In this document: piece after piece, positions 1 to 64,000 of the stretch
Numbering within the stretch: the stretch's first letter is position 1
Layout: every line of letters starts with the position of its first letter
DNA from: an uncultured Bacteroidales bacterium
GTDB lineage: Bacteria; Bacteroidota; Bacteroidia; Bacteroidales; DTU049
Direction of reading: 5' to 3'
Assembly: GCA_964388575.1 (NCBI GenBank)
Contig: CAYMAZ010000003.1
Coordinates: 20,637 to 84,636 of the forward strand
Length of the DNA: 64,000 bases
Notes under the pieces: model-generated
What the model was told of the DNA's origin: nothing
The model's input: only the letters and a program-made list of their open reading frames with translations
The model's database searches: none
Translations under genes and position numbers: made by a program

Positions 1-2279
1 CCTGCAAGATATGGTTTTTGCTGTCCGAACAAACTTTGAATTCCTGGTTCCTGAGCTTCAGGATCCTGAACATATTTTTCATATTCATTATATCCGTAGG
101 CAAGTACAAGGAAGTAATATTTCTTATTATTCACAAGTCTTTTATCACCAGTAGCAAACTGATCTTCCAGAATTCTAAATGAATGAACGATACCATTATC
201 AGCACCATTCACTTCCTCAACAGGAACAACAGCAACCAGATCTTCTGAATAATAGAAGTTAATTAATCTTCCAACACCGTTTTTCACATCACACTGAGCA
301 ATAAGTCTTACTTTGGACTGATCGTGAATTTCATTGGCTGTAACTGTAGCATCTTTAACCTGGAAAACCTGATACCCTTCAAATCTGTAAAGAGAATCGT
401 AGCGTTCTGCCGCAGACAATGAGTCCGGGGAAACAATTGAAGGATCAAATTCTTCATATTCTTCATTAAAATTGTTGCTATTCGGTTTATTGGAAATATA
501 AAGGATCAATTCTTTATCAAGCTCCCGAATAACCAGATCTGGAGCATCAGGACCATCAACAACACGGAAGCAATTGTCAAACAATCTCTGACATTTATCA
601 TCTACTCTTCTTAATAGCTGAACTGAAGCAAATGGACCTCCTGAACTTGCTCTTGCCCATGGAATACCAACTGTAATATAGTTCACAGCACCTGGTTCAA
701 GCGTAAAAGGACCTGCTGACTGCATAAAACGTCTGTCATAGGGTTCATTACCAGCTACTTCTTCTGTCCATTTTTTGGGACCATTTGGCAGAATTCCGCC
801 TGTCCCCCAGTTACAGGGATCAGTTTCATCAGGAAACATAAAATCACATTCGGGACCGTAAGCACCTGAGTTGATATGCGCATTCCCTCCATAAAGCATT
901 TTTGTACCATCTTTCCATATACCTCTAAGGAGGTTGTAGTATTCCGGTGCAATCGATGGATCTGTCTGTGCCCAGTAGCCACCAGTGTTGTTATGATAAA
1001 CAAAACGTCTCATACCGAAACGCTCATCGTCAACAATTCCGTTTCCGAAGTTCACACCATTAATACTGACATCACAAACCTGAGTCAGAACAGTGTCACC
1101 TCCGATCACAGAAACGTTGAATTTGGGATTATCAACTCCGTCTTTATCCATATAGGGACCCTGGAAGAAGTCAACACCGATTGCAGGAGGATTTTCACCA
1201 TAGTGACTGAACAAACCACTTCCGTCAACAGCCTTTCCGTTGTAGCTGTATCCCAAGCCTCTGGCAACATCACAACCCACAAAATCATCATAAGCATAAC
1301 CGATATCTGAATCAACCCATTGAGAAAAATAGGTTTCTGTTAATCGATATGTTGATCTGTTGACGATTTCATAAGAATAAAATGTCATGTTATTTATTTC
1401 ATCATTGGTTGTAAAAGCAAAAGCCTGGGCACGAATTTCCAGTCCAATGGGAGCACCACCTGTTTCTGTGTGCACATTTCCCTTATCATTAAAAACCCAC
1501 CAAAGAGTCTGGTCACCTTTCAATACCTGGTCGACAAGTAAACCACCTTCTTCTGATGGAGGACCAAAGTTCGGATCTGAGCCCATCGTTGGTTGACGAT
1601 CTGATCCATAGGGAAGATATAGCGGACAGAGGGCATTATCGATATCATAATACGGGTAATCACCATTTTCATAATTATATTCGCCATCACCGTCAACATC
1701 AAAAAATGGTGCAAGATATCTTGCTTGTTTTTTTACTGGGTTTCCGTGAGCCGGATAGTCAATAATTGATCTGGGAACTTTGTAATCAGGAAACACATCC
1801 GGATCTGATCTCCAGGCAAGGAAATCATCAACATCTTTTCTTAGAATTACAAAATGTTTGTCATATTCGATACATGTTTCTCCATCAATGGATGCAGTAC
1901 CATCTGTTGTCAGTGGTCCCGGCCAGTAATCATTTCCAACCTGTCTGTATCTGAGAGCGGCAAGTTTTAGCTGTCCGTTCACATCAAGACCTCCAATCCA
2001 CAAAGAAGCAGAAAACATTGAATGCTTTCTTGAGCCTTTAGGTATTTCATAAGTTGGGTCTCCTGAAAGATCCCACCACATATCTCCACCGGTATTTATT
2101 CTGGTTCTTACATTATTTATTTCAAGAAAAGTGTAAGAGGCCGCAGGTAAACAACCTGCAGCAATGGAACGGGTTTCAATTGTGTTTTTTCCACCACCTT
2201 CAGGCGCAGGGTTTTTGTATGCATTTGCCGTCATCACAAATACAATCCCTATGCTTATTAATAATAGTGTCTTTTTCAT
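1..2279 (-). CDS. Large secreted protein of unknown function, 3' end cut by window start
   Basis: My own reverse-strand translation. ATG at 2279 gives MKKTLLLISIGIVFVMTANA (signal peptide). The frame stays open to base 1; I spot-checked 2279-2161, 1440-1381 and 60-1. It is absent from the ORF track because no stop lies in the window. It starts 28 nt downstream of the TBDR-like gene on the same strand. Confidence 0.7.
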   Translation of the reverse strand, partial: MKKTLLLISIGIVFVMTANAYKNPAPEGGGKNTIETRSIAAGCLPAASYTFLEINNVRTRINTGGDMWWDLSGDPTYEIPKGSRKHSMFSASLWIGGLDVNGQLKLAALRYRQVGNDYWPGPLTTDGTASIDGETCIEYDKHFVILRKDVDDFLAWRSDPDVFPDYKVPRSIIDYPAHGNPVKKQARYLAPFFDVDGDGEYNYENGDYPYYDIDNALCPLYLPYGSDRQPTMGSDPNFGPPSEEGGLLVDQVLKGDQTLWWVFNDKGNVHTETGGAPIGLEIRAQAFAFTTNDEINNMTFYSYEIVNRSTYRLTETYFSQWVDSDIGYAYDDFVGCDVARGLGYSYNGKAVDGSGLFSHYGENPPAIGVDFFQGPYMDKDGVDNPKFNVSVIGGDTVLTQVCDVSINGVNFGNGIVDDERFGMRRFVYHNNTGGYWAQTDPSIAPEYYNLLRGIWKDGTKMLYGGNAHINSGAYGPECDFMFPDETDPCNWGTGGILPNGPKKWTEEVAGNEPYDRRFMQSAGPFTLEPGAVNYITVGIPWARASSGGPFASVQLLRRVDDKCQRLFDNCFRVVDGPDAPDLVIRELDKELILYISNKPNSNNFNEEYEEFDPSIVSPDSLSAAERYDSLYRFEGYQVFQVKDATVTANEIHDQSKVRLIAQCDVKNGVGRLINFYYSEDLVAVVPVEEVNGADNGIVHSFRILEDQFATGDKRLVNNKKYYFLVLAYGYNEYEKYVQDPEAQEPGIQSLFGQQKPYLA

Positions 2280-2307
2280 ATAATCAATCATTTATTTTTT
2301 TGTAGTA

Positions 2308-5300
2308 TTAAAAATTAAACGCAATTCCTAAACGAATTCTTCTTGGCAAACTATAGTTATACGGGCTGTTCACTTTCAGCGCGTATTGTTCACGGAAGGC
2401 AACCGGATCCAGCTGAGCTTCAATACCGGCCTGGTATTCAGCTGCAGCAAGGTAACCATCATCATCGGGATTGCCAGTTGCACGGTAAACGCTCACAATA
2501 TTCATTGAATTCAGAACATTCAGAACTTCAATGTAAATGTTTGCATATGTAACTTTCTTTTTGTTTGCGCCAAACTTGATTGCAATGTCTCTGTCAATAC
2601 GACCGTTAATTGTGAACTGCCAAGGTAATCTTGATCCGTTGAGAGAACCCTGAAGAACATAGGTTCCACCACCAAGTTGAGTTGGGACGATAGTACTTGA
2701 ACGGCTATATGGAACACCTGAACCGCCTACAAAGGTGAAGTTCACACCTGTATTTTCAAGTAACGCAATTGTTTTGATTTTGTCAGACCCGTCTTTCATT
2801 TTACGTTTCAGTGTTGGTCCGTTATAGTCTTTGCCTCCCTGGAAACGATAGTCAAGAATCAATGAAAACGCATGTCTTCTGTCAAAGTCGAGAGGGTTGA
2901 TAATACGCAGGTTAGGTTGTCCAGATCTGACAAGACTGACTGCAGAAGTTGCAGAGGAACCTGTTCCGTCAGCAAACTGCAATGTATAACTTGCTTTAAT
3001 CCAAATATTGGCACTTCTTCTTAAATCATAAGAAATTGTTAATCCTTTTACTGTTCCGAAGTCAATATTATTATAAGAATAGTATGACGTTGGATATGCT
3101 TCTGAGAATCTATATGCCTGAACAAGATTTCTGACTTCTTTGTAGTAAGCAGAAAATTTGATTGCAGATCTGATGTTGAGCATTTGCTGGAACCCAAGTT
3201 CATAGTCAACTGTAAGTTCTGGTTTCAGATTTGGGTTATTGAGCAGGTTTGTTCCCTGGGCAGTTATAAAATAATAATCTGTAGGATCAAGTCTCAGACC
3301 GCTGGTTGGACGTTTTGAAAGGACATCGTAATGTGCGAAGAACAATGCTTCATCAGAGATGGGGAATGAGAATGAAACACGTGGCATAACTGTCAGCTGT
3401 GGTTCATAATCTTTAAAAGCATCTGCTGTCGGTCTTGTAAGCGTGGGATCAACAAGATATGGAGCAATACCACCAGCACCACGCAGTAATGTTGGGTCAG
3501 TTACTTCAATCCCCTGGCTGTTATACCAAACATCTTCAGAACGATACCCCATGATTGATGTTGGATTTCTGACATCATCCACATAAACGACATAATCAGA
3601 GCCCATATTTGAGGGATGTTCTCCGAATTCAGAAACTTCTGAAACAGTTTTGGCTTCGTAGAGCAGATAAGGATCCTTCAAAACTTTCTGATTTGCATCA
3701 AAACGGTCTACACGAACCCCGATATTGAAAATCAGGTCTCTGAAAGCAAACTTATCCTGAACATATCCAGCCATGTAAATTGGTTCAAAAGCAGGAATTT
3801 CTCTGGTATTATTTCCAAACTCATCTTTTTTGCTGAAGAAATCTTCAAAACTTGGTTTTGTTGTTAGTTTTTTTCCGGTGTGATCATATCCATAATATGC
3901 AACATACGGAGAAGTTCCTTCGTTGAGTAATTCATCAGCACTGAACCAGTCAATGGACATGATAGAGGGATCATAGCTGTCGACATCCAGCCATTCAAGA
4001 CCATCAACAGGTAGGTCGAGTGCCTGGCGTAAATTATAATCAACAAATGCCTGAGAAGCTCCATCATAAAGACGGTCATACCATACTGTATCCTGGAAAA
4101 TGCCCCATTGATCAAACACAAGATTTGGGTTTGCAGTATCGATTTCTGCAATATGCTTATTGGCCAGCTGACGCATTCTGTACCATAATCCCACAGGAGC
4201 TGCAGTATAGGATCTGTCCACGCGTTGTTCATACTGGAATCCAAACTGGAATGAATGGCGTCCTATATCTGCCGATGCATTGGCATTGAATCCATACTGA
4301 GTCAGGTCAGATTTAGAATACTGTCCATAGACTGATCCGGGGCTTGTCCAAAGACCCATAATTGCAGGGGGTAACTGACCGTTAAGCAAGCCACCTCCAT
4401 TTTGAACCAATTCAGCATTTGCATACATTCCTGATTCAACAGGATACAAGTCATAATAACGCTGTGTGTATGTTGCAAGGACGGGATTTAAATCACCACC
4501 TTCAAACCAATAGAGTAAATCGCGAAAACCGTTGTGCACATAAACATCAGATAGCCCAAGTGTAGGCAGATCAGTCAGCTCATATGAACGTTCCTTTGTT
4601 GTTGTAAATTTTCCGATATAACCGTAATCAAATAGTTTATCTTTGTGATTGGGATCCTGAATTGTTGAGGTATATTTTGAATAATCAACCTGAATTTGAT
4701 AAAACACGTTTGATATTGGTGATTTACTTGCTGTATCTGTTGGAAATCTTTGTGCAAATCTTCCGTAAACACGCCAGGTATTTTCAATAACCTGAGGGTT
4801 GTTCTTATAATTAAACAAACTGTTATTATGTACATATGCCAGTCCGTTTTGATAATTCATTGAACCACCAAAGGAAAGATTTGTTGTTGTATTGGTTTTG
4901 ACATCAATTTTCCCTGCCAGATTGATACTTAAATCATCATCATTGATTTTTGTTTTCATTTTTTCCAAATCGGAAGCCCTGACAAAAGAGCCATTCTGAA
5001 AAGAACCAAATCCAAGACCTGATGGTCTGAGAGGTTGTTCCTCAAGATAAGAAAGCACTTCATCATTTGCTTTATAGACTCCTATTGACTGATGAAAGGG
5101 ACGTGAATCTTTTGCTGTTTCAATTTCACCGGAAAGAAAGAATCCAAGTAATGAAGTTGTATTATCAGTTCCTTTTCCCTTGATCAGAGGCCCCATTACA
5201 CTGAACCCGAGGAGATTAAATCCATAAGGATCCAGAAATTGAGATGTAACAAATTCAACACCGCCTCCGAATTCACGTGCTGCACCACGGGTAGTTGCCT

Positions 5301-5967
5301 GAACAATACCACCAGTCGCATCACCATACTGGGCAGGTACACCTCCGGTAATTACAGTAACCTGATCAATCGCACCTTTTGGAAGGCTTGATGAACCACG
5401 AACACGCACTCCGTCAATGTAAAACACAGTACCGTCAGAACGCTGTCCACGAATATTGAGATCTGTGCTTCCGTCATCCTGCGAAAACACACCACCAACT
5501 GTAACGGCAACTGAACCTACATCCCTACCAGGCATTTTTTCAATTTCTTCTCTTGTCAGTGACCCTCCGGAAGCTCCACCGTCTTTTTCGATCAACGGAA
5601 CTTTGTAGTCAATAACTTCAAATGTTGTCAATGTCACCGCTGTTGATTCCATTTCAATATTGAGAAATGTAATTTTATCGGGATTGATCACAACACCCTG
5701 AACAAGAATTGGCTTATACCCTACATATGTTGCCTTGACATCATATCGTCCTGCAGGTATGGGACGAATTGTGTATTCACCTTCAAAATTTGAGGTTGTA
5801 CCTCCAACCTGTCTTCCTGCTGCTTCAGCAATGATATTGCCAAAAGGAATAGGTTCTCCGGTTTCTTTATCAATAAGTTTACCCATAAGCGTGCCGCTGC
5901 TCTGGGCAAAACCGGTTATGCTAAAAAGCATAATAACAATAAATCCACTGAGTAGTTTTCTTAACAT
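2308..5967 (-). CDS. TonB-dependent-receptor-like outer membrane protein with N-terminal carboxypeptidase-regulatory-like domain
   Basis: 1219 aa with a signal peptide. CarboxypepD_reg-like N-terminus (GKLIDKETGEPIPFGNI...YDVKATYVGY). Plug-type motifs NIRGQRSDGTVFYIDGVRV and GGVPAQYGDATGG. Long barrel ending in aromatic ...GIAFNF. Confidence 0.85.
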   Translation of the reverse strand: MLRKLLSGFIVIMLFSITGFAQSSGTLMGKLIDKETGEPIPFGNIIAEAAGRQVGGTTSNFEGEYTIRPIPAGRYDVKATYVGYKPILVQGVVINPDKITFLNIEMESTAVTLTTFEVIDYKVPLIEKDGGASGGSLTREEIEKMPGRDVGSVAVTVGGVFSQDDGSTDLNIRGQRSDGTVFYIDGVRVRGSSSLPKGAIDQVTVITGGVPAQYGDATGGIVQATTRGAAREFGGGVEFVTSQFLDPYGFNLLGFSVMGPLIKGKGTDNTTSLLGFFLSGEIETAKDSRPFHQSIGVYKANDEVLSYLEEQPLRPSGLGFGSFQNGSFVRASDLEKMKTKINDDDLSINLAGKIDVKTNTTTNLSFGGSMNYQNGLAYVHNNSLFNYKNNPQVIENTWRVYGRFAQRFPTDTASKSPISNVFYQIQVDYSKYTSTIQDPNHKDKLFDYGYIGKFTTTKERSYELTDLPTLGLSDVYVHNGFRDLLYWFEGGDLNPVLATYTQRYYDLYPVESGMYANAELVQNGGGLLNGQLPPAIMGLWTSPGSVYGQYSKSDLTQYGFNANASADIGRHSFQFGFQYEQRVDRSYTAAPVGLWYRMRQLANKHIAEIDTANPNLVFDQWGIFQDTVWYDRLYDGASQAFVDYNLRQALDLPVDGLEWLDVDSYDPSIMSIDWFSADELLNEGTSPYVAYYGYDHTGKKLTTKPSFEDFFSKKDEFGNNTREIPAFEPIYMAGYVQDKFAFRDLIFNIGVRVDRFDANQKVLKDPYLLYEAKTVSEVSEFGEHPSNMGSDYVVYVDDVRNPTSIMGYRSEDVWYNSQGIEVTDPTLLRGAGGIAPYLVDPTLTRPTADAFKDYEPQLTVMPRVSFSFPISDEALFFAHYDVLSKRPTSGLRLDPTDYYFITAQGTNLLNNPNLKPELTVDYELGFQQMLNIRSAIKFSAYYKEVRNLVQAYRFSEAYPTSYYSYNNIDFGTVKGLTISYDLRRSANIWIKASYTLQFADGTGSSATSAVSLVRSGQPNLRIINPLDFDRRHAFSLILDYRFQGGKDYNGPTLKRKMKDGSDKIKTIALLENTGVNFTFVGGSGVPYSRSSTIVPTQLGGGTYVLQGSLNGSRLPWQFTINGRIDRDIAIKFGANKKKVTYANIYIEVLNVLNSMNIVSVYRATGNPDDDGYLAAAEYQAGIEAQLDPVAFREQYALKVNSPYNYSLPRRIRLGIAFNF

Positions 5968-6056
5968 AAGGAACCATTTTATTTTTTAAACCATAATATT
6001 TTTCGAGTCGGTAAAATTAGCAATAAATTAATTGTTCGAACAAAAAAAAATTCAAA

Positions 6057-6533
6057 TCATTCATATTTTCTGTTAATAATCTCGGAATAAATAATGGCTT
6101 TTCTAAATTCTTCAATTGTAGAAAGCTCATTTTCAAAATGTTCATAATCGTCTGAGATTACTGAAATATGTTCATTTTGAATTTCTTTATTTTTCTGAGA
6201 TTTAAAAGAAGTTGTTTCCCGGTTTCTGATACTTTGTTTTTTTGCATGTTGTTTCAGCTCATTGTCGAGAAAGGGGGTTGGTTGTGAAATTTTTTCCTGG
6301 TAAAAATCTGAAACAACAGGTTGAGGTTGTTCAAAGTCTGTTTTGAAAAAATCACCTCCGAATTGTTTAAAAATTTCATCAATCGGGCTCACAGATGCAG
6401 AAGTTTGTTGCTCCTGAATTTCTTTTTGTCTTTTTAACTGATCCAGCTTTGCCTGTTGTTGTTTTTTCCCTTTACGTAGCGATGACAAAATCAGAATGAC
6501 AATTATAATAATGTAAACAGCTATTTGCTCCAT
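6057..6533 (-). CDS. Hypothetical membrane-anchored protein, Gln/Lys-rich
   Basis: 158 aa with one N-terminal TM helix (VYIIIIVILILSS) followed by a low-complexity K/Q-rich region. A TAnnTTTG box lies 18 nt upstream. Confidence 0.5.
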   Translation of the reverse strand: MEQIAVYIIIIVILILSSLRKGKKQQQAKLDQLKRQKEIQEQQTSASVSPIDEIFKQFGGDFFKTDFEQPQPVVSDFYQEKISQPTPFLDNELKQHAKKQSIRNRETTSFKSQKNKEIQNEHISVISDDYEHFENELSTIEEFRKAIIYSEIINRKYE

Positions 6534-6550
6534 GTAGATTTGAATTTTTT

Positions 6551-6558
6551 CAAAAATA
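6551..6558 (-). promoter_or_regulatory. Bacteroidota -7 promoter box (TATTTTTG)
   Basis: Plus strand reads caaaaata, an exact TAnnTTTG on the minus strand. It lies 18 nt upstream of the ATG at 6533. Confidence 0.45.
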
Positions 6559-6619
6559 CATTATTATTTAATACAAAATGTATTTGATAAGTAAACGGCA
6601 AAAAAAATTAAGTTTAAGG

Positions 6620-7378
6620 TCAGATATTGTTGATAATTTCAACAATGTAATCGCGTTTTCTTCTTGAGACTGGTATTTCAGTACCATCAGTCATGATTAT
6701 ATAGCCACCATCGGCACGGAGGTAACTTTTAATATATTTAATGTTTAACAGATGTGACTTATGAGAGCGTACAAAACCATAATCACTTAACATTTCATCA
6801 AATTCTTTGAGGGTTCTTGAAACGATTATTCTTTTTCCATCAACAAAATAGAAGTTGGTATAATAACTATCTGACTGGCAGCGTATAATATCATCAGGGT
6901 TAACGACATGATATCCCTCAGAGGTTGATAGTATAATTTTTTTGGGCTTAGGGGTTCCCCCGCTCATATTATGCATCAGAACCTCAAGTCTACGGTTAAT
7001 GTCTCCTGTTTGTGATTTCTCTATAAAACGTTCTGTTGCTTTGATCAGATCCTGTGGATTGACAGGTTTCAACAAATAATCAAGTGCGCTGAACTTTATC
7101 GCTTTGATTGCATATTGATCATATGCTGTTACAAAAATCACATCAAACGATGGTTTTTCAAATTCCTCCAAAAGATTGAAACCACTCCCGTCGGGCATTT
7201 GAATATCCAGAAAAACGAGCTCCGGACGAAGTTCACGAATCTGTTCAACTCCTTCACGGCAGCCTGCTGCTTCTCCTATAATAACGACATCATGACAATA
7301 CTTTTTTAACATTTCTGTAAGCACCTGCCTGGAATTTTTTTCATCATCAATAACGACCGTTTTAATTTTTTTTGTCAT
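6620..7378 (-). CDS. LytTR-family response regulator
   Basis: 252 aa. CheY-like receiver (VVIDDE...LVFLDIQMPDGSG) plus a C-terminal LytTR DNA-binding region (FVRSHKSHLLNIKYI). Confidence 0.9.
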   Translation of the reverse strand: MTKKIKTVVIDDEKNSRQVLTEMLKKYCHDVVIIGEAAGCREGVEQIRELRPELVFLDIQMPDGSGFNLLEEFEKPSFDVIFVTAYDQYAIKAIKFSALDYLLKPVNPQDLIKATERFIEKSQTGDINRRLEVLMHNMSGGTPKPKKIILSTSEGYHVVNPDDIIRCQSDSYYTNFYFVDGKRIIVSRTLKEFDEMLSDYGFVRSHKSHLLNIKYIKSYLRADGGYIIMTDGTEIPVSRRKRDYIVEIINNI

Positions 7379-7407
7379 AATTCATACATTATTATTTAAA
7401 ATAAAAA

Positions 7408-10400
7408 TCATACATCAAAAAAGGGAACTATCAGTGTTGCTTTTGTTCCGCAAAGAAGTCCATCATCATCAAAAATATCTGAATATTCCAATCCGAAAAT
7501 ATCGTTCTCAAATTGGCGGTTGAAAATATTTAGTCGTTCTTTTGTAATTGAGATTCCCTGGTTGCTCACCTGCAGTTTTTGCCTTTTCTGAATTTCAGAT
7601 GCCTTTTCTCTACCTATACCATTGTCTTCCACAATTATTATTACATAATCTTCAAACTGTGTAAATGAAACATTCACAACACCCTTCTCTTCCTTATGGA
7701 TAAGTCCGTGTTTAATACTGTTTTCAATAAGAGGCTGGACCATATGGGATGGAATTGCAGTAAATTCATCATCAATTTCGGGATCAACCCGAATTTCAAA
7801 TTCGAAAATGTGATCAAAGCGAAGCGCTTCAATCTCACAATAATATTGCAACAACTTGATTTCATCAGCAATTACTACATTTGGAGTTCGACTTGTGTAC
7901 AAAATCAATCTCATCAGATTTGAAAACTTTGACAGATAACTGATTGCATTTTCTGCTTCGTTTTTCAGGATAAAACTTTGAATTGAGTTCAAAGTATTAA
8001 ACAGAAAATGTGGATTCATCTGAAGATGGAGGACTTTCTGCTGAAGTTCAAATACATTTTTTTCAAATTCAAAAATTTTTCTGTCAATTTCCTGTTTTCT
8101 TCTGATTTTTCGCACCTGATTATTTACAATCAGCCAGATTAGAAATGTAAGAATAAGTGCAGTGAGAATTTTAAACCATATTGTTTTCCAGAATGGAGCA
8201 TGGATTGTAATAAAAACTGACAGTTCTGTTTCTGACCAAAGTCCATCACTATTTGTTCCACGAACCCTGAATGTATATTTCCCCGGAGGGATATTGGTAT
8301 AATCAGCATACCGTTTATCGGATGGAACATAGATCCAGTCATTATCAAACCCCTCAAGTTTATATGAGTAGTTGATCTTCTTGGGGTTGGTGTAGTCCAG
8401 TGCAGCAAATTCCAGGGTAAAATAGTTTTCCCACCATGTGAGTTCAATAGCATCCTGATCTCGAAGCAAATCGAAACGTTTCTGATTTAAGACATTCAGT
8501 TTTGTTACAAAAATTCTGGGGTCATATTCATTTTCTTGGAGTTGATCAGGGTTAAAAATATTGAATCCGTTCATTCCGCCGAAAAGAATTTCTCCGCTAG
8601 AGATCATTTTTGCAGCTCCGAGATTAAATTCGTGTCCCTGAACTCCGTCTCTAATATCAAAATTCCAAACGTTCATATTTTCGGGATTAATTTTTGAAAT
8701 TCCCTGATTTGTTGTAAGCCAGATGTTTTTACTCAGGTCTTCCACAACGTTATAAACGGTATTATTCGACAATCCTTCCTTTTCAGTTATTGTTGTCATT
8801 TCTCCAGTTTTCGGATTAAATCTGCTCACCCCCTCTCCCATTGTAGCAAACCACATCTGACCCTCAGAGTCTTCAAAAATTGATAAAATCCTGTTTGTTT
8901 TGAGTCGTTGTTTTGCTTTAAGTTCTGCTCCAAATCTGGAGAAAGAATCATTCTTTCTGTCATAAATATCAATACCACTGAACGATGCAATCCAGATATT
9001 GTTTTTGCTATCTCTTAAAATTCCATACACTTGATTATTACTAATGCTTGTGAGATCACCAGGATCATGGGTGTAATGCTTCATTGTTCCGTCTTCAAAC
9101 AAACGGCTCACACCTCCGTTGGTTGCGAGCCAGATGCTTTTATCGTAACCATCTTCAACAATTCCCCAGATTCCGTTGCCTAAAATATTTTGGGCAATAT
9201 TATCAGCATTTGCATTGTAGTAAGTATTAGTGCTCGTTTTCGGATCATAGCAGACAACACCGGCATTGAATGTCCCGATCCAGATTCGCTCTCTACTGTC
9301 CCTATATGTTGCTCTGATTTTATCAGAGGGTGGAATAACACCATGGCCGGAGGATTTCGTAACAGAACTGAAAGAATTCCTGCTTTTACTGAAACTATTT
9401 ATTCCATTTTCGGTTCCAACCCAAATCAAATCGGGTGAAATTTCCAGAAATGACCATATCATATTTGAGTTGAGAAAACCGGCACCCTGACCAAATGAAA
9501 AATGATTAAATCTGAACTGACCTGGTGTAAATTTATTTAGACCTCTCCATGTTCCAATCCAAATTGTTCCATTTTTACTTTTTAAAAGTGAATAAACGGA
9601 TGTATTCGTCAGTCCATTATTCAGTTCATCATTATTTCCAAAAAAAGAGTATTCTTCTGATTCGGGATAGTATATTAAAATGCCACCTCCCAAAAGTCCA
9701 ATCCATACATTTCCCGTCATATCTTCCATAAAACTGAGAATGTGATTGGATGACAATCTTATATCATCCACACATTGAAACCCAAATGTTTCGCCTGTAT
9801 TTCTGTTCACATACAATCCCTGTTCTGTACCTACCCACACGTTTTGCCTACTATCCTCAAACAATGCTGTTACCGGTGCAGCAGGAACAGTTGAATTGGC
9901 CAGGGAAAAGCACTGATACCTGTTTGTATGAATATTAAATCTGAACAACCCGATATTTGTCCCAACCCACATGTGATCAGAATTGTTTGAACGAAAAAGA
10001 CTAAAAATTGTGAGTGGTTTCTTTAAAAGTTTATTGACAGGAAATGCTATAAATTTGAGTGATTCTGTGTGACGGTTGTATAGGAAGAGTCCATTGGCAG
10101 TTCCTACCCAGATTTCTTTATTTTTCCCTTCAGCAAGTGAAAGGATCTGGTTTTCTCCCATTGGAATATCATTATCAATCACATTTTTGAATGTTCGGAA
10201 TACCATTTCCTTCGGATTAAAAACATTCAGTCCGTCATCTGTTCCTACCCAGATTTTCCCGTCTGAATCCTCCAGTAAAGCATTGACTGTTGCATTGCTA
10301 ATATTTGAAATATTTGAATTCAGACCAGGCTTAAAAATCACAAAATCATATCCGTCAAACCGGTTTAACCCGTCCCATGTTCCTATCCATATGAATCCGT

Positions 10401-10653
10401 TACTATCTTCGATCATACACATAATTGAATTCTGTGACAACCCACGTTGAATTTTTACGTATTCTGTCCCGTATGAATCAAGATGAATATTTGAGTAACC
10501 CTGGGCAATCAGCAGGGTATCTGCTGTCAACATAAGGAAAATTGATAAAAATAAGTTGAGTACATAAAGTTTTAACAAACCTGTATACTGACCTGCAAAA
10601 GACTTTAAATCTTTGGGAAATTTCACATCTATACCTGAACAAATGAACATCAT
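7408..10653 (-). CDS. Sensor histidine kinase with periplasmic beta-propeller repeats, Y_Y_Y domain and LytS/YehU-type kinase core
   Basis: Repeated W(I/V)GT.nGL propeller motifs. Y_Y_Y-like segment (YSYKLEGFDNDW...GKYTFRVRGTNSDGLWSE). A TM helix, then LQMNPHFLFNTLNSI (LytS-type His kinase) and an ATPase region (VEDNGIG). I moved the start to the MMF.. Met at 10653 to avoid a 46-nt overlap with the upstream gene. Confidence 0.87.
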   Translation of the reverse strand: MMFICSGIDVKFPKDLKSFAGQYTGLLKLYVLNLFLSIFLMLTADTLLIAQGYSNIHLDSYGTEYVKIQRGLSQNSIMCMIEDSNGFIWIGTWDGLNRFDGYDFVIFKPGLNSNISNISNATVNALLEDSDGKIWVGTDDGLNVFNPKEMVFRTFKNVIDNDIPMGENQILSLAEGKNKEIWVGTANGLFLYNRHTESLKFIAFPVNKLLKKPLTIFSLFRSNNSDHMWVGTNIGLFRFNIHTNRYQCFSLANSTVPAAPVTALFEDSRQNVWVGTEQGLYVNRNTGETFGFQCVDDIRLSSNHILSFMEDMTGNVWIGLLGGGILIYYPESEEYSFFGNNDELNNGLTNTSVYSLLKSKNGTIWIGTWRGLNKFTPGQFRFNHFSFGQGAGFLNSNMIWSFLEISPDLIWVGTENGINSFSKSRNSFSSVTKSSGHGVIPPSDKIRATYRDSRERIWIGTFNAGVVCYDPKTSTNTYYNANADNIAQNILGNGIWGIVEDGYDKSIWLATNGGVSRLFEDGTMKHYTHDPGDLTSISNNQVYGILRDSKNNIWIASFSGIDIYDRKNDSFSRFGAELKAKQRLKTNRILSIFEDSEGQMWFATMGEGVSRFNPKTGEMTTITEKEGLSNNTVYNVVEDLSKNIWLTTNQGISKINPENMNVWNFDIRDGVQGHEFNLGAAKMISSGEILFGGMNGFNIFNPDQLQENEYDPRIFVTKLNVLNQKRFDLLRDQDAIELTWWENYFTLEFAALDYTNPKKINYSYKLEGFDNDWIYVPSDKRYADYTNIPPGKYTFRVRGTNSDGLWSETELSVFITIHAPFWKTIWFKILTALILTFLIWLIVNNQVRKIRRKQEIDRKIFEFEKNVFELQQKVLHLQMNPHFLFNTLNSIQSFILKNEAENAISYLSKFSNLMRLILYTSRTPNVVIADEIKLLQYYCEIEALRFDHIFEFEIRVDPEIDDEFTAIPSHMVQPLIENSIKHGLIHKEEKGVVNVSFTQFEDYVIIIVEDNGIGREKASEIQKRQKLQVSNQGISITKERLNIFNRQFENDIFGLEYSDIFDDDGLLCGTKATLIVPFFDV

Positions 10654-10667
10654 TTTATAATCTTTAA

Positions 10668-11333
10668 CTACTCTGACATTTTCTGCCTGCCAGAAAATAC
10701 ACCCTGATTCCAACTGACAACTTCCCGAACAGACCCGTCTTCATTGAACCAAACTTCATCACCATGCTTTTCGTTACGGGCATAGGGTGTTTTGACCAAT
10801 GTATCGGAAGTATTCAGATGAAAAGAAACATGAACCCCGTTTCCTTTGCTGTATTTTCCATTTCCGATCAATATCCCGCTGGAATTATAATATGCCCAAT
10901 CCCCCTCATAAAAATCATCCAGAAAAGATCCTTCAAGTTTTAATTGTCCGTTTTCATGATATTCCACATATTTTCCATTCAGTTTTCCCATATTATAATT
11001 TAGTTCCATCTGAAGTTTTCCGTTTTCGAAATACTTCAAAGCAGATCCATGCAAGGTATCATTGACATAATTCTCAACACGCTCAGGTTCTCCGTTAAAA
11101 TACCAGGTTTTGAACAATCCGTTCAATCTGTCATTTTCGTATGTACACATGATTTGCTTACTTCCATTTACGTAGTAATAATTTGCTTCTCCGTTGCGGT
11201 AAGAATTTTTGTAAGGAATCTCAGATTTAACTTGTCCGTCTGGATAGAACTCCCGCTTCATATTGTTACAGGACAAGAAAATGCTTCCCAGCATAATTAG
11301 AAACAATAAATATAACCTATTTATTTGATTCAT
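10668..11333 (-). CDS. MORN-repeat-variant (YwqK-like) protein with signal peptide or lipobox
   Basis: 221 aa. Repeated G.Y..YY.NG / G....Y..NG motifs (NGEANYYYVNGSK, NGKYVEYHENGQLK). N-terminal LGSIFLSC. Confidence 0.7.
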   Translation of the reverse strand: MNQINRLYLLFLIMLGSIFLSCNNMKREFYPDGQVKSEIPYKNSYRNGEANYYYVNGSKQIMCTYENDRLNGLFKTWYFNGEPERVENYVNDTLHGSALKYFENGKLQMELNYNMGKLNGKYVEYHENGQLKLEGSFLDDFYEGDWAYYNSSGILIGNGKYSKGNGVHVSFHLNTSDTLVKTPYARNEKHGDEVWFNEDGSVREVVSWNQGVFSGRQKMSE

Positions 11334-11338
11334 TTTCT

Positions 11339-13681
11339 CTACCCCTTTTTCAATTTAAAATACATCACTGTTCCGCTTCTGTTCGTTTCTTGAATTTCCA
11401 GCTTACTTCCATGGTACATAAGAAATTCGTTACAGATGATCAAGCCCAGCCCTGAACCTCTTTCATCTTCAGTTCCTGGTTTTGTTTGCGGCATGTATCC
11501 GTGAATATGCTCATCCATTTGTTCTTGGTTCATTCCTTTTCCTGAGTCTGAAATGTAAAATACGTAATCACCTGAATGCTCTTCTGAATGGATGATAACT
11601 TCAGAATCTTTAAAGGAAAACTTCAGGGCATTGGATAATAGATTGCCAATAACCGTTGACAACATAACCTTATCTGCAAGCACAAATGTATGTTGTTGAA
11701 TTAAATTCTCAACTGTTATGTTTTTATTTTTTGCAAAAGTTGTATACAACCCGGCTACATCCTGAGTCAGTTCTTTCAAATCAAGCATTTCAGGATGGAA
11801 AGTTATTCTGCCTCTCTGAACCATTGACCATTTCAGGAGATTCTCAAGTAATATGTTGATTTTGTCAGTAGTTACCTCAAGTTCTTCTGTCAACTGAGTA
11901 ATGTCCTTTTTCGTCATTTTTTGCAAATCGCGTTTCATCATTCTGACAAAACTCACCACAGACGAAAACGGGCTTCTCAGGTCATGTGAGATCACAGAAA
12001 AGAGCCTGTCCTTCATTGAAGAAATTAATTTGTATTTTTCTTCGGATTCCCTGTGCAGCTGATTTGCTTCTTTCAGTGACTCATTCAGTGTTTTCAGTTC
12101 CAGTTTTTGGTTTTCAAGATGCAGATTCATCTCAATTAATGCATGATTTGAGGCTTCAATTTCAAGACTTTTAATTTTCAGCATCCTGTTGGTTTTTCTA
12201 TACTTTGATATGATATAAAGAAAAATTAGAATCACAATGATAAGTGCCATGATTCCAAAGATGAGCAATCTTTGCGTTGATAGCGCCCGTCTTTTTTCAA
12301 GTCGCTGAATTTCATTGGTTTTTCTGAGCAATTCCAGTTCTCTTTCTGAATTTGTAAATTCAAATACTGATTGCAACATCTGAAAGTTCGTATTTTCAAG
12401 GGACATGTTAAACTTTTCAAAATGTTCCTTGCTGATTATCAGGTATTTATAAGCATTCTCGTATTGACCAGATAAATGATAAGCTTTAGATAATTTCTCA
12501 GTAATATCTGAAATTAAAAGCACATCATTGGTTTGATCTGCAATTGAGTAACTCTGCAATAAAATTTGAATAGATTTATTGTGGTTTTTTGTTAACAAAT
12601 AAAAATTTCCGATATTTTTCAGAGCTTCAGCCTCCATTCTTGTATCCTGAAGTTCTTTTGCAATATTGAAATTCATGTCAAGATAAGCCATGGCTTTGTG
12701 CACATTCTTTTGAAACATATGCAGATTGGCGATTTCCTTATTGATCGAAATGATTCTTGGATAATTTCGTTCCTGTTCTGCAAAGGTTTTTGCTCTAAGA
12801 AAAAAATTTAATGCTTTGTTATAATGTTTGAAGTTTTTATATACTATCCCGGTTTCTGTCAAAGCTGCAATCATTCCATCATTATTACGAAATTCTCTGA
12901 ACAGGTCATAGGCTTTAAGGAAGTAACTAACTGATTGCTGTAGATTTTTGTTGTCTCTGTATAAAGTCCCAGTCTTAATATATAATATAGGCAGGTATTC
13001 TGAAGGGTTCCCCTTTTCTGCATAAGATATGGCCTGAAGATAGTGGGCCAATGCCTTTTGTTTCTGATTCAACAAAGTATAAATCTGACCAAGATTGCCA
13101 AGAGAGAGGACAAATTTCTCCTTATTTTCAAAATTTTTACTGATTTTGAATGCCTCAAGCCCAAAATGTAAAGCCTGATAATATTCATTATGCGACTGGT
13201 ACACAAGGCTCAATGTCTGGTAGGTATCGTGAAGTCCTATTGTGTGGTGGGTTAATGTGTAAAATTTCTGTGCTTTGTCAAGATAAAATAATGCATTTTC
13301 TCGGTCACCAATCAGATTATGTGCTTTTCCAAGAATGAGAGAGATGTCTGCTATTTCCGGGAGAATATGATCTGTTTCAGCAAAATTTAATGCCCTTTTT
13401 AAATGAAAAATTCCCTTTTTATAGTTCTTCTCCTGAAAATGCAAAGCTCCCAAATTCTGATGGGTTTTCATTATCCCTCTTCTATATTCTGTTTCTTGTG
13501 CAATCGCCAGTGCTTTTTCCAGTTTTTTAATAGCTGCATCAGGATTTGAAAGCATGGTCTGTAAGGCAGATGAATTCAGTTTGATAACCAAAGCTGAATC
13601 ATTTGCCAGGCTCATCGAGACTAAAAATATTAGAATCACAAAAGAGGTGAATCTTTTCATCACTAAAACCATGGACTTCAA
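11339..13681 (-). CDS. TPR-repeat sensor histidine kinase (HisKA + HATPase_c)
   Basis: 780 aa. Long TPR-like N-terminal region, one TM helix and a coiled coil. H-box FSVISHDLRSPF and ATPase motifs (DSGKGM, GSGLGL). The real start may be the Met at 13660 (MKRFTSFVILIF), because the -7 box sits only 8 nt from 13681. Confidence 0.85.
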   Translation of the reverse strand: MKSMVLVMKRFTSFVILIFLVSMSLANDSALVIKLNSSALQTMLSNPDAAIKKLEKALAIAQETEYRRGIMKTHQNLGALHFQEKNYKKGIFHLKRALNFAETDHILPEIADISLILGKAHNLIGDRENALFYLDKAQKFYTLTHHTIGLHDTYQTLSLVYQSHNEYYQALHFGLEAFKISKNFENKEKFVLSLGNLGQIYTLLNQKQKALAHYLQAISYAEKGNPSEYLPILYIKTGTLYRDNKNLQQSVSYFLKAYDLFREFRNNDGMIAALTETGIVYKNFKHYNKALNFFLRAKTFAEQERNYPRIISINKEIANLHMFQKNVHKAMAYLDMNFNIAKELQDTRMEAEALKNIGNFYLLTKNHNKSIQILLQSYSIADQTNDVLLISDITEKLSKAYHLSGQYENAYKYLIISKEHFEKFNMSLENTNFQMLQSVFEFTNSERELELLRKTNEIQRLEKRRALSTQRLLIFGIMALIIVILIFLYIISKYRKTNRMLKIKSLEIEASNHALIEMNLHLENQKLELKTLNESLKEANQLHRESEEKYKLISSMKDRLFSVISHDLRSPFSSVVSFVRMMKRDLQKMTKKDITQLTEELEVTTDKINILLENLLKWSMVQRGRITFHPEMLDLKELTQDVAGLYTTFAKNKNITVENLIQQHTFVLADKVMLSTVIGNLLSNALKFSFKDSEVIIHSEEHSGDYVFYISDSGKGMNQEQMDEHIHGYMPQTKPGTEDERGSGLGLIICNEFLMYHGSKLEIQETNRSGTVMYFKLKKG

Positions 13682-13688
13682 ATTTTCA

Positions 13689-13696
13689 CAAAGTTA
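13689..13696 (-). promoter_or_regulatory. Bacteroidota -7 promoter box (TAACTTTG)
   Basis: Plus strand reads caaagtta, immediately upstream of the TPR kinase gene. Confidence 0.4.
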
Positions 13697-13804
13697 TTGT
13701 ATTTTTTTAATTTTACTAATCAATCCATTGAATTTGAATCTAAATATCATACAGAACAGAGTATTTCAGACAAGCATGCTCTCCGCCATAATTTCTGAAA
13801 GTAT

Positions 13805-13812
13805 TATCTTTG
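13805..13812 (+). promoter_or_regulatory. Bacteroidota -7 promoter box (TATCTTTG)
   Basis: Exact TAnnTTTG ending 20 nt before the mnmA ATG. Confidence 0.5.
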
Positions 13813-13831
13813 CATAAATATCTGAACAAAA

Positions 13832-14908
13832 ATGAAAGTTTTACTGGCAATGAGCGGAGGACTGGACAGCAGTGTGGCTGCAATATTACTTCAAAATCAG
13901 GGGTATGAAATTGCCGGTGCCACATTCAGGTCATGGGATTATATCTCTGACAACTGCCTTGCAAAAAACACTGGCTGCTGCAGCATTGATGCCATCCATG
14001 AAGCCCAAACATTTGCTCACAACCTTGGATTTGAACATTATATTCTGGACCTCAGGAAAGAATTCAAAGATGTGGTTATTCAGAATTTCGTAAGTGAATA
14101 TGCAGCTGGTCGAACACCTAACCCGTGTGTACTTTGTAATTCAAAGATCAAATGGGGACTGATGCTGGAAAAAGCTGATGAATTGGGGTGTGACTATATC
14201 GCCACGGGACATTATGCAGGAATCAGAAAGGTGAATAACAGAAATGTGCTTGTCAATGCAACAGATTCACATAAAGACCAGACATATTTTTTGTGGCAGC
14301 TTACATCCGAACAACTAGGTCGGACACTTTTTCCTCTTTACAGTTATACGAAATCACAGATCAGGCAAAAAGCATATCAGAAAGGATTCGTTCAATTGTC
14401 AGAAAAACGCGAAAGTCAGGAAATATGCTTTATCCCTGATAACAATTACAGAAATTTCATCAAAAATGAATTTCCTGAAATGATTAAATCCCTTAAAGAG
14501 GGGGATGTCATCGATGCTACCGGCAGGGTGATAGGAAAACACAAAGGATTTCTGAACTACACCATCGGACAGAGGAAAGGTCTTGGAATTTCAATGGGAG
14601 AGCCTGCCTACGTAACTCATATTGATCCTCAAAGCAATACGATCAGGCTTGGCCAAAAATCAGAGCTACTGACTGATACATTAACAGTCAGAAATTTTAT
14701 TCTGAACAAATATACTGAAATCCCCAAGCAATTTGAGGCTGACGTAAAAATCCGATACAATACACAACGTGTTCAGGCATTGATTGAAAATCAGGGAAAC
14801 ACTTTGTCGGTCAGGTTTGAAAAAAAAGTTTCTGCTGTCACACCCGGGCAATCAGCGGTATTCTATCAGGAAGATGAATGTATCGGCGGGGGCATTATTC
14901 AACAGTAA
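13832..14908 (+). CDS. mnmA: tRNA 2-thiouridine(34) synthase MnmA
   Basis: 358 aa. PP-loop motif LAMSGGLDSSVAA, NPCVLCN and ATGHYA motifs, all typical of MnmA. Confidence 0.93.
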   Translation: MKVLLAMSGGLDSSVAAILLQNQGYEIAGATFRSWDYISDNCLAKNTGCCSIDAIHEAQTFAHNLGFEHYILDLRKEFKDVVIQNFVSEYAAGRTPNPCVLCNSKIKWGLMLEKADELGCDYIATGHYAGIRKVNNRNVLVNATDSHKDQTYFLWQLTSEQLGRTLFPLYSYTKSQIRQKAYQKGFVQLSEKRESQEICFIPDNNYRNFIKNEFPEMIKSLKEGDVIDATGRVIGKHKGFLNYTIGQRKGLGISMGEPAYVTHIDPQSNTIRLGQKSELLTDTLTVRNFILNKYTEIPKQFEADVKIRYNTQRVQALIENQGNTLSVRFEKKVSAVTPGQSAVFYQEDECIGGGIIQQ

Positions 14909-14919
14909 ATCAAAACAAC

Positions 14920-15462
14920 ATGAGTTTAAAAACTGAAGCTGACATTAAAAAGGAATATGTTATGCATATTGCCACAGCCATGCTGGCAGCAGCACGAACA
15001 GCACCAAAAGCACGCGGAACAGACAGGTTATACCTGGCCATCATTGACGGTGATGAGGTTATGAATTTATCACAGAAGATGAAAGAAATTGCTATCAACT
15101 CAGGACCGGCTTTGTTTGAACGGGATGCTGACAATCTACTTCAGGCTGAAGCAGTTGTTATAATGGGAACAACATATGCCTCACAGGGATTGCAATTTTG
15201 CGGATATTGCGGTTTTGAAAATTGTGAGAATAAAAATCGTTACCCTGATGTTCCATGCGTTTTCAACACTGGTGACCTCGGCATTGCAATCGGTTCAGCC
15301 GTAAGTGTTGCTTTGGACAACAGGGTAGACAACAGAATCATGTATTCTGCAGGTTATGTTGCAGTAAAAACAGGACTGACACCCCCTGAAGTCAGGCTTG
15401 CTTATGCCATCCCCCTGAGTGTGTCAGCCAAAAATCCGTTTTTCGACAGAAAACAGATCTGA
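14920..15462 (+). CDS. DUF2148-type ferredoxin-like domain protein
   Basis: About 180 aa starting at MSLKTEAD. Contains APKARG and the Cys cluster CGYCGFENC...PC. I chose the start at the internal ATG just after the mnmA stop. Ends in TGA at 15460-15462. Confidence 0.65.
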   Translation: MSLKTEADIKKEYVMHIATAMLAAARTAPKARGTDRLYLAIIDGDEVMNLSQKMKEIAINSGPALFERDADNLLQAEAVVIMGTTYASQGLQFCGYCGFENCENKNRYPDVPCVFNTGDLGIAIGSAVSVALDNRVDNRIMYSAGYVAVKTGLTPPEVRLAYAIPLSVSAKNPFFDRKQI

Positions 15463-16218
15463 TTAATTTTTTATGAATTTTTCCATTGAAATCAACAGTC
15501 CATCGACATCCATTGCACGAAGAACATATATTCCTGATTGCAAATGTGAACAATCGTATAATACATCTGAAATGGCAGAGAAGTGATCAACCAATCTTCC
15601 TGAGACATCATAAATCTCAATGTTGGTGCTTCTGTCAATAACAATTGTCAAATCACTTTCTACCGGATTTGGGAAAATGCTGAATCCCGGTATTTCCGGA
15701 TTTTCAATGTCAGTTGATGGACAGGCCTGAGCAATACCACCTGCATTTGTGATCTTTGTTCTTAAAATTGTGTTGTCAATAGGCCAGATATCCTTTTCAA
15801 CTATTGCTTTGTTGGGAGCAATCAGAATCACAGTTGGGTAAGCAGATATCGAATAAGTGCTGTTTATGGAAGACCCCTGAGGAGAACCCGGGATCATGGG
15901 ATAATCATATCCCAGAGCTTGCAAAGCAGAAGCAGTATGAGCGGTGCTCACTGCCATAATGACTACATTTCCGGAGTTACATCCGAAATGAGTATAACTA
16001 TCCTGTACGACTGGGTAGGTCGAAGTACATGTGCCTCATCCAGGCATTGTAAACATAAGCACAACATACTTGTTGTCGTCAAGATAGCTGAATAAATTGT
16101 GGGTAACACCATCTGCATCAGCAGCTGTAAAATCCACAGCTGTGTTGAGCGGAGTCTGTGCCCTTAATCCCAACAATATGAGCATCAATAATGCTGAAAA
16201 AATAAAGGTTCTTTTCAT
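15463..16218 (-). CDS. Thioredoxin-fold T9SS cargo protein with one in-frame TGA at the CxxC position (candidate selenoprotein, UxxC; alternatively a nonsense pseudogene)
   Basis: Track ORFs 16036-16218 (signal peptide) and 15463-15957 (cis-Pro loop AYPTVILIAP plus a T9SS C-terminal domain) are in the same frame. The 26 codons between the TGA and the downstream Met are open. The joined read is ...YVVLMFTMPG-TGA-GTCTSTYPVV..., 251 codons in total. Confidence 0.55.
16004..16029 (-). promoter_or_regulatory. Weak hairpin 7 nt downstream of the UGA (possible bacterial SECIS)
   Basis: RNA is UGUA-CUU-CGAC-[CUACCCA]-GUCG-UACA. That is 4+4 bp with a 3-nt bulge, and the apical loop begins 17 nt after the UGA. 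The loop has no G, so the match to the bacterial SECIS pattern is poor. Confidence 0.25.
16036..16038 (-). other. In-frame UGA codon (candidate Sec codon) replacing the first Cys of a CxxC motif
   Basis: Plus strand reads tca at 16036-16038. It is flanked by CCT GGA (PG) upstream and GGC ACA TGT (GTC) downstream on the minus strand. Confidence 0.6.
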
Positions 16219-16292
16219 AATTTTAATATGTGTTTATAATTTCTACAAATAAACAACAAAATTTTCAAATTATCATAAAAATATTCTTCGGA

Positions 16293-16931
16293 TCAACCTG
16301 CTGGAAAATAAACAGGATGTTTTTCGTTGTAACGAATCAGAAAGTGATAAATCATTTTTTTCTTTCGTTTAGTATTCTGCAATTCATCGTAAAGTTCTCT
16401 ATCATTTTCCATTAAAAACCTGGAAAAATTTCTGTAGTTAAATTCAAATTTTCTGCCTGAATTAAATTCAATTACAAATTCCCTGTTTTCCGCTCGTCTG
16501 TTTGTTCTGTATGCAGGATATCCATAAGAATAATCATAGTAAGGCATTGAATACAGTTCTACTGAATAAAAATGAATCAATGCACCAATGATATGCAACC
16601 TGAAAAAATAACCACTTATCCCCTGCGAGATATAAACATTATTATTTTGTGCGTATCCCCAACATTTTTGGGCATAACATGTTTTCAATACACCTGTGCT
16701 CTCGTCAACACACTGATATTCGAGGAAAACCTCGCCTGAAAACTGAGAACTTCTGACAACTTTAAAATCAGTGATTGAAGGGTTATTTTCTTTGAATTCA
16801 TCAAATGACAGATAAATACCGTTGCGAAAAACAAAGTGTTTGTCAAATTTTTCCTGCTTCAGCAAACCGGTTTCCTGTGCAGTAGCATAACATAATACAA
16901 ACGAAAACATAAAAGATATGAACCACCTCAT
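16293..16931 (-). CDS. Hypothetical secreted protein
   Basis: 212 aa with a signal peptide (FSFVLCYATAQ). I recognise no motif. Confidence 0.5.
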   Translation of the reverse strand: MRWFISFMFSFVLCYATAQETGLLKQEKFDKHFVFRNGIYLSFDEFKENNPSITDFKVVRSSQFSGEVFLEYQCVDESTGVLKTCYAQKCWGYAQNNNVYISQGISGYFFRLHIIGALIHFYSVELYSMPYYDYSYGYPAYRTNRRAENREFVIEFNSGRKFEFNYRNFSRFLMENDRELYDELQNTKRKKKMIYHFLIRYNEKHPVYFPAG

Positions 16932-16942
16932 GTTTCTTATAT

Positions 16943-17338
16943 TCAGGAATTTAGTTTTGCTGTAAACTTTGCCTCATCAATTATATACCTGATATGTCGT
17001 CCTTCTCCGATCAGTCCTTTTTGGTCCCATGCCTTAACTTCAAATTCAAGTTTTTTGCCTTCTACTTTGTCCAGTTTTGCTTCACATCTGACATTCATTC
17101 CGATGGGTGTTGCTTTCAGATGACGGATGCAGACTTCAAAACCAACGGTGGAAAAACCTTCGGGTAGAAACGGCATCACACATCTGTAGCTCGTTCCTTC
17201 CATAAAGGCGATCATTGCAGGTGTTGAAAATACTTCCACAAGACCGGAGTCATAATGTGCTGCAGAATCCCCGGGCATGACTGTTTTCTCTGTTTTGAAT
17301 TCCAGTCCGGGTTGAATTTTTTCGAAATGATGTTCCAT
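16943..17338 (-). CDS. Hotdog-fold thioesterase family protein
   Basis: 131 aa. The size and the pattern (VFSTPAMIAFME...GFEVCIRHLKATPIG...G.H.R) are typical of small hotdog thioesterases. Confidence 0.7.
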   Translation of the reverse strand: MEHHFEKIQPGLEFKTEKTVMPGDSAAHYDSGLVEVFSTPAMIAFMEGTSYRCVMPFLPEGFSTVGFEVCIRHLKATPIGMNVRCEAKLDKVEGKKLEFEVKAWDQKGLIGEGRHIRYIIDEAKFTAKLNS

Positions 17339-17350
17339 TATTCAACAGTT

Positions 17351-17755
17351 TTAAAAATGACAAATCACATTCTGAATTGTATCCGGATGCAAACTCAGTG
17401 CAACTGGGCAGGTTTTTGTTATATTCCTGATAATTGCTTTTTCTTTTTCTGAATAGTTATTGGACGGAAAAAACAGATCGATTTTAACTTCACTGATTCG
17501 GCGTGGATCTGTTCCCATAATTTTGGTCACTTCAGCCCTTGTGCCGGTGATATCAAAACCTGAGCGCTGAGCAAGTATTCCTATGATGGTCATCATGCAG
17601 CTTGCCAGTGATGTTGCCGCAAGATCGGTTGGTGAAAACATTTCTCCTTTTCCCTGATTGTCAGTGGGGGCATCGGTCAGGATGACTGTTCCTGACTGAT
17701 AATGCGTGCATTGTGTTCTAAGATCACCAAGATAGATTACTTCTGACGTTGGCAT
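17351..17755 (-). CDS. OsmC-family protein
   Basis: Begins MPTSEV... and carries OsmC-like motifs (FSPTDLAATSLASCMM ... TKTCPV). I moved the start to the Met at 17755 because an exact -7 box lies 16 nt upstream of it, inside the longer track ORF. Confidence 0.78.
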   Translation of the reverse strand: MPTSEVIYLGDLRTQCTHYQSGTVILTDAPTDNQGKGEMFSPTDLAATSLASCMMTIIGILAQRSGFDITGTRAEVTKIMGTDPRRISEVKIDLFFPSNNYSEKEKAIIRNITKTCPVALSLHPDTIQNVICHF

Positions 17756-17770
17756 AGATAGATTTTTTTT

Positions 17771-17778
17771 CAAAGTTA
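17771..17778 (-). promoter_or_regulatory. Bacteroidota -7 promoter box (TAACTTTG)
   Basis: Plus strand reads caaagtta, 16 nt upstream of the ATG at 17755. Confidence 0.45.
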
Positions 17779-17941
17779 TTGAATTTTTGGGAAATGATCC
17801 CGGTAATTTGCAAATGAGTGAGGACTTTTTTGAACCATAATTGAGCCACATTTGAACCAAATAAGGCATATAAAGTTATATAAGAATTTCATATAAGATA
17901 CTTTGTTTTATTACTGAGAGTGTCTAGAGGTAAGGCATTTT

Positions 17942-17993
17942 CTTTGTGAAAACTTCGTGAAATCTTGGTACCTTGGTGTCTTCGTGGCAAAAA
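17942..17993. repeat. Short-period tandem array of CTTNGTR motifs ending in GCAAAAA
   Basis: Copies are ctttgtg 17942, cttcgtg 17953, cttggta 17964, cttggtg 17972 and cttcgtg 17980, followed by gcaaaaa. Spacings are 11, 11, 8 and 8 nt. Intergenic. Confidence 0.6.
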
Positions 17994-18009
17994 CCGGAAA
18001 GAATAAAAT

Positions 18010-18055
18010 CTCCTGAACTCTCAGTTCCTCCTCTGAGAACTCTGTGGTTAAAAAA
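18010..18055. repeat. Second short-period array (CTCYNNG motifs) ending in GTTAAAAAA
   Basis: Copies are ctcctga 18010, ctctcag 18018, ctctgag 31 and ctctgtg 18040, followed by gttaaaaaa. It includes a 6-bp inverted repeat tctcag/ctgaga. Confidence 0.5.
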
Positions 18056-18168
18056 TGCGGAGATTATCATAAATACTCTTGAGTGAAAATGTTGTTTTCA
18101 ACAAAAAGTCGTGGGAGAAAATCTGAAGTTGTTGATTACCAATGATGTTTATTGTTCGTGATTTTTAA

Positions 18169-18176
18169 TAATTTTG
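18169..18176 (+). promoter_or_regulatory. Bacteroidota -7 promoter box (TAATTTTG)
   Basis: Exact TAnnTTTG ending 14 nt before the ATG at 18190. Confidence 0.45.
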
Positions 18177-18189
18177 AAGAAAAACTTTG

Positions 18190-19620
18190 ATGCTCCCACT
18201 AACCAAAATCATAGCTGATATATATCAAAAATTCTCAGGAGAAAAAACACAGAGCGTTGTGCAGCTCCCGGCCACTGCCAGCGACAGGATTTATTTCAGA
18301 ATCACTGCTCACTCCGGACAGACTTTTATTGCCACATACAGCACCAATCTGCGTGAAAATGCCTCATTTGTCAATCTGAGCAGGCACTTTGCCAGTCACA
18401 CGTTAAATGTTCCAAAGATTTTGCATGTTGAACCAGATTTCTCAACATACATTCAGGATGATCTGGGTGATATGAGTCTGTTTTCACTTCTGCAGCAACA
18501 TCAGGAAAAGACAATCTCTGATGAAATTCGCAACTTTTATATGAAAGCTCTTGAGCAACTGATCCGCTTTCAGTTTGATGCCTCAGCGAATCTTGATTTT
18601 TCACATTGCTATCCTGTTGAAGCATTTGACAAACAAGCCATGATGTGGGACCTGAATTATTTTAAATACTATTTTCTGAAACCCTCGGGCATTCATTTTG
18701 AAGAAGATCTGCTCGAAAAAGACTTTCAGGCACTCACTGACTTTTTGCTTCAGAAACATCATTACCAGTTCATGTTTCGCGATTTTCAGTCCAGAAACAT
18801 CATGATCTGTGACAACAAAACTTACCTGATTGATTATCAGGGCGGTCGCAAAGGTCCTTACACTTACGATCTTGCGTCCTGCATACTGGATGCAAAGGCA
18901 GATTTGCCTGATTATTTCCGTCAAGAACTGACAGAAGCATATTTCAAACTCATTCCTGATAAAGAAAAACCCAATCGCCTGAATTTTAACAATGAACTGA
19001 TTGCCTGTCAACTGATCCGCATTCTGCAGGCTTTCGGGGCGTACGGTTTCAGAGGCATGATTCAGAAAAAAACGTTGTTTCTGCAAAGCATTCCCTATGC
19101 TGCCGCAAATCTTAAACATCTTCTGAAAGAAAATCTGCCGTTTGAGGTTCCACATCTCAAAATCATTCTGAATAACATGACTGAAAAGTACCACAAAAAA
19201 CCAGATCAGATGATATCAGGAAAATTGACTGTCCGGATTTACAGCTTTTCATACAAAAAAGGCATTCCCGATGACACGACAATCAATGGCGGTGGTTTTG
19301 TGTTTGACTGCCGTTCACTTCCCAATCCAGGACGTATTGCAGAAATGCAGATAAAAACCGGTTTTGATCACGAAGTGATTCACTTACTTGAAAGTGAAGA
19401 TGCTGTTGGAAAATATATTTCCTCTGCAGCAAAACTGGTAACTTCATCTGTTGACAATTACCTGAAAAGAGGATTTTCTGATCTTATGGTCAGTTTCGGA
19501 TGCACCGGAGGTCAACACCGTTCCGTTTTCTGTGCCAATGCTTTATATGCTTTACTTAAGAAAAAATACGAAAACGAGAATATTCTTATTGAAATTTCTC
19601 ATCGCGAGTTGATCAAGTAA
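18190..19620 (+). CDS. Fusion protein: APH/AmgK-like (eukaryotic-like kinase fold) phosphotransferase domain + RapZ C-terminal domain
   Basis: The N-terminal two thirds carry an FRDFQSRNIM catalytic loop and LIDYQGG (DFQ-type Mg site), as in the APH / choline / MurNAc-kinase family. The C-terminal roughly 140 aa carry FDCRSLPNPGR ... FGCTGGQHRSV, the signature of the RapZ (YhbJ) C-domain. The track start is a TTG one codon upstream of the ATG. Confidence 0.75.
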   Translation: MLPLTKIIADIYQKFSGEKTQSVVQLPATASDRIYFRITAHSGQTFIATYSTNLRENASFVNLSRHFASHTLNVPKILHVEPDFSTYIQDDLGDMSLFSLLQQHQEKTISDEIRNFYMKALEQLIRFQFDASANLDFSHCYPVEAFDKQAMMWDLNYFKYYFLKPSGIHFEEDLLEKDFQALTDFLLQKHHYQFMFRDFQSRNIMICDNKTYLIDYQGGRKGPYTYDLASCILDAKADLPDYFRQELTEAYFKLIPDKEKPNRLNFNNELIACQLIRILQAFGAYGFRGMIQKKTLFLQSIPYAAANLKHLLKENLPFEVPHLKIILNNMTEKYHKKPDQMISGKLTVRIYSFSYKKGIPDDTTINGGGFVFDCRSLPNPGRIAEMQIKTGFDHEVIHLLESEDAVGKYISSAAKLVTSSVDNYLKRGFSDLMVSFGCTGGQHRSVFCANALYALLKKKYENENILIEISHRELIK

Positions 19621-19636
19621 GCAGGTTGTTTAAAAA

Positions 19637-20116
19637 TTACAAAGAATAAGTCAGACCAACTCTGAAAATTGGATTTTTTGTTGGAGAGAATCCTTCCTTG
19701 TAAAGGAAATCGTATAGGACAGATCCTTTGAACCACAATCCGTCGGAAATTTCATGCTGATATCCAACACCGACAGGCAATCCCATTACCCATTCTCTGG
19801 TCCCTTGTGAGTAGATATACGCACTTGTTGCAGAAAATTCAGCATGCAGAAATACGCCCTTATAGATATCTGCCTGAGTATAAACCTGTATTCCGTAGGC
19901 CAGGTAATCTGAACTTTCATGATATGAAAGAAACGGAGCTACACCAGATTCAAAAATACTGTATTTGTAACCGATCTTTGGGGCTAGTTCAATAAAATAA
20001 CCATCATTTCTGTAGTCAACACCCAAAGTACCACCAGTTACCACCTGAGCGTGTGATGCAAACTCAATAGCACACAATAAAAATGCTGATAAAAACAGAG
20101 ATTTAAATGTTTTCAT
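19637..20116 (-). CDS. Small outer-membrane beta-barrel protein (hypothetical)
   Basis: 159 aa. Signal peptide ending AQ, alternating hydrophobic pattern, C-terminal ...RVGLTYSL. Confidence 0.55.
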   Translation of the reverse strand: MKTFKSLFLSAFLLCAIEFASHAQVVTGGTLGVDYRNDGYFIELAPKIGYKYSIFESGVAPFLSYHESSDYLAYGIQVYTQADIYKGVFLHAEFSATSAYIYSQGTREWVMGLPVGVGYQHEISDGLWFKGSVLYDFLYKEGFSPTKNPIFRVGLTYSL

Positions 20117-20132
20117 AATATGTTTTTTTATG

Positions 20133-20140
20133 CAAAAATA
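20133..20140 (-). promoter_or_regulatory. Bacteroidota -7 promoter box (TATTTTTG)
   Basis: Plus strand reads caaaaata, 17 nt upstream of the ATG at 20116. Confidence 0.45.
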
Positions 20141-20193
20141 TTAAAATAATATTATATTTAGTTTTTTTACAAATTAAATTCTATTCTGAGTGT

Positions 20194-20901
20194 TCAGGGA
20201 GTTGATAAAGAGACGGGAATAATTTTTCCGTTAAAATAATTGTGTCCATGAAGTGCAAAGTACCCCACAAATTCTCCAATTTGTTCAGGTGTCAGAGGTG
20301 CCTGATACCCTGGAAAGACTTTCGATAGCATTTCCGTTTGCACAGCTCCGGGCGCAACAGCATTTACAAAAATTTCAGAATCAGAAAGTTCAGTTGCAAG
20401 GCATTCCGTCAGGCAGGATAATGCTGCTTTACTTGCTGAGTACACACTTAATCCAGGAAATTTCACGCTTCCCTGAAAACCACCCATACTTGTAATATTC
20501 ACAATATGGGCAGGTTTAGAGAATAAGGGGAGAAATGACTGAATTAGAAAAAAAGGAGTTTTAAAATTTGTACTCATAACATGGCTGAAATCTCCCGGTG
20601 AAATATCTGCATATTCTTTATTCACAATTGCGCCGGCATTATTAATCAGAGTATGAATTTCTCTGGCATAATTTGATACATCTTGCAGGAGTTTTGGAAA
20701 ACCATCAATATCAGAAAGATCAAAGGGAAGGGGAACAAATCTGCCTTTATGGGATACTGAGCTAAGCTTTTCAGATATTCTGTTTAGCTTTTCTTCATTT
20801 CTGGCTATTCCGATCACCAATACTTCATAATTTTCCACCAGATAGACTGCAGTTCCTTCGCCAATTCCACTACTACATCCAGTAATTACAACATTTTTCA
20901 T
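20194..20901 (-). CDS. SDR-family oxidoreductase
   Basis: 235 aa. TGCSSGIG cofactor motif, NNAG, and YSASKAA catalytic motif. Confidence 0.88.
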   Translation of the reverse strand: MKNVVITGCSSGIGEGTAVYLVENYEVLVIGIARNEEKLNRISEKLSSVSHKGRFVPLPFDLSDIDGFPKLLQDVSNYAREIHTLINNAGAIVNKEYADISPGDFSHVMSTNFKTPFFLIQSFLPLFSKPAHIVNITSMGGFQGSVKFPGLSVYSASKAALSCLTECLATELSDSEIFVNAVAPGAVQTEMLSKVFPGYQAPLTPEQIGEFVGYFALHGHNYFNGKIIPVSLSTP

Positions 20902-21049
20902 TATTCAGATTATTTGGGATAAAATTACGCTTTTTTTCAGAAGCCGGATAAATATGCAAAAAAATCACTGAACAATGGGATAAAAATCTATTCATCTTGT
21001 TTTTCAAGTCAAAAATATTGTAATTTTACATATTCGAAAACACCATTGA

Positions 21050-22144
21050 ATGAGATTTCTATTTTTCTCCATTTGCATAATTTTACACGGTGTTGTAAAC
21101 ATATCTGAAGTGTATTCCCAAACCAACACACCAAAATATTCCAATGAATTTCTTTCAATTGGGATCGGAGCCCGTTCCATGGCAATGTCTGGTTCTGTTG
21201 CAGCCACTGTTGACGATGCTTCTGCCGGATACTGGAACCCTTCAAGATTGCATCTTCTCAATGGTGAAAGACAGCTGTGTCTGATGCATGCTGAGTATTT
21301 TGCCGGGATTGCGAAATACGACTACGGCAGTCTTGGCCTGAAACTTGACGACAGTTCAGCCCTTGCTGTTTCCTTTATCCGATTTGGTGTGGACAACATT
21401 CCCAACACTACAGATCTTGTTGATGGACAAGGCAACATTCATTATGACAGGATTACCACTTTTTCACTGGCTGATATGGCATTTCTTATTTCCTACGGAA
21501 GAAAAACACAAATTGAAAATCTTTCACTTGGTGGAAGTGTTAAAATCATTAGACGAAAAATTGGTGATTTTGCAGGTGCCTGGGGCTTTGGTCTTGACTT
21601 TGCAACATCCTATTCAACAGGGCCATGGCTTTTGGCAGCTGTGGCAAGAGACGCAACTTCAACTTTTAATGCATGGAGTTTCAATCTTTCAGACCGGATG
21701 AAAGAAGTATTTACAATCACCGGAAACATCATTCCTGAAAACTCACTGGAAATTACCTTACCGTCGCTTCTCCTTGCAGCAGGCAGACAGATTGATATTT
21801 CTCCTTCTTTTGCAATCTTGCCTGAAGCAGGGCTTCATGTTACTTTCGACGGAAAAAGAAACGTCCCTGTCAAAACGAATGTGTTCAGTATCTCACCACA
21901 TCTTGGCATTGAAACATCGTACAAGCAATTTATCTACTTCAGAATCGGAATTGGCAATATTCAGCAGGAATACAACACAGACGGAAAAAAAATAACATCT
22001 TTTCAGCCCAATATGGGCATTGGGATCAACATTCAAGACAGATTTTCAATTGATTATGCGCTTACTGATATCGGAGATCAATCAATGGCTCTCAATTCGA
22101 ATATTTTTTCTCTCCGCATGTCATTTAACCGTGGTCAAAAATAG
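21050..22144 (+). CDS. PorV/PorQ-family outer membrane beta-barrel protein (second copy, PorV2-like)
   Basis: 364 aa. FLSIGIGARSMAMSGSVAATVDDASAGYWNPS parallels the PorV motif LIAPDARSGALGDAGVAISPDANSMHYNPA at 47.7 kb. It lies directly upstream of a C25-like gene. Confidence 0.72.
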   Translation: MRFLFFSICIILHGVVNISEVYSQTNTPKYSNEFLSIGIGARSMAMSGSVAATVDDASAGYWNPSRLHLLNGERQLCLMHAEYFAGIAKYDYGSLGLKLDDSSALAVSFIRFGVDNIPNTTDLVDGQGNIHYDRITTFSLADMAFLISYGRKTQIENLSLGGSVKIIRRKIGDFAGAWGFGLDFATSYSTGPWLLAAVARDATSTFNAWSFNLSDRMKEVFTITGNIIPENSLEITLPSLLLAAGRQIDISPSFAILPEAGLHVTFDGKRNVPVKTNVFSISPHLGIETSYKQFIYFRIGIGNIQQEYNTDGKKITSFQPNMGIGINIQDRFSIDYALTDIGDQSMALNSNIFSLRMSFNRGQK

Positions 22145-22150
22145 TTGAAT

Positions 22151-25100
22151 ATGCAGAAAAAACCTGAATTGTTTATATTTATTATTCTGACATTCCTACT
22201 GTTTCTCCCCGGAACAAATCAGGCACAATATTCAAATAGCTGGATAAATTTTAATCAGAAATACTACAGAATCCCAATTGTTCAGGACGGAATATACAGA
22301 ATAGGGTTGCCGGCACTTACAGCAGCAGGACTAATACTTACCTCGATAGACCCCAGACAAATTCAAATATTTCATGAAGGAGAAGAGCAGTACATCTATG
22401 TGCACGGAGAAAATGACGGGATCTTCCACCCGAATGATTATATTGAATTTTACGGAAAGCGAAACACTGCATCAGCTGATATTCCCATGTTTTCAAATCC
22501 TGAACATGTTGCAAACCCAAATTACAGCTTTTTCAATGATACTGCTTGTTACTTTCTAACAGTTACATCGGGAATCAACAACAGAAGAATTGTCAGAGAA
22601 ACAGACAATAATTACAATGCCTACACACCGGTTCCCTATTTCTGGAAGACTTCGAGACAAGATTATACAAGCACATATTTCGGGGGAAGACCCAATTCAT
22701 CAGGAACAACAGATTTTGAATACTCTGATGCAGAAGGCTGGTTTGATGTTGCCTTTGGAATAAATTCTCTAACACCTGGTGTTGCTGTTACAGTTTCCAA
22801 AAACATACCCACTCCACAGGCTTTTACTGCAGGTCCATCAGCAAGTGTAGACTTGAAAGTAATCGGAGCCAGCAACTATATCGGATTAAATCCTGATCAC
22901 CATCTTATCATTCAGTTTCCCGGAAAAACAATTGACACACTGTATGAAGGATACACCACACTTCATATACAGTCTTCCATCAACCCTATTCAACTGGGAA
23001 CATCAAACACAACTTTTACATTTACATTACCCAATGATCTTGGAAGCGCCGCTGACAGGAATACAATTGCATATATTCAAGTCAAATATCCCCACACAAT
23101 GAACATGGAAAATCAGCAAAAAATGTTCATTCAGGTCCCTGATCAGTCAGGACTAAAATCTCAGCTGCAACTGACCAATATCAATGTGACACAGGGAGAC
23201 AGTATACTTGCTTTTGATCTGACAAACAAAAAACGTATCAATATGGTGCCTTATGGTCCGGCATTTAAGTCTGTTATTTTTAACAACGGGAGTGACAAAG
23301 ATGTTTTTGTGACAACAGGCAGCCAGATTATCAACATACAAACCATTACTCCTGTTAATCAACAGTATAGCAGCGGAACATTTACAAACTATTCCGACTT
23401 CCAGTTTTCAGAAACCGATTACATCATCATAACCCATTCATCACTGATGGCAGGAGCAACTCAATATGCAGGTTACAGAACTTCCAAAGGATACAATGTG
23501 TTGCTTGCAGATGTGCAGACTTTATATGATCAGTTTGGTTACGGAATCCGGAAGCATCCCATGGCAGTAAAGAATTTCATTTCGTTTGCCCTTGATCATT
23601 TTGCAGACACCATTCACGGACTTTTTCTTATCGGGAAAGGCTACAAAGCAGGAGAAAATCCATCATACAGAAATAATCCATCAATTTATTCCCAAACACT
23701 TCTCCCTTCCATGGGAAATCCACCTTCTGACCTGCTTTTTTCAACAAAGATCAAGGTAAATTCACTGGTTCCTGAAATACCCACAGGACGATTAAGTGCC
23801 AAAACCAATCTCAACGTCACTTCTTATCTCAATAAAATTATTGAGTATGAAACCGCACAATCAGCACCCTACAATATTTCCAATCCAATGGAAAAGGAAT
23901 GGATGAAAAAAGCACTGCATTTTGCTGGTGGATCAAATGCCAGTCAGGGAGCATTACTGGAATCCTTTTTAAATGAATACAGAGATTCTCTCGTAGATCC
24001 TCATTTTGGGGCCACTGTTAGAACATTCAAGAAAAATACCACCGACCCAATGCAGCAGATTATTTCAGACTCACTAAAAAATCTCATCAACAATGGTGTA
24101 TCAATATTGAACTTCTTTGGTCATGCAGCAGGTATTGGTTTTGACATCAGTATAGATAATCCTTCTGAATACAGCAACTATAAAAAATACTTTTTCATCC
24201 TGGCAAATTCGTGTCTTTCAGGCGATCTGTTTCAACAAACCCAAACTTCAAGTGAAGTTTTTGTACTGATTGAAAACAAAGGTGCAATCGGATATCTAGG
24301 ATCAACAACCAATGCACTTGCAGACCTGCTACATATTTACTCGTCAAATTTTATAGGTGGCATTTCCTATTCAAATTATGGTAAATCTGTTGGGAGCAGT
24401 ATACAGAAAGCCATCGCCAGGATTGACAACCCTTCCAATCCGTTTATTAAAGAAATTTGTTATTCAATGACATTGCACGGAGATCCTGTTCTATGCATCA
24501 ATCCTCATCCACTGCCAGACTTTGTAATGCACCCTCCATCAATTTTGTTCAATCCTCCTGTTGTTACAACCGAAACAGATTCATTTGAAGTTATTGTAAT
24601 TTCTAAAAATCTTGGAAAATCTGTTGTTGATAATTTTGCAATTGAGCTCACACGAATGTATCCGGACAACTCAAGCGAAACTTATGTTCAGTCCATTCCT
24701 GCAACAATTAATACCGATACCGTCATCTTTACGGTTCCGGTTGATTTATCAAAAGGTGTTGGAATCAATTCATTTACTGCAACTCTTGATGCTTATTTCA
24801 ATATTGAAGAAATTACAGAAACCAATAATTCAGCTTCAAAACAACTTTTGATAACATCTTCTGACGTCATTCCAATTTATCCATATGAATTTGCTGTTGT
24901 TTCTGACAATGTCATAATACTGACTGCATCTACCGGTAACCCCTTTGCTCCATCAAACACGTATATTTTTGAAATTGATACAACTGACGTATTTAACAGT
25001 CCTTTTAAACAAACCGGAACAGTTGTTTCTTCCGGAGGAATCATAGAATGGGCTCTTCCTTTTTCCATGTCAACAATGCCCGACAGTACTGTTTATTACT

Positions 25101-27250
25101 GGAGAACATCTGTTTCCGGAGGGAGTATATGGAGGGAAAGTTCTTTTCAGTACATTGAGGGCAAACGTGGTTGGGGGCAGGCTCATTTTTTTCAGTTCAA
25201 AAAAAACCAGTATGATAAAATCACATTCGACACACAAAGCAGACAGTTCAGTTTTGATACCGCAAGTGTATGGATTTCGGCACAAACAGGGTATTACGAT
25301 GGCATTCTGAATCCAACCTTTGAATGGTTTGAGGAATGGTATAAGGTAAATGGTATTATGAAAGGCAACTGGTCGTGCACCAATTACAACGGCAACGGGA
25401 TGAAATTTGCCGTATTCGATCCCTTAACTATTGAGCCCTGGATGAGCAAATTTGACGGCAGTGGCATTGGTCCTTACGGAAATTTGCACTGCAGAAATTA
25501 TGACTGGTGGGACTTTGATTATTTTACTTTCAGACCAGACTCTGCAGATCAGAATTACTGGCATATGAAAATGTCAGGACTGATAGATACAGTTCCAGCA
25601 GGACATTATGTTCTTGCATTTAGTCATCGAAACCATAACGCTGAAAACTATCCTGAAGAATTATATCAGGCATTCGAGTCAATCGGAAGCGGATATATCA
25701 GAACCATTGAAAACAACAAACCCTATATGATTTTCGGACGGAAGGGAGATGCCCCCGGAACAGCGCAGGAAAGTATCGGTGCTGCATTGACATCAGTGAT
25801 TAAGAATGATTACTATCTGCCTACAAATTTTTATTACGGATCAATCAAATCAACATTGATCGGTCCGGCATCAGAATGGAAATCATTGCATTGGAGAATC
25901 GAGGAAACAGAACAGGGATCTTCAACAGATACCACATTCCTGTATGTACTCGGTCAAAACAGTATTGGCAGTTTTGACACTCTGATCGGACCTTTGCCTC
26001 CCTTTCCCGATTCACTCGACATTTTGGATCTGGATCAAAGAATTCAGGCCGGACAATATCCATATATCCAGCTTTTGCTTACGACCACTGATGAAATCAA
26101 CTTCACACCTTCACAACTCATTCGATGGCACGTACTTTATGAGGGAATGCCCGAAACAGCTCTCAGTCCCAATGTTCATTTCAACTTTTACAACGATACT
26201 ATTCAGGAAGGAGAACAAATTAAAATGAGTATTGCAACCAAAAATATCAGTCCTTATGATTTCCCTGACAGTCTGATGGTTGACTTCTGGATACTTACCA
26301 ACACAAATAATATTGCACCTCTTGTCAGAAACAAAAAAATTGACACCCATCCCTCCGGACACGTAATCATTGATTCCGTTTCATTTTCCACACTTGGAAT
26401 GAGCGGATTAAACAGTTTATGGATTGAATTCAATCCAATTGATACCGTAACAAATACCTATCATCAACTGGAACAACACCATTTCAACAACATTGCACAG
26501 ATTCCGTTTTACGTATCCAAAGACAAAATCAATCCGGTACTTGATGTTACATTTGATGGTATCAGAATCCTTGATGGTGATATTGTCAGTGCAAAACCAA
26601 ATATCCAGATTATGCTCAGTGATGAAAATCAGTTTCTGCTGCTGGATGATACTGCTGCAGTCAGAGTATTCATACAGCGTCCAGGGCAGGAACTGGAGCG
26701 AATATTTTTCAGAAGGAACAACATGGACCAAATGTTCTTTTATCCTGCCGGATCTACGTCAAACAACGCTGCACGTATCGAGTTTCCTGCCAATTTTCCG
26801 GTCGACGGAGAATATTTGCTTAGAGTTCAGGCTACTGATATGTCGCAAAACGAATCCGGAGATATTGATTATATTATTCATTTCAAAGTTATTAACAAAT
26901 CAACGATAACTGAAGTGATGAACTGGCCCAACCCATTTTCCACCCGGACACATTTTGTATTCACGCTGACAGGTTCTGTTATTCCCGATTATTTTAAGAT
27001 TCAGATCATGACTATTACCGGCAAGGTTGTGAGAGAAATTGACATTACTGAACTTGGGCCAATCCATATTGGCAGAAACATAACTCAATATGCATGGGAT
27101 GGCCGTGATCAGTTCGGGGATCAGCTTGCCAATGGTGTATACCTGTATCGCGTAATCACAAAAATCCGAAATGAAGATATTGAACTCAGCCAGACCCAGG
27201 CATCTCAATATTTCACTAAAGAATTCGGCAAAATGGTTCTAATTCGTTGA
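22151..27250 (+). CDS. Very large peptidase-C25 (gingipain/PorU-like) protein with T9SS C-terminal domain (PorU paralog)
   Basis: About 1699 aa. The N-terminal block GIYRIGLPAL..IDPRQIQIFHEGEEQYIYVHGENDGIFHPNDYIEFYG parallels PorU GIYRLTGQHL..IDPRNIRIFGNGG..LYVFGENDGVFNTSDYILFYA. His/Cys candidates are NFFGHAAG and ILANSCLSGD. The C-terminal domain is NWPNPFSTRTHFVF...GVYLYRV. The track start is a TTG two codons upstream of the ATG. Confidence 0.75.
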   Translation: MQKKPELFIFIILTFLLFLPGTNQAQYSNSWINFNQKYYRIPIVQDGIYRIGLPALTAAGLILTSIDPRQIQIFHEGEEQYIYVHGENDGIFHPNDYIEFYGKRNTASADIPMFSNPEHVANPNYSFFNDTACYFLTVTSGINNRRIVRETDNNYNAYTPVPYFWKTSRQDYTSTYFGGRPNSSGTTDFEYSDAEGWFDVAFGINSLTPGVAVTVSKNIPTPQAFTAGPSASVDLKVIGASNYIGLNPDHHLIIQFPGKTIDTLYEGYTTLHIQSSINPIQLGTSNTTFTFTLPNDLGSAADRNTIAYIQVKYPHTMNMENQQKMFIQVPDQSGLKSQLQLTNINVTQGDSILAFDLTNKKRINMVPYGPAFKSVIFNNGSDKDVFVTTGSQIINIQTITPVNQQYSSGTFTNYSDFQFSETDYIIITHSSLMAGATQYAGYRTSKGYNVLLADVQTLYDQFGYGIRKHPMAVKNFISFALDHFADTIHGLFLIGKGYKAGENPSYRNNPSIYSQTLLPSMGNPPSDLLFSTKIKVNSLVPEIPTGRLSAKTNLNVTSYLNKIIEYETAQSAPYNISNPMEKEWMKKALHFAGGSNASQGALLESFLNEYRDSLVDPHFGATVRTFKKNTTDPMQQIISDSLKNLINNGVSILNFFGHAAGIGFDISIDNPSEYSNYKKYFFILANSCLSGDLFQQTQTSSEVFVLIENKGAIGYLGSTTNALADLLHIYSSNFIGGISYSNYGKSVGSSIQKAIARIDNPSNPFIKEICYSMTLHGDPVLCINPHPLPDFVMHPPSILFNPPVVTTETDSFEVIVISKNLGKSVVDNFAIELTRMYPDNSSETYVQSIPATINTDTVIFTVPVDLSKGVGINSFTATLDAYFNIEEITETNNSASKQLLITSSDVIPIYPYEFAVVSDNVIILTASTGNPFAPSNTYIFEIDTTDVFNSPFKQTGTVVSSGGIIEWALPFSMSTMPDSTVYYWRTSVSGGSIWRESSFQYIEGKRGWGQAHFFQFKKNQYDKITFDTQSRQFSFDTASVWISAQTGYYDGILNPTFEWFEEWYKVNGIMKGNWSCTNYNGNGMKFAVFDPLTIEPWMSKFDGSGIGPYGNLHCRNYDWWDFDYFTFRPDSADQNYWHMKMSGLIDTVPAGHYVLAFSHRNHNAENYPEELYQAFESIGSGYIRTIENNKPYMIFGRKGDAPGTAQESIGAALTSVIKNDYYLPTNFYYGSIKSTLIGPASEWKSLHWRIEETEQGSSTDTTFLYVLGQNSIGSFDTLIGPLPPFPDSLDILDLDQRIQAGQYPYIQLLLTTTDEINFTPSQLIRWHVLYEGMPETALSPNVHFNFYNDTIQEGEQIKMSIATKNISPYDFPDSLMVDFWILTNTNNIAPLVRNKKIDTHPSGHVIIDSVSFSTLGMSGLNSLWIEFNPIDTVTNTYHQLEQHHFNNIAQIPFYVSKDKINPVLDVTFDGIRILDGDIVSAKPNIQIMLSDENQFLLLDDTAAVRVFIQRPGQELERIFFRRNNMDQMFFYPAGSTSNNAARIEFPANFPVDGEYLLRVQATDMSQNESGDIDYIIHFKVINKSTITEVMNWPNPFSTRTHFVFTLTGSVIPDYFKIQIMTITGKVVREIDITELGPIHIGRNITQYAWDGRDQFGDQLANGVYLYRVITKIRNEDIELSQTQASQYFTKEFGKMVLIR

Positions 27251-27379
27251 TCATTCAAATATACTTGTTTTTGATTGCTGACAGGATTTTAAGTTAAATG
27301 ACAATCTTCAAAAAAGTAATTAACATTGTAATGTTATTATTTTTTTGCTCTTTCAACATCCCAAAAACGCTAATGTTTC

Positions 27380-27387
27380 TATTTTTG
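27380..27387 (+). promoter_or_regulatory. Bacteroidota -7 promoter box (TATTTTTG)
   Basis: Exact TAnnTTTG ending 28 nt before the ATG at 27415. Confidence 0.4.
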
Positions 27388-27414
27388 GAAATATACATAT
27401 GATGGGATAAAACC

Positions 27415-30192
27415 ATGGCAAAACCAAAATTCATTAAAAAAATCAATGATTTGTTAACGCATCCACGCAGTGGAAAAATCATAAAAATTTCATCCCTGGT
27501 CATTCTTGCAGGTTGTTTGCTATACTTTGGACTGAGATTTTATCTTCAGTTGAGGGAACAAACAAGAGATCCTTGGGATTTTTTGCCGGACAACGTGCTC
27601 TCAGTCATACAGGTGAATGATGTGCAGGATTTTGTTACCAACATGACAGGAAATGCTCTGTTTTCAGATTTTGATCAATTACTCAGCTCCTCTGAAATTC
27701 AAAAAATGTTTTCATTTTACGACTCACTTTTTGCCACCAAAGAACCAATTCAGGAGGCCTGGTTTCAGGGGCAGTTACTGATCAGCACAAATTTTACCGG
27801 ATCTGATAAATTTGAAACAATTTTTATTAAACCACTCCCCCATCCCAATCAGGAGTCAAGAATATATCAGTTTTTTGAGAAACATGCAAATTCCCATAAA
27901 ACTACTGAATTACAGGGACATAGAGAAAATGCAATACAATATATATTCGGGATTGACACAATATTTCTTTGTATCAGGGATGGTGTTTGTCTGTTCAGTA
28001 AGTCAACAACAATTATTGAACAAGCATTGAAGGCTTCAAGCATAAAAAATTCGACAATCAATGATGTAGCTTTTACTGAAGTCAGAAAAACAAGCGGCAA
28101 AAAGTGCATGGCTAATCTGTATGTTAATTACAGGTTTCTTTATCGATTTGCATCCCGAATCCTCAACGGAGAAACATTGAAGTCAATGGATTTACTTAAT
28201 CATTTTACTGGCTGGAGTGCTTTTGACATTCATACAGTCGAACAGAAAATCTATTTAACCGGATTTACAGCTCCGGATCAGAAGAATCCATCCTGGCTCG
28301 GAGCCTTCACATCTTCTGACCCTCAACCCACAGATATTATCAACATACTTCCGGGTAATACAATTTCCTTCATCTGGCTCGGGTTCAATAATTATGAAAG
28401 TCACCGTGAGACCTATAAACAGTTTCTGACAGAAACTGACGAAATACAGGAGTTCAACAACAATCTGACCAACCTCAAACGAAGAACAGGTGTACAAAAT
28501 ATCAACGAACTGATCTTTCCCTACATTGATAATCAAATGGCATTGTTTTCAATTCCTGAAAGATCAGGAAAAAAACTAAGCCATTTTGCAGCATTCAAGG
28601 TGAAGGATGTCTCAACTTTTCGCAAAAATCTTCAGGAAGTTGTTCGTTCTGCTTCAAAGACAAACAAAATGCAGATTGACACAAGCACATTCAGAAATCA
28701 ACTTATCACAACAATTCCTGCAGATTATATGTTATTTGATCTTTTTGGGAAATTGTTTAGTGCGATGGAAAAAACATGTTTCACAATTTACAGCGGGTAT
28801 TGGATCGTAGGAAATTCGCATGAAGCCATGAAAGAATATCTGAACCAGGTCACTTCAGGACGGCTGTTGATAAAAAATTCTTATTATGAAGAATTTTCAC
28901 AGTCGGTTTCTGGTGAAGCAAATATCTATCTTTATGCATCTCCGAGAAAAATGAAAAGTGAGATTAAAATGTGGTTTAATGAGGAGCTGGCCGTAAAAAC
29001 TGAAGGAAACATTTCTGAATTTGATAATCTTGAGGCTATCGGAATTCAGTTTTCATCAACCAATTCTTTATTTCTATCTGGTATCACCCTGTTCAGATCC
29101 ACTGATATTATTGAAGAAAGCACCAGCGGATGGGAAATTACACTTGACGGGCTGACAACATCAGGCCCCTGGTTTGCAGATGTTGCAGACCAAACATCTA
29201 AAAACATCATTTCATTCGACTCATTTAATAATATGTATTTTGTTTCAGACAAAGGTGAAGTCTTGTGGAAAATTCCTGTTACCGAGCGCCCTGTCAGCAA
29301 AGTATTCAGTGTTGACGCCTTTAAAAACGGGAAAATTCAATACCTCTTCAATTCTGAAAACTTTTTGTTTCTGATAGACAGAAATGGCAAAAATGTTGAG
29401 AACTTTCCTGTAAAACTTCCTGTTCAGGCTGGCGGACCGATTAATGTTTTTGATTATGAAAGAACGAAGGATTACCGTATTGTATTTACAGGCATTGACA
29501 ATGTGATCTATAACTATAACATCAAGGGAGAACCAACGTCAGGATGGGAGAAACCGAAGCTCAGTACCGAAGCAACCCAGCAACAAATCAAACATCTGCG
29601 TCTTGTAAATACAGATGCCCTTTATATAAAAGACAATAACAATCTTCCACATTTCTATAACCGCAGAGGCATACCCATGTTTGACCTCAGTGATATCTCT
29701 CTCAGTCAATATTCAGAGATTTTTGCTGCTTCAAAATATTGTCGTTGCTTTGTCTCAACAACTTCAGATGGTCAGATTGCCATGATAGGGACAAACGGTG
29801 AAATCGAATACAAAGTTATTCATGAGGCAGGTGCAGGTCACATCTTTATATATGAGGACATGGACAATGACGGGCAATCCGATTTCATATTTATTGAAAA
29901 GGGAAAAGCATATGTTTTTGATCAGGACGGAAACCTTATTTCAGGACTTGAAATTAATTCCGATGCAGGCCGAAACACAGGTTATATAAAAAACAGCCCT
30001 TACGGTCCACTGCTATACGTATTTTCTTCTGACGGAAGTGAATTGTATTTTGTGAATAAAACCGGCAGAATTCTCCCTGAAGAAACATTTCGTTCGGCAA
30101 ACTCAGCCGATTTTTATCAGAATGTAGATGCAAGCAAACTTGTTGTAACATCATCATATGGGAACAACCTGATTTTATACGTTATCGAATAA
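27415..30192 (+). CDS. Membrane-anchored protein of unknown function with C-terminal beta-propeller/FG-GAP-like repeats
   Basis: 925 aa. N-terminal TM anchor (ISSLVILAGCLLYFGL). The C-terminal third has repeated strand-turn motifs and DMDNDGQSDFIFIEKG (FG-GAP-like Ca site). Confidence 0.55.
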   Translation: MAKPKFIKKINDLLTHPRSGKIIKISSLVILAGCLLYFGLRFYLQLREQTRDPWDFLPDNVLSVIQVNDVQDFVTNMTGNALFSDFDQLLSSSEIQKMFSFYDSLFATKEPIQEAWFQGQLLISTNFTGSDKFETIFIKPLPHPNQESRIYQFFEKHANSHKTTELQGHRENAIQYIFGIDTIFLCIRDGVCLFSKSTTIIEQALKASSIKNSTINDVAFTEVRKTSGKKCMANLYVNYRFLYRFASRILNGETLKSMDLLNHFTGWSAFDIHTVEQKIYLTGFTAPDQKNPSWLGAFTSSDPQPTDIINILPGNTISFIWLGFNNYESHRETYKQFLTETDEIQEFNNNLTNLKRRTGVQNINELIFPYIDNQMALFSIPERSGKKLSHFAAFKVKDVSTFRKNLQEVVRSASKTNKMQIDTSTFRNQLITTIPADYMLFDLFGKLFSAMEKTCFTIYSGYWIVGNSHEAMKEYLNQVTSGRLLIKNSYYEEFSQSVSGEANIYLYASPRKMKSEIKMWFNEELAVKTEGNISEFDNLEAIGIQFSSTNSLFLSGITLFRSTDIIEESTSGWEITLDGLTTSGPWFADVADQTSKNIISFDSFNNMYFVSDKGEVLWKIPVTERPVSKVFSVDAFKNGKIQYLFNSENFLFLIDRNGKNVENFPVKLPVQAGGPINVFDYERTKDYRIVFTGIDNVIYNYNIKGEPTSGWEKPKLSTEATQQQIKHLRLVNTDALYIKDNNNLPHFYNRRGIPMFDLSDISLSQYSEIFAASKYCRCFVSTTSDGQIAMIGTNGEIEYKVIHEAGAGHIFIYEDMDNDGQSDFIFIEKGKAYVFDQDGNLISGLEINSDAGRNTGYIKNSPYGPLLYVFSSDGSELYFVNKTGRILPEETFRSANSADFYQNVDASKLVVTSSYGNNLILYVIE

Positions 30193-30291
30193 AAATCAAA
30201 AAATTATCATGATATTTCGTTTAGGAAAAGATTAAAAAATGAAATTTTTGGCTAAACCCGGAAATTTATTTTATTTCAATTCTAATTTTAT

Positions 30292-30299
30292 TAAATTTG
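30292..30299 (+). promoter_or_regulatory. Bacteroidota -7 promoter box (TAAATTTG)
   Basis: Exact TAnnTTTG ending 53 nt before the ATG at 30352. It overlaps the left arm of an 11-bp inverted repeat. Confidence 0.35.
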
Positions 30300-30325
30300 T
30301 AATGATTTTTAAAAATTACAAATTT
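30293..30325. promoter_or_regulatory. Perfect 11-bp inverted repeat AAATTTGTAAT-N11-ATTACAAATTT
   Basis: Left arm 30293-30303, spacer gatttttaaaa, right arm 30315-30325. Read directly from the sequence. Confidence 0.5.
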
Positions 30326-30351
30326 TATATTATATACAAACACATGACAAT

Positions 30352-31953
30352 ATGAAATCACCCAAACACAAGTTCATTACAGCAATGTTGATGTTTTTTC
30401 TGATCATCACATCCTGTGTCAGAGAAGAATACTACCTTCAAAACATTAAAAACCCGGATTGGGAACCAAATTTTGCAGCCCCGCTGATCAATTCGAAACT
30501 CACAATCTGGGACATCCTGAATGATTATGATTCAACAAATATCATTGTTGAAGATCAGAGCAATTTTCTTTACCTGGTTTATACAAATCAGGTCTACTCT
30601 CAATCTGCTGAGGAACTGATTCAGATCAGCGATCAGATGCTGAATGCTTCGCACTCATTCAACACTGGCGGATCGATTGCCCAGGGAGATAGTTTTGTTA
30701 CCACTTTTTCATATCATTACGACTTCAGTTTTCCCGGAACGCAGGTCATTGACAGCATGTATCTTAAAAACGGCAATTTGAACCTGAACATCAACACCAG
30801 TTTCAACATGCCAGGTAAAATAGAAATTGAGTTTCCCGGCACTCAAAACGGCAACCCTTTTATTGAAACAATCTATATGTCAGGGCCCAACCAAAGTCAG
30901 AATATCAGTTTTGAAAACACAAAACTGATATTCAATCATTCTGGAGGGAATAACCGTCTTGAGTTGAAATTCAGGATTGTACTTTACGGCAACGGAAATG
31001 CCAACTTATCCCCTTACAATTTGAGTATTGACGGCATATTCAGCCAGATGCAGTTTCGAGCACTGTTTGGATATCTCGGTCAACTGAATTTTGCATTAAA
31101 CGAAGATACTGTTTCTGTCAAAATTTATAATAATAATGTTGACGGGATCATTAACTGGGAAGATCCACGGTTTTATCTGACTGTCACCAATTATCTGGGA
31201 ATGCCCGTTCAGATCAATATTAATTTACTGGAAGCACGCCGAACAAAAGCTCCGGCCAATACAATACAAATCACAGGACCCGGTATTCCTGTTCCCTGGA
31301 ATATTGCGTATCCAAACTTTTCGCAAATTGGTAGCGGAGAACAGTCAACAATGTTTCTTGACAACAACAACAGCAACATCACACAAGCACTGAATATTTC
31401 ACCACAGCAAATCAATGCCCTTCTGGATGCAGTTTCCAATCCTTCCGGAATGTCCCAGAATTTTGCTTTTGACACAAGCCACTTTAATGTTAATGCAAAA
31501 ATTGAACTCCCTTTACACGGAACTGCTCAGGGATTTGTAATTTCTGACACGATAGAGCTCAATCTGGGAGAGGATTTTGAGGATTCAAAACATATTGAAT
31601 GGGTTTTGTTTAAAATTTTCTGTGAAAATCAATTTCCGGTCGATGCAAACCTTCAGATATATTTTACTGATGAGAACTATGTAATAATTGATTCTTTGCT
31701 GGCTCCTCAACAGCAATTTATTCATGCCGCCACACCAGGTCCTCCTCCCGATTACATCGTAACCCAAAAATTCACAAAAGTCATAACCACCAAAATCAAT
31801 AATGACAGAATCAGCGAATATAGCCGGATTAAAAATGCGATTATCCTTGCACATCTGAATACCTATAACAACAGCTCTCAGATTGTGAAGTTTTATTCTT
31901 ATTATCAGATGCATGTCATGCTCGGAGCACAGGTTCAACTTCAAATTCATTAA
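30352..31953 (+). CDS. Hypothetical lipoprotein
   Basis: 533 aa with a lipobox (FFLIITSC). I recognise no motif. Confidence 0.55.
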   Translation: MKSPKHKFITAMLMFFLIITSCVREEYYLQNIKNPDWEPNFAAPLINSKLTIWDILNDYDSTNIIVEDQSNFLYLVYTNQVYSQSAEELIQISDQMLNASHSFNTGGSIAQGDSFVTTFSYHYDFSFPGTQVIDSMYLKNGNLNLNINTSFNMPGKIEIEFPGTQNGNPFIETIYMSGPNQSQNISFENTKLIFNHSGGNNRLELKFRIVLYGNGNANLSPYNLSIDGIFSQMQFRALFGYLGQLNFALNEDTVSVKIYNNNVDGIINWEDPRFYLTVTNYLGMPVQININLLEARRTKAPANTIQITGPGIPVPWNIAYPNFSQIGSGEQSTMFLDNNNSNITQALNISPQQINALLDAVSNPSGMSQNFAFDTSHFNVNAKIELPLHGTAQGFVISDTIELNLGEDFEDSKHIEWVLFKIFCENQFPVDANLQIYFTDENYVIIDSLLAPQQQFIHAATPGPPPDYIVTQKFTKVITTKINNDRISEYSRIKNAIILAHLNTYNNSSQIVKFYSYYQMHVMLGAQVQLQIH

Positions 31954-31982
31954 CGCTTCAATGTTACAGATCATGAAAAAAA

Positions 31983-33400
31983 TTAAATTAATATTGATAA
32001 TTCTGGCTTTGATTGTTACCATGAAAGCCAATGCACAGCAGGATCTGACAATTTTTCACATGCAGTCTGTTCCACAGTCTGCTTATTCCAATCCATCCGT
32101 GCTCCCTTCTCTCAAATGGCACATTGGCTTTCCTGCATTGTCATCAATATATGTGGAGGGTGGGCACACTGGATTTAATGCACATCAGTTTATGAAGATC
32201 GCAACTGGTGACAGCGTTGAAATTCAACTTGAAGATCTTGTCAGTTCTATGGGTAAGTATAATTACCTGAATTTCAGCTCTGCAGTGGAACTGCTCTCTT
32301 TCGGATTTAAGATTAAGGAAAAGCATTATGTGAGCCTGGCCCTTTCAAATAAAACACACATGAAGTTTTGTTATCCTAAGGAACTTTTTGAATTCATTCA
32401 TCAGGGAAACGGAGCTTTTCTGGATGAAACCCTGAAGTTTGACAGGTTGGGAGTTAATGCTACTCATTACAACGAGCTGATGCTTGGCTATGCAATTGAT
32501 TATAATAATATGTGGTCTTTCGGATTACACCTAAAAATTCTTCAGGGGTTATCAAACATCTACATGAAAAAGTCAAATATCTCTCTCCTCACGGAAGAAG
32601 ATCACTTCTTTATTACTGCCACATCTGACCTGGATGTCTTTGCGAGCATGCAGGAAACCTTTTGGGAGGAAGACAGTATAGATGCCAATTCATATTTCAA
32701 TAATTTCTCAAATATGGGTGCTGCTATTGATTTGGGCATAAGCAAGAGAGTTGGAGAAAAACTCACACTTGGGCTGAGTGTTGTTGATCTCGGATTTATC
32801 AATTGGAAAACTGGCACAAGAAATTTTAAAAGTGCTAATCCCGGCGGAAAATTCACCTTTGAAGGAATCGATATTTCGGAATTTCTCGACCAGAGTGATA
32901 CAACCGGAAGCGATAGCAAACTGGACAATCTGCTTGATTCAATCGCAGACATATTCCAGATTGATACTCTGTATGATGCTTATACTTCACCAATGCATGC
33001 CAGAATATATTTAAGCGGAGCTTATGAGATCACACCCAAAGACCAACTCAGTGCATTGCTGCGTTTTCATTTCTACAATCAAACTGTTCATCCGGCATTT
33101 ACACTCGGATATGTAAGAAAATTCGGTCATTTTCTCTCACTATCAGCCACCTATACAATGGCGTCAAGAAACTATTTTAATCTGGGTATTGGTCTGGCAG
33201 CAAATTTAGGCCCTTTTCAGATTTATGTTGCAACAGACAATATTATTTCTCCTTTTATTCACAACACGTTTTACTGGACTGAAGATAATGAGGAAAAATC
33301 CATTACCATGCCAAGAAACACCAAATATCTAAATGCCCATTTTGGAATCAATTTCGTTTTCGGATATAAAGCGCCCAAAGAAAATATTTCGATTTTTTGA
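31983..33400 (+). CDS. Outer-membrane beta-barrel protein with distant PorP/SprF-like N-terminus (tentative)
   Basis: Starts MKKIKLILIILALIVTMKANAQQ. DLTIFHMQSVPQSAYSNPSVLP resembles the PorP motif DPHFSQFYANPLYLNPAMAG at 43.3 kb. Ends in an aromatic residue (ISIF). An alternative ATG lies at 31971. Confidence 0.55.
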
Positions 33401-33455
33401 TTCTTCTTTCCTGTCCATTATTCATTGATCTTCTTCATATCCTGAAAAAAAATCG

Positions 33456-33463
33456 TAGATTTG
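33456..33463 (+). promoter_or_regulatory. Bacteroidota -7 promoter box (TAGATTTG)
   Basis: Exact TAnnTTTG ending 14 nt before the ATG at 33477. Confidence 0.45.
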
Positions 33464-33476
33464 TAAAAAAAATTAT

Positions 33477-34304
33477 ATGAAAAGATATGGTTTTCTTTCA
33501 GTCTCTCTCCTATTTTTAGCGACTGCGTTGTTTCTAAATCTGCTGATTCCTGAAAAAACTAAACACATACCGAATCCGAAAGCCCATGCAGAAAGAGTCA
33601 ACGAGTACATGACGCTTGCTGTATTATATCAGCAAACAGCTGCAGAAGTCAAAGCTCTTCAGTATCAGGCATATAACGTGTCCAAAACAGTTCTCGATCA
33701 AAAGCTTCGCACATATAAGGGAAAGAAAAAGCCAGCCATTGTTGTTGACATAGATGAAACAGTGCTCGACAACTGTCAGTACCAGGCTCAATGCATTCTG
33801 GGAAATTTCCAATATCCCCTCAGATGGGATGAATGGTGTTTACTTGCTGAAGCACCTGCAATTCCGGGAGCTGCAGATTTCTTAAACTACGCTGATTCAA
33901 AAAAGGTATCTGTTTTCTATGTCAGTAACAGAAAAGCACATCTTAAGGATGCCACAGTAAGAAACCTGATTAAAGAAGGGTTTCCGAATGTCAAAGATCA
34001 ATTTCTTCTTCTACGTACTGATGAATCTTCAAAGAACAAACGAAGGGATCTGATAATGAAAGATTACGAAATTCTCATGCTTTTCGGAGATAACCTCGGC
34101 GATTTTAGTGATGACTGGGAACACACAAACATTGAGGACAGATTTAGGATAACCGATGAACAAAAAGAATTATTCGGAAATACATATATTGTTTTGCCCA
34201 ATTCTACATATGGTGACTGGGAAGGAGCAATATATAATTACGACTTCAGTCATGAAAATGCTGTCAAGTATCGTTTAAGAAAAGATGCCATGAAAGGATT
34301 TTAA
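33477..34304 (+). CDS. 5'-nucleotidase / class C acid phosphatase, lipoprotein e(P4) family (HAD superfamily)
   Basis: 275 aa. HAD motif [12 protein letters not shown], and later GDNLGDF. The size and signal sequence fit the e(P4) family. Confidence 0.78.
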
Positions 34305-34315
34305 ATACAGTCAGC

Positions 34316-35356
34316 ATGCAGAACGATCTCCTTAACCCAGATTCCGGACATCTCTCCCAGCAGGAAAAAGAATATGAAAGAGCATTGCGACCTCTGACTT
34401 TTGAAGATTTCAGAGGTCAGCCCAATATTATTGACAACCTAAAAGTCTTTGTTAAAGCAGCCAGGTTTAGGAATGAATCTCTTGACCATGTGCTTTTACA
34501 CGGACCTCCGGGACTTGGTAAAACAACATTGTCCCATATTATTGCAAATGAACTGGGTGTTGGCATAAAACTCACATCAGGCCCTGTCATTGATAAACCC
34601 GGAGATCTGGCCGGACTTCTTTCAAACCTACAGCCCAATGATGTACTCTTCATTGATGAGATCCACCGGTTAAGCAGTATCGTTGAAGAATATCTTTATT
34701 CCGCTATGGAAGATTTCAGAATTGATATCATGATTGATACTGGACCCAGTGCTAAAAGTATTCAAATAAAGATTAATCCGTTCACGTTGATCGGAGCCAC
34801 AACACGAAGCGGACTGCTCACTGCCCCCCTTCGATCACGATTTGGAATAAATTCACGACTTTCGTATTATACGCCGGATATTTTAACGAAAATTATTCAG
34901 CGATCAGCAGGGATATTGAAAATCCCAATTGAAGAAACTGCTGCTGCAGAGATCGCAGGCCGAAGCAGGGGAACGCCCCGTATAGCAAACCTTCTTCTCA
35001 GGCGTGTTCGTGATTTTGCACAAATTGAAGGGACAGGGGTTATAGACCTTGATATTACAAAATCATCTCTGACATCACTCAATGTTGACAGATACGGACT
35101 TGATGAAATGGATAACAAAATTCTTGTAACCATTATCGATAAATTTAACGGAGGTCCTGTGGGATTAAATACAATTGCTACAGCTGTCGGTGAAGACCCA
35201 GGAACCATTGAAGAAGTTTACGAACCATTTCTCATTCAACAGGGATTTCTAACCCGGACACCACGGGGTCGTGAAGCAACTATTCTTGCTTACAGCCATC
35301 TTGGAAAAGATCAAAAAACGATTCCTGGCAGTTTATTTGAAGATGATCAGAATTAG
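34316..35356 (+). CDS. ruvB: Holliday junction branch migration DNA helicase RuvB
   Basis: 346 aa. Walker [10 protein letters not shown], Walker [10 protein letters not shown], and [16 protein letters not shown]-type motif. Confidence 0.95.
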
Positions 35357-35386
35357 AAATTTTTCATTATATTCATTTTTTTATTT

Positions 35387-35394
35387 TATTTTTG
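35387..35394 (+). promoter_or_regulatory. Bacteroidota -7 promoter box (TATTTTTG), far upstream of tnaA
   Basis: Exact TAnnTTTG ending 156 nt before the tnaA ATG. If it is used, it implies a long leader. Confidence 0.3.
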
Positions 35395-35549
35395 CACTGT
35401 GCTGAAAATTAATACATCATGGTTTTAAAATATCTGTTTTCAGTTAAGGTTATGTTGCTGTTTCTGAACATTAAACGCAGGGATAAGTTTTAATTTTCTG
35501 CTTTTTCCTAATTATAAACTCAATTTTTTAATTTTCAAAAAAACGTCAT

Positions 35550-36926
35550 ATGGATTATCCTTTTGCAGAATCATATAAAATAAAAATGGTTGAACCATTA
35601 TACAGAAGTACCAGAGAACAACGCGAAAACTGGATCAGGGAAGCAAAATACAACCTTTTTAAACTCAGGAGCAATCAGGTATTTATTGATTTGCTCACCG
35701 ACTCAGGGACTGGCGCAATGAGCGACAGGCAGTGGTCTGCTCTGATGATGGGTGATGAAAGCTATGCAGGAGCTTCATCATTTTTCAATATGAAAGCAGC
35801 CATAGAAAACATTCTTGGTTTTCCGATGTTTTTACCAACACACCAGGGCCGTGCAGCAGAAAATGTGCTCTTTTCAGCCATTCTTAAAGAAGGTGATGTC
35901 GTCCCCGGCAATTCACATTTTGACACCACCAAAGGGCACATCGAATATAGAAAAGCCAAAGCAATTGACTGCACCATTGATGAAGCCTTTGACACTGAAC
36001 TCGAACATCCTTTCAAAGGAAACATCTGCGTCAACAAACTGGCTGCTACGATTGAACAATATGGTGTATCAAAGATTCCATGTATTCTCGTTACAGTGAC
36101 TAACAATACATCAGGAGGTCAGCCTGTTTCACTTCAAAACATAAAAGAAGTTTCAAAGCTTGCCAAATTATATAATATTCCTGTTGTTTTTGATTCAGCC
36201 CGATTTGCTGAAAATGCATATTTTATCAAAATGAGAGAAGAAGGCTATGCAGACAGAACCATCAAGGAAATTGTGAGAGAAATGTTCAGTTATGCTGACA
36301 TCATGACCATGAGCAGCAAAAAAGACGCAATTGTAAACATGGGCGGGTTTATTGCCATGCGCGACGAAGAACTTTACCAGAAAGCAAGTGTGTATAATAT
36401 TGTTTTTGAGGGCTATCTCACATACGGTGGAATGTCAGGAAGAGACATGAATGCGTTGGCAGTCGGCCTTGATGAAGGTACAGAATTTGATTATCTTGAG
36501 ACAAGAATCAAACAGGTTGAGTATCTCGGAAATCAGCTGATTGGATGGGGAATTCCCATACAGCGCCCAATCGGAGGTCATGCAATCTTTGTTGATGCAA
36601 AGAAGTTTCTTTCCGGTGTTCCTGTTGAACAGTATATTGCTCAGACTCTTGCTGTTGAGCTTTATATAGAAGCGGGTGTCCGTGGCGTTGAAGTGGGAAC
36701 ACTTCTGGCGGATCGTGATCCAGAAACCAGACAAGACAGATATCCGAAACTTGAGTTTTTGAGACTGGCCATTCCCCGGCGTGTTTACACAAATAACCAT
36801 ATGGATGTTGTGGCTGTTGCCCTTAAAAATATCTGGGACAAAAGATCAAGTATAACTTCCGGGTATAAGATCACACATGAAGCACCGCTTATGCGTCATT
36901 TTACAGTAGAACTGGATAAAGTCTGA
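35550..36926 (+). CDS. tnaA: Tryptophanase (beta-eliminating lyase family)
   Basis: 458 aa. It aligns by eye to E. coli TnaA (IDLLTDSGTGAMS, PTHQGRAAE, FDTTKGH, SARFAENAYFIK, SSKKDA PLP-Lys region). FDTTKGH resembles TnaA FDTTQGH rather than the tyrosine phenol-lyase FTTTRYH. Confidence 0.82.
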   Translation: MDYPFAESYKIKMVEPLYRSTREQRENWIREAKYNLFKLRSNQVFIDLLTDSGTGAMSDRQWSALMMGDESYAGASSFFNMKAAIENILGFPMFLPTHQGRAAENVLFSAILKEGDVVPGNSHFDTTKGHIEYRKAKAIDCTIDEAFDTELEHPFKGNICVNKLAATIEQYGVSKIPCILVTVTNNTSGGQPVSLQNIKEVSKLAKLYNIPVVFDSARFAENAYFIKMREEGYADRTIKEIVREMFSYADIMTMSSKKDAIVNMGGFIAMRDEELYQKASVYNIVFEGYLTYGGMSGRDMNALAVGLDEGTEFDYLETRIKQVEYLGNQLIGWGIPIQRPIGGHAIFVDAKKFLSGVPVEQYIAQTLAVELYIEAGVRGVEVGTLLADRDPETRQDRYPKLEFLRLAIPRRVYTNNHMDVVAVALKNIWDKRSSITSGYKITHEAPLMRHFTVELDKV

Positions 36927-38470
36927 AATCTTTCCTGTTCTCCACACTTGCCCTTATGGGTAGAAAATGATTTATTTTTGACAAAATAGTATGCATATTG
37001 TTCAGTTTTTCCGGGCAAATATGTACAAATATCTTCTTCTTTGCCGACAATGGCTATATTGCGTCCCGAAGCATAATTCAGCCAAATAATTGCTGTTGTG
37101 GGATAATCAGCAAGAGTTGAACAAAAAACCTGTTCATGTTTTTTTGTTTGACTTGAAATATGTTCTGCCAGTTCAATAATGAAAGGATCAGGCAGCTCTA
37201 ACAGATCGGCCTTTTTTCTGAAAATCCAAACAGACCAGATCAGCAAAAATATCAAAATAAATGCGCCAGTCATTCTTAAATGTGTACTTCTTAATTTTTC
37301 AATCATAACGGGTGTTAAAATTGACACAAACATGATCAAAGGTAGCACCCACTTCGCTATATATACATAATGTGTAATTGAAGCACTGAACAGAATGACA
37401 AAGTGGACCAGACAAGTAAGAATTATACTTGTCAGTATCAATCTGGTGTTTTTCACTGTTGAGTGTAGCCATAATTTTCTTTGCAATGTCAGAAAAACCA
37501 ATACAAAAACAAATACAAATCCTGTTCCACTGAATAGTTCGCCTAATTGCCTGATTAGAAGCACATATGAATCAGGATTAATATAGGAATAACCCATACT
37601 CGTATATTCGTTTCCAAAAAAACCGCTTCTTTCCAGAAATCTTATTCCAAGTGCCCTAATAAACGTATGTGCATTATTTAGAGTGATATGTTGTAAAAAG
37701 AAAACAACCAAAGCAAGCAATGTCCCAGAAATGATTGCTAATGCAGGTTTTGCCAAACTTTTTGATGACTTTCTTTTAAAAAGAATTAAAAACAAAAGTG
37801 ATGCTGCGTAAAACACTCCAAGCCACTCTGCAGAAGCAAATAAAAATCCAAGAGCAAACAAAATCATTTGCGATGTTCTGCGAACATTCACATCTGTATG
37901 AACCACTCTGTATAAATAATAAGACGTTAATACAAAGAAAAACTGTCCGATTGATTCAGCAAAAAAATGAAATGTTGTTAGATACAAAACGGCAGGATGA
38001 AACAAATACAAAAGCACAGCACCAAGTTGGGCATGCACCGAATATTTCGTAGACCCAACAAACAATCTCACAAATTTTAACAGGAAGAATGCTGTGAAAA
38101 GTTGAATGATCATTGCCGCCATCATAAGGACTCTGTTGCTTATTTCAAATCTTCCGAAACCAGAGATGATCCATGCAATACCCTGTGTTAGAGACGGATG
38201 TGAAACATAATAATTATTTCCTTCCTTATCCTGATAGCGAACATAATACGTAACAAATTTGTCACCAGAACCTGAATACGTATGCTTCATTGAAAAATTT
38301 GAGCAAATGGGATTTTCTTCCTGCCAGATTTTTGTTGTCTGCAATAAGAATATATGAGCTACATTATTTATGTGAGGATTTGTTTCAAGATATGAAAATC
38401 TGAAAATCAGAGTAATACTCCAAAGCAGAAAAGTAATAATATACAGATATGGTTTTATTTTGACTTCCAT
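36896..38470 (-). CDS. Polytopic membrane protein (possibly GT-C-type glycosyltransferase)
   Basis: 524 aa with many hydrophobic helices throughout and no soluble-domain motif I recognise. It overlaps the anmK stop by 16 nt on the same strand. Confidence 0.5.
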   Translation of the reverse strand: MEVKIKPYLYIITFLLWSITLIFRFSYLETNPHINNVAHIFLLQTTKIWQEENPICSNFSMKHTYSGSGDKFVTYYVRYQDKEGNNYYVSHPSLTQGIAWIISGFGRFEISNRVLMMAAMIIQLFTAFFLLKFVRLFVGSTKYSVHAQLGAVLLYLFHPAVLYLTTFHFFAESIGQFFFVLTSYYLYRVVHTDVNVRRTSQMILFALGFLFASAEWLGVFYAASLLFLILFKRKSSKSLAKPALAIISGTLLALVVFFLQHITLNNAHTFIRALGIRFLERSGFFGNEYTSMGYSYINPDSYVLLIRQLGELFSGTGFVFVFVLVFLTLQRKLWLHSTVKNTRLILTSIILTCLVHFVILFSASITHYVYIAKWVLPLIMFVSILTPVMIEKLRSTHLRMTGAFILIFLLIWSVWIFRKKADLLELPDPFIIELAEHISSQTKKHEQVFCSTLADYPTTAIIWLNYASGRNIAIVGKEEDICTYLPGKTEQYAYYFVKNKSFSTHKGKCGEQERFQTLSSSTVK

Positions 38471-39528
38471 AACGTACCGGAAACAGTGTCTTTCTGAGAA
38501 CGCGTAACGGATGACAGGACATTTATATCATGATTCATCCTTTTTAAACCAAGAAATGCAAATATCAGAGCTTCTTTAAACTGCACTGTCAGATCATCTG
38601 GTATAACCAGTCTGGTTTCACATAAATCATGTAACCGGCTGATCAGAAATAAATTGTAAGCTCCACCGCCTGTGATTAAACAGTTCTTGAGCTGATAGCT
38701 GTTCAGGACATCTGCAATCCTCAATACAGCATGTTCAGTATATGTACGTAGAAGATTTGTGGCATCGATTTCTGAATCAAGAAGCGGAATTATGTTATCT
38801 TCTACCCATTCACGACCAAGTGAAACACGTGTTAATGAATGATACAGTTCAATTTTCTCAAATTTTTCAAGAAGCTTGTGTAATAGATTCCCGCTGGAAG
38901 CAAGTTGTCCGCCGTTATCAAAATCAACACCTTTCCGTTTTGCCAGGGTGTTCAGAACAAAATTAACAGGACAGATATCAAAAGCAACAGGATCCATTTC
39001 GGGTTTCATTATTGTGATATTCGAAAACCCTCCAATATTCAGAGCTGCATCATATGCTTCGAACAAATGAATGTCTCCGAAAGGCACAAGCGGAGCCCCC
39101 TGACCTCCCAATGAAATATCCAGTGTTCTGAAATCACAGACTGTGTCTATTCCTGTCTCTGCCATAATATGAGCCCCACTTCCGATCTGAAGTGTCAAAC
39201 CCTGCAATGGCTCATGTAAAACAGTGTGTCCGTGACTTGCTATACATTCCGGATGAAACTGATGTGTTTGAAGAATTTTTTTTATTTCTTTTCCAATATA
39301 GGTTCCAAATTCGTTATGTAAAAGAATTAATTCTCGCACACCCAGTAAATGTGCTGTACCAAGTTTTTTCTTCCAGCTTTCATCATATGGAATTGTCGCC
39401 GCATGCTCAATATTATAATTATAACTTTCTTCACAGTGAAAGAACCTGCATAATGCAATATCCAGTCCGTCAAGAGAAGTTCCGGACATTACACCGACAA
39501 CATCATGAATACTTGCATCTTGCATCAT
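38455..39528 (-). CDS. anmK: Anhydro-N-acetylmuramic acid kinase
   Basis: 357 aa. N-terminal GVMSGTSLDGLDIAL and GGGAYN motifs, typical of AnmK. ATGA overlap with the murF stop. Confidence 0.9.
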   Translation of the reverse strand: MMQDASIHDVVGVMSGTSLDGLDIALCRFFHCEESYNYNIEHAATIPYDESWKKKLGTAHLLGVRELILLHNEFGTYIGKEIKKILQTHQFHPECIASHGHTVLHEPLQGLTLQIGSGAHIMAETGIDTVCDFRTLDISLGGQGAPLVPFGDIHLFEAYDAALNIGGFSNITIMKPEMDPVAFDICPVNFVLNTLAKRKGVDFDNGGQLASSGNLLHKLLEKFEKIELYHSLTRVSLGREWVEDNIIPLLDSEIDATNLLRTYTEHAVLRIADVLNSYQLKNCLITGGGAYNLFLISRLHDLCETRLVIPDDLTVQFKEALIFAFLGLKRMNHDINVLSSVTRSQKDTVSGTLWKSK

Positions 39529-40811
39529 AAATATTTTACAACATTTTCAAGTGTATTGGCACGTGAACCCTTAATAAGGATATGCATATCTGACATTGTT
39601 TCAGACTTTAAAAAATTCAAAAGTTCATCACAATCTGCAAAATATGAGAATTTTGAAAATTCATGCTTTAACATTCGGAACTCCTTCCCCACAAGGAGTA
39701 TCATTTCAATTTCAGTTTCTGACAGTCTGTTTAATACAGCACGATGTTCCTCTTCTGAATAATCTCCAAGTTCAAGCATTGAACCCAAAATGACACATTT
39801 ACGGGTTCCTGTTTTAAAAAAATCATCAAGAGCCAGGGTCATACTGGATGGATTCGCATTATAGGCATCCAGAATAACATGATTGTTCCTGTCAGTTACA
39901 AAAAATTGGCTCCTGTTATTTTGAGGGTAATATTCAGCGACAGACTGAACAATTTGTTTGGGAGGAATTTTGAAAAACAAGCCACATGTAACTGCAGCCA
40001 ACACATTATATATATTATAAGACCCGAACAATTGGGTAGGCTGAATAAATTTCTTTCCATCATACTGCCATTCCATCTTCATCAGGGGGGATCCGGAAAT
40101 GATGTTGCCCTGGATTTCCCCTGAATTTATACCGTAAGTTAAAACTGATGCCTCTGAAGCTGCCATTGAAAGTTCTTTATCATCTGCATTGACAAAAATT
40201 CCCCTTCCGTTGGCAATGATGTAGCGATAGAGTTCTGTTTTTGTGTTAAAGATTGCCTGTGGTGATTTGAAACCTTCAAGATGTGCTTTCCCTACATTTG
40301 TAATCAGACCGTAATCTGGCTGTGCAATTTGACATAAGAAATCAATTTCACCAGGATGATTGGCTCCCATCTCAAGAATCATCAATTCAGTTTGATGTCT
40401 GGCAGTAAGGATTGTGAGAGGCAATCCGATGTGATTATTCAGGTTCCCATGGGTAAAAGTCAGATTGAAACCTTCATGCAAAACACGAACGATCAGTTCC
40501 TTCGTGGTTGTCTTTCCATTAGTTCCTGTAATAGCTATGACAGGACATTTAAGTTGCTTCCGGTGATATTTGGCCAGGTCTGCCAAAGCTGAATAAACAT
40601 TGTCCACGAGAAAACATCCCGGCAAATTTGCAAGTTTATCATCATCTACAACTGCACAAGAAGCTCCGTTTTCAAGTGCTTTCAGGGCGTATGCATTACC
40701 ATCAAAATTTTCTCCTCTGAGAGCAAAAAACATCACGTTCTCTGAGATTTTTCTGGAGTCTGTTGTAACACCTGTTGAACTGAGAAAATGCTTATAAAGT
40801 GAAGCAATCAT
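39525..40811 (-). CDS. murF: UDP-N-acetylmuramoyl-tripeptide--D-alanyl-D-alanine ligase
   Basis: Starts MIASLYKHF..TTDSRKI. Contains ITGTNGKTTTKE (P-loop) and DAYNANPSSM. I moved the start to the Met at 40811, because the longer track ORF would run through a terminator and into gldJ. Confidence 0.9.
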   Translation of the reverse strand: MIASLYKHFLSSTGVTTDSRKISENVMFFALRGENFDGNAYALKALENGASCAVVDDDKLANLPGCFLVDNVYSALADLAKYHRKQLKCPVIAITGTNGKTTTKELIVRVLHEGFNLTFTHGNLNNHIGLPLTILTARHQTELMILEMGANHPGEIDFLCQIAQPDYGLITNVGKAHLEGFKSPQAIFNTKTELYRYIIANGRGIFVNADDKELSMAASEASVLTYGINSGEIQGNIISGSPLMKMEWQYDGKKFIQPTQLFGSYNIYNVLAAVTCGLFFKIPPKQIVQSVAEYYPQNNRSQFFVTDRNNHVILDAYNANPSSMTLALDDFFKTGTRKCVILGSMLELGDYSEEEHRAVLNRLSETEIEMILLVGKEFRMLKHEFSKFSYFADCDELLNFLKSETMSDMHILIKGSRANTLENVVKYL

Positions 40812-40845
40812 AGTCTTTTTCAAAAGATTTAAGGATGTGAAATTA

Positions 40846-40870
40846 CAAAAAAAGCCGGTTAAAACCGGCT
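40846..40870 (-). terminator. Rho-independent terminator after gldJ
   Basis: Minus strand reads AGCCGG-TTTTAA-CCGGCT followed by TTTTTTT. Confidence 0.6.
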
Positions 40871-40894
40871 TTAAATAATATTTTTTTTTCAATC

Positions 40895-42388
40895 TTACAT
40901 TCCAAAAGGACTTCCTACTCTGTCCATAGCACATCTAAAGCCAATGTAATCAGTAGAAAGCTCCTGATCAAGAAATCGACGGGTTCCGGGACTCATCCAG
41001 TATGCTCTGTCACGCCATGAACCACCTTTATATACTCTTGCTTTGTTATTAATCATTGAGCTGGCTCCATATTCATACATCAGCTTATTCTGCTTTTCGG
41101 GATCCAGATAAATGTCGTCATAATAAAAAATACTTGAAGCATAATCTCCATCAAGATAATCACGGTTGTCTGAATATCTGTAATTTCTGCGATGGGCTGA
41201 CTCTTCGGCAGTCACTTCTCTCCACTGGATGCGACCCAAGGTATCCTTTTCTGCAATGAGCCCGTCTTCATCAAGCACCTTTGTTGTGAATTGATTTCCT
41301 CTGAAAGGTCTGAAATCTGATCTGTCTTCATGACTTAAGGGACGATACACATCAAGTACCCATTCACTCACATTGCCTCCCATATGATACAATCCATAGT
41401 CGTTTGGCCAGTATGAATAAACGGGAGCCGTCACATCAGCTGCATCGTTCAGGTTTCCGGCAACACCCATATAATCACCTTTTCCTCTTTGGAAGTTTGC
41501 TACAAAATTACCCATATTGCGGTTGGCATCTGTTCTAAGCACATGACCATTCCATGGATAAATTCTTCTTTCAATAACGCGTTCATACAGTGTATTTCCT
41601 ATTAATCCAAGAGCAGCGAACTCCCATTCTGCTTCTGTCGGAAGCCTGTATTTGGGCAGCAACATACCATCTTCCATACGCACTTTTCTTGTGCCGGCAC
41701 CACTTGGATTCAGATCATAAAGGTCATTTCTCACAAGACCTTCATATTGTCCTGCAAGATAAGCATCTGTATTAAAGTTTTCATCATTCTGCTGATTTGG
41801 ATCCACACGAAGGACCCCTTCACGGATAAGAATGTATTCGTTCACACGGTCAGTTCTCCATGAACAGAACTGATTTGCCTGAACCCAACTTACCCCAACC
41901 ACAGGATAAAAGTTATATGAAGGATGTCTGAGATAGTATTCGACATAAGGTTCATTGTAAGCCAGTCTTCCTCTCCAGACAAGAGTGTCGGGCAAAGCTG
42001 CTTTCACAACTTCAGGATAATCAAGACCAAAAACTCTTCCCAGCCAGTAAAGATATTCCCTGTAATCAACATTGGCAATTTCTGCCTGATCCATATAAAA
42101 GGAAGATACTGTAACTCTTTTGGGGATATTGTCCCAGTCATAATTGAGATCCTGTTCAACGCGGCCCATGACAAATGTACCGCCTTCAATCAAAACCAAT
42201 CCTGGACCTGTTTCCTGCTCTCCGTAAGGGACTACTTCAAAGCCGCCCCATTTGGAGTCGTTGTAATACCATGCTGTTGTTCTGGATCTTTCTTTCCGAC
42301 AGGCTGACATCAGAAGAACAACACACATCAATAACAACACTTTTGTAAATAAACTGTGATTGTTTCCCATAACTGAAATATTATTCAT
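40895..42388 (-). CDS. gldJ: Gliding motility lipoprotein GldJ (FGE-sulfatase/SUMF1-like fold)
   Basis: 497 aa with lipobox LLMSAC. Contains WYYNDSKWGGFEVVPYGEQETGPGLVLIEGGTF and GGNVSEWV motifs. Its position next to murF and porU matches the Flavobacterium johnsoniae arrangement. Confidence 0.87.
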   Translation of the reverse strand: MNNISVMGNNHSLFTKVLLLMCVVLLMSACRKERSRTTAWYYNDSKWGGFEVVPYGEQETGPGLVLIEGGTFVMGRVEQDLNYDWDNIPKRVTVSSFYMDQAEIANVDYREYLYWLGRVFGLDYPEVVKAALPDTLVWRGRLAYNEPYVEYYLRHPSYNFYPVVGVSWVQANQFCSWRTDRVNEYILIREGVLRVDPNQQNDENFNTDAYLAGQYEGLVRNDLYDLNPSGAGTRKVRMEDGMLLPKYRLPTEAEWEFAALGLIGNTLYERVIERRIYPWNGHVLRTDANRNMGNFVANFQRGKGDYMGVAGNLNDAADVTAPVYSYWPNDYGLYHMGGNVSEWVLDVYRPLSHEDRSDFRPFRGNQFTTKVLDEDGLIAEKDTLGRIQWREVTAEESAHRRNYRYSDNRDYLDGDYASSIFYYDDIYLDPEKQNKLMYEYGASSMINNKARVYKGGSWRDRAYWMSPGTRRFLDQELSTDYIGFRCAMDRVGSPFGM

Positions 42389-42426
42389 TATTTACTATAA
42401 TTAACTTAATTAGCTTAAAAAATATT

Positions 42427-43434
42427 TTAAAAAGTTGGACAATTTATCGGCCTGATTCTTCTTGCTTTCTGAGGACAGTCAAACTGGAAAGTAAGTGAAA
42501 ATTCATGAGAGCCGCCTGTGGCATTTGACAATCTTGAAACTGTAAGATCATAACTGTATCCAAATTTGAAAGTCTCCTGTTGAAGACCGACAAGAAATAT
42601 CATTGCATCTGCATTGCTGTCATCAAAATTAAAGAACGGCCCGGCATGTCTGTACCATAATCCGCCTACAAAAGGATACTTGTTCAGATACAATCCAAGG
42701 TTCAATTGTTGAAAATTCTGCTGTTTCATATACATGATATTAGGAGACAGCGTTGTTTCTTCAACAGTACGTTTTCTCGCATTTGAATTTTCAATACTGA
42801 TAATTGTTCCCATATGTGCTGTGAGTCTGATAGGCATTCTGTAATATGACAGGAATGCTTCATTGGGTCTGGTAAGATGATGTGCAGCAAATCCCACAAA
42901 AAACTTCTCATGAGACATCACCATTCCCGCTGAAAAATCAGCAAGAGATTTTCTTAGTTCGTCTGGAAGTTGTTCACTGGTATTCTGAACAGGTCCCCAT
43001 TTGGGATCATACTGATCCGGAAAACGCAATTTGTCCCATTCAAGACTTCTCTGAAAATATGTTGCCTGAAGTGCAGCATTAATTGAAATTTCCTTTGATA
43101 CCTCCAGTCTGTATGAGTAAATCCCACTCACCTGGGTTGTATTCAGAATTCCTGCTCCTGCTCTGTCAGTGTTAACCATTACCCCGATTGCTCCGTTCAA
43201 TGCATAAATATGCTGATCATATGATGCATTATATGTTACAAATGTGCCGAGAATTGATGGCCATTGATTTCTGAAATTTAAAATCAATCTTGGGCAGATG
43301 ACTGAGCCTGCCATTGCGGGATTCAAATACAACGGATTTGCATAAAACTGCGAAAAATGTGGATCCTGTGCCTGACTCTTTTCAGCAATCAACAACAACC
43401 CGGCTATTAATAACATGCTTAATCTTTTAACCAT
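42427..43434 (-). CDS. PorP/SprF-family T9SS membrane protein
   Basis: 335 aa. AQDPHFSQFYANPLYLNPAMAG is the family signature. Confidence 0.87.
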   Translation of the reverse strand: MVKRLSMLLIAGLLLIAEKSQAQDPHFSQFYANPLYLNPAMAGSVICPRLILNFRNQWPSILGTFVTYNASYDQHIYALNGAIGVMVNTDRAGAGILNTTQVSGIYSYRLEVSKEISINAALQATYFQRSLEWDKLRFPDQYDPKWGPVQNTSEQLPDELRKSLADFSAGMVMSHEKFFVGFAAHHLTRPNEAFLSYYRMPIRLTAHMGTIISIENSNARKRTVEETTLSPNIMYMKQQNFQQLNLGLYLNKYPFVGGLWYRHAGPFFNFDDSNADAMIFLVGLQQETFKFGYSYDLTVSRLSNATGGSHEFSLTFQFDCPQKARRIRPINCPTF

Positions 43435-43478
43435 TTGCTATATGTTTTAAACAATGCTTCTCATTGAAATATTGGAGA

Positions 43479-43486
43479 CAAAAGTA
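43479..43486 (-). promoter_or_regulatory. Bacteroidota -7 promoter box (TACTTTTG)
   Basis: Plus strand reads caaaagta, 45 nt upstream of the ATG at 43434. Confidence 0.4.
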
Positions 43487-43556
43487 AACAAATTTCATTA
43501 TATACATTGAAAATTTTTCAAACTTTCAAAATTTATTTAAAATTTAAATTACACCG

Positions 43557-43583
43557 TACTTCAGATTTTATACTTCAGATTTT
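43557..43583. repeat. Tandem direct repeat TACTTCAGATTTT x2 (14-nt period)
   Basis: The copies lie at 43557-43569 and 43571-43583, in the divergent porP/porU intergenic region. Confidence 0.6.
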
Positions 43584-43663
43584 TAATTTAGTTACGCTTG
43601 GAGTGAATTTTTTCCATTTTTCAAAAATAATTTGTGCATATTTGCGTTTTTGTTGATACCACT

Positions 43664-46600
43664 ATGAAAATCCACTTTATGTTCAATTTGATCAGCAAAT
43701 ATTTTTTGCTTGCTTGTTTTGTTGTTTTAAACAACACTCCAATTTCAGCTCAGGATTTTACTGTTGCGATCAATTGGGGGGCTCTTAAAACAGTATCTTA
43801 TGAATCTCCTCACACAGCCAGGGCAATTTGGTTTGAAAATGCAGAATACAGATCATTTCCCACAATTCCATTATTTTCTATAAATATTGGTATTACTGAT
43901 CCGCATCTTGAAATCACTGCTGAAATTTCAGACGATGAATACATCAACCTGACCCCAGAAGAGATATTGATTGTTGAACAATCTGGGTTTAATCCTGAAA
44001 AAGATATCAAAATCGTTGTTCAGCATAAAACAATTCGGAAACAACGATTTTCTGAAATTTTGCTGACACCCTTCAGGATCAGTTCTTCTGACGGGACACT
44101 TCAAAAGCTGGTTTCATGTACAATAGAAATGAACTATTCTTTTGCTATGAACACATCTGATTCTCAGAAATCGAATCAAAAACAACTGAAAACCAATCAA
44201 TCTGTTCTTTCAGATGGAACATTTCACAAAATTTCTGTTACCCAACCAGGAATATACAGACTTACCGGACAACATCTGATAGATATGGGTTACGATCTAA
44301 CTGAAATTGACCCAAGAAATATCAGAATTTTCGGAAACGGGGGTCGTATGCTTCCTGAGGGAAACGATGTCCCGCGAATTGATGATTTGTATGAAAATGC
44401 TCTTTACGTCTTTGGTGAAAACGACGGTGTTTTCAATACCAGTGACTACATCCTGTTTTATGCACCCGGACCCAATTCATGGTCATTCAATCCTGCAACA
44501 GGTGAATATATGAGTTCAATCAACCGATACAATGATAAATCATTTTATTTCTTCAATATCGGAGAGAGTCAGGGAAAACGCATGAACGTTGTAAATCACA
44601 TGAATGAAACGCCCTCCAACACCACCGGAATATTTCTGGATCGTCTGACCTATGAAAATGAAACCTACAACCTGATTAAGAGTGGCAAGGAATGGTTTGG
44701 CGATGTTTTTGATCTGAGTCTGAATCAAAGTTTCAGTTTTGCACTCCCAAACATTCACGCCGATTCCTGCATTAAAGTCCGGGTGATGATGGCAGCCAGG
44801 GCATCGGGGGCAACCTCAGCATCTGTCAGTGTCGGGTCAGCTTCGACTAGTATCGGGTTTTCAGGAGTTACAGGATACAACTCTGATTATGCAAAACAGG
44901 GAACGGGTCTGATTTGCGCAACTCCATCATCAAACATCAGTGTCAGTATTACATATAATAAGAACAACCTTAATGATGCCAAAGCATGGTTGAACAAGAT
45001 CAACATTAATGCCTGGCGCAATCTGACAATGACAGGAAATCAAATGCATTTCCAGAATCCGCTGATTGATGACCCTGGAAATTTTGTCAGATATCAAATT
45101 GCAACATCAAATACAATCACTGTACTTGACATTACAAATCCTCTTGAACCATCAATAATTCAGGGAAATCTGAACGGGCAGATCTATTCGGTCATTGCAG
45201 AGGCCGATCAGGGAAAAGAATTTATTGCATTCAATGGTCTTAGTTTTCTGTCACCATTATTAGAAGAAAAAGTTGCAAATCAAAACCTGCACGGAATGTC
45301 AAACATTGACTATCTGATTGTTACTCATCCGTTATTTTCTGAACAAGCAAACAAAATCGGTCAATTTCACAATAATCTCAACGGATTATCCTTTGTAGTT
45401 GTGACTCCTCAAATGATCTATAATGAATTTTCTTCAGGTTCTCAGGATCCTTCTGCCATACGTGATTTTGTGAAAATGTTTTATGACAGAGCAACAAACC
45501 AGGAAGAAATGCCCAAATATTTGCTCTTTTTTGGCCGTGCATCATACGATTACAAAAACAGAATTGCTGATAACACCAATTTTGTTCCCACCTTTCAAAG
45601 CAGTGAATCTCTCAATCCCACCCGGTCTTATGCTTCGGATGATTTTTTCGGACTACTTGACAACGGAGAAGGTTTTGAGTGTAACGGGCATCTTGACATC
45701 GGAATTGGAAGACTCCCTGCAACAACAGTCGAGGAAGCTGAGAATCTGATGAGCAAAATTTTCCGATATCACGAAAAAACCAATTTCAACGATTTTGAAA
45801 ACACCTGCAATTTTATTCAGAACACACCCAACCTTTCCGACTGGAGAAACTGGGTTACTTTTATAAGTGATGATGGAAACACGAATCTGCATTTTATTCA
45901 GTCTGAAGGAATTTCAACAAATCTTGGTAACAATTATCTCCATCTGAACATTGAAAAAATCCATCTTGATGCCTATCCACAAAACAGCACTCCTGGGGGG
46001 GAAAGAGCTCCAGCCGTGAATGAAGCAATAAACCGCCGGATGCAACTTGGCTGTCTGATTATGAATTACACCGGACACGGAGGTGAAGTTGGCTGGGCAC
46101 ATGAAAGAATTCTTGAACTTTCCGACATCAACGGTTGGGAAAACCATTACAACATGCCATTATTTATCACTGCAACCTGTGAATTCAGCCGATTTGATGA
46201 TCCCGGAAGGATTGCTGCCGGAGAAATGGTCCTTACAAATCCAAAAGGTGGTGGAATTGCACTGTTTTCAACTACACGACTCGCATATTCTACGTTTAAT
46301 GAAAATCTCAACAGAAGTGTTTACAAAGTTGCTTTTGAAAATAACAACGGGGTTTATCCTACTCTTGGAGAAATTCTCAGTTTTGCCAAAACCGATAACG
46401 GTTCAAACGAATTTATTAGAAATTTTATTCTGCTTGGTGATCCGGCAATGCGACTCGCCTATCCTGAAAACAGAATCATCACAACATCAATCAACGGACA
46501 ACCTGCAGGCATTGATCCGGATACAATTTCTGCTTACGGCTTTGTAACTGTAGAAGGGTATATTGCTGATATTCAAAACAACAAGTTAACTGATTTCAAC

Positions 46601-47545
46601 GGAACCATCACACCGACTGTTTTTGACAAGGCTTCAACACTTTCAACTCTTGGTAGCGACTCAGAAAGTTTTCCTGCCACTTTTAAGCTTCAGAAAAACA
46701 TCATTTATAAAGGAAAGGCAAGTGTTGAAAATGGAGAATTTTCATTTTCATTTTATGTTCCAAAAGACATCAACTATTCTTATGATTACGGAAAAATCAG
46801 TTATTATGCAGAAAACGGGCAAACAGATGCAACGGGATATTTCAATCAGTTTTACGTGGGCGGCTCAGAGCAGAATAATACCGGCGACAACGCTGGGCCG
46901 GAAATAAAACTGTTTATGAATGATATTACCTTTACCGACGGAGGCACAACAGGTGAAAACCCTGTACTTATAGCCATATTGCGCGATTCATCAGGAATCA
47001 ATACACTCGGTTCAGGAATTGGTCATGACATTACACTTATTCCTGATAACTCAGGGGAAGTCATTGTGATGAATGACTATTACGAAGCAGACCTTGACTC
47101 ATACAGAAGCGGCAGGGTTATTTATCCTTTTCATAATCTTGCTGAAGGGCCACATTCTGTCAGTTTCAAAGCCTGGGATGTATTTAACAATTCTTCAGAA
47201 GCATATCTGACATTCTATGTTGCAGCATCACACGAAGCCATTATCAGGAATCTGATAAATTTTCCAAACCCGTTCAATGAGTTTACTGACTTCATTTTTG
47301 AACACAATCAATCCTGTGCTCCCTATGACATTGTGATTGATATCTACAATGCTGCCGGACAACATGTTTCACGTATTGAATCTGCACAGCAATCCATAGG
47401 ATACGAATCAGAACCAATTCGCTGGTATGGTTTATCTCATGACGGAAATCCGCTTGCTTCAGGCATTTATGTATATTCTATTTCAATGAAAACCTGCGAA
47501 GGAGGCACTGCACAAAGAAGCAGCAGACTTGTCATTATTAAATAA
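43664..47545 (+). CDS. porU: T9SS sortase PorU (peptidase C25 family)
   Basis: About 1293 aa. Gingipain-like His/Cys motifs NYTGHGGEVGW and FITATCEFSRFDD. C-terminal domain FPNPFNEFTDFIF...GIYVYSI. porV follows directly. The track start is a GTG ten codons upstream of the ATG. Confidence 0.87.
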   Translation: MKIHFMFNLISKYFLLACFVVLNNTPISAQDFTVAINWGALKTVSYESPHTARAIWFENAEYRSFPTIPLFSINIGITDPHLEITAEISDDEYINLTPEEILIVEQSGFNPEKDIKIVVQHKTIRKQRFSEILLTPFRISSSDGTLQKLVSCTIEMNYSFAMNTSDSQKSNQKQLKTNQSVLSDGTFHKISVTQPGIYRLTGQHLIDMGYDLTEIDPRNIRIFGNGGRMLPEGNDVPRIDDLYENALYVFGENDGVFNTSDYILFYAPGPNSWSFNPATGEYMSSINRYNDKSFYFFNIGESQGKRMNVVNHMNETPSNTTGIFLDRLTYENETYNLIKSGKEWFGDVFDLSLNQSFSFALPNIHADSCIKVRVMMAARASGATSASVSVGSASTSIGFSGVTGYNSDYAKQGTGLICATPSSNISVSITYNKNNLNDAKAWLNKININAWRNLTMTGNQMHFQNPLIDDPGNFVRYQIATSNTITVLDITNPLEPSIIQGNLNGQIYSVIAEADQGKEFIAFNGLSFLSPLLEEKVANQNLHGMSNIDYLIVTHPLFSEQANKIGQFHNNLNGLSFVVVTPQMIYNEFSSGSQDPSAIRDFVKMFYDRATNQEEMPKYLLFFGRASYDYKNRIADNTNFVPTFQSSESLNPTRSYASDDFFGLLDNGEGFECNGHLDIGIGRLPATTVEEAENLMSKIFRYHEKTNFNDFENTCNFIQNTPNLSDWRNWVTFISDDGNTNLHFIQSEGISTNLGNNYLHLNIEKIHLDAYPQNSTPGGERAPAVNEAINRRMQLGCLIMNYTGHGGEVGWAHERILELSDINGWENHYNMPLFITATCEFSRFDDPGRIAAGEMVLTNPKGGGIALFSTTRLAYSTFNENLNRSVYKVAFENNNGVYPTLGEILSFAKTDNGSNEFIRNFILLGDPAMRLAYPENRIITTSINGQPAGIDPDTISAYGFVTVEGYIADIQNNKLTDFNGTITPTVFDKASTLSTLGSDSESFPATFKLQKNIIYKGKASVENGEFSFSFYVPKDINYSYDYGKISYYAENGQTDATGYFNQFYVGGSEQNNTGDNAGPEIKLFMNDITFTDGGTTGENPVLIAILRDSSGINTLGSGIGHDITLIPDNSGEVIVMNDYYEADLDSYRSGRVIYPFHNLAEGPHSVSFKAWDVFNNSSEAYLTFYVAASHEAIIRNLINFPNPFNEFTDFIFEHNQSCAPYDIVIDIYNAAGQHVSRIESAQQSIGYESEPIRWYGLSHDGNPLASGIYVYSISMKTCEGGTAQRSSRLVIIK

Positions 47546-47578
47546 TCCTTCAAAACAATATTGATTAAAAAAAATCGT

Positions 47579-47586
47579 TAATTTTG
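47579..47586 (+). promoter_or_regulatory. Bacteroidota -7 promoter box (TAATTTTG)
   Basis: Exact TAnnTTTG ending 21 nt before the porV ATG. Confidence 0.4.
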
Positions 47587-47606
47587 CACTCTTAATTTCT
47601 GAAAAC

Positions 47607-48842
47607 ATGATCATCGGAAAAAAATTAAACCACCTGCAACAGATATTTACAGTATCTTTCATTTTCATTGCTTGCAGTTTTCGAATTTCTGCCCAGCCAA
47701 ATTACAATGAAATATTAGGACAGGATAAGTTGAACGCCATCACAACTTCTGTTCCCTTTCTTCTGATTGCACCTGATGCCAGAAGCGGAGCACTTGGAGA
47801 TGCAGGTGTTGCAATTTCTCCTGATGCAAACTCAATGCACTACAATCCCGCCAAATACGCTTTTGCTGAAAACGAATTTGGTGTTGCGATGTCATACAGT
47901 CCATGGCTCAGAGGTCTTGTCAACGATATCAGCCTTGCATATCTTGCAGGATACAAACGTCTCGGAAACGGACAGACCGTTGCTGCATCACTGAGATATT
48001 TTTCTCTTGGAGACATCATTTTCACAGATAAGGTTGGTGAAGTTATCGGACAGTTCAGACCAAATGAATTTGCAGTTGATCTGGCGTACGCCAGAAAATT
48101 TTCAGACAATATTTCAGGAGCTGTTGCCATCCGGTATATCAATTCAAATCTCACCGGTGGTATCTTTGTCAACGGGGCTCAGTCCAAAGTCGGACAATCC
48201 ATTGCTGCTGACGTTGCTGTGTATTATTCAAAAGAAATAAGCTATGGTGAAACTCCCGGATTCTTTTCATTTGGTGCAAATATTTCAAATATCGGTGCAA
48301 AAATTTCATACACAGAAAATCTTGACAAGGATTTTATTCCAATCAATTTAAAACTCGGACCAGCCTTCACGTTTAATTTTGATCAGTATAATACAGTCAC
48401 TTTTATGTTTGACATCAACAAACTGCTGGTTCCTACGCCCCCTGTTTATGCTCGTGACAGTCTTGGAAGACCGATTATTGACAATGACGGAAATTATGAA
48501 ATTGCAAAAGGTAAAGATCCTGATCGCTCCGTTGTTTCAGGTATGCTTGGTTCATTTTCAGACGCACCGGGAGGATTTGAAGAAGAGCTAAAAGAATTCA
48601 ACTATTCGGTGGGACTTGAATACTGGTATGATCAGCAGTTTGCTATTCGCGGAGGATTCTTCTATGAACATCCGCACAAGGGCAACCGTAAATATGTCAC
48701 TCTTGGTGCTGGCTTCAGACTGAATGTGTTCGGACTGGACTTTGCCTATCTCATCCCGCTCGAACAAAGACATCCCCTTGAAAACACACTCCGCTTTACA
48801 CTCACCTTCGACTTTGAAGCGTTTAAAGAACTGGGTAATTAA
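47607..48842 (+). CDS. porV: T9SS outer membrane shuttle protein PorV (LptO)
   Basis: 411 aa. Contains LLIAPDARSGALGDAGVAISPDANSMHYNPAKYAF. It is a beta-barrel lying directly downstream of porU. Confidence 0.87.
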   Translation: MIIGKKLNHLQQIFTVSFIFIACSFRISAQPNYNEILGQDKLNAITTSVPFLLIAPDARSGALGDAGVAISPDANSMHYNPAKYAFAENEFGVAMSYSPWLRGLVNDISLAYLAGYKRLGNGQTVAASLRYFSLGDIIFTDKVGEVIGQFRPNEFAVDLAYARKFSDNISGAVAIRYINSNLTGGIFVNGAQSKVGQSIAADVAVYYSKEISYGETPGFFSFGANISNIGAKISYTENLDKDFIPINLKLGPAFTFNFDQYNTVTFMFDINKLLVPTPPVYARDSLGRPIIDNDGNYEIAKGKDPDRSVVSGMLGSFSDAPGGFEEELKEFNYSVGLEYWYDQQFAIRGGFFYEHPHKGNRKYVTLGAGFRLNVFGLDFAYLIPLEQRHPLENTLRFTLTFDFEAFKELGN

Positions 48843-48847
48843 ATCAC

Positions 48848-49327
48848 ATGAAAATCCGCACTGGACTGGGTCTTGATGTGCATTCCTTTGAAACAGGCCG
48901 CAATTTTTATCTTGGTGGCATTCAAATTCCGTATCATACCGGACTCAAAGGACATAGTGATGCTGATGCACTCATTCATTCAATCATAGATGCTTTGCAT
49001 GGCGCTGCCGGACTAAAAGATATCGGCACTTACTTTCCCGATAATGATCCTCAATTCAAAAATATCAGGAGCACCGTTTTACTTGAAAAATCAAGAGAAC
49101 TGCTTCGCTCAGGAAAATTCTCAATAGGAAATATTGATGCAGTCATTTGCCTCCAGGAACCGAAAGTTGCTCCCTATATCGATGATATGAAGGCTGTTAT
49201 ATCACAGATTCTTCAGATAACAGCAGAAGATGTTTCAATTAAGGCAACCACCTTTGAGCACATGGGTTTTGTGGGAGAAAAGGAAGGCATTTTATGCCTT
49301 GCCAGTGTCCTGCTGATTTCTGAATAA
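48848..49327 (+). CDS. ispF: 2-C-methyl-D-erythritol 2,4-cyclodiphosphate synthase
   Basis: 159 aa. GLDVHSF and GHSDADALIHSIIDAL motifs. Confidence 0.95.
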   Translation: MKIRTGLGLDVHSFETGRNFYLGGIQIPYHTGLKGHSDADALIHSIIDALHGAAGLKDIGTYFPDNDPQFKNIRSTVLLEKSRELLRSGKFSIGNIDAVICLQEPKVAPYIDDMKAVISQILQITAEDVSIKATTFEHMGFVGEKEGILCLASVLLISE

Positions 49328-49419
49328 CCTGTCTTTTTTCCCCTTTACAAAAAATCAATTAAATCCATATAATCATGTGATTTAACCAACGGAGCAACCG
49401 GGCACTTTTCTAAATTTTC

Positions 49420-49478
49420 AGGAATGAATAATGTTTAATGCCCAATGATCAAAGGAATTAAAATAGCAAAGAGAAAAA
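49420..49478. repeat. Dispersed intergenic repeat, copy A
   Basis: In my hand alignment to 58058-58117, 46 of 60 columns match. Shared blocks are aggaatga, caaaggaatt and tagcaaag. Confidence 0.55.
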
Positions 49479-49545
49479 ATTAAAGACAGCAGACCCTGTT
49501 TCCTGATGGATTTTTTAAATAAGCTGAGCTTTTCGCAAAATATCG

Positions 49546-49553
49546 TAATTTTG
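49546..49553 (+). promoter_or_regulatory. Bacteroidota -7 promoter box (TAATTTTG)
   Basis: Exact TAnnTTTG ending 24 nt before the purD ATG. Confidence 0.5.
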
Positions 49554-49576
49554 ATTTTTCTTTTCATTAAAAACAT

Positions 49577-50866
49577 ATGAATATACTTATTCTTGGGTCA
49601 GGCGGCAGAGAATGTGCACTTGCCTGGAAAATTTCGAAAGGCAGTTTATGCAGCAAATTGTTCATCGCCCCCGGAAACGGCGGAACACATGAGTACGGTA
49701 CAAATATCAGTATCAATCCTGTACATTTTGAAGAGGTTGCAGCATTCAGTCTTGAAAATAACATTGAGCTCATTGTTGTGGGTCCTGAAGATCCGCTGGT
49801 GTTGGGTATTGTTGATTATTTCAGATCAAATCGGAAACTGTCAGGGATCAGAATTATTGGCCCTGACAAACATGCAGCCCAACTTGAAGGGAGTAAATCA
49901 TTTGCAAAAGAGTTTATGCAAAAATATGATATTCCCACAGCAGCATATCAACAATTTGATTCGGGAGAACATCAAAATGCAAAGAACTTTCTGCGGTCGT
50001 TAGACTCCCCCTATGTTATCAAAGCCGATGGCCTGGCTGCAGGAAAGGGCGTTTTCGTATGCAACACAGTCGCTGAAGCTGAAGAAGCAATTGACAATAT
50101 TCTGGTTCGGAACATCTTCGGAGAAGCAGGACAAATGCTTGTGATTGAAGAATTTCTTGACGGAATTGAAATGAGCGCGTTCGTGCTTACTGACGGTATT
50201 GACTATGTGATGCTTCCGGAAGCCAAGGACTATAAAAGGATCGGAGACGGAAACACCGGACCCAATACCGGGGGTATGGGCACTGTTTCACCTGTTCCTT
50301 TTGCTGACGCTGATTTTATGCAAAAACTGAAAACGCAGATCATTGAACCCACAATCGGGGGGATTTCTAAAGAAGGAATGCATTATTGCGGGTGTATTTT
50401 CTTCGGCTTAATGAATGTAGATGGAAATCCTTATGTGATCGAATACAATGTGCGGCTCGGAGACCCCGAAACACAGGTTATACTGCCCAGAATTGAAAAC
50501 GATCTTGTGGAGTTACTGATTGCTGCTTCAGACAAAAAACTGCAGAATAGTAAAATTGAGATTTCGGAAAAAACTGCTGTAAACATTGTTCTGGCTTCGA
50601 AAGGATATCCTGATGCTTATGAAAAAGGGAAACCAATCCATCTCCCAAAACAATCAGACAACTGCTTAATTTTTCATGCAGGAACCGCTTCATTGAACGA
50701 AAAAACTGTTACATCAGGCGGAAGAGTGCTTTCTGCATGCTGTCGGGGAAACACATTAAAAGAAGCAATACAAATCGCTTATGAGCTTGCTGATGAAATC
50801 AGTTTTGAGAACAAATATTACAGAAATGACATCGGACAGGATTTGTTAAAATACAACAGTCAGTAA
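49577..50866 (+). CDS. purD: Phosphoribosylamine--glycine ligase
   Basis: 429 aa. MNILILGSGGRE, ADGLAAGKGV and GGMG motifs. Confidence 0.95.
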   Translation: MNILILGSGGRECALAWKISKGSLCSKLFIAPGNGGTHEYGTNISINPVHFEEVAAFSLENNIELIVVGPEDPLVLGIVDYFRSNRKLSGIRIIGPDKHAAQLEGSKSFAKEFMQKYDIPTAAYQQFDSGEHQNAKNFLRSLDSPYVIKADGLAAGKGVFVCNTVAEAEEAIDNILVRNIFGEAGQMLVIEEFLDGIEMSAFVLTDGIDYVMLPEAKDYKRIGDGNTGPNTGGMGTVSPVPFADADFMQKLKTQIIEPTIGGISKEGMHYCGCIFFGLMNVDGNPYVIEYNVRLGDPETQVILPRIENDLVELLIAASDKKLQNSKIEISEKTAVNIVLASKGYPDAYEKGKPIHLPKQSDNCLIFHAGTASLNEKTVTSGGRVLSACCRGNTLKEAIQIAYELADEISFENKYYRNDIGQDLLKYNSQ

Positions 50867-50873
50867 TTTATCA

Positions 50874-51854
50874 ATGCTTACGAAACTATTTAAAAATCTT
50901 GCAGACTACAGATGGCTGATCGCTTTCGGAGTAATGCTATTGTTTTTTTTACCATTTGATTTTACGTTTTATTCAACTTTTCCTGCAGGTTCACTCCTGA
51001 AATATTATCACATAGCTGATGATTTTTTTCTGTTTCAGAACAAAGCAATATTTCTTTTACTGACTCTTGCGATCATTATTTTTGCTTCATTGTTTCATCA
51101 AATGCTGATTGCAAACAAACTTCTCCCTACCCGTCATTACTTAAGTTTATTTTATACTGTATTGATCATTGCACTGTGGTATCCTGTAATACCGACATTT
51201 TACGATTTGCTGACAGCCGGATTTCTTTTTCTTGGTATCAACAGTATTTTTGCATCTGAAAATTCCGGACAGCCCTTAATCAGAGTGTTTGATGCAACTT
51301 TTCTGATCAGCATTTCCTGTGTTCTGAATATATATCTTTTCCCCTTTTTGTTACTGCCGTTTTTAGCATTGTTTTTTTTCAGGCAATTCAGCTGGCAATT
51401 TTGGGCATCTGCTCTAACCGGAATCATTGTTCCACATTTTTTTCTGATGTCAGCAAATTTTTTCTTTTTTGAAAAAATTTTTTATGCTGATTTTTTTTAC
51501 AATGTTATTGATCATTTTCAAATCAGTTTGGATAAGTATACCAAGTTCCCGTTTGCCTGGGCAATTACGTCACCCCTCTTCTTAATATCCACTTTCCGGA
51601 TTATCTCCTCACTTGGCGAAAAGAAAATCATTGTCAGAAAAAAAACAGTTTTACTACTTTGGGTAATCTTTTTTGCCTTGTTATTATTTCTGATCAGCGA
51701 TATTCCCGTTTCATTACTGATATTGATTATTGCAATGCCATTTGGATATTTTATTTCATTTACCCTCCGTCGGGTTCAGGAAAAAAGACTTTTAATCATT
51801 TTAACTGATTTATCTGTCCCGGCAATCCTGTTAATTCATCTTTTTTTGTTATAA
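50874..51854 (+). CDS. Polytopic membrane protein of unknown function
   Basis: 326 aa, hydrophobic throughout, with multiple TM helices. Confidence 0.55.
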   Translation: MLTKLFKNLADYRWLIAFGVMLLFFLPFDFTFYSTFPAGSLLKYYHIADDFFLFQNKAIFLLLTLAIIIFASLFHQMLIANKLLPTRHYLSLFYTVLIIALWYPVIPTFYDLLTAGFLFLGINSIFASENSGQPLIRVFDATFLISISCVLNIYLFPFLLLPFLALFFFRQFSWQFWASALTGIIVPHFFLMSANFFFFEKIFYADFFYNVIDHFQISLDKYTKFPFAWAITSPLFLISTFRIISSLGEKKIIVRKKTVLLLWVIFFALLLFLISDIPVSLLILIIAMPFGYFISFTLRRVQEKRLLIILTDLSVPAILLIHLFLL

Positions 51855-51891
51855 TCCAAACTCAGTCTGTCAATCCGAAGTGATAAATTTT

Positions 51892-51899
51892 TATTTTTG
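51892..51899 (+). promoter_or_regulatory. Bacteroidota -7 promoter box (TATTTTTG)
   Basis: Exact TAnnTTTG ending 40 nt before the ATG at 51939. Confidence 0.4.
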
Positions 51900-51938
51900 C
51901 CTTACCAAAAAACAAACTGACAGATTCGAACTTCCGCA

Positions 51939-53045
51939 ATGAGATCTGCAAAACATTATAAAATCCTTTGTCTGGTTGCACATCGCCCCGGAAGATCACC
52001 AGGACAAAGATTCCGTTTTGAACAATATCTGACTTATCTTGAGCAGCATGGTTTTAAATGTACGATATCTTATCTGCTCAATGAACATGACGACCGCATT
52101 TTTTACAGCAGAAACAATTTCCGGAAGAAGTTTCTGATATTTCAAAAAGCACGCCGTACCAGGCAAAGAGATCTGCAGAACCTGAAAGATTATCATGCTG
52201 TGTTTATTTACAGGGAAGCCATGATGCATGGTTCTGTGTTTTTTGAAAAGAAAATCTCAGAAAGTGGAATACCAGTTATTTATGATTTTGATGATGCGAT
52301 CTGGCTGTTTGATGTTTCAGAGAACAATAAAAAGTTTGGGTGGCTCAAGCGTCCCCAAAAAACCTCTGAAATAATCGGGCTGAGTTCACTAACAATTGTC
52401 GGAAACAGTTATCTCGCAAATTATGCCAGCCGCTTTTCCAATTCTGTCAGGATTATTCCTACAACAATTGACACTGCATACTATCAAAACCCTTCCGTCA
52501 GAAATGATAAAACAAAGATCTGCATCGGATGGACAGGGTCTTCAACAACGCTGAAACATTTCGGACTGTCTGTGCCGGTGTTGAAAAAAATCTCAGACAA
52601 GTATCCCGGAAAAATTACTGTCAAACTCATCTCTGATGTAAAATATGAAACTGATGAAATCGATTATCAGTTCTGCCACTGGAACAAAGAGAACGAAGTT
52701 GAAGACCTGATGGACATTGACATCGGCATTATGCCTTTGCCCGATGACGAATGGGCGAAAGGCAAATGTGGGTTTAAAGGACTGCAATACATGTCGCTCG
52801 AAATTCCGGCGATCATGTCTCCGGTCGGGGTCAACAATTCGATCATAAAAGATGGTGAAAACGGATTTCTGGCAGCGACTGAAAAAGAATGGATCGAAAA
52901 ATTATCATTGTTGATTGAATCTGATGATTTGAGAAAAACCATTGGAAAAGCAGGCAGGAAAACCGTTGAAGAAAAATATTCCTTTGAGGCAAATAAACAT
53001 AAATGGCTTGAAGCATTTCAGGCAGTCGTCGATGGCAATACTTAA
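51939..53045 (+). CDS. Glycosyltransferase (GT-B, group 1/family 4-like)
   Basis: 368 aa. The C-terminal half has a GT1-type pattern (KGLQYMSLEIPAIMSPVGVNNSIIKDGENGFL). Confidence 0.78.
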   Translation: MRSAKHYKILCLVAHRPGRSPGQRFRFEQYLTYLEQHGFKCTISYLLNEHDDRIFYSRNNFRKKFLIFQKARRTRQRDLQNLKDYHAVFIYREAMMHGSVFFEKKISESGIPVIYDFDDAIWLFDVSENNKKFGWLKRPQKTSEIIGLSSLTIVGNSYLANYASRFSNSVRIIPTTIDTAYYQNPSVRNDKTKICIGWTGSSTTLKHFGLSVPVLKKISDKYPGKITVKLISDVKYETDEIDYQFCHWNKENEVEDLMDIDIGIMPLPDDEWAKGKCGFKGLQYMSLEIPAIMSPVGVNNSIIKDGENGFLAATEKEWIEKLSLLIESDDLRKTIGKAGRKTVEEKYSFEANKHKWLEAFQAVVDGNT

Positions 53046-53631
53046 ATCATTTTACGGAGAACAGATTCCCGAAGCCGGTTGCGATGAAGCCGGACGGGGC
53101 TGTCTTGCAGGCCCGGTGGTGGCAGCAGCAGTAGTTTTATCTCCTGAAACAGTCATTCCAGGACTTGATGATTCAAAAAAACTCAGTCATAAACAACGCC
53201 TTGCACTGAAAGATGTAATCAAAGAAAAAGCAGTTTCATGGTCAGTTGCTTTCATTGACAACTTAGTGATTGACGAAGTCAACATTCTCAATGCCACCTG
53301 GCTTGCCATGCATGAGGCGCTGGACAGACTCAGTACACCTCCTGCATTCATTCTGATTGACGGAAACAGATTTAAGCCCTACCGGAATATTCCCTACCTG
53401 TGTGTGATCAAAGGTGACGGAAAATACATGAGCATAGCTGCAGCATCAGTGCTTGCCAAAACCGCAAGAGACGAATTTATGGAGAAAATTCACCGGGAAT
53501 TTCCGAATTATAATTGGAAAAAAAACAAAGGGTATCCAACAATGGAACACAAACTTGCAATTCACAAACATGGTTTTACACCCCATCACAGAAGTACATT
53601 TTCTGCATCAATTCAAATGAAAATATTTTAA
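53032..53631 (+). CDS. rnhB: Ribonuclease HII
   Basis: Starts MAILKSF. Contains GCDEAGRGCLAGPVV and DSKKLS motifs. I placed the start at the internal ATG, which overlaps the glycosyltransferase stop by 14 nt. Confidence 0.92.
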   Translation: MAILKSFYGEQIPEAGCDEAGRGCLAGPVVAAAVVLSPETVIPGLDDSKKLSHKQRLALKDVIKEKAVSWSVAFIDNLVIDEVNILNATWLAMHEALDRLSTPPAFILIDGNRFKPYRNIPYLCVIKGDGKYMSIAAASVLAKTARDEFMEKIHREFPNYNWKKNKGYPTMEHKLAIHKHGFTPHHRSTFSASIQMKIF

Positions 53632-53636
53632 GTTTG
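53629..53636 (+). promoter_or_regulatory. Bacteroidota -7 promoter box (TAAGTTTG)
   Basis: Exact TAnnTTTG overlapping the rnhB stop. It ends 39 nt before the ATG at 53675. Confidence 0.4.
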
Positions 53637-53674
53637 CTTATACTATTTTCATACACATTTGAGTTAATTCTTTT

Positions 53675-54424
53675 ATGCTGAATCTGCTTTTCTACAAATC
53701 TGTTCTTGTTATGATTTTATTGCTATCCGTAACTCATTCATCGGATTGCAGCACGGGAGCATTTACTTTTCCGGCAGGCACGTTGACCAATTCACAATAT
53801 GCCTCACTTTGCAGGGCTGACGGGTGGAATGTGGACGAACTGAACACCGGATTGAACTCGGGGTATCTTACTGAAGAAGAAAAAAATCTGATCCTCGCCA
53901 CAAATATGGTCAGAACAGACCCTGCAAAATTTGCTGAACTGTATGTGAAAGAAGTGATCGGATATTACAATGGAAAGTATCTGATGTATCCCGGTGAAAC
54001 ACCAATTCTAACAAAAGAAGGTAGAACTCCTGCAACACAACTGTACAGGCAGTTGATGTCCATAAATCCGATGGGCATTCTCATTCCTTCGCCCGGCATG
54101 TCAAAAGCTGCACGAAATCATGCTCAGAGCCAGAGCATAAGCGGACAGACCGGTCACGGTCCAACAAATTCACTCAGTAAGAGATTGAATCAGCAGGGAA
54201 CCTGGCATAAATGCATGGGTGAAAATATCACCTACGGTCCAAAATACGGACATCATGCTGTGCTTGAACTGCTTATCGACGACAATGTCCGCTCAAGAGA
54301 CCACAGGCGAAATATTCTGGATACTGAGTATACTTTTATCGGTGTGGGCAGCGCAACGCACAAAAAATACAGATGGACTTTTGTTGTAACATATGCATGT
54401 GCGTATACCGAATTTTCAAACTAA
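53675..54424 (+). CDS. CAP (SCP/PR-1-like) domain protein, secreted
   Basis: 249 aa with a signal peptide. The C-terminal region has CAP-like motifs (GHGPTN..., GENITYG, HRRNIL..YTFIGVG). Confidence 0.7.
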   Translation: MLNLLFYKSVLVMILLLSVTHSSDCSTGAFTFPAGTLTNSQYASLCRADGWNVDELNTGLNSGYLTEEEKNLILATNMVRTDPAKFAELYVKEVIGYYNGKYLMYPGETPILTKEGRTPATQLYRQLMSINPMGILIPSPGMSKAARNHAQSQSISGQTGHGPTNSLSKRLNQQGTWHKCMGENITYGPKYGHHAVLELLIDDNVRSRDHRRNILDTEYTFIGVGSATHKKYRWTFVVTYACAYTEFSN

Positions 54425-54511
54425 CCTGATCTCACTTCAGCGCTGCCGCAGGGATATTTCGCAGGGCTGAATTACTTTCCTACAACTTCTACAATATGAT
54501 TTTATTCAGGA

Positions 54512-55111
54512 TTAATTGTTTATATGATAGTTTTTAAGTTCCCACACGATGGTGTCATTATCCGTAGTTATGATTTTTCTTTTTATTATGCCAATATGTT
54601 TTACAAAATAATGGATAAGAATATCTTCTCCTTGCATTTTCCTTTCGAAAACATGTACACTTTCATAAATTGTATCATTAATAATTATGTAGTTAAAGTA
54701 CTTGTATTTAAAAGGATCACCAAAACTACTTTGAGGAAAAATAAAAATATAACCACTCATTGAATTCAAGTAAAATGCATATTTATTTTCAAAGTCAGCA
54801 AGGAAAGGCTCTATATATCTGAGAAATATGTTATTAGAAAAAGAGCTGTGAAACTCTTGAGTAATGGTTTCATATTTGCAAATACAATAAACGTGATCAT
54901 CATCTTTTACAAGCATATTAGTTTTGTATAATGATATGCTGTCAATATTTTTAGTAATTGAATCCTCATATATCCAATAAGATCCTTCAGGAAACATCAC
55001 ATAATCCTTAAACTCTTGTGGCATATAGTATGTTGGTTTTTCTTTTTTGCAATTTGCCCCTATGATGAGAAGCCATGCCATTAATATTAAAAAAAATGTT
55101 TTTGTTTTCAT
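54512..55111 (-). CDS. Hypothetical lipoprotein
   Basis: 199 aa with lipobox (LIIGANC). Very AT-rich coding sequence. Confidence 0.5.
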   Translation of the reverse strand: MKTKTFFLILMAWLLIIGANCKKEKPTYYMPQEFKDYVMFPEGSYWIYEDSITKNIDSISLYKTNMLVKDDDHVYCICKYETITQEFHSSFSNNIFLRYIEPFLADFENKYAFYLNSMSGYIFIFPQSSFGDPFKYKYFNYIIINDTIYESVHVFERKMQGEDILIHYFVKHIGIIKRKIITTDNDTIVWELKNYHINN

Positions 55112-55124
55112 ATTTCACTTTGCA

Positions 55125-55808
55125 TTATAGGACAATACATTTTCTGACAAACTGACCATCGTTTGTATGAACAGTCAGCACATACATTCCCTTGGGCAAA
55201 TGCGAAACACAAATTCTGCTGGTGAATGTGCTTTGATAAACAGTGCGACCTGTGATGTCAGTTATGGTTAGGCGGCTTGGTTCTTCGGGAAACTGGGTTT
55301 GGATGTATAATACATCTGATGCTGGGTTTGGATAGATAATAACTTCAAAGTAGTTTTCATAGTTTTCAATAAATGTTACTGTAACTTGAATAAAAGAACT
55401 ATCAGCTAAAAATAAGCTATTGAAAGGCTGACAGTTTGGATTGTGTAAAACTGTATCAAAAAGCATTATGCATTTTATAGTATATGTATTAGGCAAAAGA
55501 CAACCAATATTTACCGAGTCATGAATCGGTAATGTCATTGTCCATCCACCACAAAAATTGTAATGAAAAATTATATTAACATCATTGTCGAAAATTTGAA
55601 CAGTAGTTGCTGTAAGTTTTACTGGATTATATCTTTCTCCCTCAATATGCACAAAAACCGAATCAAAGTCTGTGGGGGTTGCAGGGGTAATATACATCGT
55701 GTCTATTGTCTGAGATATTACATCTTTGTTCCAAACTAATGTGCTGACTAACAACAAAGCAATGAATATGCTTTTTGAAAGTAAACGTTTTCTAATTGTT
55801 TTTATCAT
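55125..55808 (-). CDS. Small T9SS C-terminal-domain cargo protein
   Basis: 227 aa with a signal peptide. Type-A C-terminal domain (IIYPNPASDVLYI...GMYVLTVHT). Confidence 0.7.
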   Translation of the reverse strand: MIKTIRKRLLSKSIFIALLLVSTLVWNKDVISQTIDTMYITPATPTDFDSVFVHIEGERYNPVKLTATTVQIFDNDVNIIFHYNFCGGWTMTLPIHDSVNIGCLLPNTYTIKCIMLFDTVLHNPNCQPFNSLFLADSSFIQVTVTFIENYENYFEVIIYPNPASDVLYIQTQFPEEPSRLTITDITGRTVYQSTFTSRICVSHLPKGMYVLTVHTNDGQFVRKCIVL

Positions 55809-56076
55809 AATTTCAAAAAATTACTTTTAGAATAAAAACATTTAGTACAAACAAAATGTAATGCTGCCAAACACATTGTAAGCAACATTGCGACAGTGTT
55901 GACATTGAAATGCTGTTTTTAATGGGAAACAGAGTCAAAATCAATGCAAATATAAACTTTTTGCTGTGGAATTCAAATTTTATTGTGATTATACTGAGAT
56001 TCGTAAATCAGAAGTCTCATAATTTCCATGCAGATTTTTCTTTAGTTAATCGTTATTTTCTGTGAATAGTTTTTTG

Positions 56077-56084
56077 TAAGTTTG
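56077..56084 (+). promoter_or_regulatory. Bacteroidota -7 promoter box (TAAGTTTG)
   Basis: Exact TAnnTTTG ending 18 nt before the ATG at 56102. Confidence 0.5.
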
Positions 56085-56101
56085 CAAAATAATATGATAT
56101 C

Positions 56102-56470
56102 ATGTTCACCGGAAAACTCAAGCGTAAACTTGCTACTGTTGATCCATATCAACTGATCCCCGCACCATTGTTTCAACACCGGGTGAACGATTCAGAAAAT
56201 GTTGAAATTCATGTTCCCAAATTTAAAAATGAAGCATTTGGAAAACTGTTTCTTTCAAAAAAGTCAAAACCATATCATGTGATAGAACTTGATGAAACAG
56301 GATCAAGAGTATATTCACGTTTCAACGGTGAGCGGAACATCAAAGAAATACTTGAGCTGGTTCGCACAGATGGAAAAGAACCCATTGAACAGCTTGAAGA
56401 AAGATGCTTTTCATTTATACAACAGCTATTTAATCAAAAATATATAACATTCAAACAATTACAAACTTAA
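56102..56470 (+). CDS. PqqD-like (RRE-type) small protein, tentative
   Basis: 122 aa. The segment HVIELDETGSRVYSRFNGERNIKEILELV...LEERCFSFIQQLFNQKYI resembles the PqqD winged-helix pattern. Confidence 0.45.
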   Translation: MFTGKLKRKLATVDPYQLIPAPLFQHRVNDSENVEIHVPKFKNEAFGKLFLSKKSKPYHVIELDETGSRVYSRFNGERNIKEILELVRTDGKEPIEQLEERCFSFIQQLFNQKYITFKQLQT

Positions 56471-56494
56471 TACATTTTTACAGGAGGAAAACGC

Positions 56495-57958
56495 ATGAGC
56501 CAGGAAATTAAAAAATTAGCACCAGAAGCATTGTGGAACCATTTTTACGAATTAACCCAGATTCCCCGTCCATCAAAACATGAACAGGATGCAGCAGAGT
56601 ATGTGAGAAAATTCGGTGAATCACTCGGACTTGAAACGATTAAAGACCAGATAGGAAATATTCTCATACGCAAACCGGCGACTCCCGGTATGGAAGACAG
56701 AAAAACCATTATTCTTCAGGGCCATGTTGATATGGTTCCGCAGAAAAACAGTGATACAGAGCATGACTTTAAGACAGACCCGATCAGGGCATACATCGAC
56801 GGCGAATGGGTAAGAGCAAAAGGGACAACCCTTGGCGCAGACAACGGCATTGGTGTTGCTGCTGCCATGGCTGTGCTTGAAGAAAAGAATCTGTCACACG
56901 GCCCCATCGAAGTACTTGTTACCATTGATGAAGAAACAGGAATGACCGGAGCTTTCGGAATTCAGCCCGGCTTTCTGCAGGGAGACATTCTGCTGAATCT
57001 TGATTCGGAAGACGAAGGTGAACTTTACATCGGATGTGCCGGAGGAATTGACACCAATGCAGAATTTGTATACAAAGAAGAGACTGTGACCAATGATATC
57101 GTCGCATATAAAATATCTGTCACCGGCCTGAAAGGCGGACACAGCGGCCTTGATATTCATCTCGGCAGAGGAAACGCAAACAAGCTGATGAACAGAATAT
57201 TGTGGCACGGTTTCCGTGAGCACGAAATGCGTCTTGCATCCATTGACGGAGGAAGCCTGAGAAATGCTATCCCGCGCGAATCATTTGCTGTTATCACTGT
57301 GCCAAAGGCCCAACAGGACAAATTTGAAAACTGCTTTGAAAAAATGGGAAATGAAATCATCAATGAATATCAGAATTCAGATCCCGATGTGGCCATCAAG
57401 CTTGAATTGTCAGAAAAACCAGCTTCAGTGATCGATGCTCAAGCAACAGAACATCTGTTGAATTCTGTCTATGCATGTGTTGACGGAATTATCCGTATGA
57501 GCCCTGACATGCCCGGAGTAGTTGAAACCTCAACGAATCTGGCACTTGTCAAATCAGGTAACGGAAAAATATCCATCGCATCCCTTCAGAGAAGTTCTGT
57601 TGATACAGCAAAAACAGTTGTGGCATACAGTGTAAGATCTGCCTTTGAACCCAACGGTGCAAAAGTTGAACATAAGGGTGAATATCCCGGGTGGAAACCC
57701 AATGTGGAATCTCCAATCCTGAAAGCCATGAAAGAAAGTTATCAAAACAAATATGGCAAAATACCCGAAGTTAAGGTTATCCACGCCGGACTGGAATGCG
57801 GAATCATCGGAGCAGCATGCGGACGTGAACTGGATATGATTTCATTTGGCCCCACCATCAGATTTCCGCACTCACCGGACGAAAAAGTCAATATCAAAAC
57901 TGTTGAACTTTTTTATGAATTTCTGCTTGAAACCCTCAAAAACGCCCCGAAAAAATAA
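56495..57958 (+). CDS. pepD: Aminoacyl-histidine dipeptidase (M20 family)
   Basis: 487 aa. LQGHVDMVPQK, GADNGIGVA and TIDEETGMTGA motifs. Confidence 0.9.
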   Translation: MSQEIKKLAPEALWNHFYELTQIPRPSKHEQDAAEYVRKFGESLGLETIKDQIGNILIRKPATPGMEDRKTIILQGHVDMVPQKNSDTEHDFKTDPIRAYIDGEWVRAKGTTLGADNGIGVAAAMAVLEEKNLSHGPIEVLVTIDEETGMTGAFGIQPGFLQGDILLNLDSEDEGELYIGCAGGIDTNAEFVYKEETVTNDIVAYKISVTGLKGGHSGLDIHLGRGNANKLMNRILWHGFREHEMRLASIDGGSLRNAIPRESFAVITVPKAQQDKFENCFEKMGNEIINEYQNSDPDVAIKLELSEKPASVIDAQATEHLLNSVYACVDGIIRMSPDMPGVVETSTNLALVKSGNGKISIASLQRSSVDTAKTVVAYSVRSAFEPNGAKVEHKGEYPGWKPNVESPILKAMKESYQNKYGKIPEVKVIHAGLECGIIGAACGRELDMISFGPTIRFPHSPDEKVNIKTVELFYEFLLETLKNAPKK

Positions 57959-57980
57959 ATCAAATTTTTTCTGATCAAAA

Positions 57981-58010
57981 AGGCTGTCTCATTTGGGACA
58001 GTCTTTTTTT
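57981..58010 (+). terminator. Rho-independent terminator after pepD
   Basis: AGGCTGTCTC-ATTT-GGGACAGTCT, a 10-bp stem including 2 G-U pairs, followed by TTTTTT. Confidence 0.7.
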
Positions 58011-58021
58011 GTATACGACCG

Positions 58022-58053
58022 GACCACCTGACCATTTGACCACTTGTCCACAT
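58022..58053. repeat. Four tandem 8-nt units GACCAYNT
   Basis: The units are gaccacct, gaccattt, gaccactt and gtccacat. They lie immediately 5' of dispersed-repeat copy B. Confidence 0.6.
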
Positions 58054-58057
58054 CTTT

Positions 58058-58117
58058 AGGAATGATTAATACTTAACTTCTAAAGACCAAAGGAATTTTA
58101 AGTAGCAAAGTGAAAAT
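58058..58117. repeat. Dispersed intergenic repeat, copy B
   Basis: See copy A at 49420-49478. Confidence 0.55.
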
Positions 58118-58185
58118 AGTAAACATCAAATATCCCAGGGGGATCACTTTGTGAGAAAATATTCAATATCGCCTAAATCAGTATT

Positions 58186-58214
58186 TAAAAAAATGGCCTC
58201 GCAACTGAGGCCAT
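58186..58214 (-). terminator. Rho-independent terminator after the DUF4476-like gene
   Basis: Perfect 8-bp stem ATGGCCTC/GAGGCCAT with a 6-nt loop. On the minus strand it is followed by TTTTTTT. Confidence 0.7.
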
Positions 58215-58244
58215 TGGATTCATAAAATTTTTAAAGATAAATGG

Positions 58245-59201
58245 TTACCTGTTTTTTCCTCTCACATATGTGTCCAGTTCATCAACTGAGCTGCTGAAAG
58301 TAAAAGCATCATTCAGCTTGTAATAGTTATTCAGGTCATAAACATAATCATATGCAAATTTTGCAAATTGCAGTTTCGAATCTTCAAAACTGAATAATCC
58401 CATGATTTCTTTGACCTGAGAACACAGCAAACAGTTTGAAGTAGTGATCTGCTTTGCAACAGTCAGTTTAGTGTCTTCAAAGGTCTTTGAACTGATTGAA
58501 CGTTTTGCATCAGTAAAATCCTGTTCTGACATTGGCCAAGGACACCCGATTTTTCCGTTGTATCCTGGCATCTGATAGGTTTTGGGTGTTTCAGTTTGTG
58601 TGTGTCTTCTTTCTGGTTGCTTTGTTCTGTGGCTTTCTCTGTGAGTAACCTGTGTTTGGGTTGTAAAACCTGGTTCATCAATTTCTGTTGTTGGTACTGT
58701 AATTTTTACGTCCATTTCAATTGGTTTTCCGGTTTCAGGATCAATAACCTGTGTGCCGATTCTCATTGTTTCAGTTGAAGGATTTTCTTTTACTGTGTGT
58801 GAAGGGATTGTGACAGGCTGTGTTTCAACTGGCTGGGTTACAACCTGAGCCTGCGGTGTAATCACTTCAAAAGAGTGAAGGCGCATAACGGTTTTATTTT
58901 TCTCTGGCCGGATGATATATTTCGAATGGGTGAAATTTCCATCATAATCCTTGGTTTGAACATTTTTGTCAATATCCTTGATTTTTTCATTTTCAAAAAT
59001 AATTTTCACTCTCAGAAAATCCTGTTTGATATCAGGCAGAAACACACTTGCCTGAGGTTCAGGAGTTTGTTTGATTCCATCAATAATGACCCAAAAGCGT
59101 TCACCGTTTTGATGGAAAATTGTCAATTGGGAACTTTGAGCCAGCAATCCGTTGATTGCAAATACAATAAACAACAAAAACAATCCGGTTTTCTTTTTCA
59201 T
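58245..59201 (-). CDS. Secreted protein with DUF4476-like C-terminal domain
   Basis: Starts MKKKTGLFLLFIVFAINGLLAQ. C-terminal pattern FTDAKRSISSKTFEDTKLTVAKQI...FSFEDSKLQFAKFAY. I placed the start at the Met at 59201. Confidence 0.65.
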   Translation of the reverse strand: MKKKTGLFLLFIVFAINGLLAQSSQLTIFHQNGERFWVIIDGIKQTPEPQASVFLPDIKQDFLRVKIIFENEKIKDIDKNVQTKDYDGNFTHSKYIIRPEKNKTVMRLHSFEVITPQAQVVTQPVETQPVTIPSHTVKENPSTETMRIGTQVIDPETGKPIEMDVKITVPTTEIDEPGFTTQTQVTHRESHRTKQPERRHTQTETPKTYQMPGYNGKIGCPWPMSEQDFTDAKRSISSKTFEDTKLTVAKQITTSNCLLCSQVKEIMGLFSFEDSKLQFAKFAYDYVYDLNNYYKLNDAFTFSSSVDELDTYVRGKNR

Positions 59202-59269
59202 AACTCTTTGATTTATATTTATTAACATTAATTTTTGGATTCGGAAATCTTTTTTTCCACAATAATCTG

Positions 59270-60301
59270 CTAAATTATTGTCAGGATAAATTTAAAAATC
59301 TTCGTGGCTGTTGACACACCTTTTTGAATCTTGTCCCAGTTGATTTTCGGGGTTTTTGAGGGATCCACAACCAGTTTACCGTCAAATGACTCAATCACAT
59401 CTATCACCTGTGTGCCCTCTTTAAAATTCAGATCATTAAAGATATCTTTTGTTCCGGAAAGAATTTTTGGAAATTTTCCTTCTTTGGGGTCATAGAATTT
59501 TGTCAGATCAAGCAGTACCTGACCGTTTTCGTCAACCACCATGGGAAACATCGAAGGATCATATTGTTTTCCGTTAAAATTAAATACAAGTCCGCTCGGA
59601 ATATCTCCCTCTTCAATATCAAGATCAGCAGGAAAAGCTTTGTTTTGCATTCCGGGTAAATTTACGATTCCGTCATACACGGCAGGGGCAAGGCCATTGC
59701 GCTCATACATTGGTATCCGCATTGAAACTTCCATCATCCCGTCTTTTTCAATGGCATCACCAAATTGTTGTGCTCCCTTTACCACTCCGTCAACGCGTGT
59801 GTATATATAATCACTCTGAACCATCATGTCCTTCACAGTTGTTTCACTTACCACATTCACTCCCTGGATAATCTCCAGAAGATTTCTCTGCGCAACGACA
59901 ATGGCTCCTCTTGTTGCCATGGCACGAGCCTGAGCTGCATTGGGAAAACGGTCATAATCAATGACAGCTGTTCCCCTTGCCTCAATATATTGTTCTGTCC
60001 AGTTTACTGAACCATTTGGTTTTGATGTGATCACTGGTGATGTTGCTTCAATGAGGTCTTCAAAATGAACGATCTCTAAAGGCTGAATTTCTCCGGTGGG
60101 TTTTTTGAATTCAGCATCAGGCTTCTTTGCTGTTGCTTCTGTTTTACTACTTGTGTTTGTTGTTTCTGACTCACGTGCAGTGGCCTGTTCAGTTTTCTTT
60201 GCTTTTTTACTCTTTTTTTCTCTTTTAACTTTCTGACCGTACACATCGGTCGCTGCCATGCAAACTGTCAGAAGAACTATAAAAATGATGGATCTTTTCA
60301 T
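59270..60301 (-). CDS. Secreted protein with Lys-rich linker and LPP20/FlgT-N-like segment (tentative)
   Basis: 343 aa. Signal peptide, then QKVKREKKSKKAKK. Contains YIEARGTAVID...NAAQARAMATRGAIVVAQRNLLEIIQG. Confidence 0.5.
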   Translation of the reverse strand: MKRSIIFIVLLTVCMAATDVYGQKVKREKKSKKAKKTEQATARESETTNTSSKTEATAKKPDAEFKKPTGEIQPLEIVHFEDLIEATSPVITSKPNGSVNWTEQYIEARGTAVIDYDRFPNAAQARAMATRGAIVVAQRNLLEIIQGVNVVSETTVKDMMVQSDYIYTRVDGVVKGAQQFGDAIEKDGMMEVSMRIPMYERNGLAPAVYDGIVNLPGMQNKAFPADLDIEEGDIPSGLVFNFNGKQYDPSMFPMVVDENGQVLLDLTKFYDPKEGKFPKILSGTKDIFNDLNFKEGTQVIDVIESFDGKLVVDPSKTPKINWDKIQKGVSTATKIFKFILTII

Positions 60302-60338
60302 GGTTTTATCTTATTTAAATTATTCAAAAACTTATATT

Positions 60339-61652
60339 TTATCTTTGTTTTGGACTTTGACTCTTTGTTCCCTCAGGAGATAATATGTTTAACTCTTCAA
60401 GCTTGAAAGTTGAAGGTGCAAAATTAATCTGTCTTCCATATATATATTTGACATCCAGTTTTTTGGGAGCAAGTTCCGGAAGTGCATCTGCATAATCAAG
60501 AATCTTGTCAGCAAGTTGATCTGGACGATTCTTAAAAGTACAATTCAGTTTTGTAAAATTGTCAAAACTTACAATTTCCATATCTCCCCCAAAATCAGAA
60601 TCACTCTGCAGTTTTGATCTGAGAGATCGGAGTTCACGATATGTTCCTGTATGATAGAATCTGAGTTCAAACGGCGTTCCGTTGTTTGACCAACTGCCAA
60701 TATAACGGGTAAAAGTCCCCAGTAATTTGATAAAATCCCGTTCTATTGCCTCAGAAATGCCGGCCATGATCTGTGATCCAACCTCCCTTCCGGATCTCCA
60801 GTCACTTTCCAGGACAATGGTTCCCAATCCTTCAGCTGTGCAATTATCATAAGCCTTACACTCAATGATGATGCTTGATGATGTTCTTGTGTCAAACGCT
60901 TCGCTTCTGGTGCTTATGCGAATATTCTTAATGAAAATTATAAACTGAGCATCTGCCTTTAAACCAATATGTTGAATATAGGTTTCCTCCGAAGCCCTGA
61001 TATCATTCATGATCCCGCGTGTTTCCGTTTTCAGGTCATCAAAGCGCTTTTTATCAATATATCTGTAACCACGTTGTGAAAGAAATTCATTCACCCTTTC
61101 GATGGCAAATTCGTAATTTGAAATATCACCCGATGCAACAGAACGTTCATCATACATCACCAGAAATCTGACACCTCCAACAGATTTTGTAAGTAAATTA
61201 AAATCTGCTTTCATGGGGCTGAGACTGACTTTAGCCCTAACCGAAACCTCATATCTGTCAGGGAAGGGTGTTTCTTTAAGAATAGTATAGCTAGTAATGT
61301 ACCCTTCTGACTTAGATGTGATTGCATCTCTTATCACAACAAAGTTTTCAACTCTGGTTTCAGATGCCAGAGATACACCAGCAGCCTGCTCAACACAAAG
61401 CCGTAGAGCATTTTTTAATGCATCTTCCCGGTTTACTCCAATGCCCTTTGCATCAACTTCGGCCACATCGCCTCTGAGATTTACTCCGGGCTGAAACTGT
61501 TCGGTGACAACAGGTTCACTTTGAACAGGAGCAACCTGTGCTGGAGTTTCAGTGGTCGCTTTCTTTTTGTCTTTCTTTCTGGTTTTTTGCGCCATCAAAT
61601 CGGCTGATAACAATACTGAAAACACTAAAACAAATAATAAACACTTTCTCAT
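60339..61652 (-). CDS. Secreted protein with Lys-rich linker and LPP20/FlgT-N-like segment (tentative)
   Basis: 437 aa. Signal peptide, then QKTRKKDKKK. Contains AEVDAKGIGVNREDALKNALRLCVEQAAGVSL. Confidence 0.5.
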   Translation of the reverse strand: MRKCLLFVLVFSVLLSADLMAQKTRKKDKKKATTETPAQVAPVQSEPVVTEQFQPGVNLRGDVAEVDAKGIGVNREDALKNALRLCVEQAAGVSLASETRVENFVVIRDAITSKSEGYITSYTILKETPFPDRYEVSVRAKVSLSPMKADFNLLTKSVGGVRFLVMYDERSVASGDISNYEFAIERVNEFLSQRGYRYIDKKRFDDLKTETRGIMNDIRASEETYIQHIGLKADAQFIIFIKNIRISTRSEAFDTRTSSSIIIECKAYDNCTAEGLGTIVLESDWRSGREVGSQIMAGISEAIERDFIKLLGTFTRYIGSWSNNGTPFELRFYHTGTYRELRSLRSKLQSDSDFGGDMEIVSFDNFTKLNCTFKNRPDQLADKILDYADALPELAPKKLDVKYIYGRQINFAPSTFKLEELNILSPEGTKSQSPKQR

Positions 61653-61684
61653 AGGGTTCTTTTTATAGGTTAATTTTTAAACTT

Positions 61685-61692
61685 CAAATGTA
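61685..61692 (-). promoter_or_regulatory. Bacteroidota -7 promoter box (TACATTTG)
   Basis: Plus strand reads caaatgta, 33 nt upstream of the ATG at 61652. Confidence 0.45.
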
Positions 61693-61766
61693 CTCATTTT
61701 TTGAAAAAACAATGTCTTTTCAACTATTATGCCAAATTTTGTCTCTTCAACAATAAAGAACTGTTG

Positions 61767-61774
61767 TACATTTG
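61767..61774 (+). promoter_or_regulatory. Bacteroidota -7 promoter box (TACATTTG)
   Basis: Exact TAnnTTTG ending 23 nt before the GTG at 61797. It lies inside the longer track ORF, which argues for the downstream start. Confidence 0.45.
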
Positions 61775-61796
61775 CAAAATAACAAAATACGGATTT

Positions 61797-63128
61797 GTGA
61801 AAAAAGAGTTTTCCAGAAAAACGATATTTCTGGTTGCATTGCCAATTATACTTGAAAGTCTGGCACAAAATATCCTGAATATCACCGACACTGCTTTTAT
61901 GGGGCGTATCGGTGAAATTAATCTGGGTGCTGCTGCCATAGGCTCACTTTACTATTTTGTGTTTATTATGATTGCTTTTGGATTGGGTGTGGGATCTCAG
62001 ATCATCATTGCCAGAAGATTCGGAGAAGGGAATTTGAAAATGATCGGGAAAACACTAGAACAAACCCAGTATCTCATGCTTGCAATAGCAATAATTCTGC
62101 TGACTGTTTCCCGAATCTTTCTTCCTCAGATTCTGGATGCAATTGTATCTTCACAATCTATTAGAGACAAAGCGTTTGAATATCTTTCCTACAGATTGTT
62201 CGGATTCATCCCGGCATTTCTCAATGCTTCATTCAGAGCTTTTTTTGTCGGAATTGCCAGAACAAAAGTGATCACATACACAACCGTTGTCATGACGATA
62301 GTGAACATTGGCTTAAATTATCTGCTTATTTTCGGTCATTATGGATTTCCTGAAATGGGGATTTCAGGTGCTGCCGTCGCCTCAGTCATTGCAGAAACAT
62401 GTGCACTAGGTATCTTTTTCTTCTATGCGAGGTTTAAAACCAACATCCACGAATTCAGGTTGTTTCGTTTTCATGGATTTCAGTTGCATCTGATCAGAAG
62501 AATTCTGAAAATCTCATCACCACTCATGCTTCAGCATTTTGTATCAATGGTATGCTGGTTTTCCTTTTTTCTGTTTATTGAAAAAATGGGAGAAACCGAA
62601 CTCGCTGTATCAAATCTTATCCGGAGTGCATACATTTTCATGTGTCTGCCGATCTGGGGATTCTCTGCAGTGACAAATACCTTCGTGAGCCAGCTCATCG
62701 GAAGGGGAAAGTCTGATCAGATAATGGGAATTATTGGCAAGGTTCTTTCTATTTGCCTTCCTTTCACGATGGCTCTCACCGCACTGCTTGCCTTCTTTGC
62801 ACGTTCTTCTCTTAGCGTTTTAACTAATGATTTTTATCTGATAGAGCAGGCATTGCCTGTGTTTTATGTCATCCTTGGAGCAGCTCCTCTGCTGACAATT
62901 GGAATCATTGTATTTAGCGCATTGACCGGAACAGGCCAAACAACTACCGGAATGATCATTGAGCTTGCCGTACTGACTGTTTATATTATTTTCACATGGA
63001 TTGTGATATACGAGCTTAACTGGAACCTGGCTGCAGCCTGGACTGTTGAATACCTTTACGGAATACTTATCGGTGTGACTTCATTTTTATATATGAAGTC
63101 CGGCAAATGGAAAAAAACAAACGTATAA
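61797..63128 (+). CDS. MATE-family efflux transporter
   Basis: About 443 aa starting at GTG (VKKEFSRKTIFLVALPIILESLAQNILNITDTAFMGRIG). It has about 12 hydrophobic helices and a typical MATE N-terminus. Confidence 0.85.
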   Translation: MKKEFSRKTIFLVALPIILESLAQNILNITDTAFMGRIGEINLGAAAIGSLYYFVFIMIAFGLGVGSQIIIARRFGEGNLKMIGKTLEQTQYLMLAIAIILLTVSRIFLPQILDAIVSSQSIRDKAFEYLSYRLFGFIPAFLNASFRAFFVGIARTKVITYTTVVMTIVNIGLNYLLIFGHYGFPEMGISGAAVASVIAETCALGIFFFYARFKTNIHEFRLFRFHGFQLHLIRRILKISSPLMLQHFVSMVCWFSFFLFIEKMGETELAVSNLIRSAYIFMCLPIWGFSAVTNTFVSQLIGRGKSDQIMGIIGKVLSICLPFTMALTALLAFFARSSLSVLTNDFYLIEQALPVFYVILGAAPLLTIGIIVFSALTGTGQTTTGMIIELAVLTVYIIFTWIVIYELNWNLAAAWTVEYLYGILIGVTSFLYMKSGKWKKTNV

Positions 63129-63148
63129 TAATTGGAAACCCAATGCTC

Positions 63149-64000
63149 TCAGCATTGTTCTCCTTTGAGTGTAGCACTTGTGAATCCGGTAATTTTCACA
63201 TGAATAACAGACCCCGGAGGTGTTTGATTCAGATTTCCCGGAAAAACAATCACCTTATTCTGTGAAGATCTTCCCATGAGCTCTAACTCACTTCTTTTTG
63301 AAACATTTTCAACCATGACCTGAAATATTTTTCCAACATCAGCTTTGTTATGCTTTGCAGACAATTCAAGCTGCAAATTGATGATTTCTGTCAAACGTCT
63401 GGTTTTCACATCTTCGGGAACATCGTCCTGCATCACTTTAGCTGCAGTGGTCCCCGGTCGTTCACTATATTTAAACATAAAAGCATAAAAGAATCCGGCT
63501 TCCTTCATTGCTGTCATGGTCTGTCTGTGTTCCTCCTCTGTCTCTCCACAGAAACCGGCTATGATATCGGTTGAAATTGTACAGTCAGGAACAACAGTCC
63601 TGATTGCTTCAACACGATCAAGATACCATTCCCTTGTATATTTCCGGTTCATCCGTTTCAAAACAGAACTACTTCCGGACTGCATTGGCAAATGTATGGA
63701 TCTGCATATATTTTCATGTGAAGCAATCGTGTGAAGCAGCTTGTCAGACAAATCTTTCGGATGACTAGTTGCAAAACGGAAACGTGTATCCGGGAATTTT
63801 CCTGCCAGCACATCCAGCAGGTCAGGAAAATCAAATACCCCGGGTTTCCCTTCAAATCTGTAGGAGTTAACATTCTGACCCAGCAATGTGATTTCATAAA
63901 TGCCCCTGTTCACATGTGAAAAGATTTCCCTTTCAACTGAATCAGGAGTTCTGCTTCGTTCTTTTCCACGAGTAAAGGGCACAACACAATAGGAACAGAA
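63149..64000 (-). CDS. miaB: tRNA methylthiotransferase MiaB, 5' end cut by window end
   Basis: The frame stays open to base 64000. The radical-SAM motif CSYCVVPFTRGKERS sits at the window edge, and a C-terminal TRAM-like region follows. Ends in TGA at 63149-63151. Confidence 0.88.
   Translation of the reverse strand, partial: FCSYCVVPFTRGKERSRTPDSVEREIFSHVNRGIYEITLLGQNVNSYRFEGKPGVFDFPDLLDVLAGKFPDTRFRFATSHPKDLSDKLLHTIASHENICRSIHLPMQSGSSSVLKRMNRKYTREWYLDRVEAIRTVVPDCTISTDIIAGFCGETEEEHRQTMTAMKEAGFFYAFMFKYSERPGTTAAKVMQDDVPEDVKTRRLTEIINLQLELSAKHNKADVGKIFQVMVENVSKRSELELMGRSSQNKVIVFPGNLNQTPPGSVIHVKITGFTSATLKGEQC

Follow-up and report, generated by a model that had tools for sequence, protein, structure and literature searches.

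The 64-kb stretch of Bacteroidales DNA analysed here (the window) very probably harbors one gene that encodes a secreted selenoprotein. Its product would be a redox protein of the ResA/TlpA type, tagged for the type IX secretion system (T9SS), with selenocysteine (Sec) decoded from the UGA at codon 61. That the gene genuinely encodes selenocysteine is the part of this description that we hold with marginally the greater confidence. The coordinates of the gene, of its parts and of the secretion genes in the window are collected in Table 1.

Table 1. Position of the predicted selenoprotein gene, its parts and the T9SS genes in the window
Feature	Position	Strand	Basis or remark
Complete selenoprotein gene (predicted)	15463..16218	minus	251 codons including the Sec codon; stop TAA 15465..15463; layout common to orthologues
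Signal peptide, codons 1-20 (MKRTFIFSALLMLILLGLRA)	16159..16218	minus	Read by eye from the sequence
ResA/TlpA-like thioredoxin-fold domain, residues 25-140	15799..16146	minus	Pfam, ResA alignment, AF2 model of homologue P0004
UGA codon 61, predicted selenocysteine	16036..16038	minus	First position of UxxC
SECIS-like hairpin within the coding sequence	16001..16032	minus	RNAalifold and compensatory changes
cis-Pro128	15837..15835	minus	Alignment to ResA
T9SS type-A C-terminal sorting domain, residues 181-251	15466..15678	minus	PF18962 and TIGR04183
PorP/SprF	42427..43434	minus	NCBIfam TIGR03519, 241 bits
Sortase PorU	43634..47545	plus	NCBIfam NF033707, 1273 bits
PorV	47607..48842	plus	NCBIfam NF033710, 505 bits

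Translation of 16218..15463 encounters a single internal stop, the TGA of codon 61 (16038..16036, minus strand), in the context ...YVVLMFTMPG-TGA-GTCTSTYP..., and the list of open reading frames cuts the gene into products of 60 aa (16218..16036) and 164 aa (15957..15463) in one frame of the minus strand. The sequence-only reading from which this analysis set out had described two frames separated by the TGA alone, and this is indeed what the translation, with 251 codons and one internal stop, amounts to. A scan of the 64-kb window for other recoded genes gave, apart from 16038, only frame and antisense noise.

So what kind of protein would be made if the UGA is translated? Domain searches were run on the window protein with Cys substituted at the TGA, and the thioredoxin-fold class in question is that of PF00578, PF13905, PF08534 and cd02966. 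The Pfam model AhpC-TSA matches residues 25-140, across the TGA, with 35.3 bits (cut-off 26), and Thioredoxin_8 matches residues 49-138 with 30.2 bits (cut-off 27); the Redoxin model falls slightly under its threshold (24.8 vs 26.6). The nearest solved structure by sequence is that of B. subtilis ResA, in the alignment with which the U-G-T-C of the window (codons 61-64, 16038..16027, minus strand) faces C-E-P-C, so that codon 61 falls on ResA Cys74 and Pro128 on the ResA cis-Pro. The placement of the TGA at the nucleophilic Cys of a CxxC motif, proposed from the sequence, is borne out both by ResA and by some 77 homologues that have the first Cys of the motif in this column, and the cis-Pro that had been put about 67 residues further on lies at precisely that distance, 67 residues separating codon 61 from Pro128. 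The AlphaFold model of P0004, a Cys homologue that is 42% identical to the window protein (mean pLDDT 90), superposes on ResA with a Foldseek target TM of 0.86 and an rmsd of 1.8 A, and has Cys61 just before the helix formed by residues 62-77. Cys64, Cys80, Pro128 and Cys166 are invariant in an alignment of 15 sequences, with Cys80 and Cys166 merely near-invariant when 52 sequences are aligned; at the buried Asp55, which is invariant across 51 aligned Cys forms, the clade of the window has Met. A peroxiredoxin proper (AhpC/TSA peroxidase) was considered as well and rejected, the best structural and sequence matches being to ResA/TlpA and not to peroxiredoxins. The window sequence reads F-T-M-P-G-U-G-T-C, which is of the CxxC and not of the TxxC type, and the fold is assigned as ResA/TlpA-like, rather than peroxiredoxin, because the PxxxTxxC motif is missing.

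The sequence-only reading had named a bacterial SECIS element among the means of checking the recoding, and downstream of the TGA comparison uncovers a covarying hairpin with the geometry of a SECIS. Counting from the U of UGA, its lower stem is formed by nt 7-11 and 34-38, followed by a 3-nt bulge, and its upper stem by nt 15-20 and 28-33; the 7-nt apical loop (CUACCCA in the window) occupies nt 21-27, within the span of roughly 16-37 nt from the UGA in which the loop of a SECIS is expected. RNAalifold recovers the hairpin unaided from the alignment of orthologues, and 82-85% of the cells pair, vs 23-45% in slid controls; on 11 distinct sequences, the figure is 82%, vs 25-45% when the partners are shifted by one to three columns. 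Four pairs of the hairpin stay paired through changes on both sides, and several of the compensatory changes fall on third codon positions: for the pair labelled 24/42, the window has U-A, its closest relative, L001, has A-U and most other sequences have G-C, and the pair labelled 27/39 switches from G-C to A-U. Furthermore, Sec-type genes pair at the fixed positions to a greater extent than Cys-type genes (4.35 vs 2.41 out of 6) and have a lower MFE (-9.7 vs -7.0 kcal/mol), both comparisons being free of phylogenetic correction. The hairpin of the window itself is the weakest of the set, with four contiguous pairs, a U.U mismatch and -4.5 kcal/mol, and the window sequence past the TGA, when folded alone, is no better than its shuffles (z = -0.13); thus, the single-sequence fold is uninformative and the hairpin is revealed by comparative analysis only. 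Part of the conservation is protein-driven because the loop and the stem also encode the conserved Thr-Tyr-Pro-Val-Val. The consensus of the apical loop, YUACCCR, is devoid of the G that is usual at the start of bacterial SECIS loops, and no SECIS family of Rfam was matched in a gathering scan of the window or in a scan around the TGA at E <= 10. These two observations weaken the label of an E. coli-type SECIS, not the function of the hairpin as a SECIS.

The components that insert selenocysteine were sought next to the gene and next to its relatives. Within the 64-kb window, selA, selB, selD and tRNA-Sec were not detected by ARAGORN, Rfam or tblastn with E. coli SelA, SelB and SelD; no tRNA is encoded in the window, and among the 41 of its 45 large open reading frames that were annotated with Pfam and NCBIfam there are no Sec genes. 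A metagenome scan gave 12 loci, among them L096, a 181.6-kb ENA contig with a 57%-identical orthologue (KTN-TGA-ASC) that carries an extra repeat domain along with the T9SS C-terminal domain (CTD). This orthologue is located directly downstream of tRNA-Sec (found by ARAGORN; Rfam RF01852, 69.7 bits), selA, selB, a SclA-like cysteine desulfurase, YedF (TIGR03527), a small open reading frame and SelD (TIGR00476, 366 bits). In L044, a Bacteroidota MAG, selA and selB (TIGR00475, 315 bits) are followed 93 nt on by a Sec-type member of the family, and the closest relatives of this SelB include many proteins named from Bacteroidales MAGs; in L069, selB overlaps at its end with a member of the Cys type. 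In other Bacteroidales contigs (L107 and L108), the same Sec island precedes a split fdhA which, like the present family, combines an in-frame TGA with a 6-bp stem hairpin right downstream of the island, and the stem (nt 15-20/28-33) and the 7-nt loop (nt 21-27) of this fdhA SECIS have the same positions as here. The loop is GGGACUG in fdhA, as opposed to YUACCCR, and FdhA is a cytoplasmic molybdoenzyme, unlike the window protein with its predicted secretion. As a circumstantial co-occurrence, the SelB P0174 and the orthologue P0012 derive from sibling ENA (ERZ27252299, ERZ27252304) and JGI (Ga0334891, Ga0334888) datasets.

Among the alternatives to selenocysteine, the one that fares best, although we assign it only a slim chance, is that the UGA is passed without Sec, through near-cognate insertion of Cys or Trp or by programmed read-through, or else that it is mainly a terminator with minor regulated read-through. 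Such a reading would be in keeping with the lack of Sec genes in the 64-kb window and with the weakness of the window hairpin and its lack of the canonical loop G. It is hard to reconcile with the complete Sec gene set and tRNA-Sec right upstream of the L096 orthologue, with the selA-selB pair that abuts the Sec-type member in L044, with a hairpin spacing that is exactly that of the local fdhA SECIS, and with the position of the codon, which is the classic site of Sec/Cys exchange. As for termination, the 60-residue product would consist of the signal peptide and 40 residues without a fold.

The DNA compared was that underlying the truncated protein calls, along with related loci taken from GTDB genomes and from JGI/ENA metagenomes, all carriers of the gene being metagenome assemblies. 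Among the 98 distinct sequences of the family, exactly this column holds TGA in 21 and Cys in 77, the latter corresponding to the first Cys of CxxC, so that the two form a Sec/Cys pair; none of the 98 has TAA or TAG in the column, or a second in-frame stop. The homologues had been singled out as informative already in the sequence-only reading, depending on whether they have Cys or TGA here, and with regard to the orthologues the answer is uniform: TGA is present in 12 of 12, at 48-88% protein identity, and most of these genes have the same gene order around them as in the window (OsmC, FlK thioesterase, a 212-aa hypothetical protein, the gene, DUF2148, mnmA). The two residues that separate Sec from Cys are freely variable in these orthologues (GT, SS, PS, AS, PT, ST, GS). 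The TGA is shared, moreover, by nine more distant members, in which it is followed by 190-740 open codons with a T9SS sorting domain at the end; one of these comes from a Marinifilum MAG, two are arranged in tandem in L060 and two others are multidomain proteins of 800 residues. A rough NJ tree analyzed by Fitch parsimony implies at least six Cys/Sec switches across the family, with the clade of the window uniformly Sec. In some genomes (L010), Sec and Cys paralogues stand side by side. Redox genes are found among the neighbors, OsmC in the window and, at related loci, rubrerythrin and MsrAB. The window gene and L001 form an unsaturated pair, for which pN/pS amounts to 0.12 before the TGA, 0.15 over the next 105 codons and 0.13 in the remainder with the CTD; by this measure, purifying selection is equal on either side of the TGA, so that this test, proposed in the sequence-only reading, came out in its favor.

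These observations bear directly on the notion of a pseudogene, or of an assembly or sequencing error, in which a Cys codon, TGT or TGC, was mutated or misread to TGA. One base change would suffice, and the gene is split by the callers in every database. Against this, the same TGA recurs in independent NCBI, JGI, ENA and Logan assemblies, in the 12 orthologues, the most divergent of which is 48% identical, and in the nine distant members; it is never replaced by TAA or TAG nor joined by a second stop, the pN/pS past it is at the upstream level, and a gene identical to that of the window is present on a second contig, L105; an identical copy is contained in the read set SRR8925802. We consider the odds of such an artifact negligible. 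The same verdict applies to two separate genes, one for a 60-aa secreted peptide and one for a 164-aa protein starting at Met88, even if all pipelines call the locus this way. The 26 codons from the TGA to the ATG of the 164-aa frame (TYPVVQDSYTHFGCNSGNV) rank among the best conserved of the protein in the alignment of homologues, and Met88 is not conserved (it is Leu, for example, in L005); the 164-aa product would be devoid of the signal peptide, strand 1, the active site and helix 1, and yet would keep a T9SS sorting domain, which needs prior export through the Sec translocon. With the domains spanning the TGA and the intervening codons conserved, the earlier view of the two frames as one gene stands, and the conserved TGA, the Sec/Cys pairing and the selection downstream jointly rule out both a pseudogene and a sequencing error, as well as a pair of independent genes. 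Least probable of all is a genome-wide reassignment of TGA, for example to Trp or Gly, given that TGA terminates 14 of the 45 large open reading frames of the window, including all three that had been cited as ordinary stops from the sequence, that there is one plausible in-frame TGA in 64 kb, and that the homologues have Cys at the aligned residue.

The case for secretion of this predicted selenoprotein comes from both of its ends. The signal peptide that had been ascribed to the upstream part displays, on inspection, a basic n-region (MKRT), a hydrophobic core and an Ala-Gln junction (LRA/QTPL), and cleavage by SPase I is predicted before Gln21, a residue that is invariant across the family. 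At the C-terminus, the Pfam model Por_Secre_tail (PF18962) matches residues 181-237 with 39.9 bits (cut-off 27) and NCBIfam TIGR04183 matches residues 181-251 with 36.2 bits (cut-off 23), which vindicates the proposal of a T9SS sorting domain. A block of T9SS machinery (42427..48842), on which Pfam agrees with NCBIfam, lies 27-33 kb from the selenoprotein gene, and a second, PorU2-like protein is encoded in the window as well; with PorU, PorV and PorP in the window, the organism has the T9SS that the CTD addresses. Given the signal peptide and the sorting domain, the protein should end up outside the outer membrane. In this respect it resembles the T9SS cargo with type-A CTDs, such as the gingipains of Porphyromonas gingivalis, which have an N-terminal signal peptide and a C-terminal Por_Secre_tail/TIGR04183 domain; unlike in the described T9SS cargo, the cargo domain in this case would be a selenocysteine redox enzyme.

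The scenario that appears to accommodate these findings is as follows. SelB, in complex with Sec-tRNA(Sec), would decode the UGA at codon 61 as selenocysteine and would itself be recruited by the hairpin that starts 15 nt past the U of UGA; the identity of the codon and the hairpin are shown by comparison of related genes, and the recruitment of SelB at the hairpin is a step that we infer. The preprotein would then be exported via the Sec translocon, cleaved before Gln21 and folded in the periplasm into a ResA/TlpA-like thioredoxin domain, with the active site, Sec61-Gly-Thr-Cys64, located where helix 1 begins and facing cis-Pro128. The type-A sorting domain would pass the protein to the T9SS, and PorU, by analogy with other T9SS cargo, would remove this domain, the enzyme being either released or anchored on the cell surface. 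In functional terms, the protein may be a selenol/thiol oxidoreductase, in which the selenolate would attack and Cys64 would resolve; for the activity as for export, CTD removal and surface attachment, it is known proteins that serve as the model. With OsmC here and rubrerythrin and MsrAB at related loci, the gene neighborhood points to redox or oxidative-stress chemistry outside the cytoplasm of an anaerobe.

How does this protein relate to the systems already described? It shares the fold of ResA, TlpA, DsbE and StoA (B. subtilis ResA, PDB 1SU9/1ST9) and, like these proteins, would be exported past the cytoplasmic membrane, but its nucleophile, unlike that of ResA, would stem from a UGA, as Sec and not as Cys. 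The reductants ResA and TlpA, anchored in the membrane or located in the periplasm, are supplied by CcdA/DsbD, whereas the window protein combines a cleavable signal peptide with a T9SS sorting domain. We know of no dedicated electron donor outside the outer membrane. Among bacterial selenoproteins, those with the thioredoxin fold and a UxxC motif are the classic case. Such UxxC proteins, TlpA-like ones included, have already been catalogued (PMC13188914), and the present family is like them in having Sec for the first Cys of CxxC in a domain of the TlpA/AhpC-TSA type, in the preponderance of Cys homologues over Sec forms, and in having been predicted by the same comparative criteria. In the texts consulted, the descriptions of the catalogued proteins mention neither a T9SS domain nor Bacteroidota-specificity, and the database and method papers among them are silent on Bacteroidota and on the T9SS; it is by description alone that the window family is set apart from these proteins. 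None of the selenoprotein-specific NCBIfam models matches the window protein. We regard the family as a T9SS-sorted Bacteroidales subfamily within the known thioredoxin-fold UxxC selenoproteins. The mechanism of recoding is canonical; the novelty lies in the location, predicted to be extracellular or at the surface, and in the recurrent physical association with the Sec island. No description of a selenoprotein routed via the T9SS was found in the searchable full-text literature, in agreement with what the sequence-only reading had supposed, and a survey published in 2006 detected no Sec-decoding trait in Bacteroidetes (PMC1794560).

Current annotation does not reveal these genes. All Sec-type genes that were looked up in NCBI, JGI, ENA and Logan are called as two fragments, an open reading frame of 60-62 aa and a product of 164-173 aa, the latter left unnamed or, in JGI, denoted 'hypothetical protein', so that the whole selenoprotein subfamily is invisible in annotation. 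In a database of 5.8 billion proteins, the best relatives of the window protein are all truncated calls of 164-173 aa, and full-length entries, which have Cys, do not exceed 44% identity. The combination of canonical spacing with a non-canonical loop in the hairpin would be useful for refining bacterial SECIS predictors.

A broader interpretation is that this protein is the founding example of Bacteroidota-specific, surface-bound or released T9SS selenoenzymes that are tied to the extracellular handling of selenium or chalcogens, with roles such as the reductive capture of selenite and selenotrisulfides or extracellular defence against peroxides and disulfides. We consider this interpretation rather unlikely at present; if true, it would account for the location of family members directly downstream of the selA-selB-yedF-selD island (L096, L044) and for the overlap of even a Cys form with selB (L069). 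At a more immediate level, the gene adds a lineage-specific selenoprotein to Bacteroidales and, as far as found in the literature, the first selenoprotein that is predicted to exit via the type IX secretion system. Such routing raises the question of the role and the recycling of a selenol/thiol oxidoreductase outside the outer membrane. Furthermore, with at least six Cys/Sec switches and with the adjacent paralogues of L010, the family may provide a convenient natural system for comparing catalysis by selenocysteine with catalysis by cysteine.

The link between this family of T9SS-sorted ResA/TlpA-like proteins and the Sec island holds even where Sec is not used, given that on contig L069 a family member with Cys at the first CxxC position shares 4 nt with the 3' end of selB. 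Tandem copies occur as well: in L010, a Cys-type copy with the motif CLVC at the active site lies directly upstream of the Sec-type orthologue, and in L060, which carries more distant members, both adjacent copies are of the Sec type.

In the strand that carries codon 55, a buried Asp (xIDFF) is present in 51 of the 51 aligned Cys-type homologues and is replaced by Met (VxMFT) in all aligned Sec orthologues of the window's clade. The more distant Sec-type members retain the Asp, the exception being L060b, with Glu. The exchange of Asp for Met may reflect changed proton handling after Sec fixation.

The splitting of genes at TGA is not confined to this family. The formate dehydrogenase alpha genes of L107 and L108, two Bacteroidales contigs with Sec islands, are broken at TGA (...DHCARL-TGA-HS...) into fragments of 356 aa and 527-533 aa, which is the same annotation error as for the selenoprotein gene. 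In L003, a relative's contig, three of four neighbouring calls match Por_Secre_tail, and this run may be another T9SS cargo gene, fragmented or recoded. The window itself encodes a further small T9SS cargo protein and, by NCBIfam models, two PorU-type sortases, a canonical PorU flanked by PorP/SprF and PorV, and a PorU2-like protein.

Features in the window and in related contigs
Feature	Contig	Position	Strand	Remark
Codon 55, selenoprotein gene	window	16056-16054	-	alignments A1 and A6
DUF2148 (ferredoxin-domain) gene	window	14878-15462	+	convergent with selenoprotein gene
Conserved upstream neighbours of selenoprotein gene	window	16293-16931, 16943-17338, 17351-17869	all -	
Unannotated ORF, 364 aa	window	21050-22144		directly before PorU2-like gene
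PorU2-like protein, 1701 aa	window	22145-27250	+	NF052324, 701 bits
Canonical PorU	window	43634-47545	+	NF033707, 1273 bits
CAP/cysteine-rich secretory family protein	window	53675-54424	+	close to 227-aa T9SS cargo gene
Small T9SS cargo gene, 227 aa	window	55125-55808	-	Por_Secre_tail
Four neighbouring calls	L003	4401-7008	-	85, 499, 69, 228 aa
Tandem pair	L010	5227-6024, 6125-6907		one Cys-type and one Sec-type copy
Tandem pair	L060	3001-4029, 4138-5163		both Sec-type
selB, Cys-type T9SS family member	L069	70-1827, 1824-2612		
Formate dehydrogenase alpha	L107	12114-14828		beside Sec island
Formate dehydrogenase alpha	L108	15981-18701		beside Sec island

The pairing of the selenoprotein gene with the DUF2148 gene is common to most of the orthologous loci (the window, L001, L003, L005, L008 and L105), and in the window no base separates the two, the TGA stop of the latter (15460-15462) touching the TAA of the former (15463-15465). 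As listed, the DUF2148 start runs into mnmA; because the orthologues are only 166-180 aa long, the true start probably lies downstream. Of the conserved upstream neighbours, one encodes an OsmC-like protein and another an FlK/4HBT thioesterase; the remaining product, of 212 aa, matched no family. In related loci, rubrerythrin and MsrAB are encoded within a few kb, which hints at an oxidative-stress setting in an anaerobe.

Follow-up and report, generated by a model that had tools for sequence, protein, structure and literature searches.

[quoted passage not shown] The initial annotation placed the canonical pair at 43.7-48.8 kb and pointed to a 364-aa PorV/PorQ-type barrel gene directly before a gene for a C25-family protein of about 1700 aa, which it read as a paralogous sortase/shuttle module that could process its own subset of T9SS cargo. 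Both pairs are real, and the ORFs lie where it put them. The features of the locus are as follows, with PorU2 residues here and below counted from the ATG at 22151 (1699 aa) unless the 1701-aa ORF is named.

21050-22144, + strand: porV2, a 364-aa outer-membrane beta-barrel protein of the PorV/PorQ family
N-terminus of 21050-22144, + strand: PorV2 signal peptide, MRFLFFSICIILHGVVNISEVYS, followed by Q
22151-27250, + strand: porU2, a 1699-aa C25-family protein, its ATG 6 nt past the porV2 stop
22151-22225, + strand: PorU2 signal peptide, residues 1-25, with predicted cleavage between TNQA and QYSN leaving an N-terminal Gln
22226-23410, + strand: PorU-type N-terminal domain cluster, residues 26-420, all-beta (BLASTP, PorU models, Foldseek against 6ZA2)
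23411-24502, + strand: C25 (gingipain-type) catalytic domain, residues 421-784 (PF01364 and profile matches)
24122-24124, + strand: codon of the candidate catalytic His658 (FFGHAAG), aligned to the Kgp/PorU His
24212-24214, + strand: codon of the candidate catalytic Cys688 (ANSCLSG), aligned to the Kgp/PorU Cys
24503-25156, + strand: two beta-sandwich domains, residues 785-1002 (AlphaFold pLDDT 87.6, all-beta)
25157-25780, + strand: FAM3/ILEI (PANDER)-like alpha/beta domain, residues 1003-1210 (PF15711)
25781-26905, + strand: three beta-sandwich domains, residues 1211-1585 (model secondary structure), the last corresponding to the pre-CTD Ig-like domain of PorU
26906-27247, + strand: long type-A-like T9SS C-terminal domain (CTD), residues 1586-1699 (NWPNPF ... 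NGVYLYRV ... GKMVLIR)
43634-47545, + strand: canonical porU (NF033707, 1272.7 bits; PDB 6ZA2, E 8e-129), context outside the module
47607-48842, + strand: canonical porV (NF033710, 505.4 bits), context outside the module

The porV2 stop codon (TAG) occupies 22142-22144 and the first ATG of porU2 (MQKK...) is at 22151. The ORF listing starts porU2 at an upstream TTG (22145-27250, + strand, 1701 aa), but the 1699-aa form is the more likely one because homologs start at the Met encoded at 22151. The two genes are separated by 6 nt here and overlap by 4 nt in another genome. Both ORFs are intact, and base composition is uniform over the window, which elsewhere encodes GldJ, a PorP/SprF-family protein, PorU, PorV and a type-A CTD cargo. 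The AQ at the predicted cleavage position of PorU2 is kept in the family consensus; residues 1-25 were modeled with low confidence.

Both proteins belong to families that have already been named. PorU2 matches NF052324 ('putative type IX secretion system sortase PorU2') at 700.9 bits (E 2.5e-210, cut-off 450) over model positions 3-879 of 879, corresponding to residues 10-895 of the 1701-aa ORF or 8-893 from the ATG, and all 9 diverse relatives match this model as well. PorV2 scores 460.7 bits against NF052325 ('putative type IX sorting system protein PorV2', model name PorVQ2; cut-off 325), which makes it a member of that equivalog, and 99 bits against the PorV/PorQ family model NF033709 (PorV_fam; cut-off 90), which places it in the superfamily. 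The PorU2/PorV2 labels of automated annotation that the initial annotation mentioned exist as these two NCBIfam entries. With E-values from 1e-138 to 1e-210, the matches of the pair are not a chance effect. The name PorV2 is already on one public NCBI record, and an adjacent, barrel-first pair is also found in a public genome with the barrel so named; nothing in the window's pair is materially different. The nearest database entries are at most 73% identical to PorU2 and at most 86% identical to PorV2, and homologs of PorV2 fall into at least 7985 clusters.

Neither protein is a canonical member of the system. As a PorU sortase, PorU2 reaches 186.8 bits against NF033707 (cut-off 420), over model positions 5-693 only, and PorV2 scores 36.6 bits as a true PorV (NF033710, cut-off 250) and 53.2 bits as a true PorQ (NF033711, cut-off 220). 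PorV exceeds PorV2 by 47 residues, and the two can be aligned only across the N-terminal 89 residues. Because PorV2 is nearer to PorQ (53 bits) than to PorV (37 bits), 'anchor' may be an apter description of it than 'shuttle'.

We used BLASTP, family profiles and structural models to ask whether PorU2 sides with PorU or with the gingipains. BLASTP finds collinear similarity between PorU2 and the window's PorU in three regions. Residues 22-138 align with PorU 180-309 at 32% identity (E 4e-12), and the N-terminal blocks previously read as common to both proteins (GIYR, IDPR.I.IF, GENDG.F and DYI.FY) lie inside this alignment. No gingipain-type prodomain is detectable in PorU2. Residues 1530-1671 align with PorU 1149-1286 (E 1e-9). 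The best PDB match of the PorU2 family profile is PorU (6ZA2; E 1.4e-13, 52.3 bits) in three collinear stretches, while the match to Kgp (E 2e-7, 32 bits overall) is limited to the catalytic domain. An AlphaFold model of residues 1-900 (pLDDT 89.6, pTM 0.87) was compared with known structures by Foldseek and matched PorU 6ZA2 with an E-value of 1.7e-28 over ~1000 (1011) columns, versus 3.8e-18 for RgpB and ~1e-16 to 2e-16 for Kgp over ~500-540 columns. Profile and structure therefore favor PorU over a gingipain-type secreted C25 protease as the best match, and PorU2 does not side with the gingipains, an outcome that would have counted against the initial reading.

The catalytic domain by itself does not make this distinction. 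Pfam C25 (PF01364) covers residues 426-783 of the 1701-aa ORF (188 bits, E 3.7e-55), and the domain has profile matches to PorU 6ZA2 402-787 and also to Kgp, from which it is about equally distant (29.6 bits to PorU vs 31.4 bits to Kgp when taken alone). Because of this tie, the kinship between PorU2 and PorU is carried by the flanking domains and by the fold as a whole, and sortase chemistry cannot be read from the sequence. The two candidate catalytic residues picked out earlier are both present. His658 aligns with Kgp His444 (4RBM chain position 216), with the GH of the window's PorU and with chain position 655 of P. gingivalis PorU; Cys688 aligns with Kgp Cys477 (4RBM chain position 249), with the TATC of the window's PorU and with P. 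gingivalis PorU chain position 688. Far from being lost on proper alignment, the dyad is invariant in 119 of 119 full-length homologs, and the homolog alignment has 48 near-invariant columns in the catalytic domain.

PorU2 had also been described as ending in a T9SS CTD. The region is homologous to the CTD of PorU (BLASTP E 1e-9; profile match to 6ZA2 1006-1141), but the type-A CTD models stay below their cut-offs (TIGR04183 17.4 bits, cut-off 23; PF18962 15.1 bits, cut-off 27). The CTD of the window's canonical PorU is also sub-threshold (18.2 bits), and 7 of 9 PorU2 family members match TIGR04183 at E<=0.01 (best 7e-5). This is the best-conserved domain of PorU2, with a mean identity of 76% versus 44-57% elsewhere and 39 of 114 columns near-invariant, whereas CTDs of cargo proteins are generally not conserved in sequence (PMC11285876). 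Counted from NWPNPF to the last residue it is ~110 residues long, like CTDs that are not cleaved (108 in PorU, 96 in PorZ) and unlike those that are (67-88; PMC11285876). Such conservation and length would be signs of a fixed contact between barrel and CTD, and PorU2 probably keeps its CTD. Cognate PorV-like barrels that hold uncleaved CTDs have been reviewed (PMC10202324).

PorU2 is ~400 aa longer than PorU, as originally noted, when measured against the long-form PorU of the window; relative to P. gingivalis PorU, with its chain of 1156 residues, the difference is ~540 aa. An extra block of ~800 residues, made up of five beta-sandwich domains plus one lectin-like domain of the FAM3/ILEI type, separates the catalytic domain from the CTD. 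Because NF052324 covers only about the first 890 residues, this extension is outside the curated definition of PorU2. The first sandwich domain after the catalytic domain is weakly CARDB-like (E 0.0039, below cut-off). The FAM3/ILEI-like domain passes the gathering score of PF15711 (27), with 31.7 bits for the whole protein and 35 bits for the fragment, is precomputed in most PorU2 homologs, and has helices at 347-363 and 385-393 of the model. Outside Pfam the lectin-like assignment is weak, with marginal family-profile matches in the PDB (FAM3A 7ECQ and FAM3B 2YOP/2YOQ, E 0.12-0.16). The FAM3/POMGnT1-stem fold binds GlcNAc and other sugars, and Arg129, Asp179 and Arg207 are the sugar-binding residues of the POMGnT1 stem domain (PMC9802357). 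For the whole C-terminal model, Foldseek returns generic multi-Ig proteins only.

Both the extension and the gene pairing are widely kept. More than 1,193 clusters (50% identity) carry the extension, and its position does not vary among them. In 64 of 67 related loci (those in genomes with enough upstream sequence), PorV2 sits directly upstream of PorU2 in the same orientation; this barrel-first order, already remarked on in the initial annotation, is the reverse of porU-porV. In 63 of 64 matched genomes PorV2 shows the higher conservation of the two proteins, which would be a further sign of a fixed contact between barrel and CTD. The 120 best PorU2 homologs share the same domain architecture, range from 1616 to 1728 aa and come from several orders of Bacteroidia, and full-length representatives in the wider 50%-identity cluster set are of similar length. 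Identity across orders is 41-48%, and among the best 80 there is one porU2 locus per genome. The fixed architecture, the fixed position of the extension and the single locus suggest a component of the machinery and not an effector. No other conserved neighbors of the pair were found across related loci, nor was any cargo, glycan-synthesis or other T9SS gene consistently linked to it there, and therefore no particular substrate is indicated.

What, then, is the pair? Our preferred reading, held with slightly better than even confidence, is that porV2-porU2 is a two-gene operon encoding a second surface module, a paralog of what PorV and PorU form within the T9SS attachment complex, presumably with a role in the processing or attachment of cargo. 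PorU2 might instead be nothing more than cargo of the T9SS: a large C25 protease or adhesin, anchored at the surface and acting on environmental proteins or glycoproteins, with PorV2 as its private anchor or secretion partner. Type-B CTD proteins, among them SprB and PG1035, are held by PorP/SprF-like barrels in much this way. Gene pairs of a dedicated barrel and its cargo are an established T9SS pattern (PMC9143113), and several F. johnsoniae cargos are secreted without PorU (PMC9127263), so an additional C25 protein is not necessarily a sortase. Kgp and PorU are equally near to the catalytic domain, and the long string of Ig-like domains with a lectin-like domain resembles an adhesin or substrate-binding stalk, a reading in line with the generic multi-Ig hits. 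Nevertheless, the PorU-specific N-terminal cluster, the match to the overall PorU fold and the missing prodomain speak against it, and so rigid an architecture at one locus per genome, with this much identity across orders, would be unusual for nutritional proteases or adhesins. Moreover, the PorU2 CTD resembles type A and the CTD of PorU, not type B, and PorV2 belongs to the PorV/PorQ family rather than to the PorP/SprF-like barrels (TIGR03519), even though both systems consist of adjacent genes and a barrel holding a T9SS-secreted surface protein (PMC9143113). We therefore regard simple cargo as possible but rather unlikely.

A different role would make the pair a counterpart of PorQ-PorZ, in which the anchored protein presents glycan or LPS through its lectin- and Ig-like domains to the canonical PorU and the C25 domain is accessory or regulatory. 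The scores of PorV2 against the PorQ and PorV models and the model name 'PorVQ2' are consistent with this idea, as are the sugar-binding fold to which the FAM3/ILEI-type domain belongs (PMC9802357) and a weak PorZ-model match in one family member (E 3.7e-6). PorZ, the A-LPS delivery protein with an uncleaved CTD, is paired with a PorV-family barrel just as PorU2 is, a large surface protein that probably retains its CTD, but PorZ has two beta-propellers and no peptidase domain, whereas PorU2 is a C25 enzyme whose models contain no PorZ-like propellers. In addition, glycan binding by PorU2 is putative, and the near-invariance of the dyad and of the other conserved catalytic-domain columns favors catalysis as the core function. 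This role is improbable. It is scarcely credible that the pair is a decaying or non-functional duplicate of porU-porV: PorU2 is only 19-32% identical to its canonical counterpart, a very low value, and PorV2 is alignable to PorV over so short a stretch, but the ORFs are intact in a window of uniform composition, hundreds of full-length orthologs retain the catalytic residues and domain order, and the divergence is ancient and family-wide rather than local. The conservation data effectively refute it.

The preferred reading, a second PorU/PorV-like module, is supported by membership of both proteins in the PorU2 and PorV2 equivalogs, by the PorU-like fold and flanking domains, by the aligned and invariant dyad, by the operon-like spacing and by the other T9SS genes of the window. 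PorU-PorV and PorU2-PorV2 share the N-terminal cluster, the C25 Cys/His dyad, a terminal Ig-like domain with a long CTD and an adjacent gene for a PorV/PorQ-family barrel. They differ in that the window's pair is below the PorU and PorV cut-offs, has the reverse gene order and carries the ~800 extra residues with a FAM3/ILEI-like domain that is absent from PorU. The gingipains RgpB and Kgp share the C25 fold, the aligned dyad and a catalytic-domain similarity equal to that of PorU, but they align over ~510-540 columns versus ~1011 for PorU with E-values about ten orders of magnitude weaker, and their CTDs are short and cleaved (PMC11285876), unlike the long CTD of PorU2. Sortase activity has been demonstrated for PorU only, and PorU2 is a putative sortase. 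Our literature search found no paper or experimental report on any PorV2-PorU2 member, so published functional data do not preempt this reading.

The pair is genuine, already catalogued and unexceptional within its family. If it works as we propose, PorU2 would be exported by Sec, and its CTD would then take it across the outer membrane through the T9SS; this CTD would stay uncleaved and dock permanently on PorV2, as the PorU CTD does on PorV and the PorZ CTD on PorQ. At the surface, the Cys/His dyad would cut a subset of T9SS cargo at the CTD or another site to form a thioester intermediate, and PorU2 would then release the cargo or transfer it to an amine of a surface glycan; the long stalk of beta-sandwich domains, together with the lectin-like domain, may serve to hold or reach this glycan.

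The barrel gene and the peptidase gene follow each other directly on the forward strand:

21050-22144, + strand: porV2, 364 aa, stop codon TAG at 22142-22144
22145-27250, + strand: longest porU2 reading frame, 1701 aa from a TTG
22151, + strand: ATG of porU2 (MQKK...), giving 1699 aa

Because the Met at 22151 corresponds to the first residue of homologs, PorU2 is taken here as a protein of 1699 aa, and its residues are numbered from this position. In both proteins a signal peptide is followed by Gln (after VYS in PorV2 and after NQA in PorU2). GC content is flat throughout the window (0.33-0.41) and reveals no island, and scans for promoters and terminators gave background-level output only. 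The canonical pair that the initial annotation had reported is present in the same window, with porU at 43634-47545 (+) and porV at 47607-48842 (+).

We used NCBIfam models to assign both proteins to families.

Scores of PorV2 and PorU2 against NCBIfam models
PorV2, NF052325 ('putative type IX sorting system protein PorV2'): 460.7 bits, cut-off 325
PorV2, NF033709 (PorV/PorQ superfamily): 99 bits, cut-off 90
PorV2, NF033711 (PorQ): 53.2 bits, cut-off 220
PorV2, NF033710 (PorV): 36.6 bits, cut-off 250
PorU2, NF052324 ('putative type IX secretion system sortase PorU2'): 700.9 bits, cut-off 450, over residues 10-895 of the 1701-aa reading frame
PorU2, NF033707 (true PorU): 186.8 bits, cut-off 420

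These scores indicate that the labels PorU2 and PorV2, which the initial annotation had mentioned as putative, are exact for the two proteins (NF052324 and NF052325). In Pfam, PorU2 matches Peptidase_C25 (3.7e-55) and, at 31.7 bits against a gathering score of 27, an ILEI/FAM3 domain. A barrel with 56% identity to PorV2 already bears the name 'putative type IX sorting system protein PorV2' in a public NCBI record, and the next gene of that genome, which overlaps it by 4 nt, encodes a C25 protein of 1673 aa. The pair described in the initial annotation is thus real and the interpretation given there is supported. It scores far over the thresholds of a family that NCBI has curated and named, in which it is a routine case, and does not represent a new kind of system. 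Our literature search found no paper on a second PorU/PorV and returned accidental text matches only.

For PorU2, 866 homologs were scored. Of the best 120, almost all are 1616-1728 aa long (one has 1467 aa); they share the same domains and are named just 'hypothetical' or 'C25 family cysteine peptidase'. Relatives occur in at least 540 species-representative genomes, among them Bacteroidales, Marinilabiliales (Marinifilum, Draconibacterium), Prolixibacteraceae, Rikenellaceae, Lentimicrobiaceae, Vicingaceae/Flavobacteriales and a Chitinophaga MAG, and the best 80 show one PorU2 locus per genome. Homologs of PorV2 fall into at least 7,985 clusters at 90% identity, one of them labelled candidate division KSB1.

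The barrel-first gene order described for the window recurs among the related loci: in 64 of the 67 loci with enough upstream sequence, PorV2 directly precedes PorU2 on the same strand, and three (L046, L071 and L075) have PorU2 without an adjoining PorV2. At L071, the position upstream of PorU2 is occupied instead by a divergent gene for a 2611-aa protein. All-against-all clustering of flanking reading frames from 80 related loci detected no conserved neighbour other than PorV2, the next flank family being present in 16 of the 80. The conserved unit thus consists of these two genes and no others. We also considered the genes downstream of porU2 as parts of the module, and tblastn found none of them in the 80 loci:

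27415-30192, + strand: 925 aa, N-terminal membrane helix, weak beta-propeller match
30352-31953, + strand: 533 aa, lipoprotein-like N-terminus (...ITSC)
31913-33400, + strand: DUF5723 protein, 282.7 bits

The possibility that the DUF5723 protein is a distant PorP/SprF-like barrel was likewise dropped, as BLASTP against the PorP/SprF protein of the window gave no match. The canonical porU-porV genes lie 16 kb away here, and none are found within 10 kb of the pair in the 80 loci, so their proximity in the window is incidental.

[quoted passage not shown]

15463-15957, - strand: small T9SS cargo with a type-A C-terminal domain (CTD), 164 aa; TIGR04183 37.3 bits, cut-off 23
38455-39528: AnmK gene
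39525-40934: Mur-ligase gene
40895-42388, - strand: GldJ; TIGR03524 472 bits, cut-off 458
42427-43434, - strand: PorP/SprF-family barrel; TIGR03519 241 bits

GldJ and the PorP/SprF gene, with the Mur-ligase and AnmK genes behind them, are divergently upstream of the canonical porU-porV (43634-48842), and gliding-type T9SS genes are thus clustered around the canonical pair. The cargo gene lies about 5 kb upstream of porV2 and encodes a passenger of only about 90 residues. On the - strand, a protein of 1101 aa (7408-10713) is encoded between the genes of a LytTR-type response regulator (6620-7378) and a histidine kinase (11339-13681). Its match to the PorZ model is partial, limited to residues 559-681, and below threshold (123.5 vs 260 bits); it is probably not PorZ but a sensor of the propeller/Y_Y_Y type. 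Elsewhere in the window, an unusual-looking fusion of 477 aa (18187-19620, + strand) joins an APH/AmgK-like kinase domain (24-257) to a RapZ C-terminal domain (348-475), and a full-length tryptophanase TnaA (35550-36926, + strand; NF053783 862.9 bits, cut-off 750) suggests that the organism probably makes indole.

PorU2 could side with PorU or with gingipain-type proteases, and the latter outcome was one that the initial annotation had named as refuting its reading. Its matches to the PorU of the window by BLASTP are three and collinear: residues 22-138 with 180-309 (32% identity, E 4e-12), which hold the GIYR, IDPR, GENDG and DYI.FY motifs; the catalytic domain, 419-781 with 555-939 (19% identity, E 4e-4), in which His and Cys are aligned; and the C-terminal part, 1530-1671 with 1149-1286 (26% identity, E 1e-9). 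Against the PDB, the single sequence matched only Kgp (E 4e-5) and did not find PorU, a hint of gingipain affinity that was overturned by the family profile and the fold search. A profile of nine PorU2 family sequences placed P. gingivalis PorU (6ZA2) on top (E 1.4e-13, 52.3 bits) and Kgp second (32 bits); the match to 6ZA2 was significant over the catalytic domain and the Ig+CTD end, and weak and non-significant over the N-terminal stretch. The AlphaFold model of residues 1-900 (pLDDT 89.6, pTM 0.87) matched 6ZA2 at E 1.7e-28 over about 1000 columns, as against about 500 columns for RgpB (3.8e-18) and for other RgpB and Kgp entries (5e-17 to 2e-16). Given these BLASTP, profile and fold matches, the architecture and fold of PorU2 make it a deep paralog of PorU. 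For the catalytic domain alone, the profile scores are tied (PorU 29.6 vs Kgp 31.4 bits), and this core is roughly equidistant from PorU and the gingipains.

The catalytic His and Cys proposed in the initial annotation hold up on alignment with the dyads of both PorU and Kgp. His658 and Cys688 of PorU2 align with chain positions 216 and 249 of 4RBM (Kgp), i.e. His444 and Cys477, and are invariant in all 119 full-length homologs. The 2021 PNAS paper on the 6ZA2 structure reportedly numbers the PorU residues C690 and H657, consistent with the 6ZA2 chain positions in our profile alignment.

Conservation was measured for each domain as mean identity to the window PorU2 across 119 homologs.

Mean identity of PorU2 domains
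CTD: 76%, with 39 of 114 columns near-invariant
Last beta-sandwich: 57%
Catalytic domain: 53%
ILEI-like domain: 47%
N-terminal cluster: 45%

No other part of PorU2 is as well conserved as the CTD, which starts from NWPNPF, extends over about 110 residues to the end of the protein and has the usual motifs PNPF, GVYLYRV and KM.L.R. As a class, cargo CTDs are without sequence conservation; cleaved CTDs have 67-88 residues and the uncleaved ones of PorU and PorZ 108 and 96, respectively (PMC11285876). In 64 genomes with both genes, median identity was 53.9% for PorV2 and 46.7% for PorU2, with PorV2 the higher in 63. This pattern of conservation suggests a fixed contact between CTD and barrel. One relative in our alignment of PorU2 homologs weakly matches the PorZ equivalog model (E 3.7e-6), and the region behind that match may be a retained-type CTD.

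Between the catalytic domain and the CTD, PorU2 has a long extension, for which the AlphaFold model of residues 785-1699 (pLDDT 87.6) predicts the following order:

785-1002: two beta-sandwich domains, the first weakly CARDB-like
about 1003-1210: alpha/beta domain, Pfam ILEI 35 bits
1211-1585: three further beta-sandwich domains
1586-1699: CTD

P. gingivalis PorU is said, in the 6ZA2 paper, to have two Ig-like domains at this place, which would leave PorU2 with roughly four extra domains. A fold search with the whole 785-1699 model returned only generic multi-Ig proteins (complement C3 and alpha-2-macroglobulins, TM <0.17), with PorU at rank 38, and says no more than that the region is a string of beta-sandwiches. 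The ILEI-like region gave no relevant PDB match as a single sequence, and as a family profile it weakly matched FAM3A and FAM3B/PANDER structures (E 0.12-0.16). The block 785-1585 matches 1,193 cluster representatives at the 50% identity level (E<=1e-30). Wherever one of the best 150 is full-length, the protein is 1600-1750 aa long and has the block at about residues 750-1600. The extension is a fixed part of the family, though the NF052324 model ends before it.

PorV2 is a barrel of the PorV/PorQ family. PorU2 is a C25 protein of several domains that resembles PorU, also in its CTD, and its dyad is intact. The two genes are tightly coupled as an operon; that they are a decaying duplicate of the canonical pair is effectively excluded. 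In PorU-PorV and PorZ-PorQ, uncleaved CTDs remain bound to their cognate barrels (PMC10202324, PMC11285876). By analogy, PorU2 would be secreted through the T9SS and held on PorV2 by its own CTD, and Cys688 and His658 would cleave the CTDs of cargo. PorU2 may then pass the cargo to a glycan amine, with the lectin-like domain as a candidate glycan-binding element; the FAM3/POMGnT1-stem fold binds GlcNAc and other sugars (PMC9802357). We lean slightly towards this reading as a whole, in which a PorV2-docked PorU2 would be a second enzyme for processing cargo CTDs and attaching cargo.

PorU2 might instead be a self-anchored surface protease or adhesin with PorV2 as its private barrel, for which SprB-SprF provides a precedent of a barrel partner (PMC9143113); we regard this as rather unlikely. 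A PorQ/PorZ-like role in glycan presentation seems improbable for the pair. A further reading makes the pair a self-contained second attachment complex, in which PorU2 would have taken over the glycan-presenting role of PorZ by means of the FAM3/ILEI lectin-like domain that it carries on a stalk of five domains. A separate class of T9SS cargo would then be joined to a surface glycan of another kind, with no need for PorQ/PorZ or A-LPS. This larger proposal is speculative, and we think it unlikely.

At the attachment step of the T9SS, cargo loses its secretion signal by cleavage and is either set free or anchored on the cell surface. To our knowledge, understanding of this step comes almost only from PorU, PorV, PorQ and PorZ of P. 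gingivalis. Beyond the database label, our analysis adds a domain map of the extension with its lectin-like domain, the CTD as the most conserved part and a conserved unit of strictly two genes. Very many environmental Bacteroidota have a second, equally conserved module of peptidase and barrel, and its abundance suggests that cargo sorting has an unstudied branch. Several F. johnsoniae cargos do not require PorU; a second module of this kind could help to account for this, and for how the choice between release and anchoring is made.
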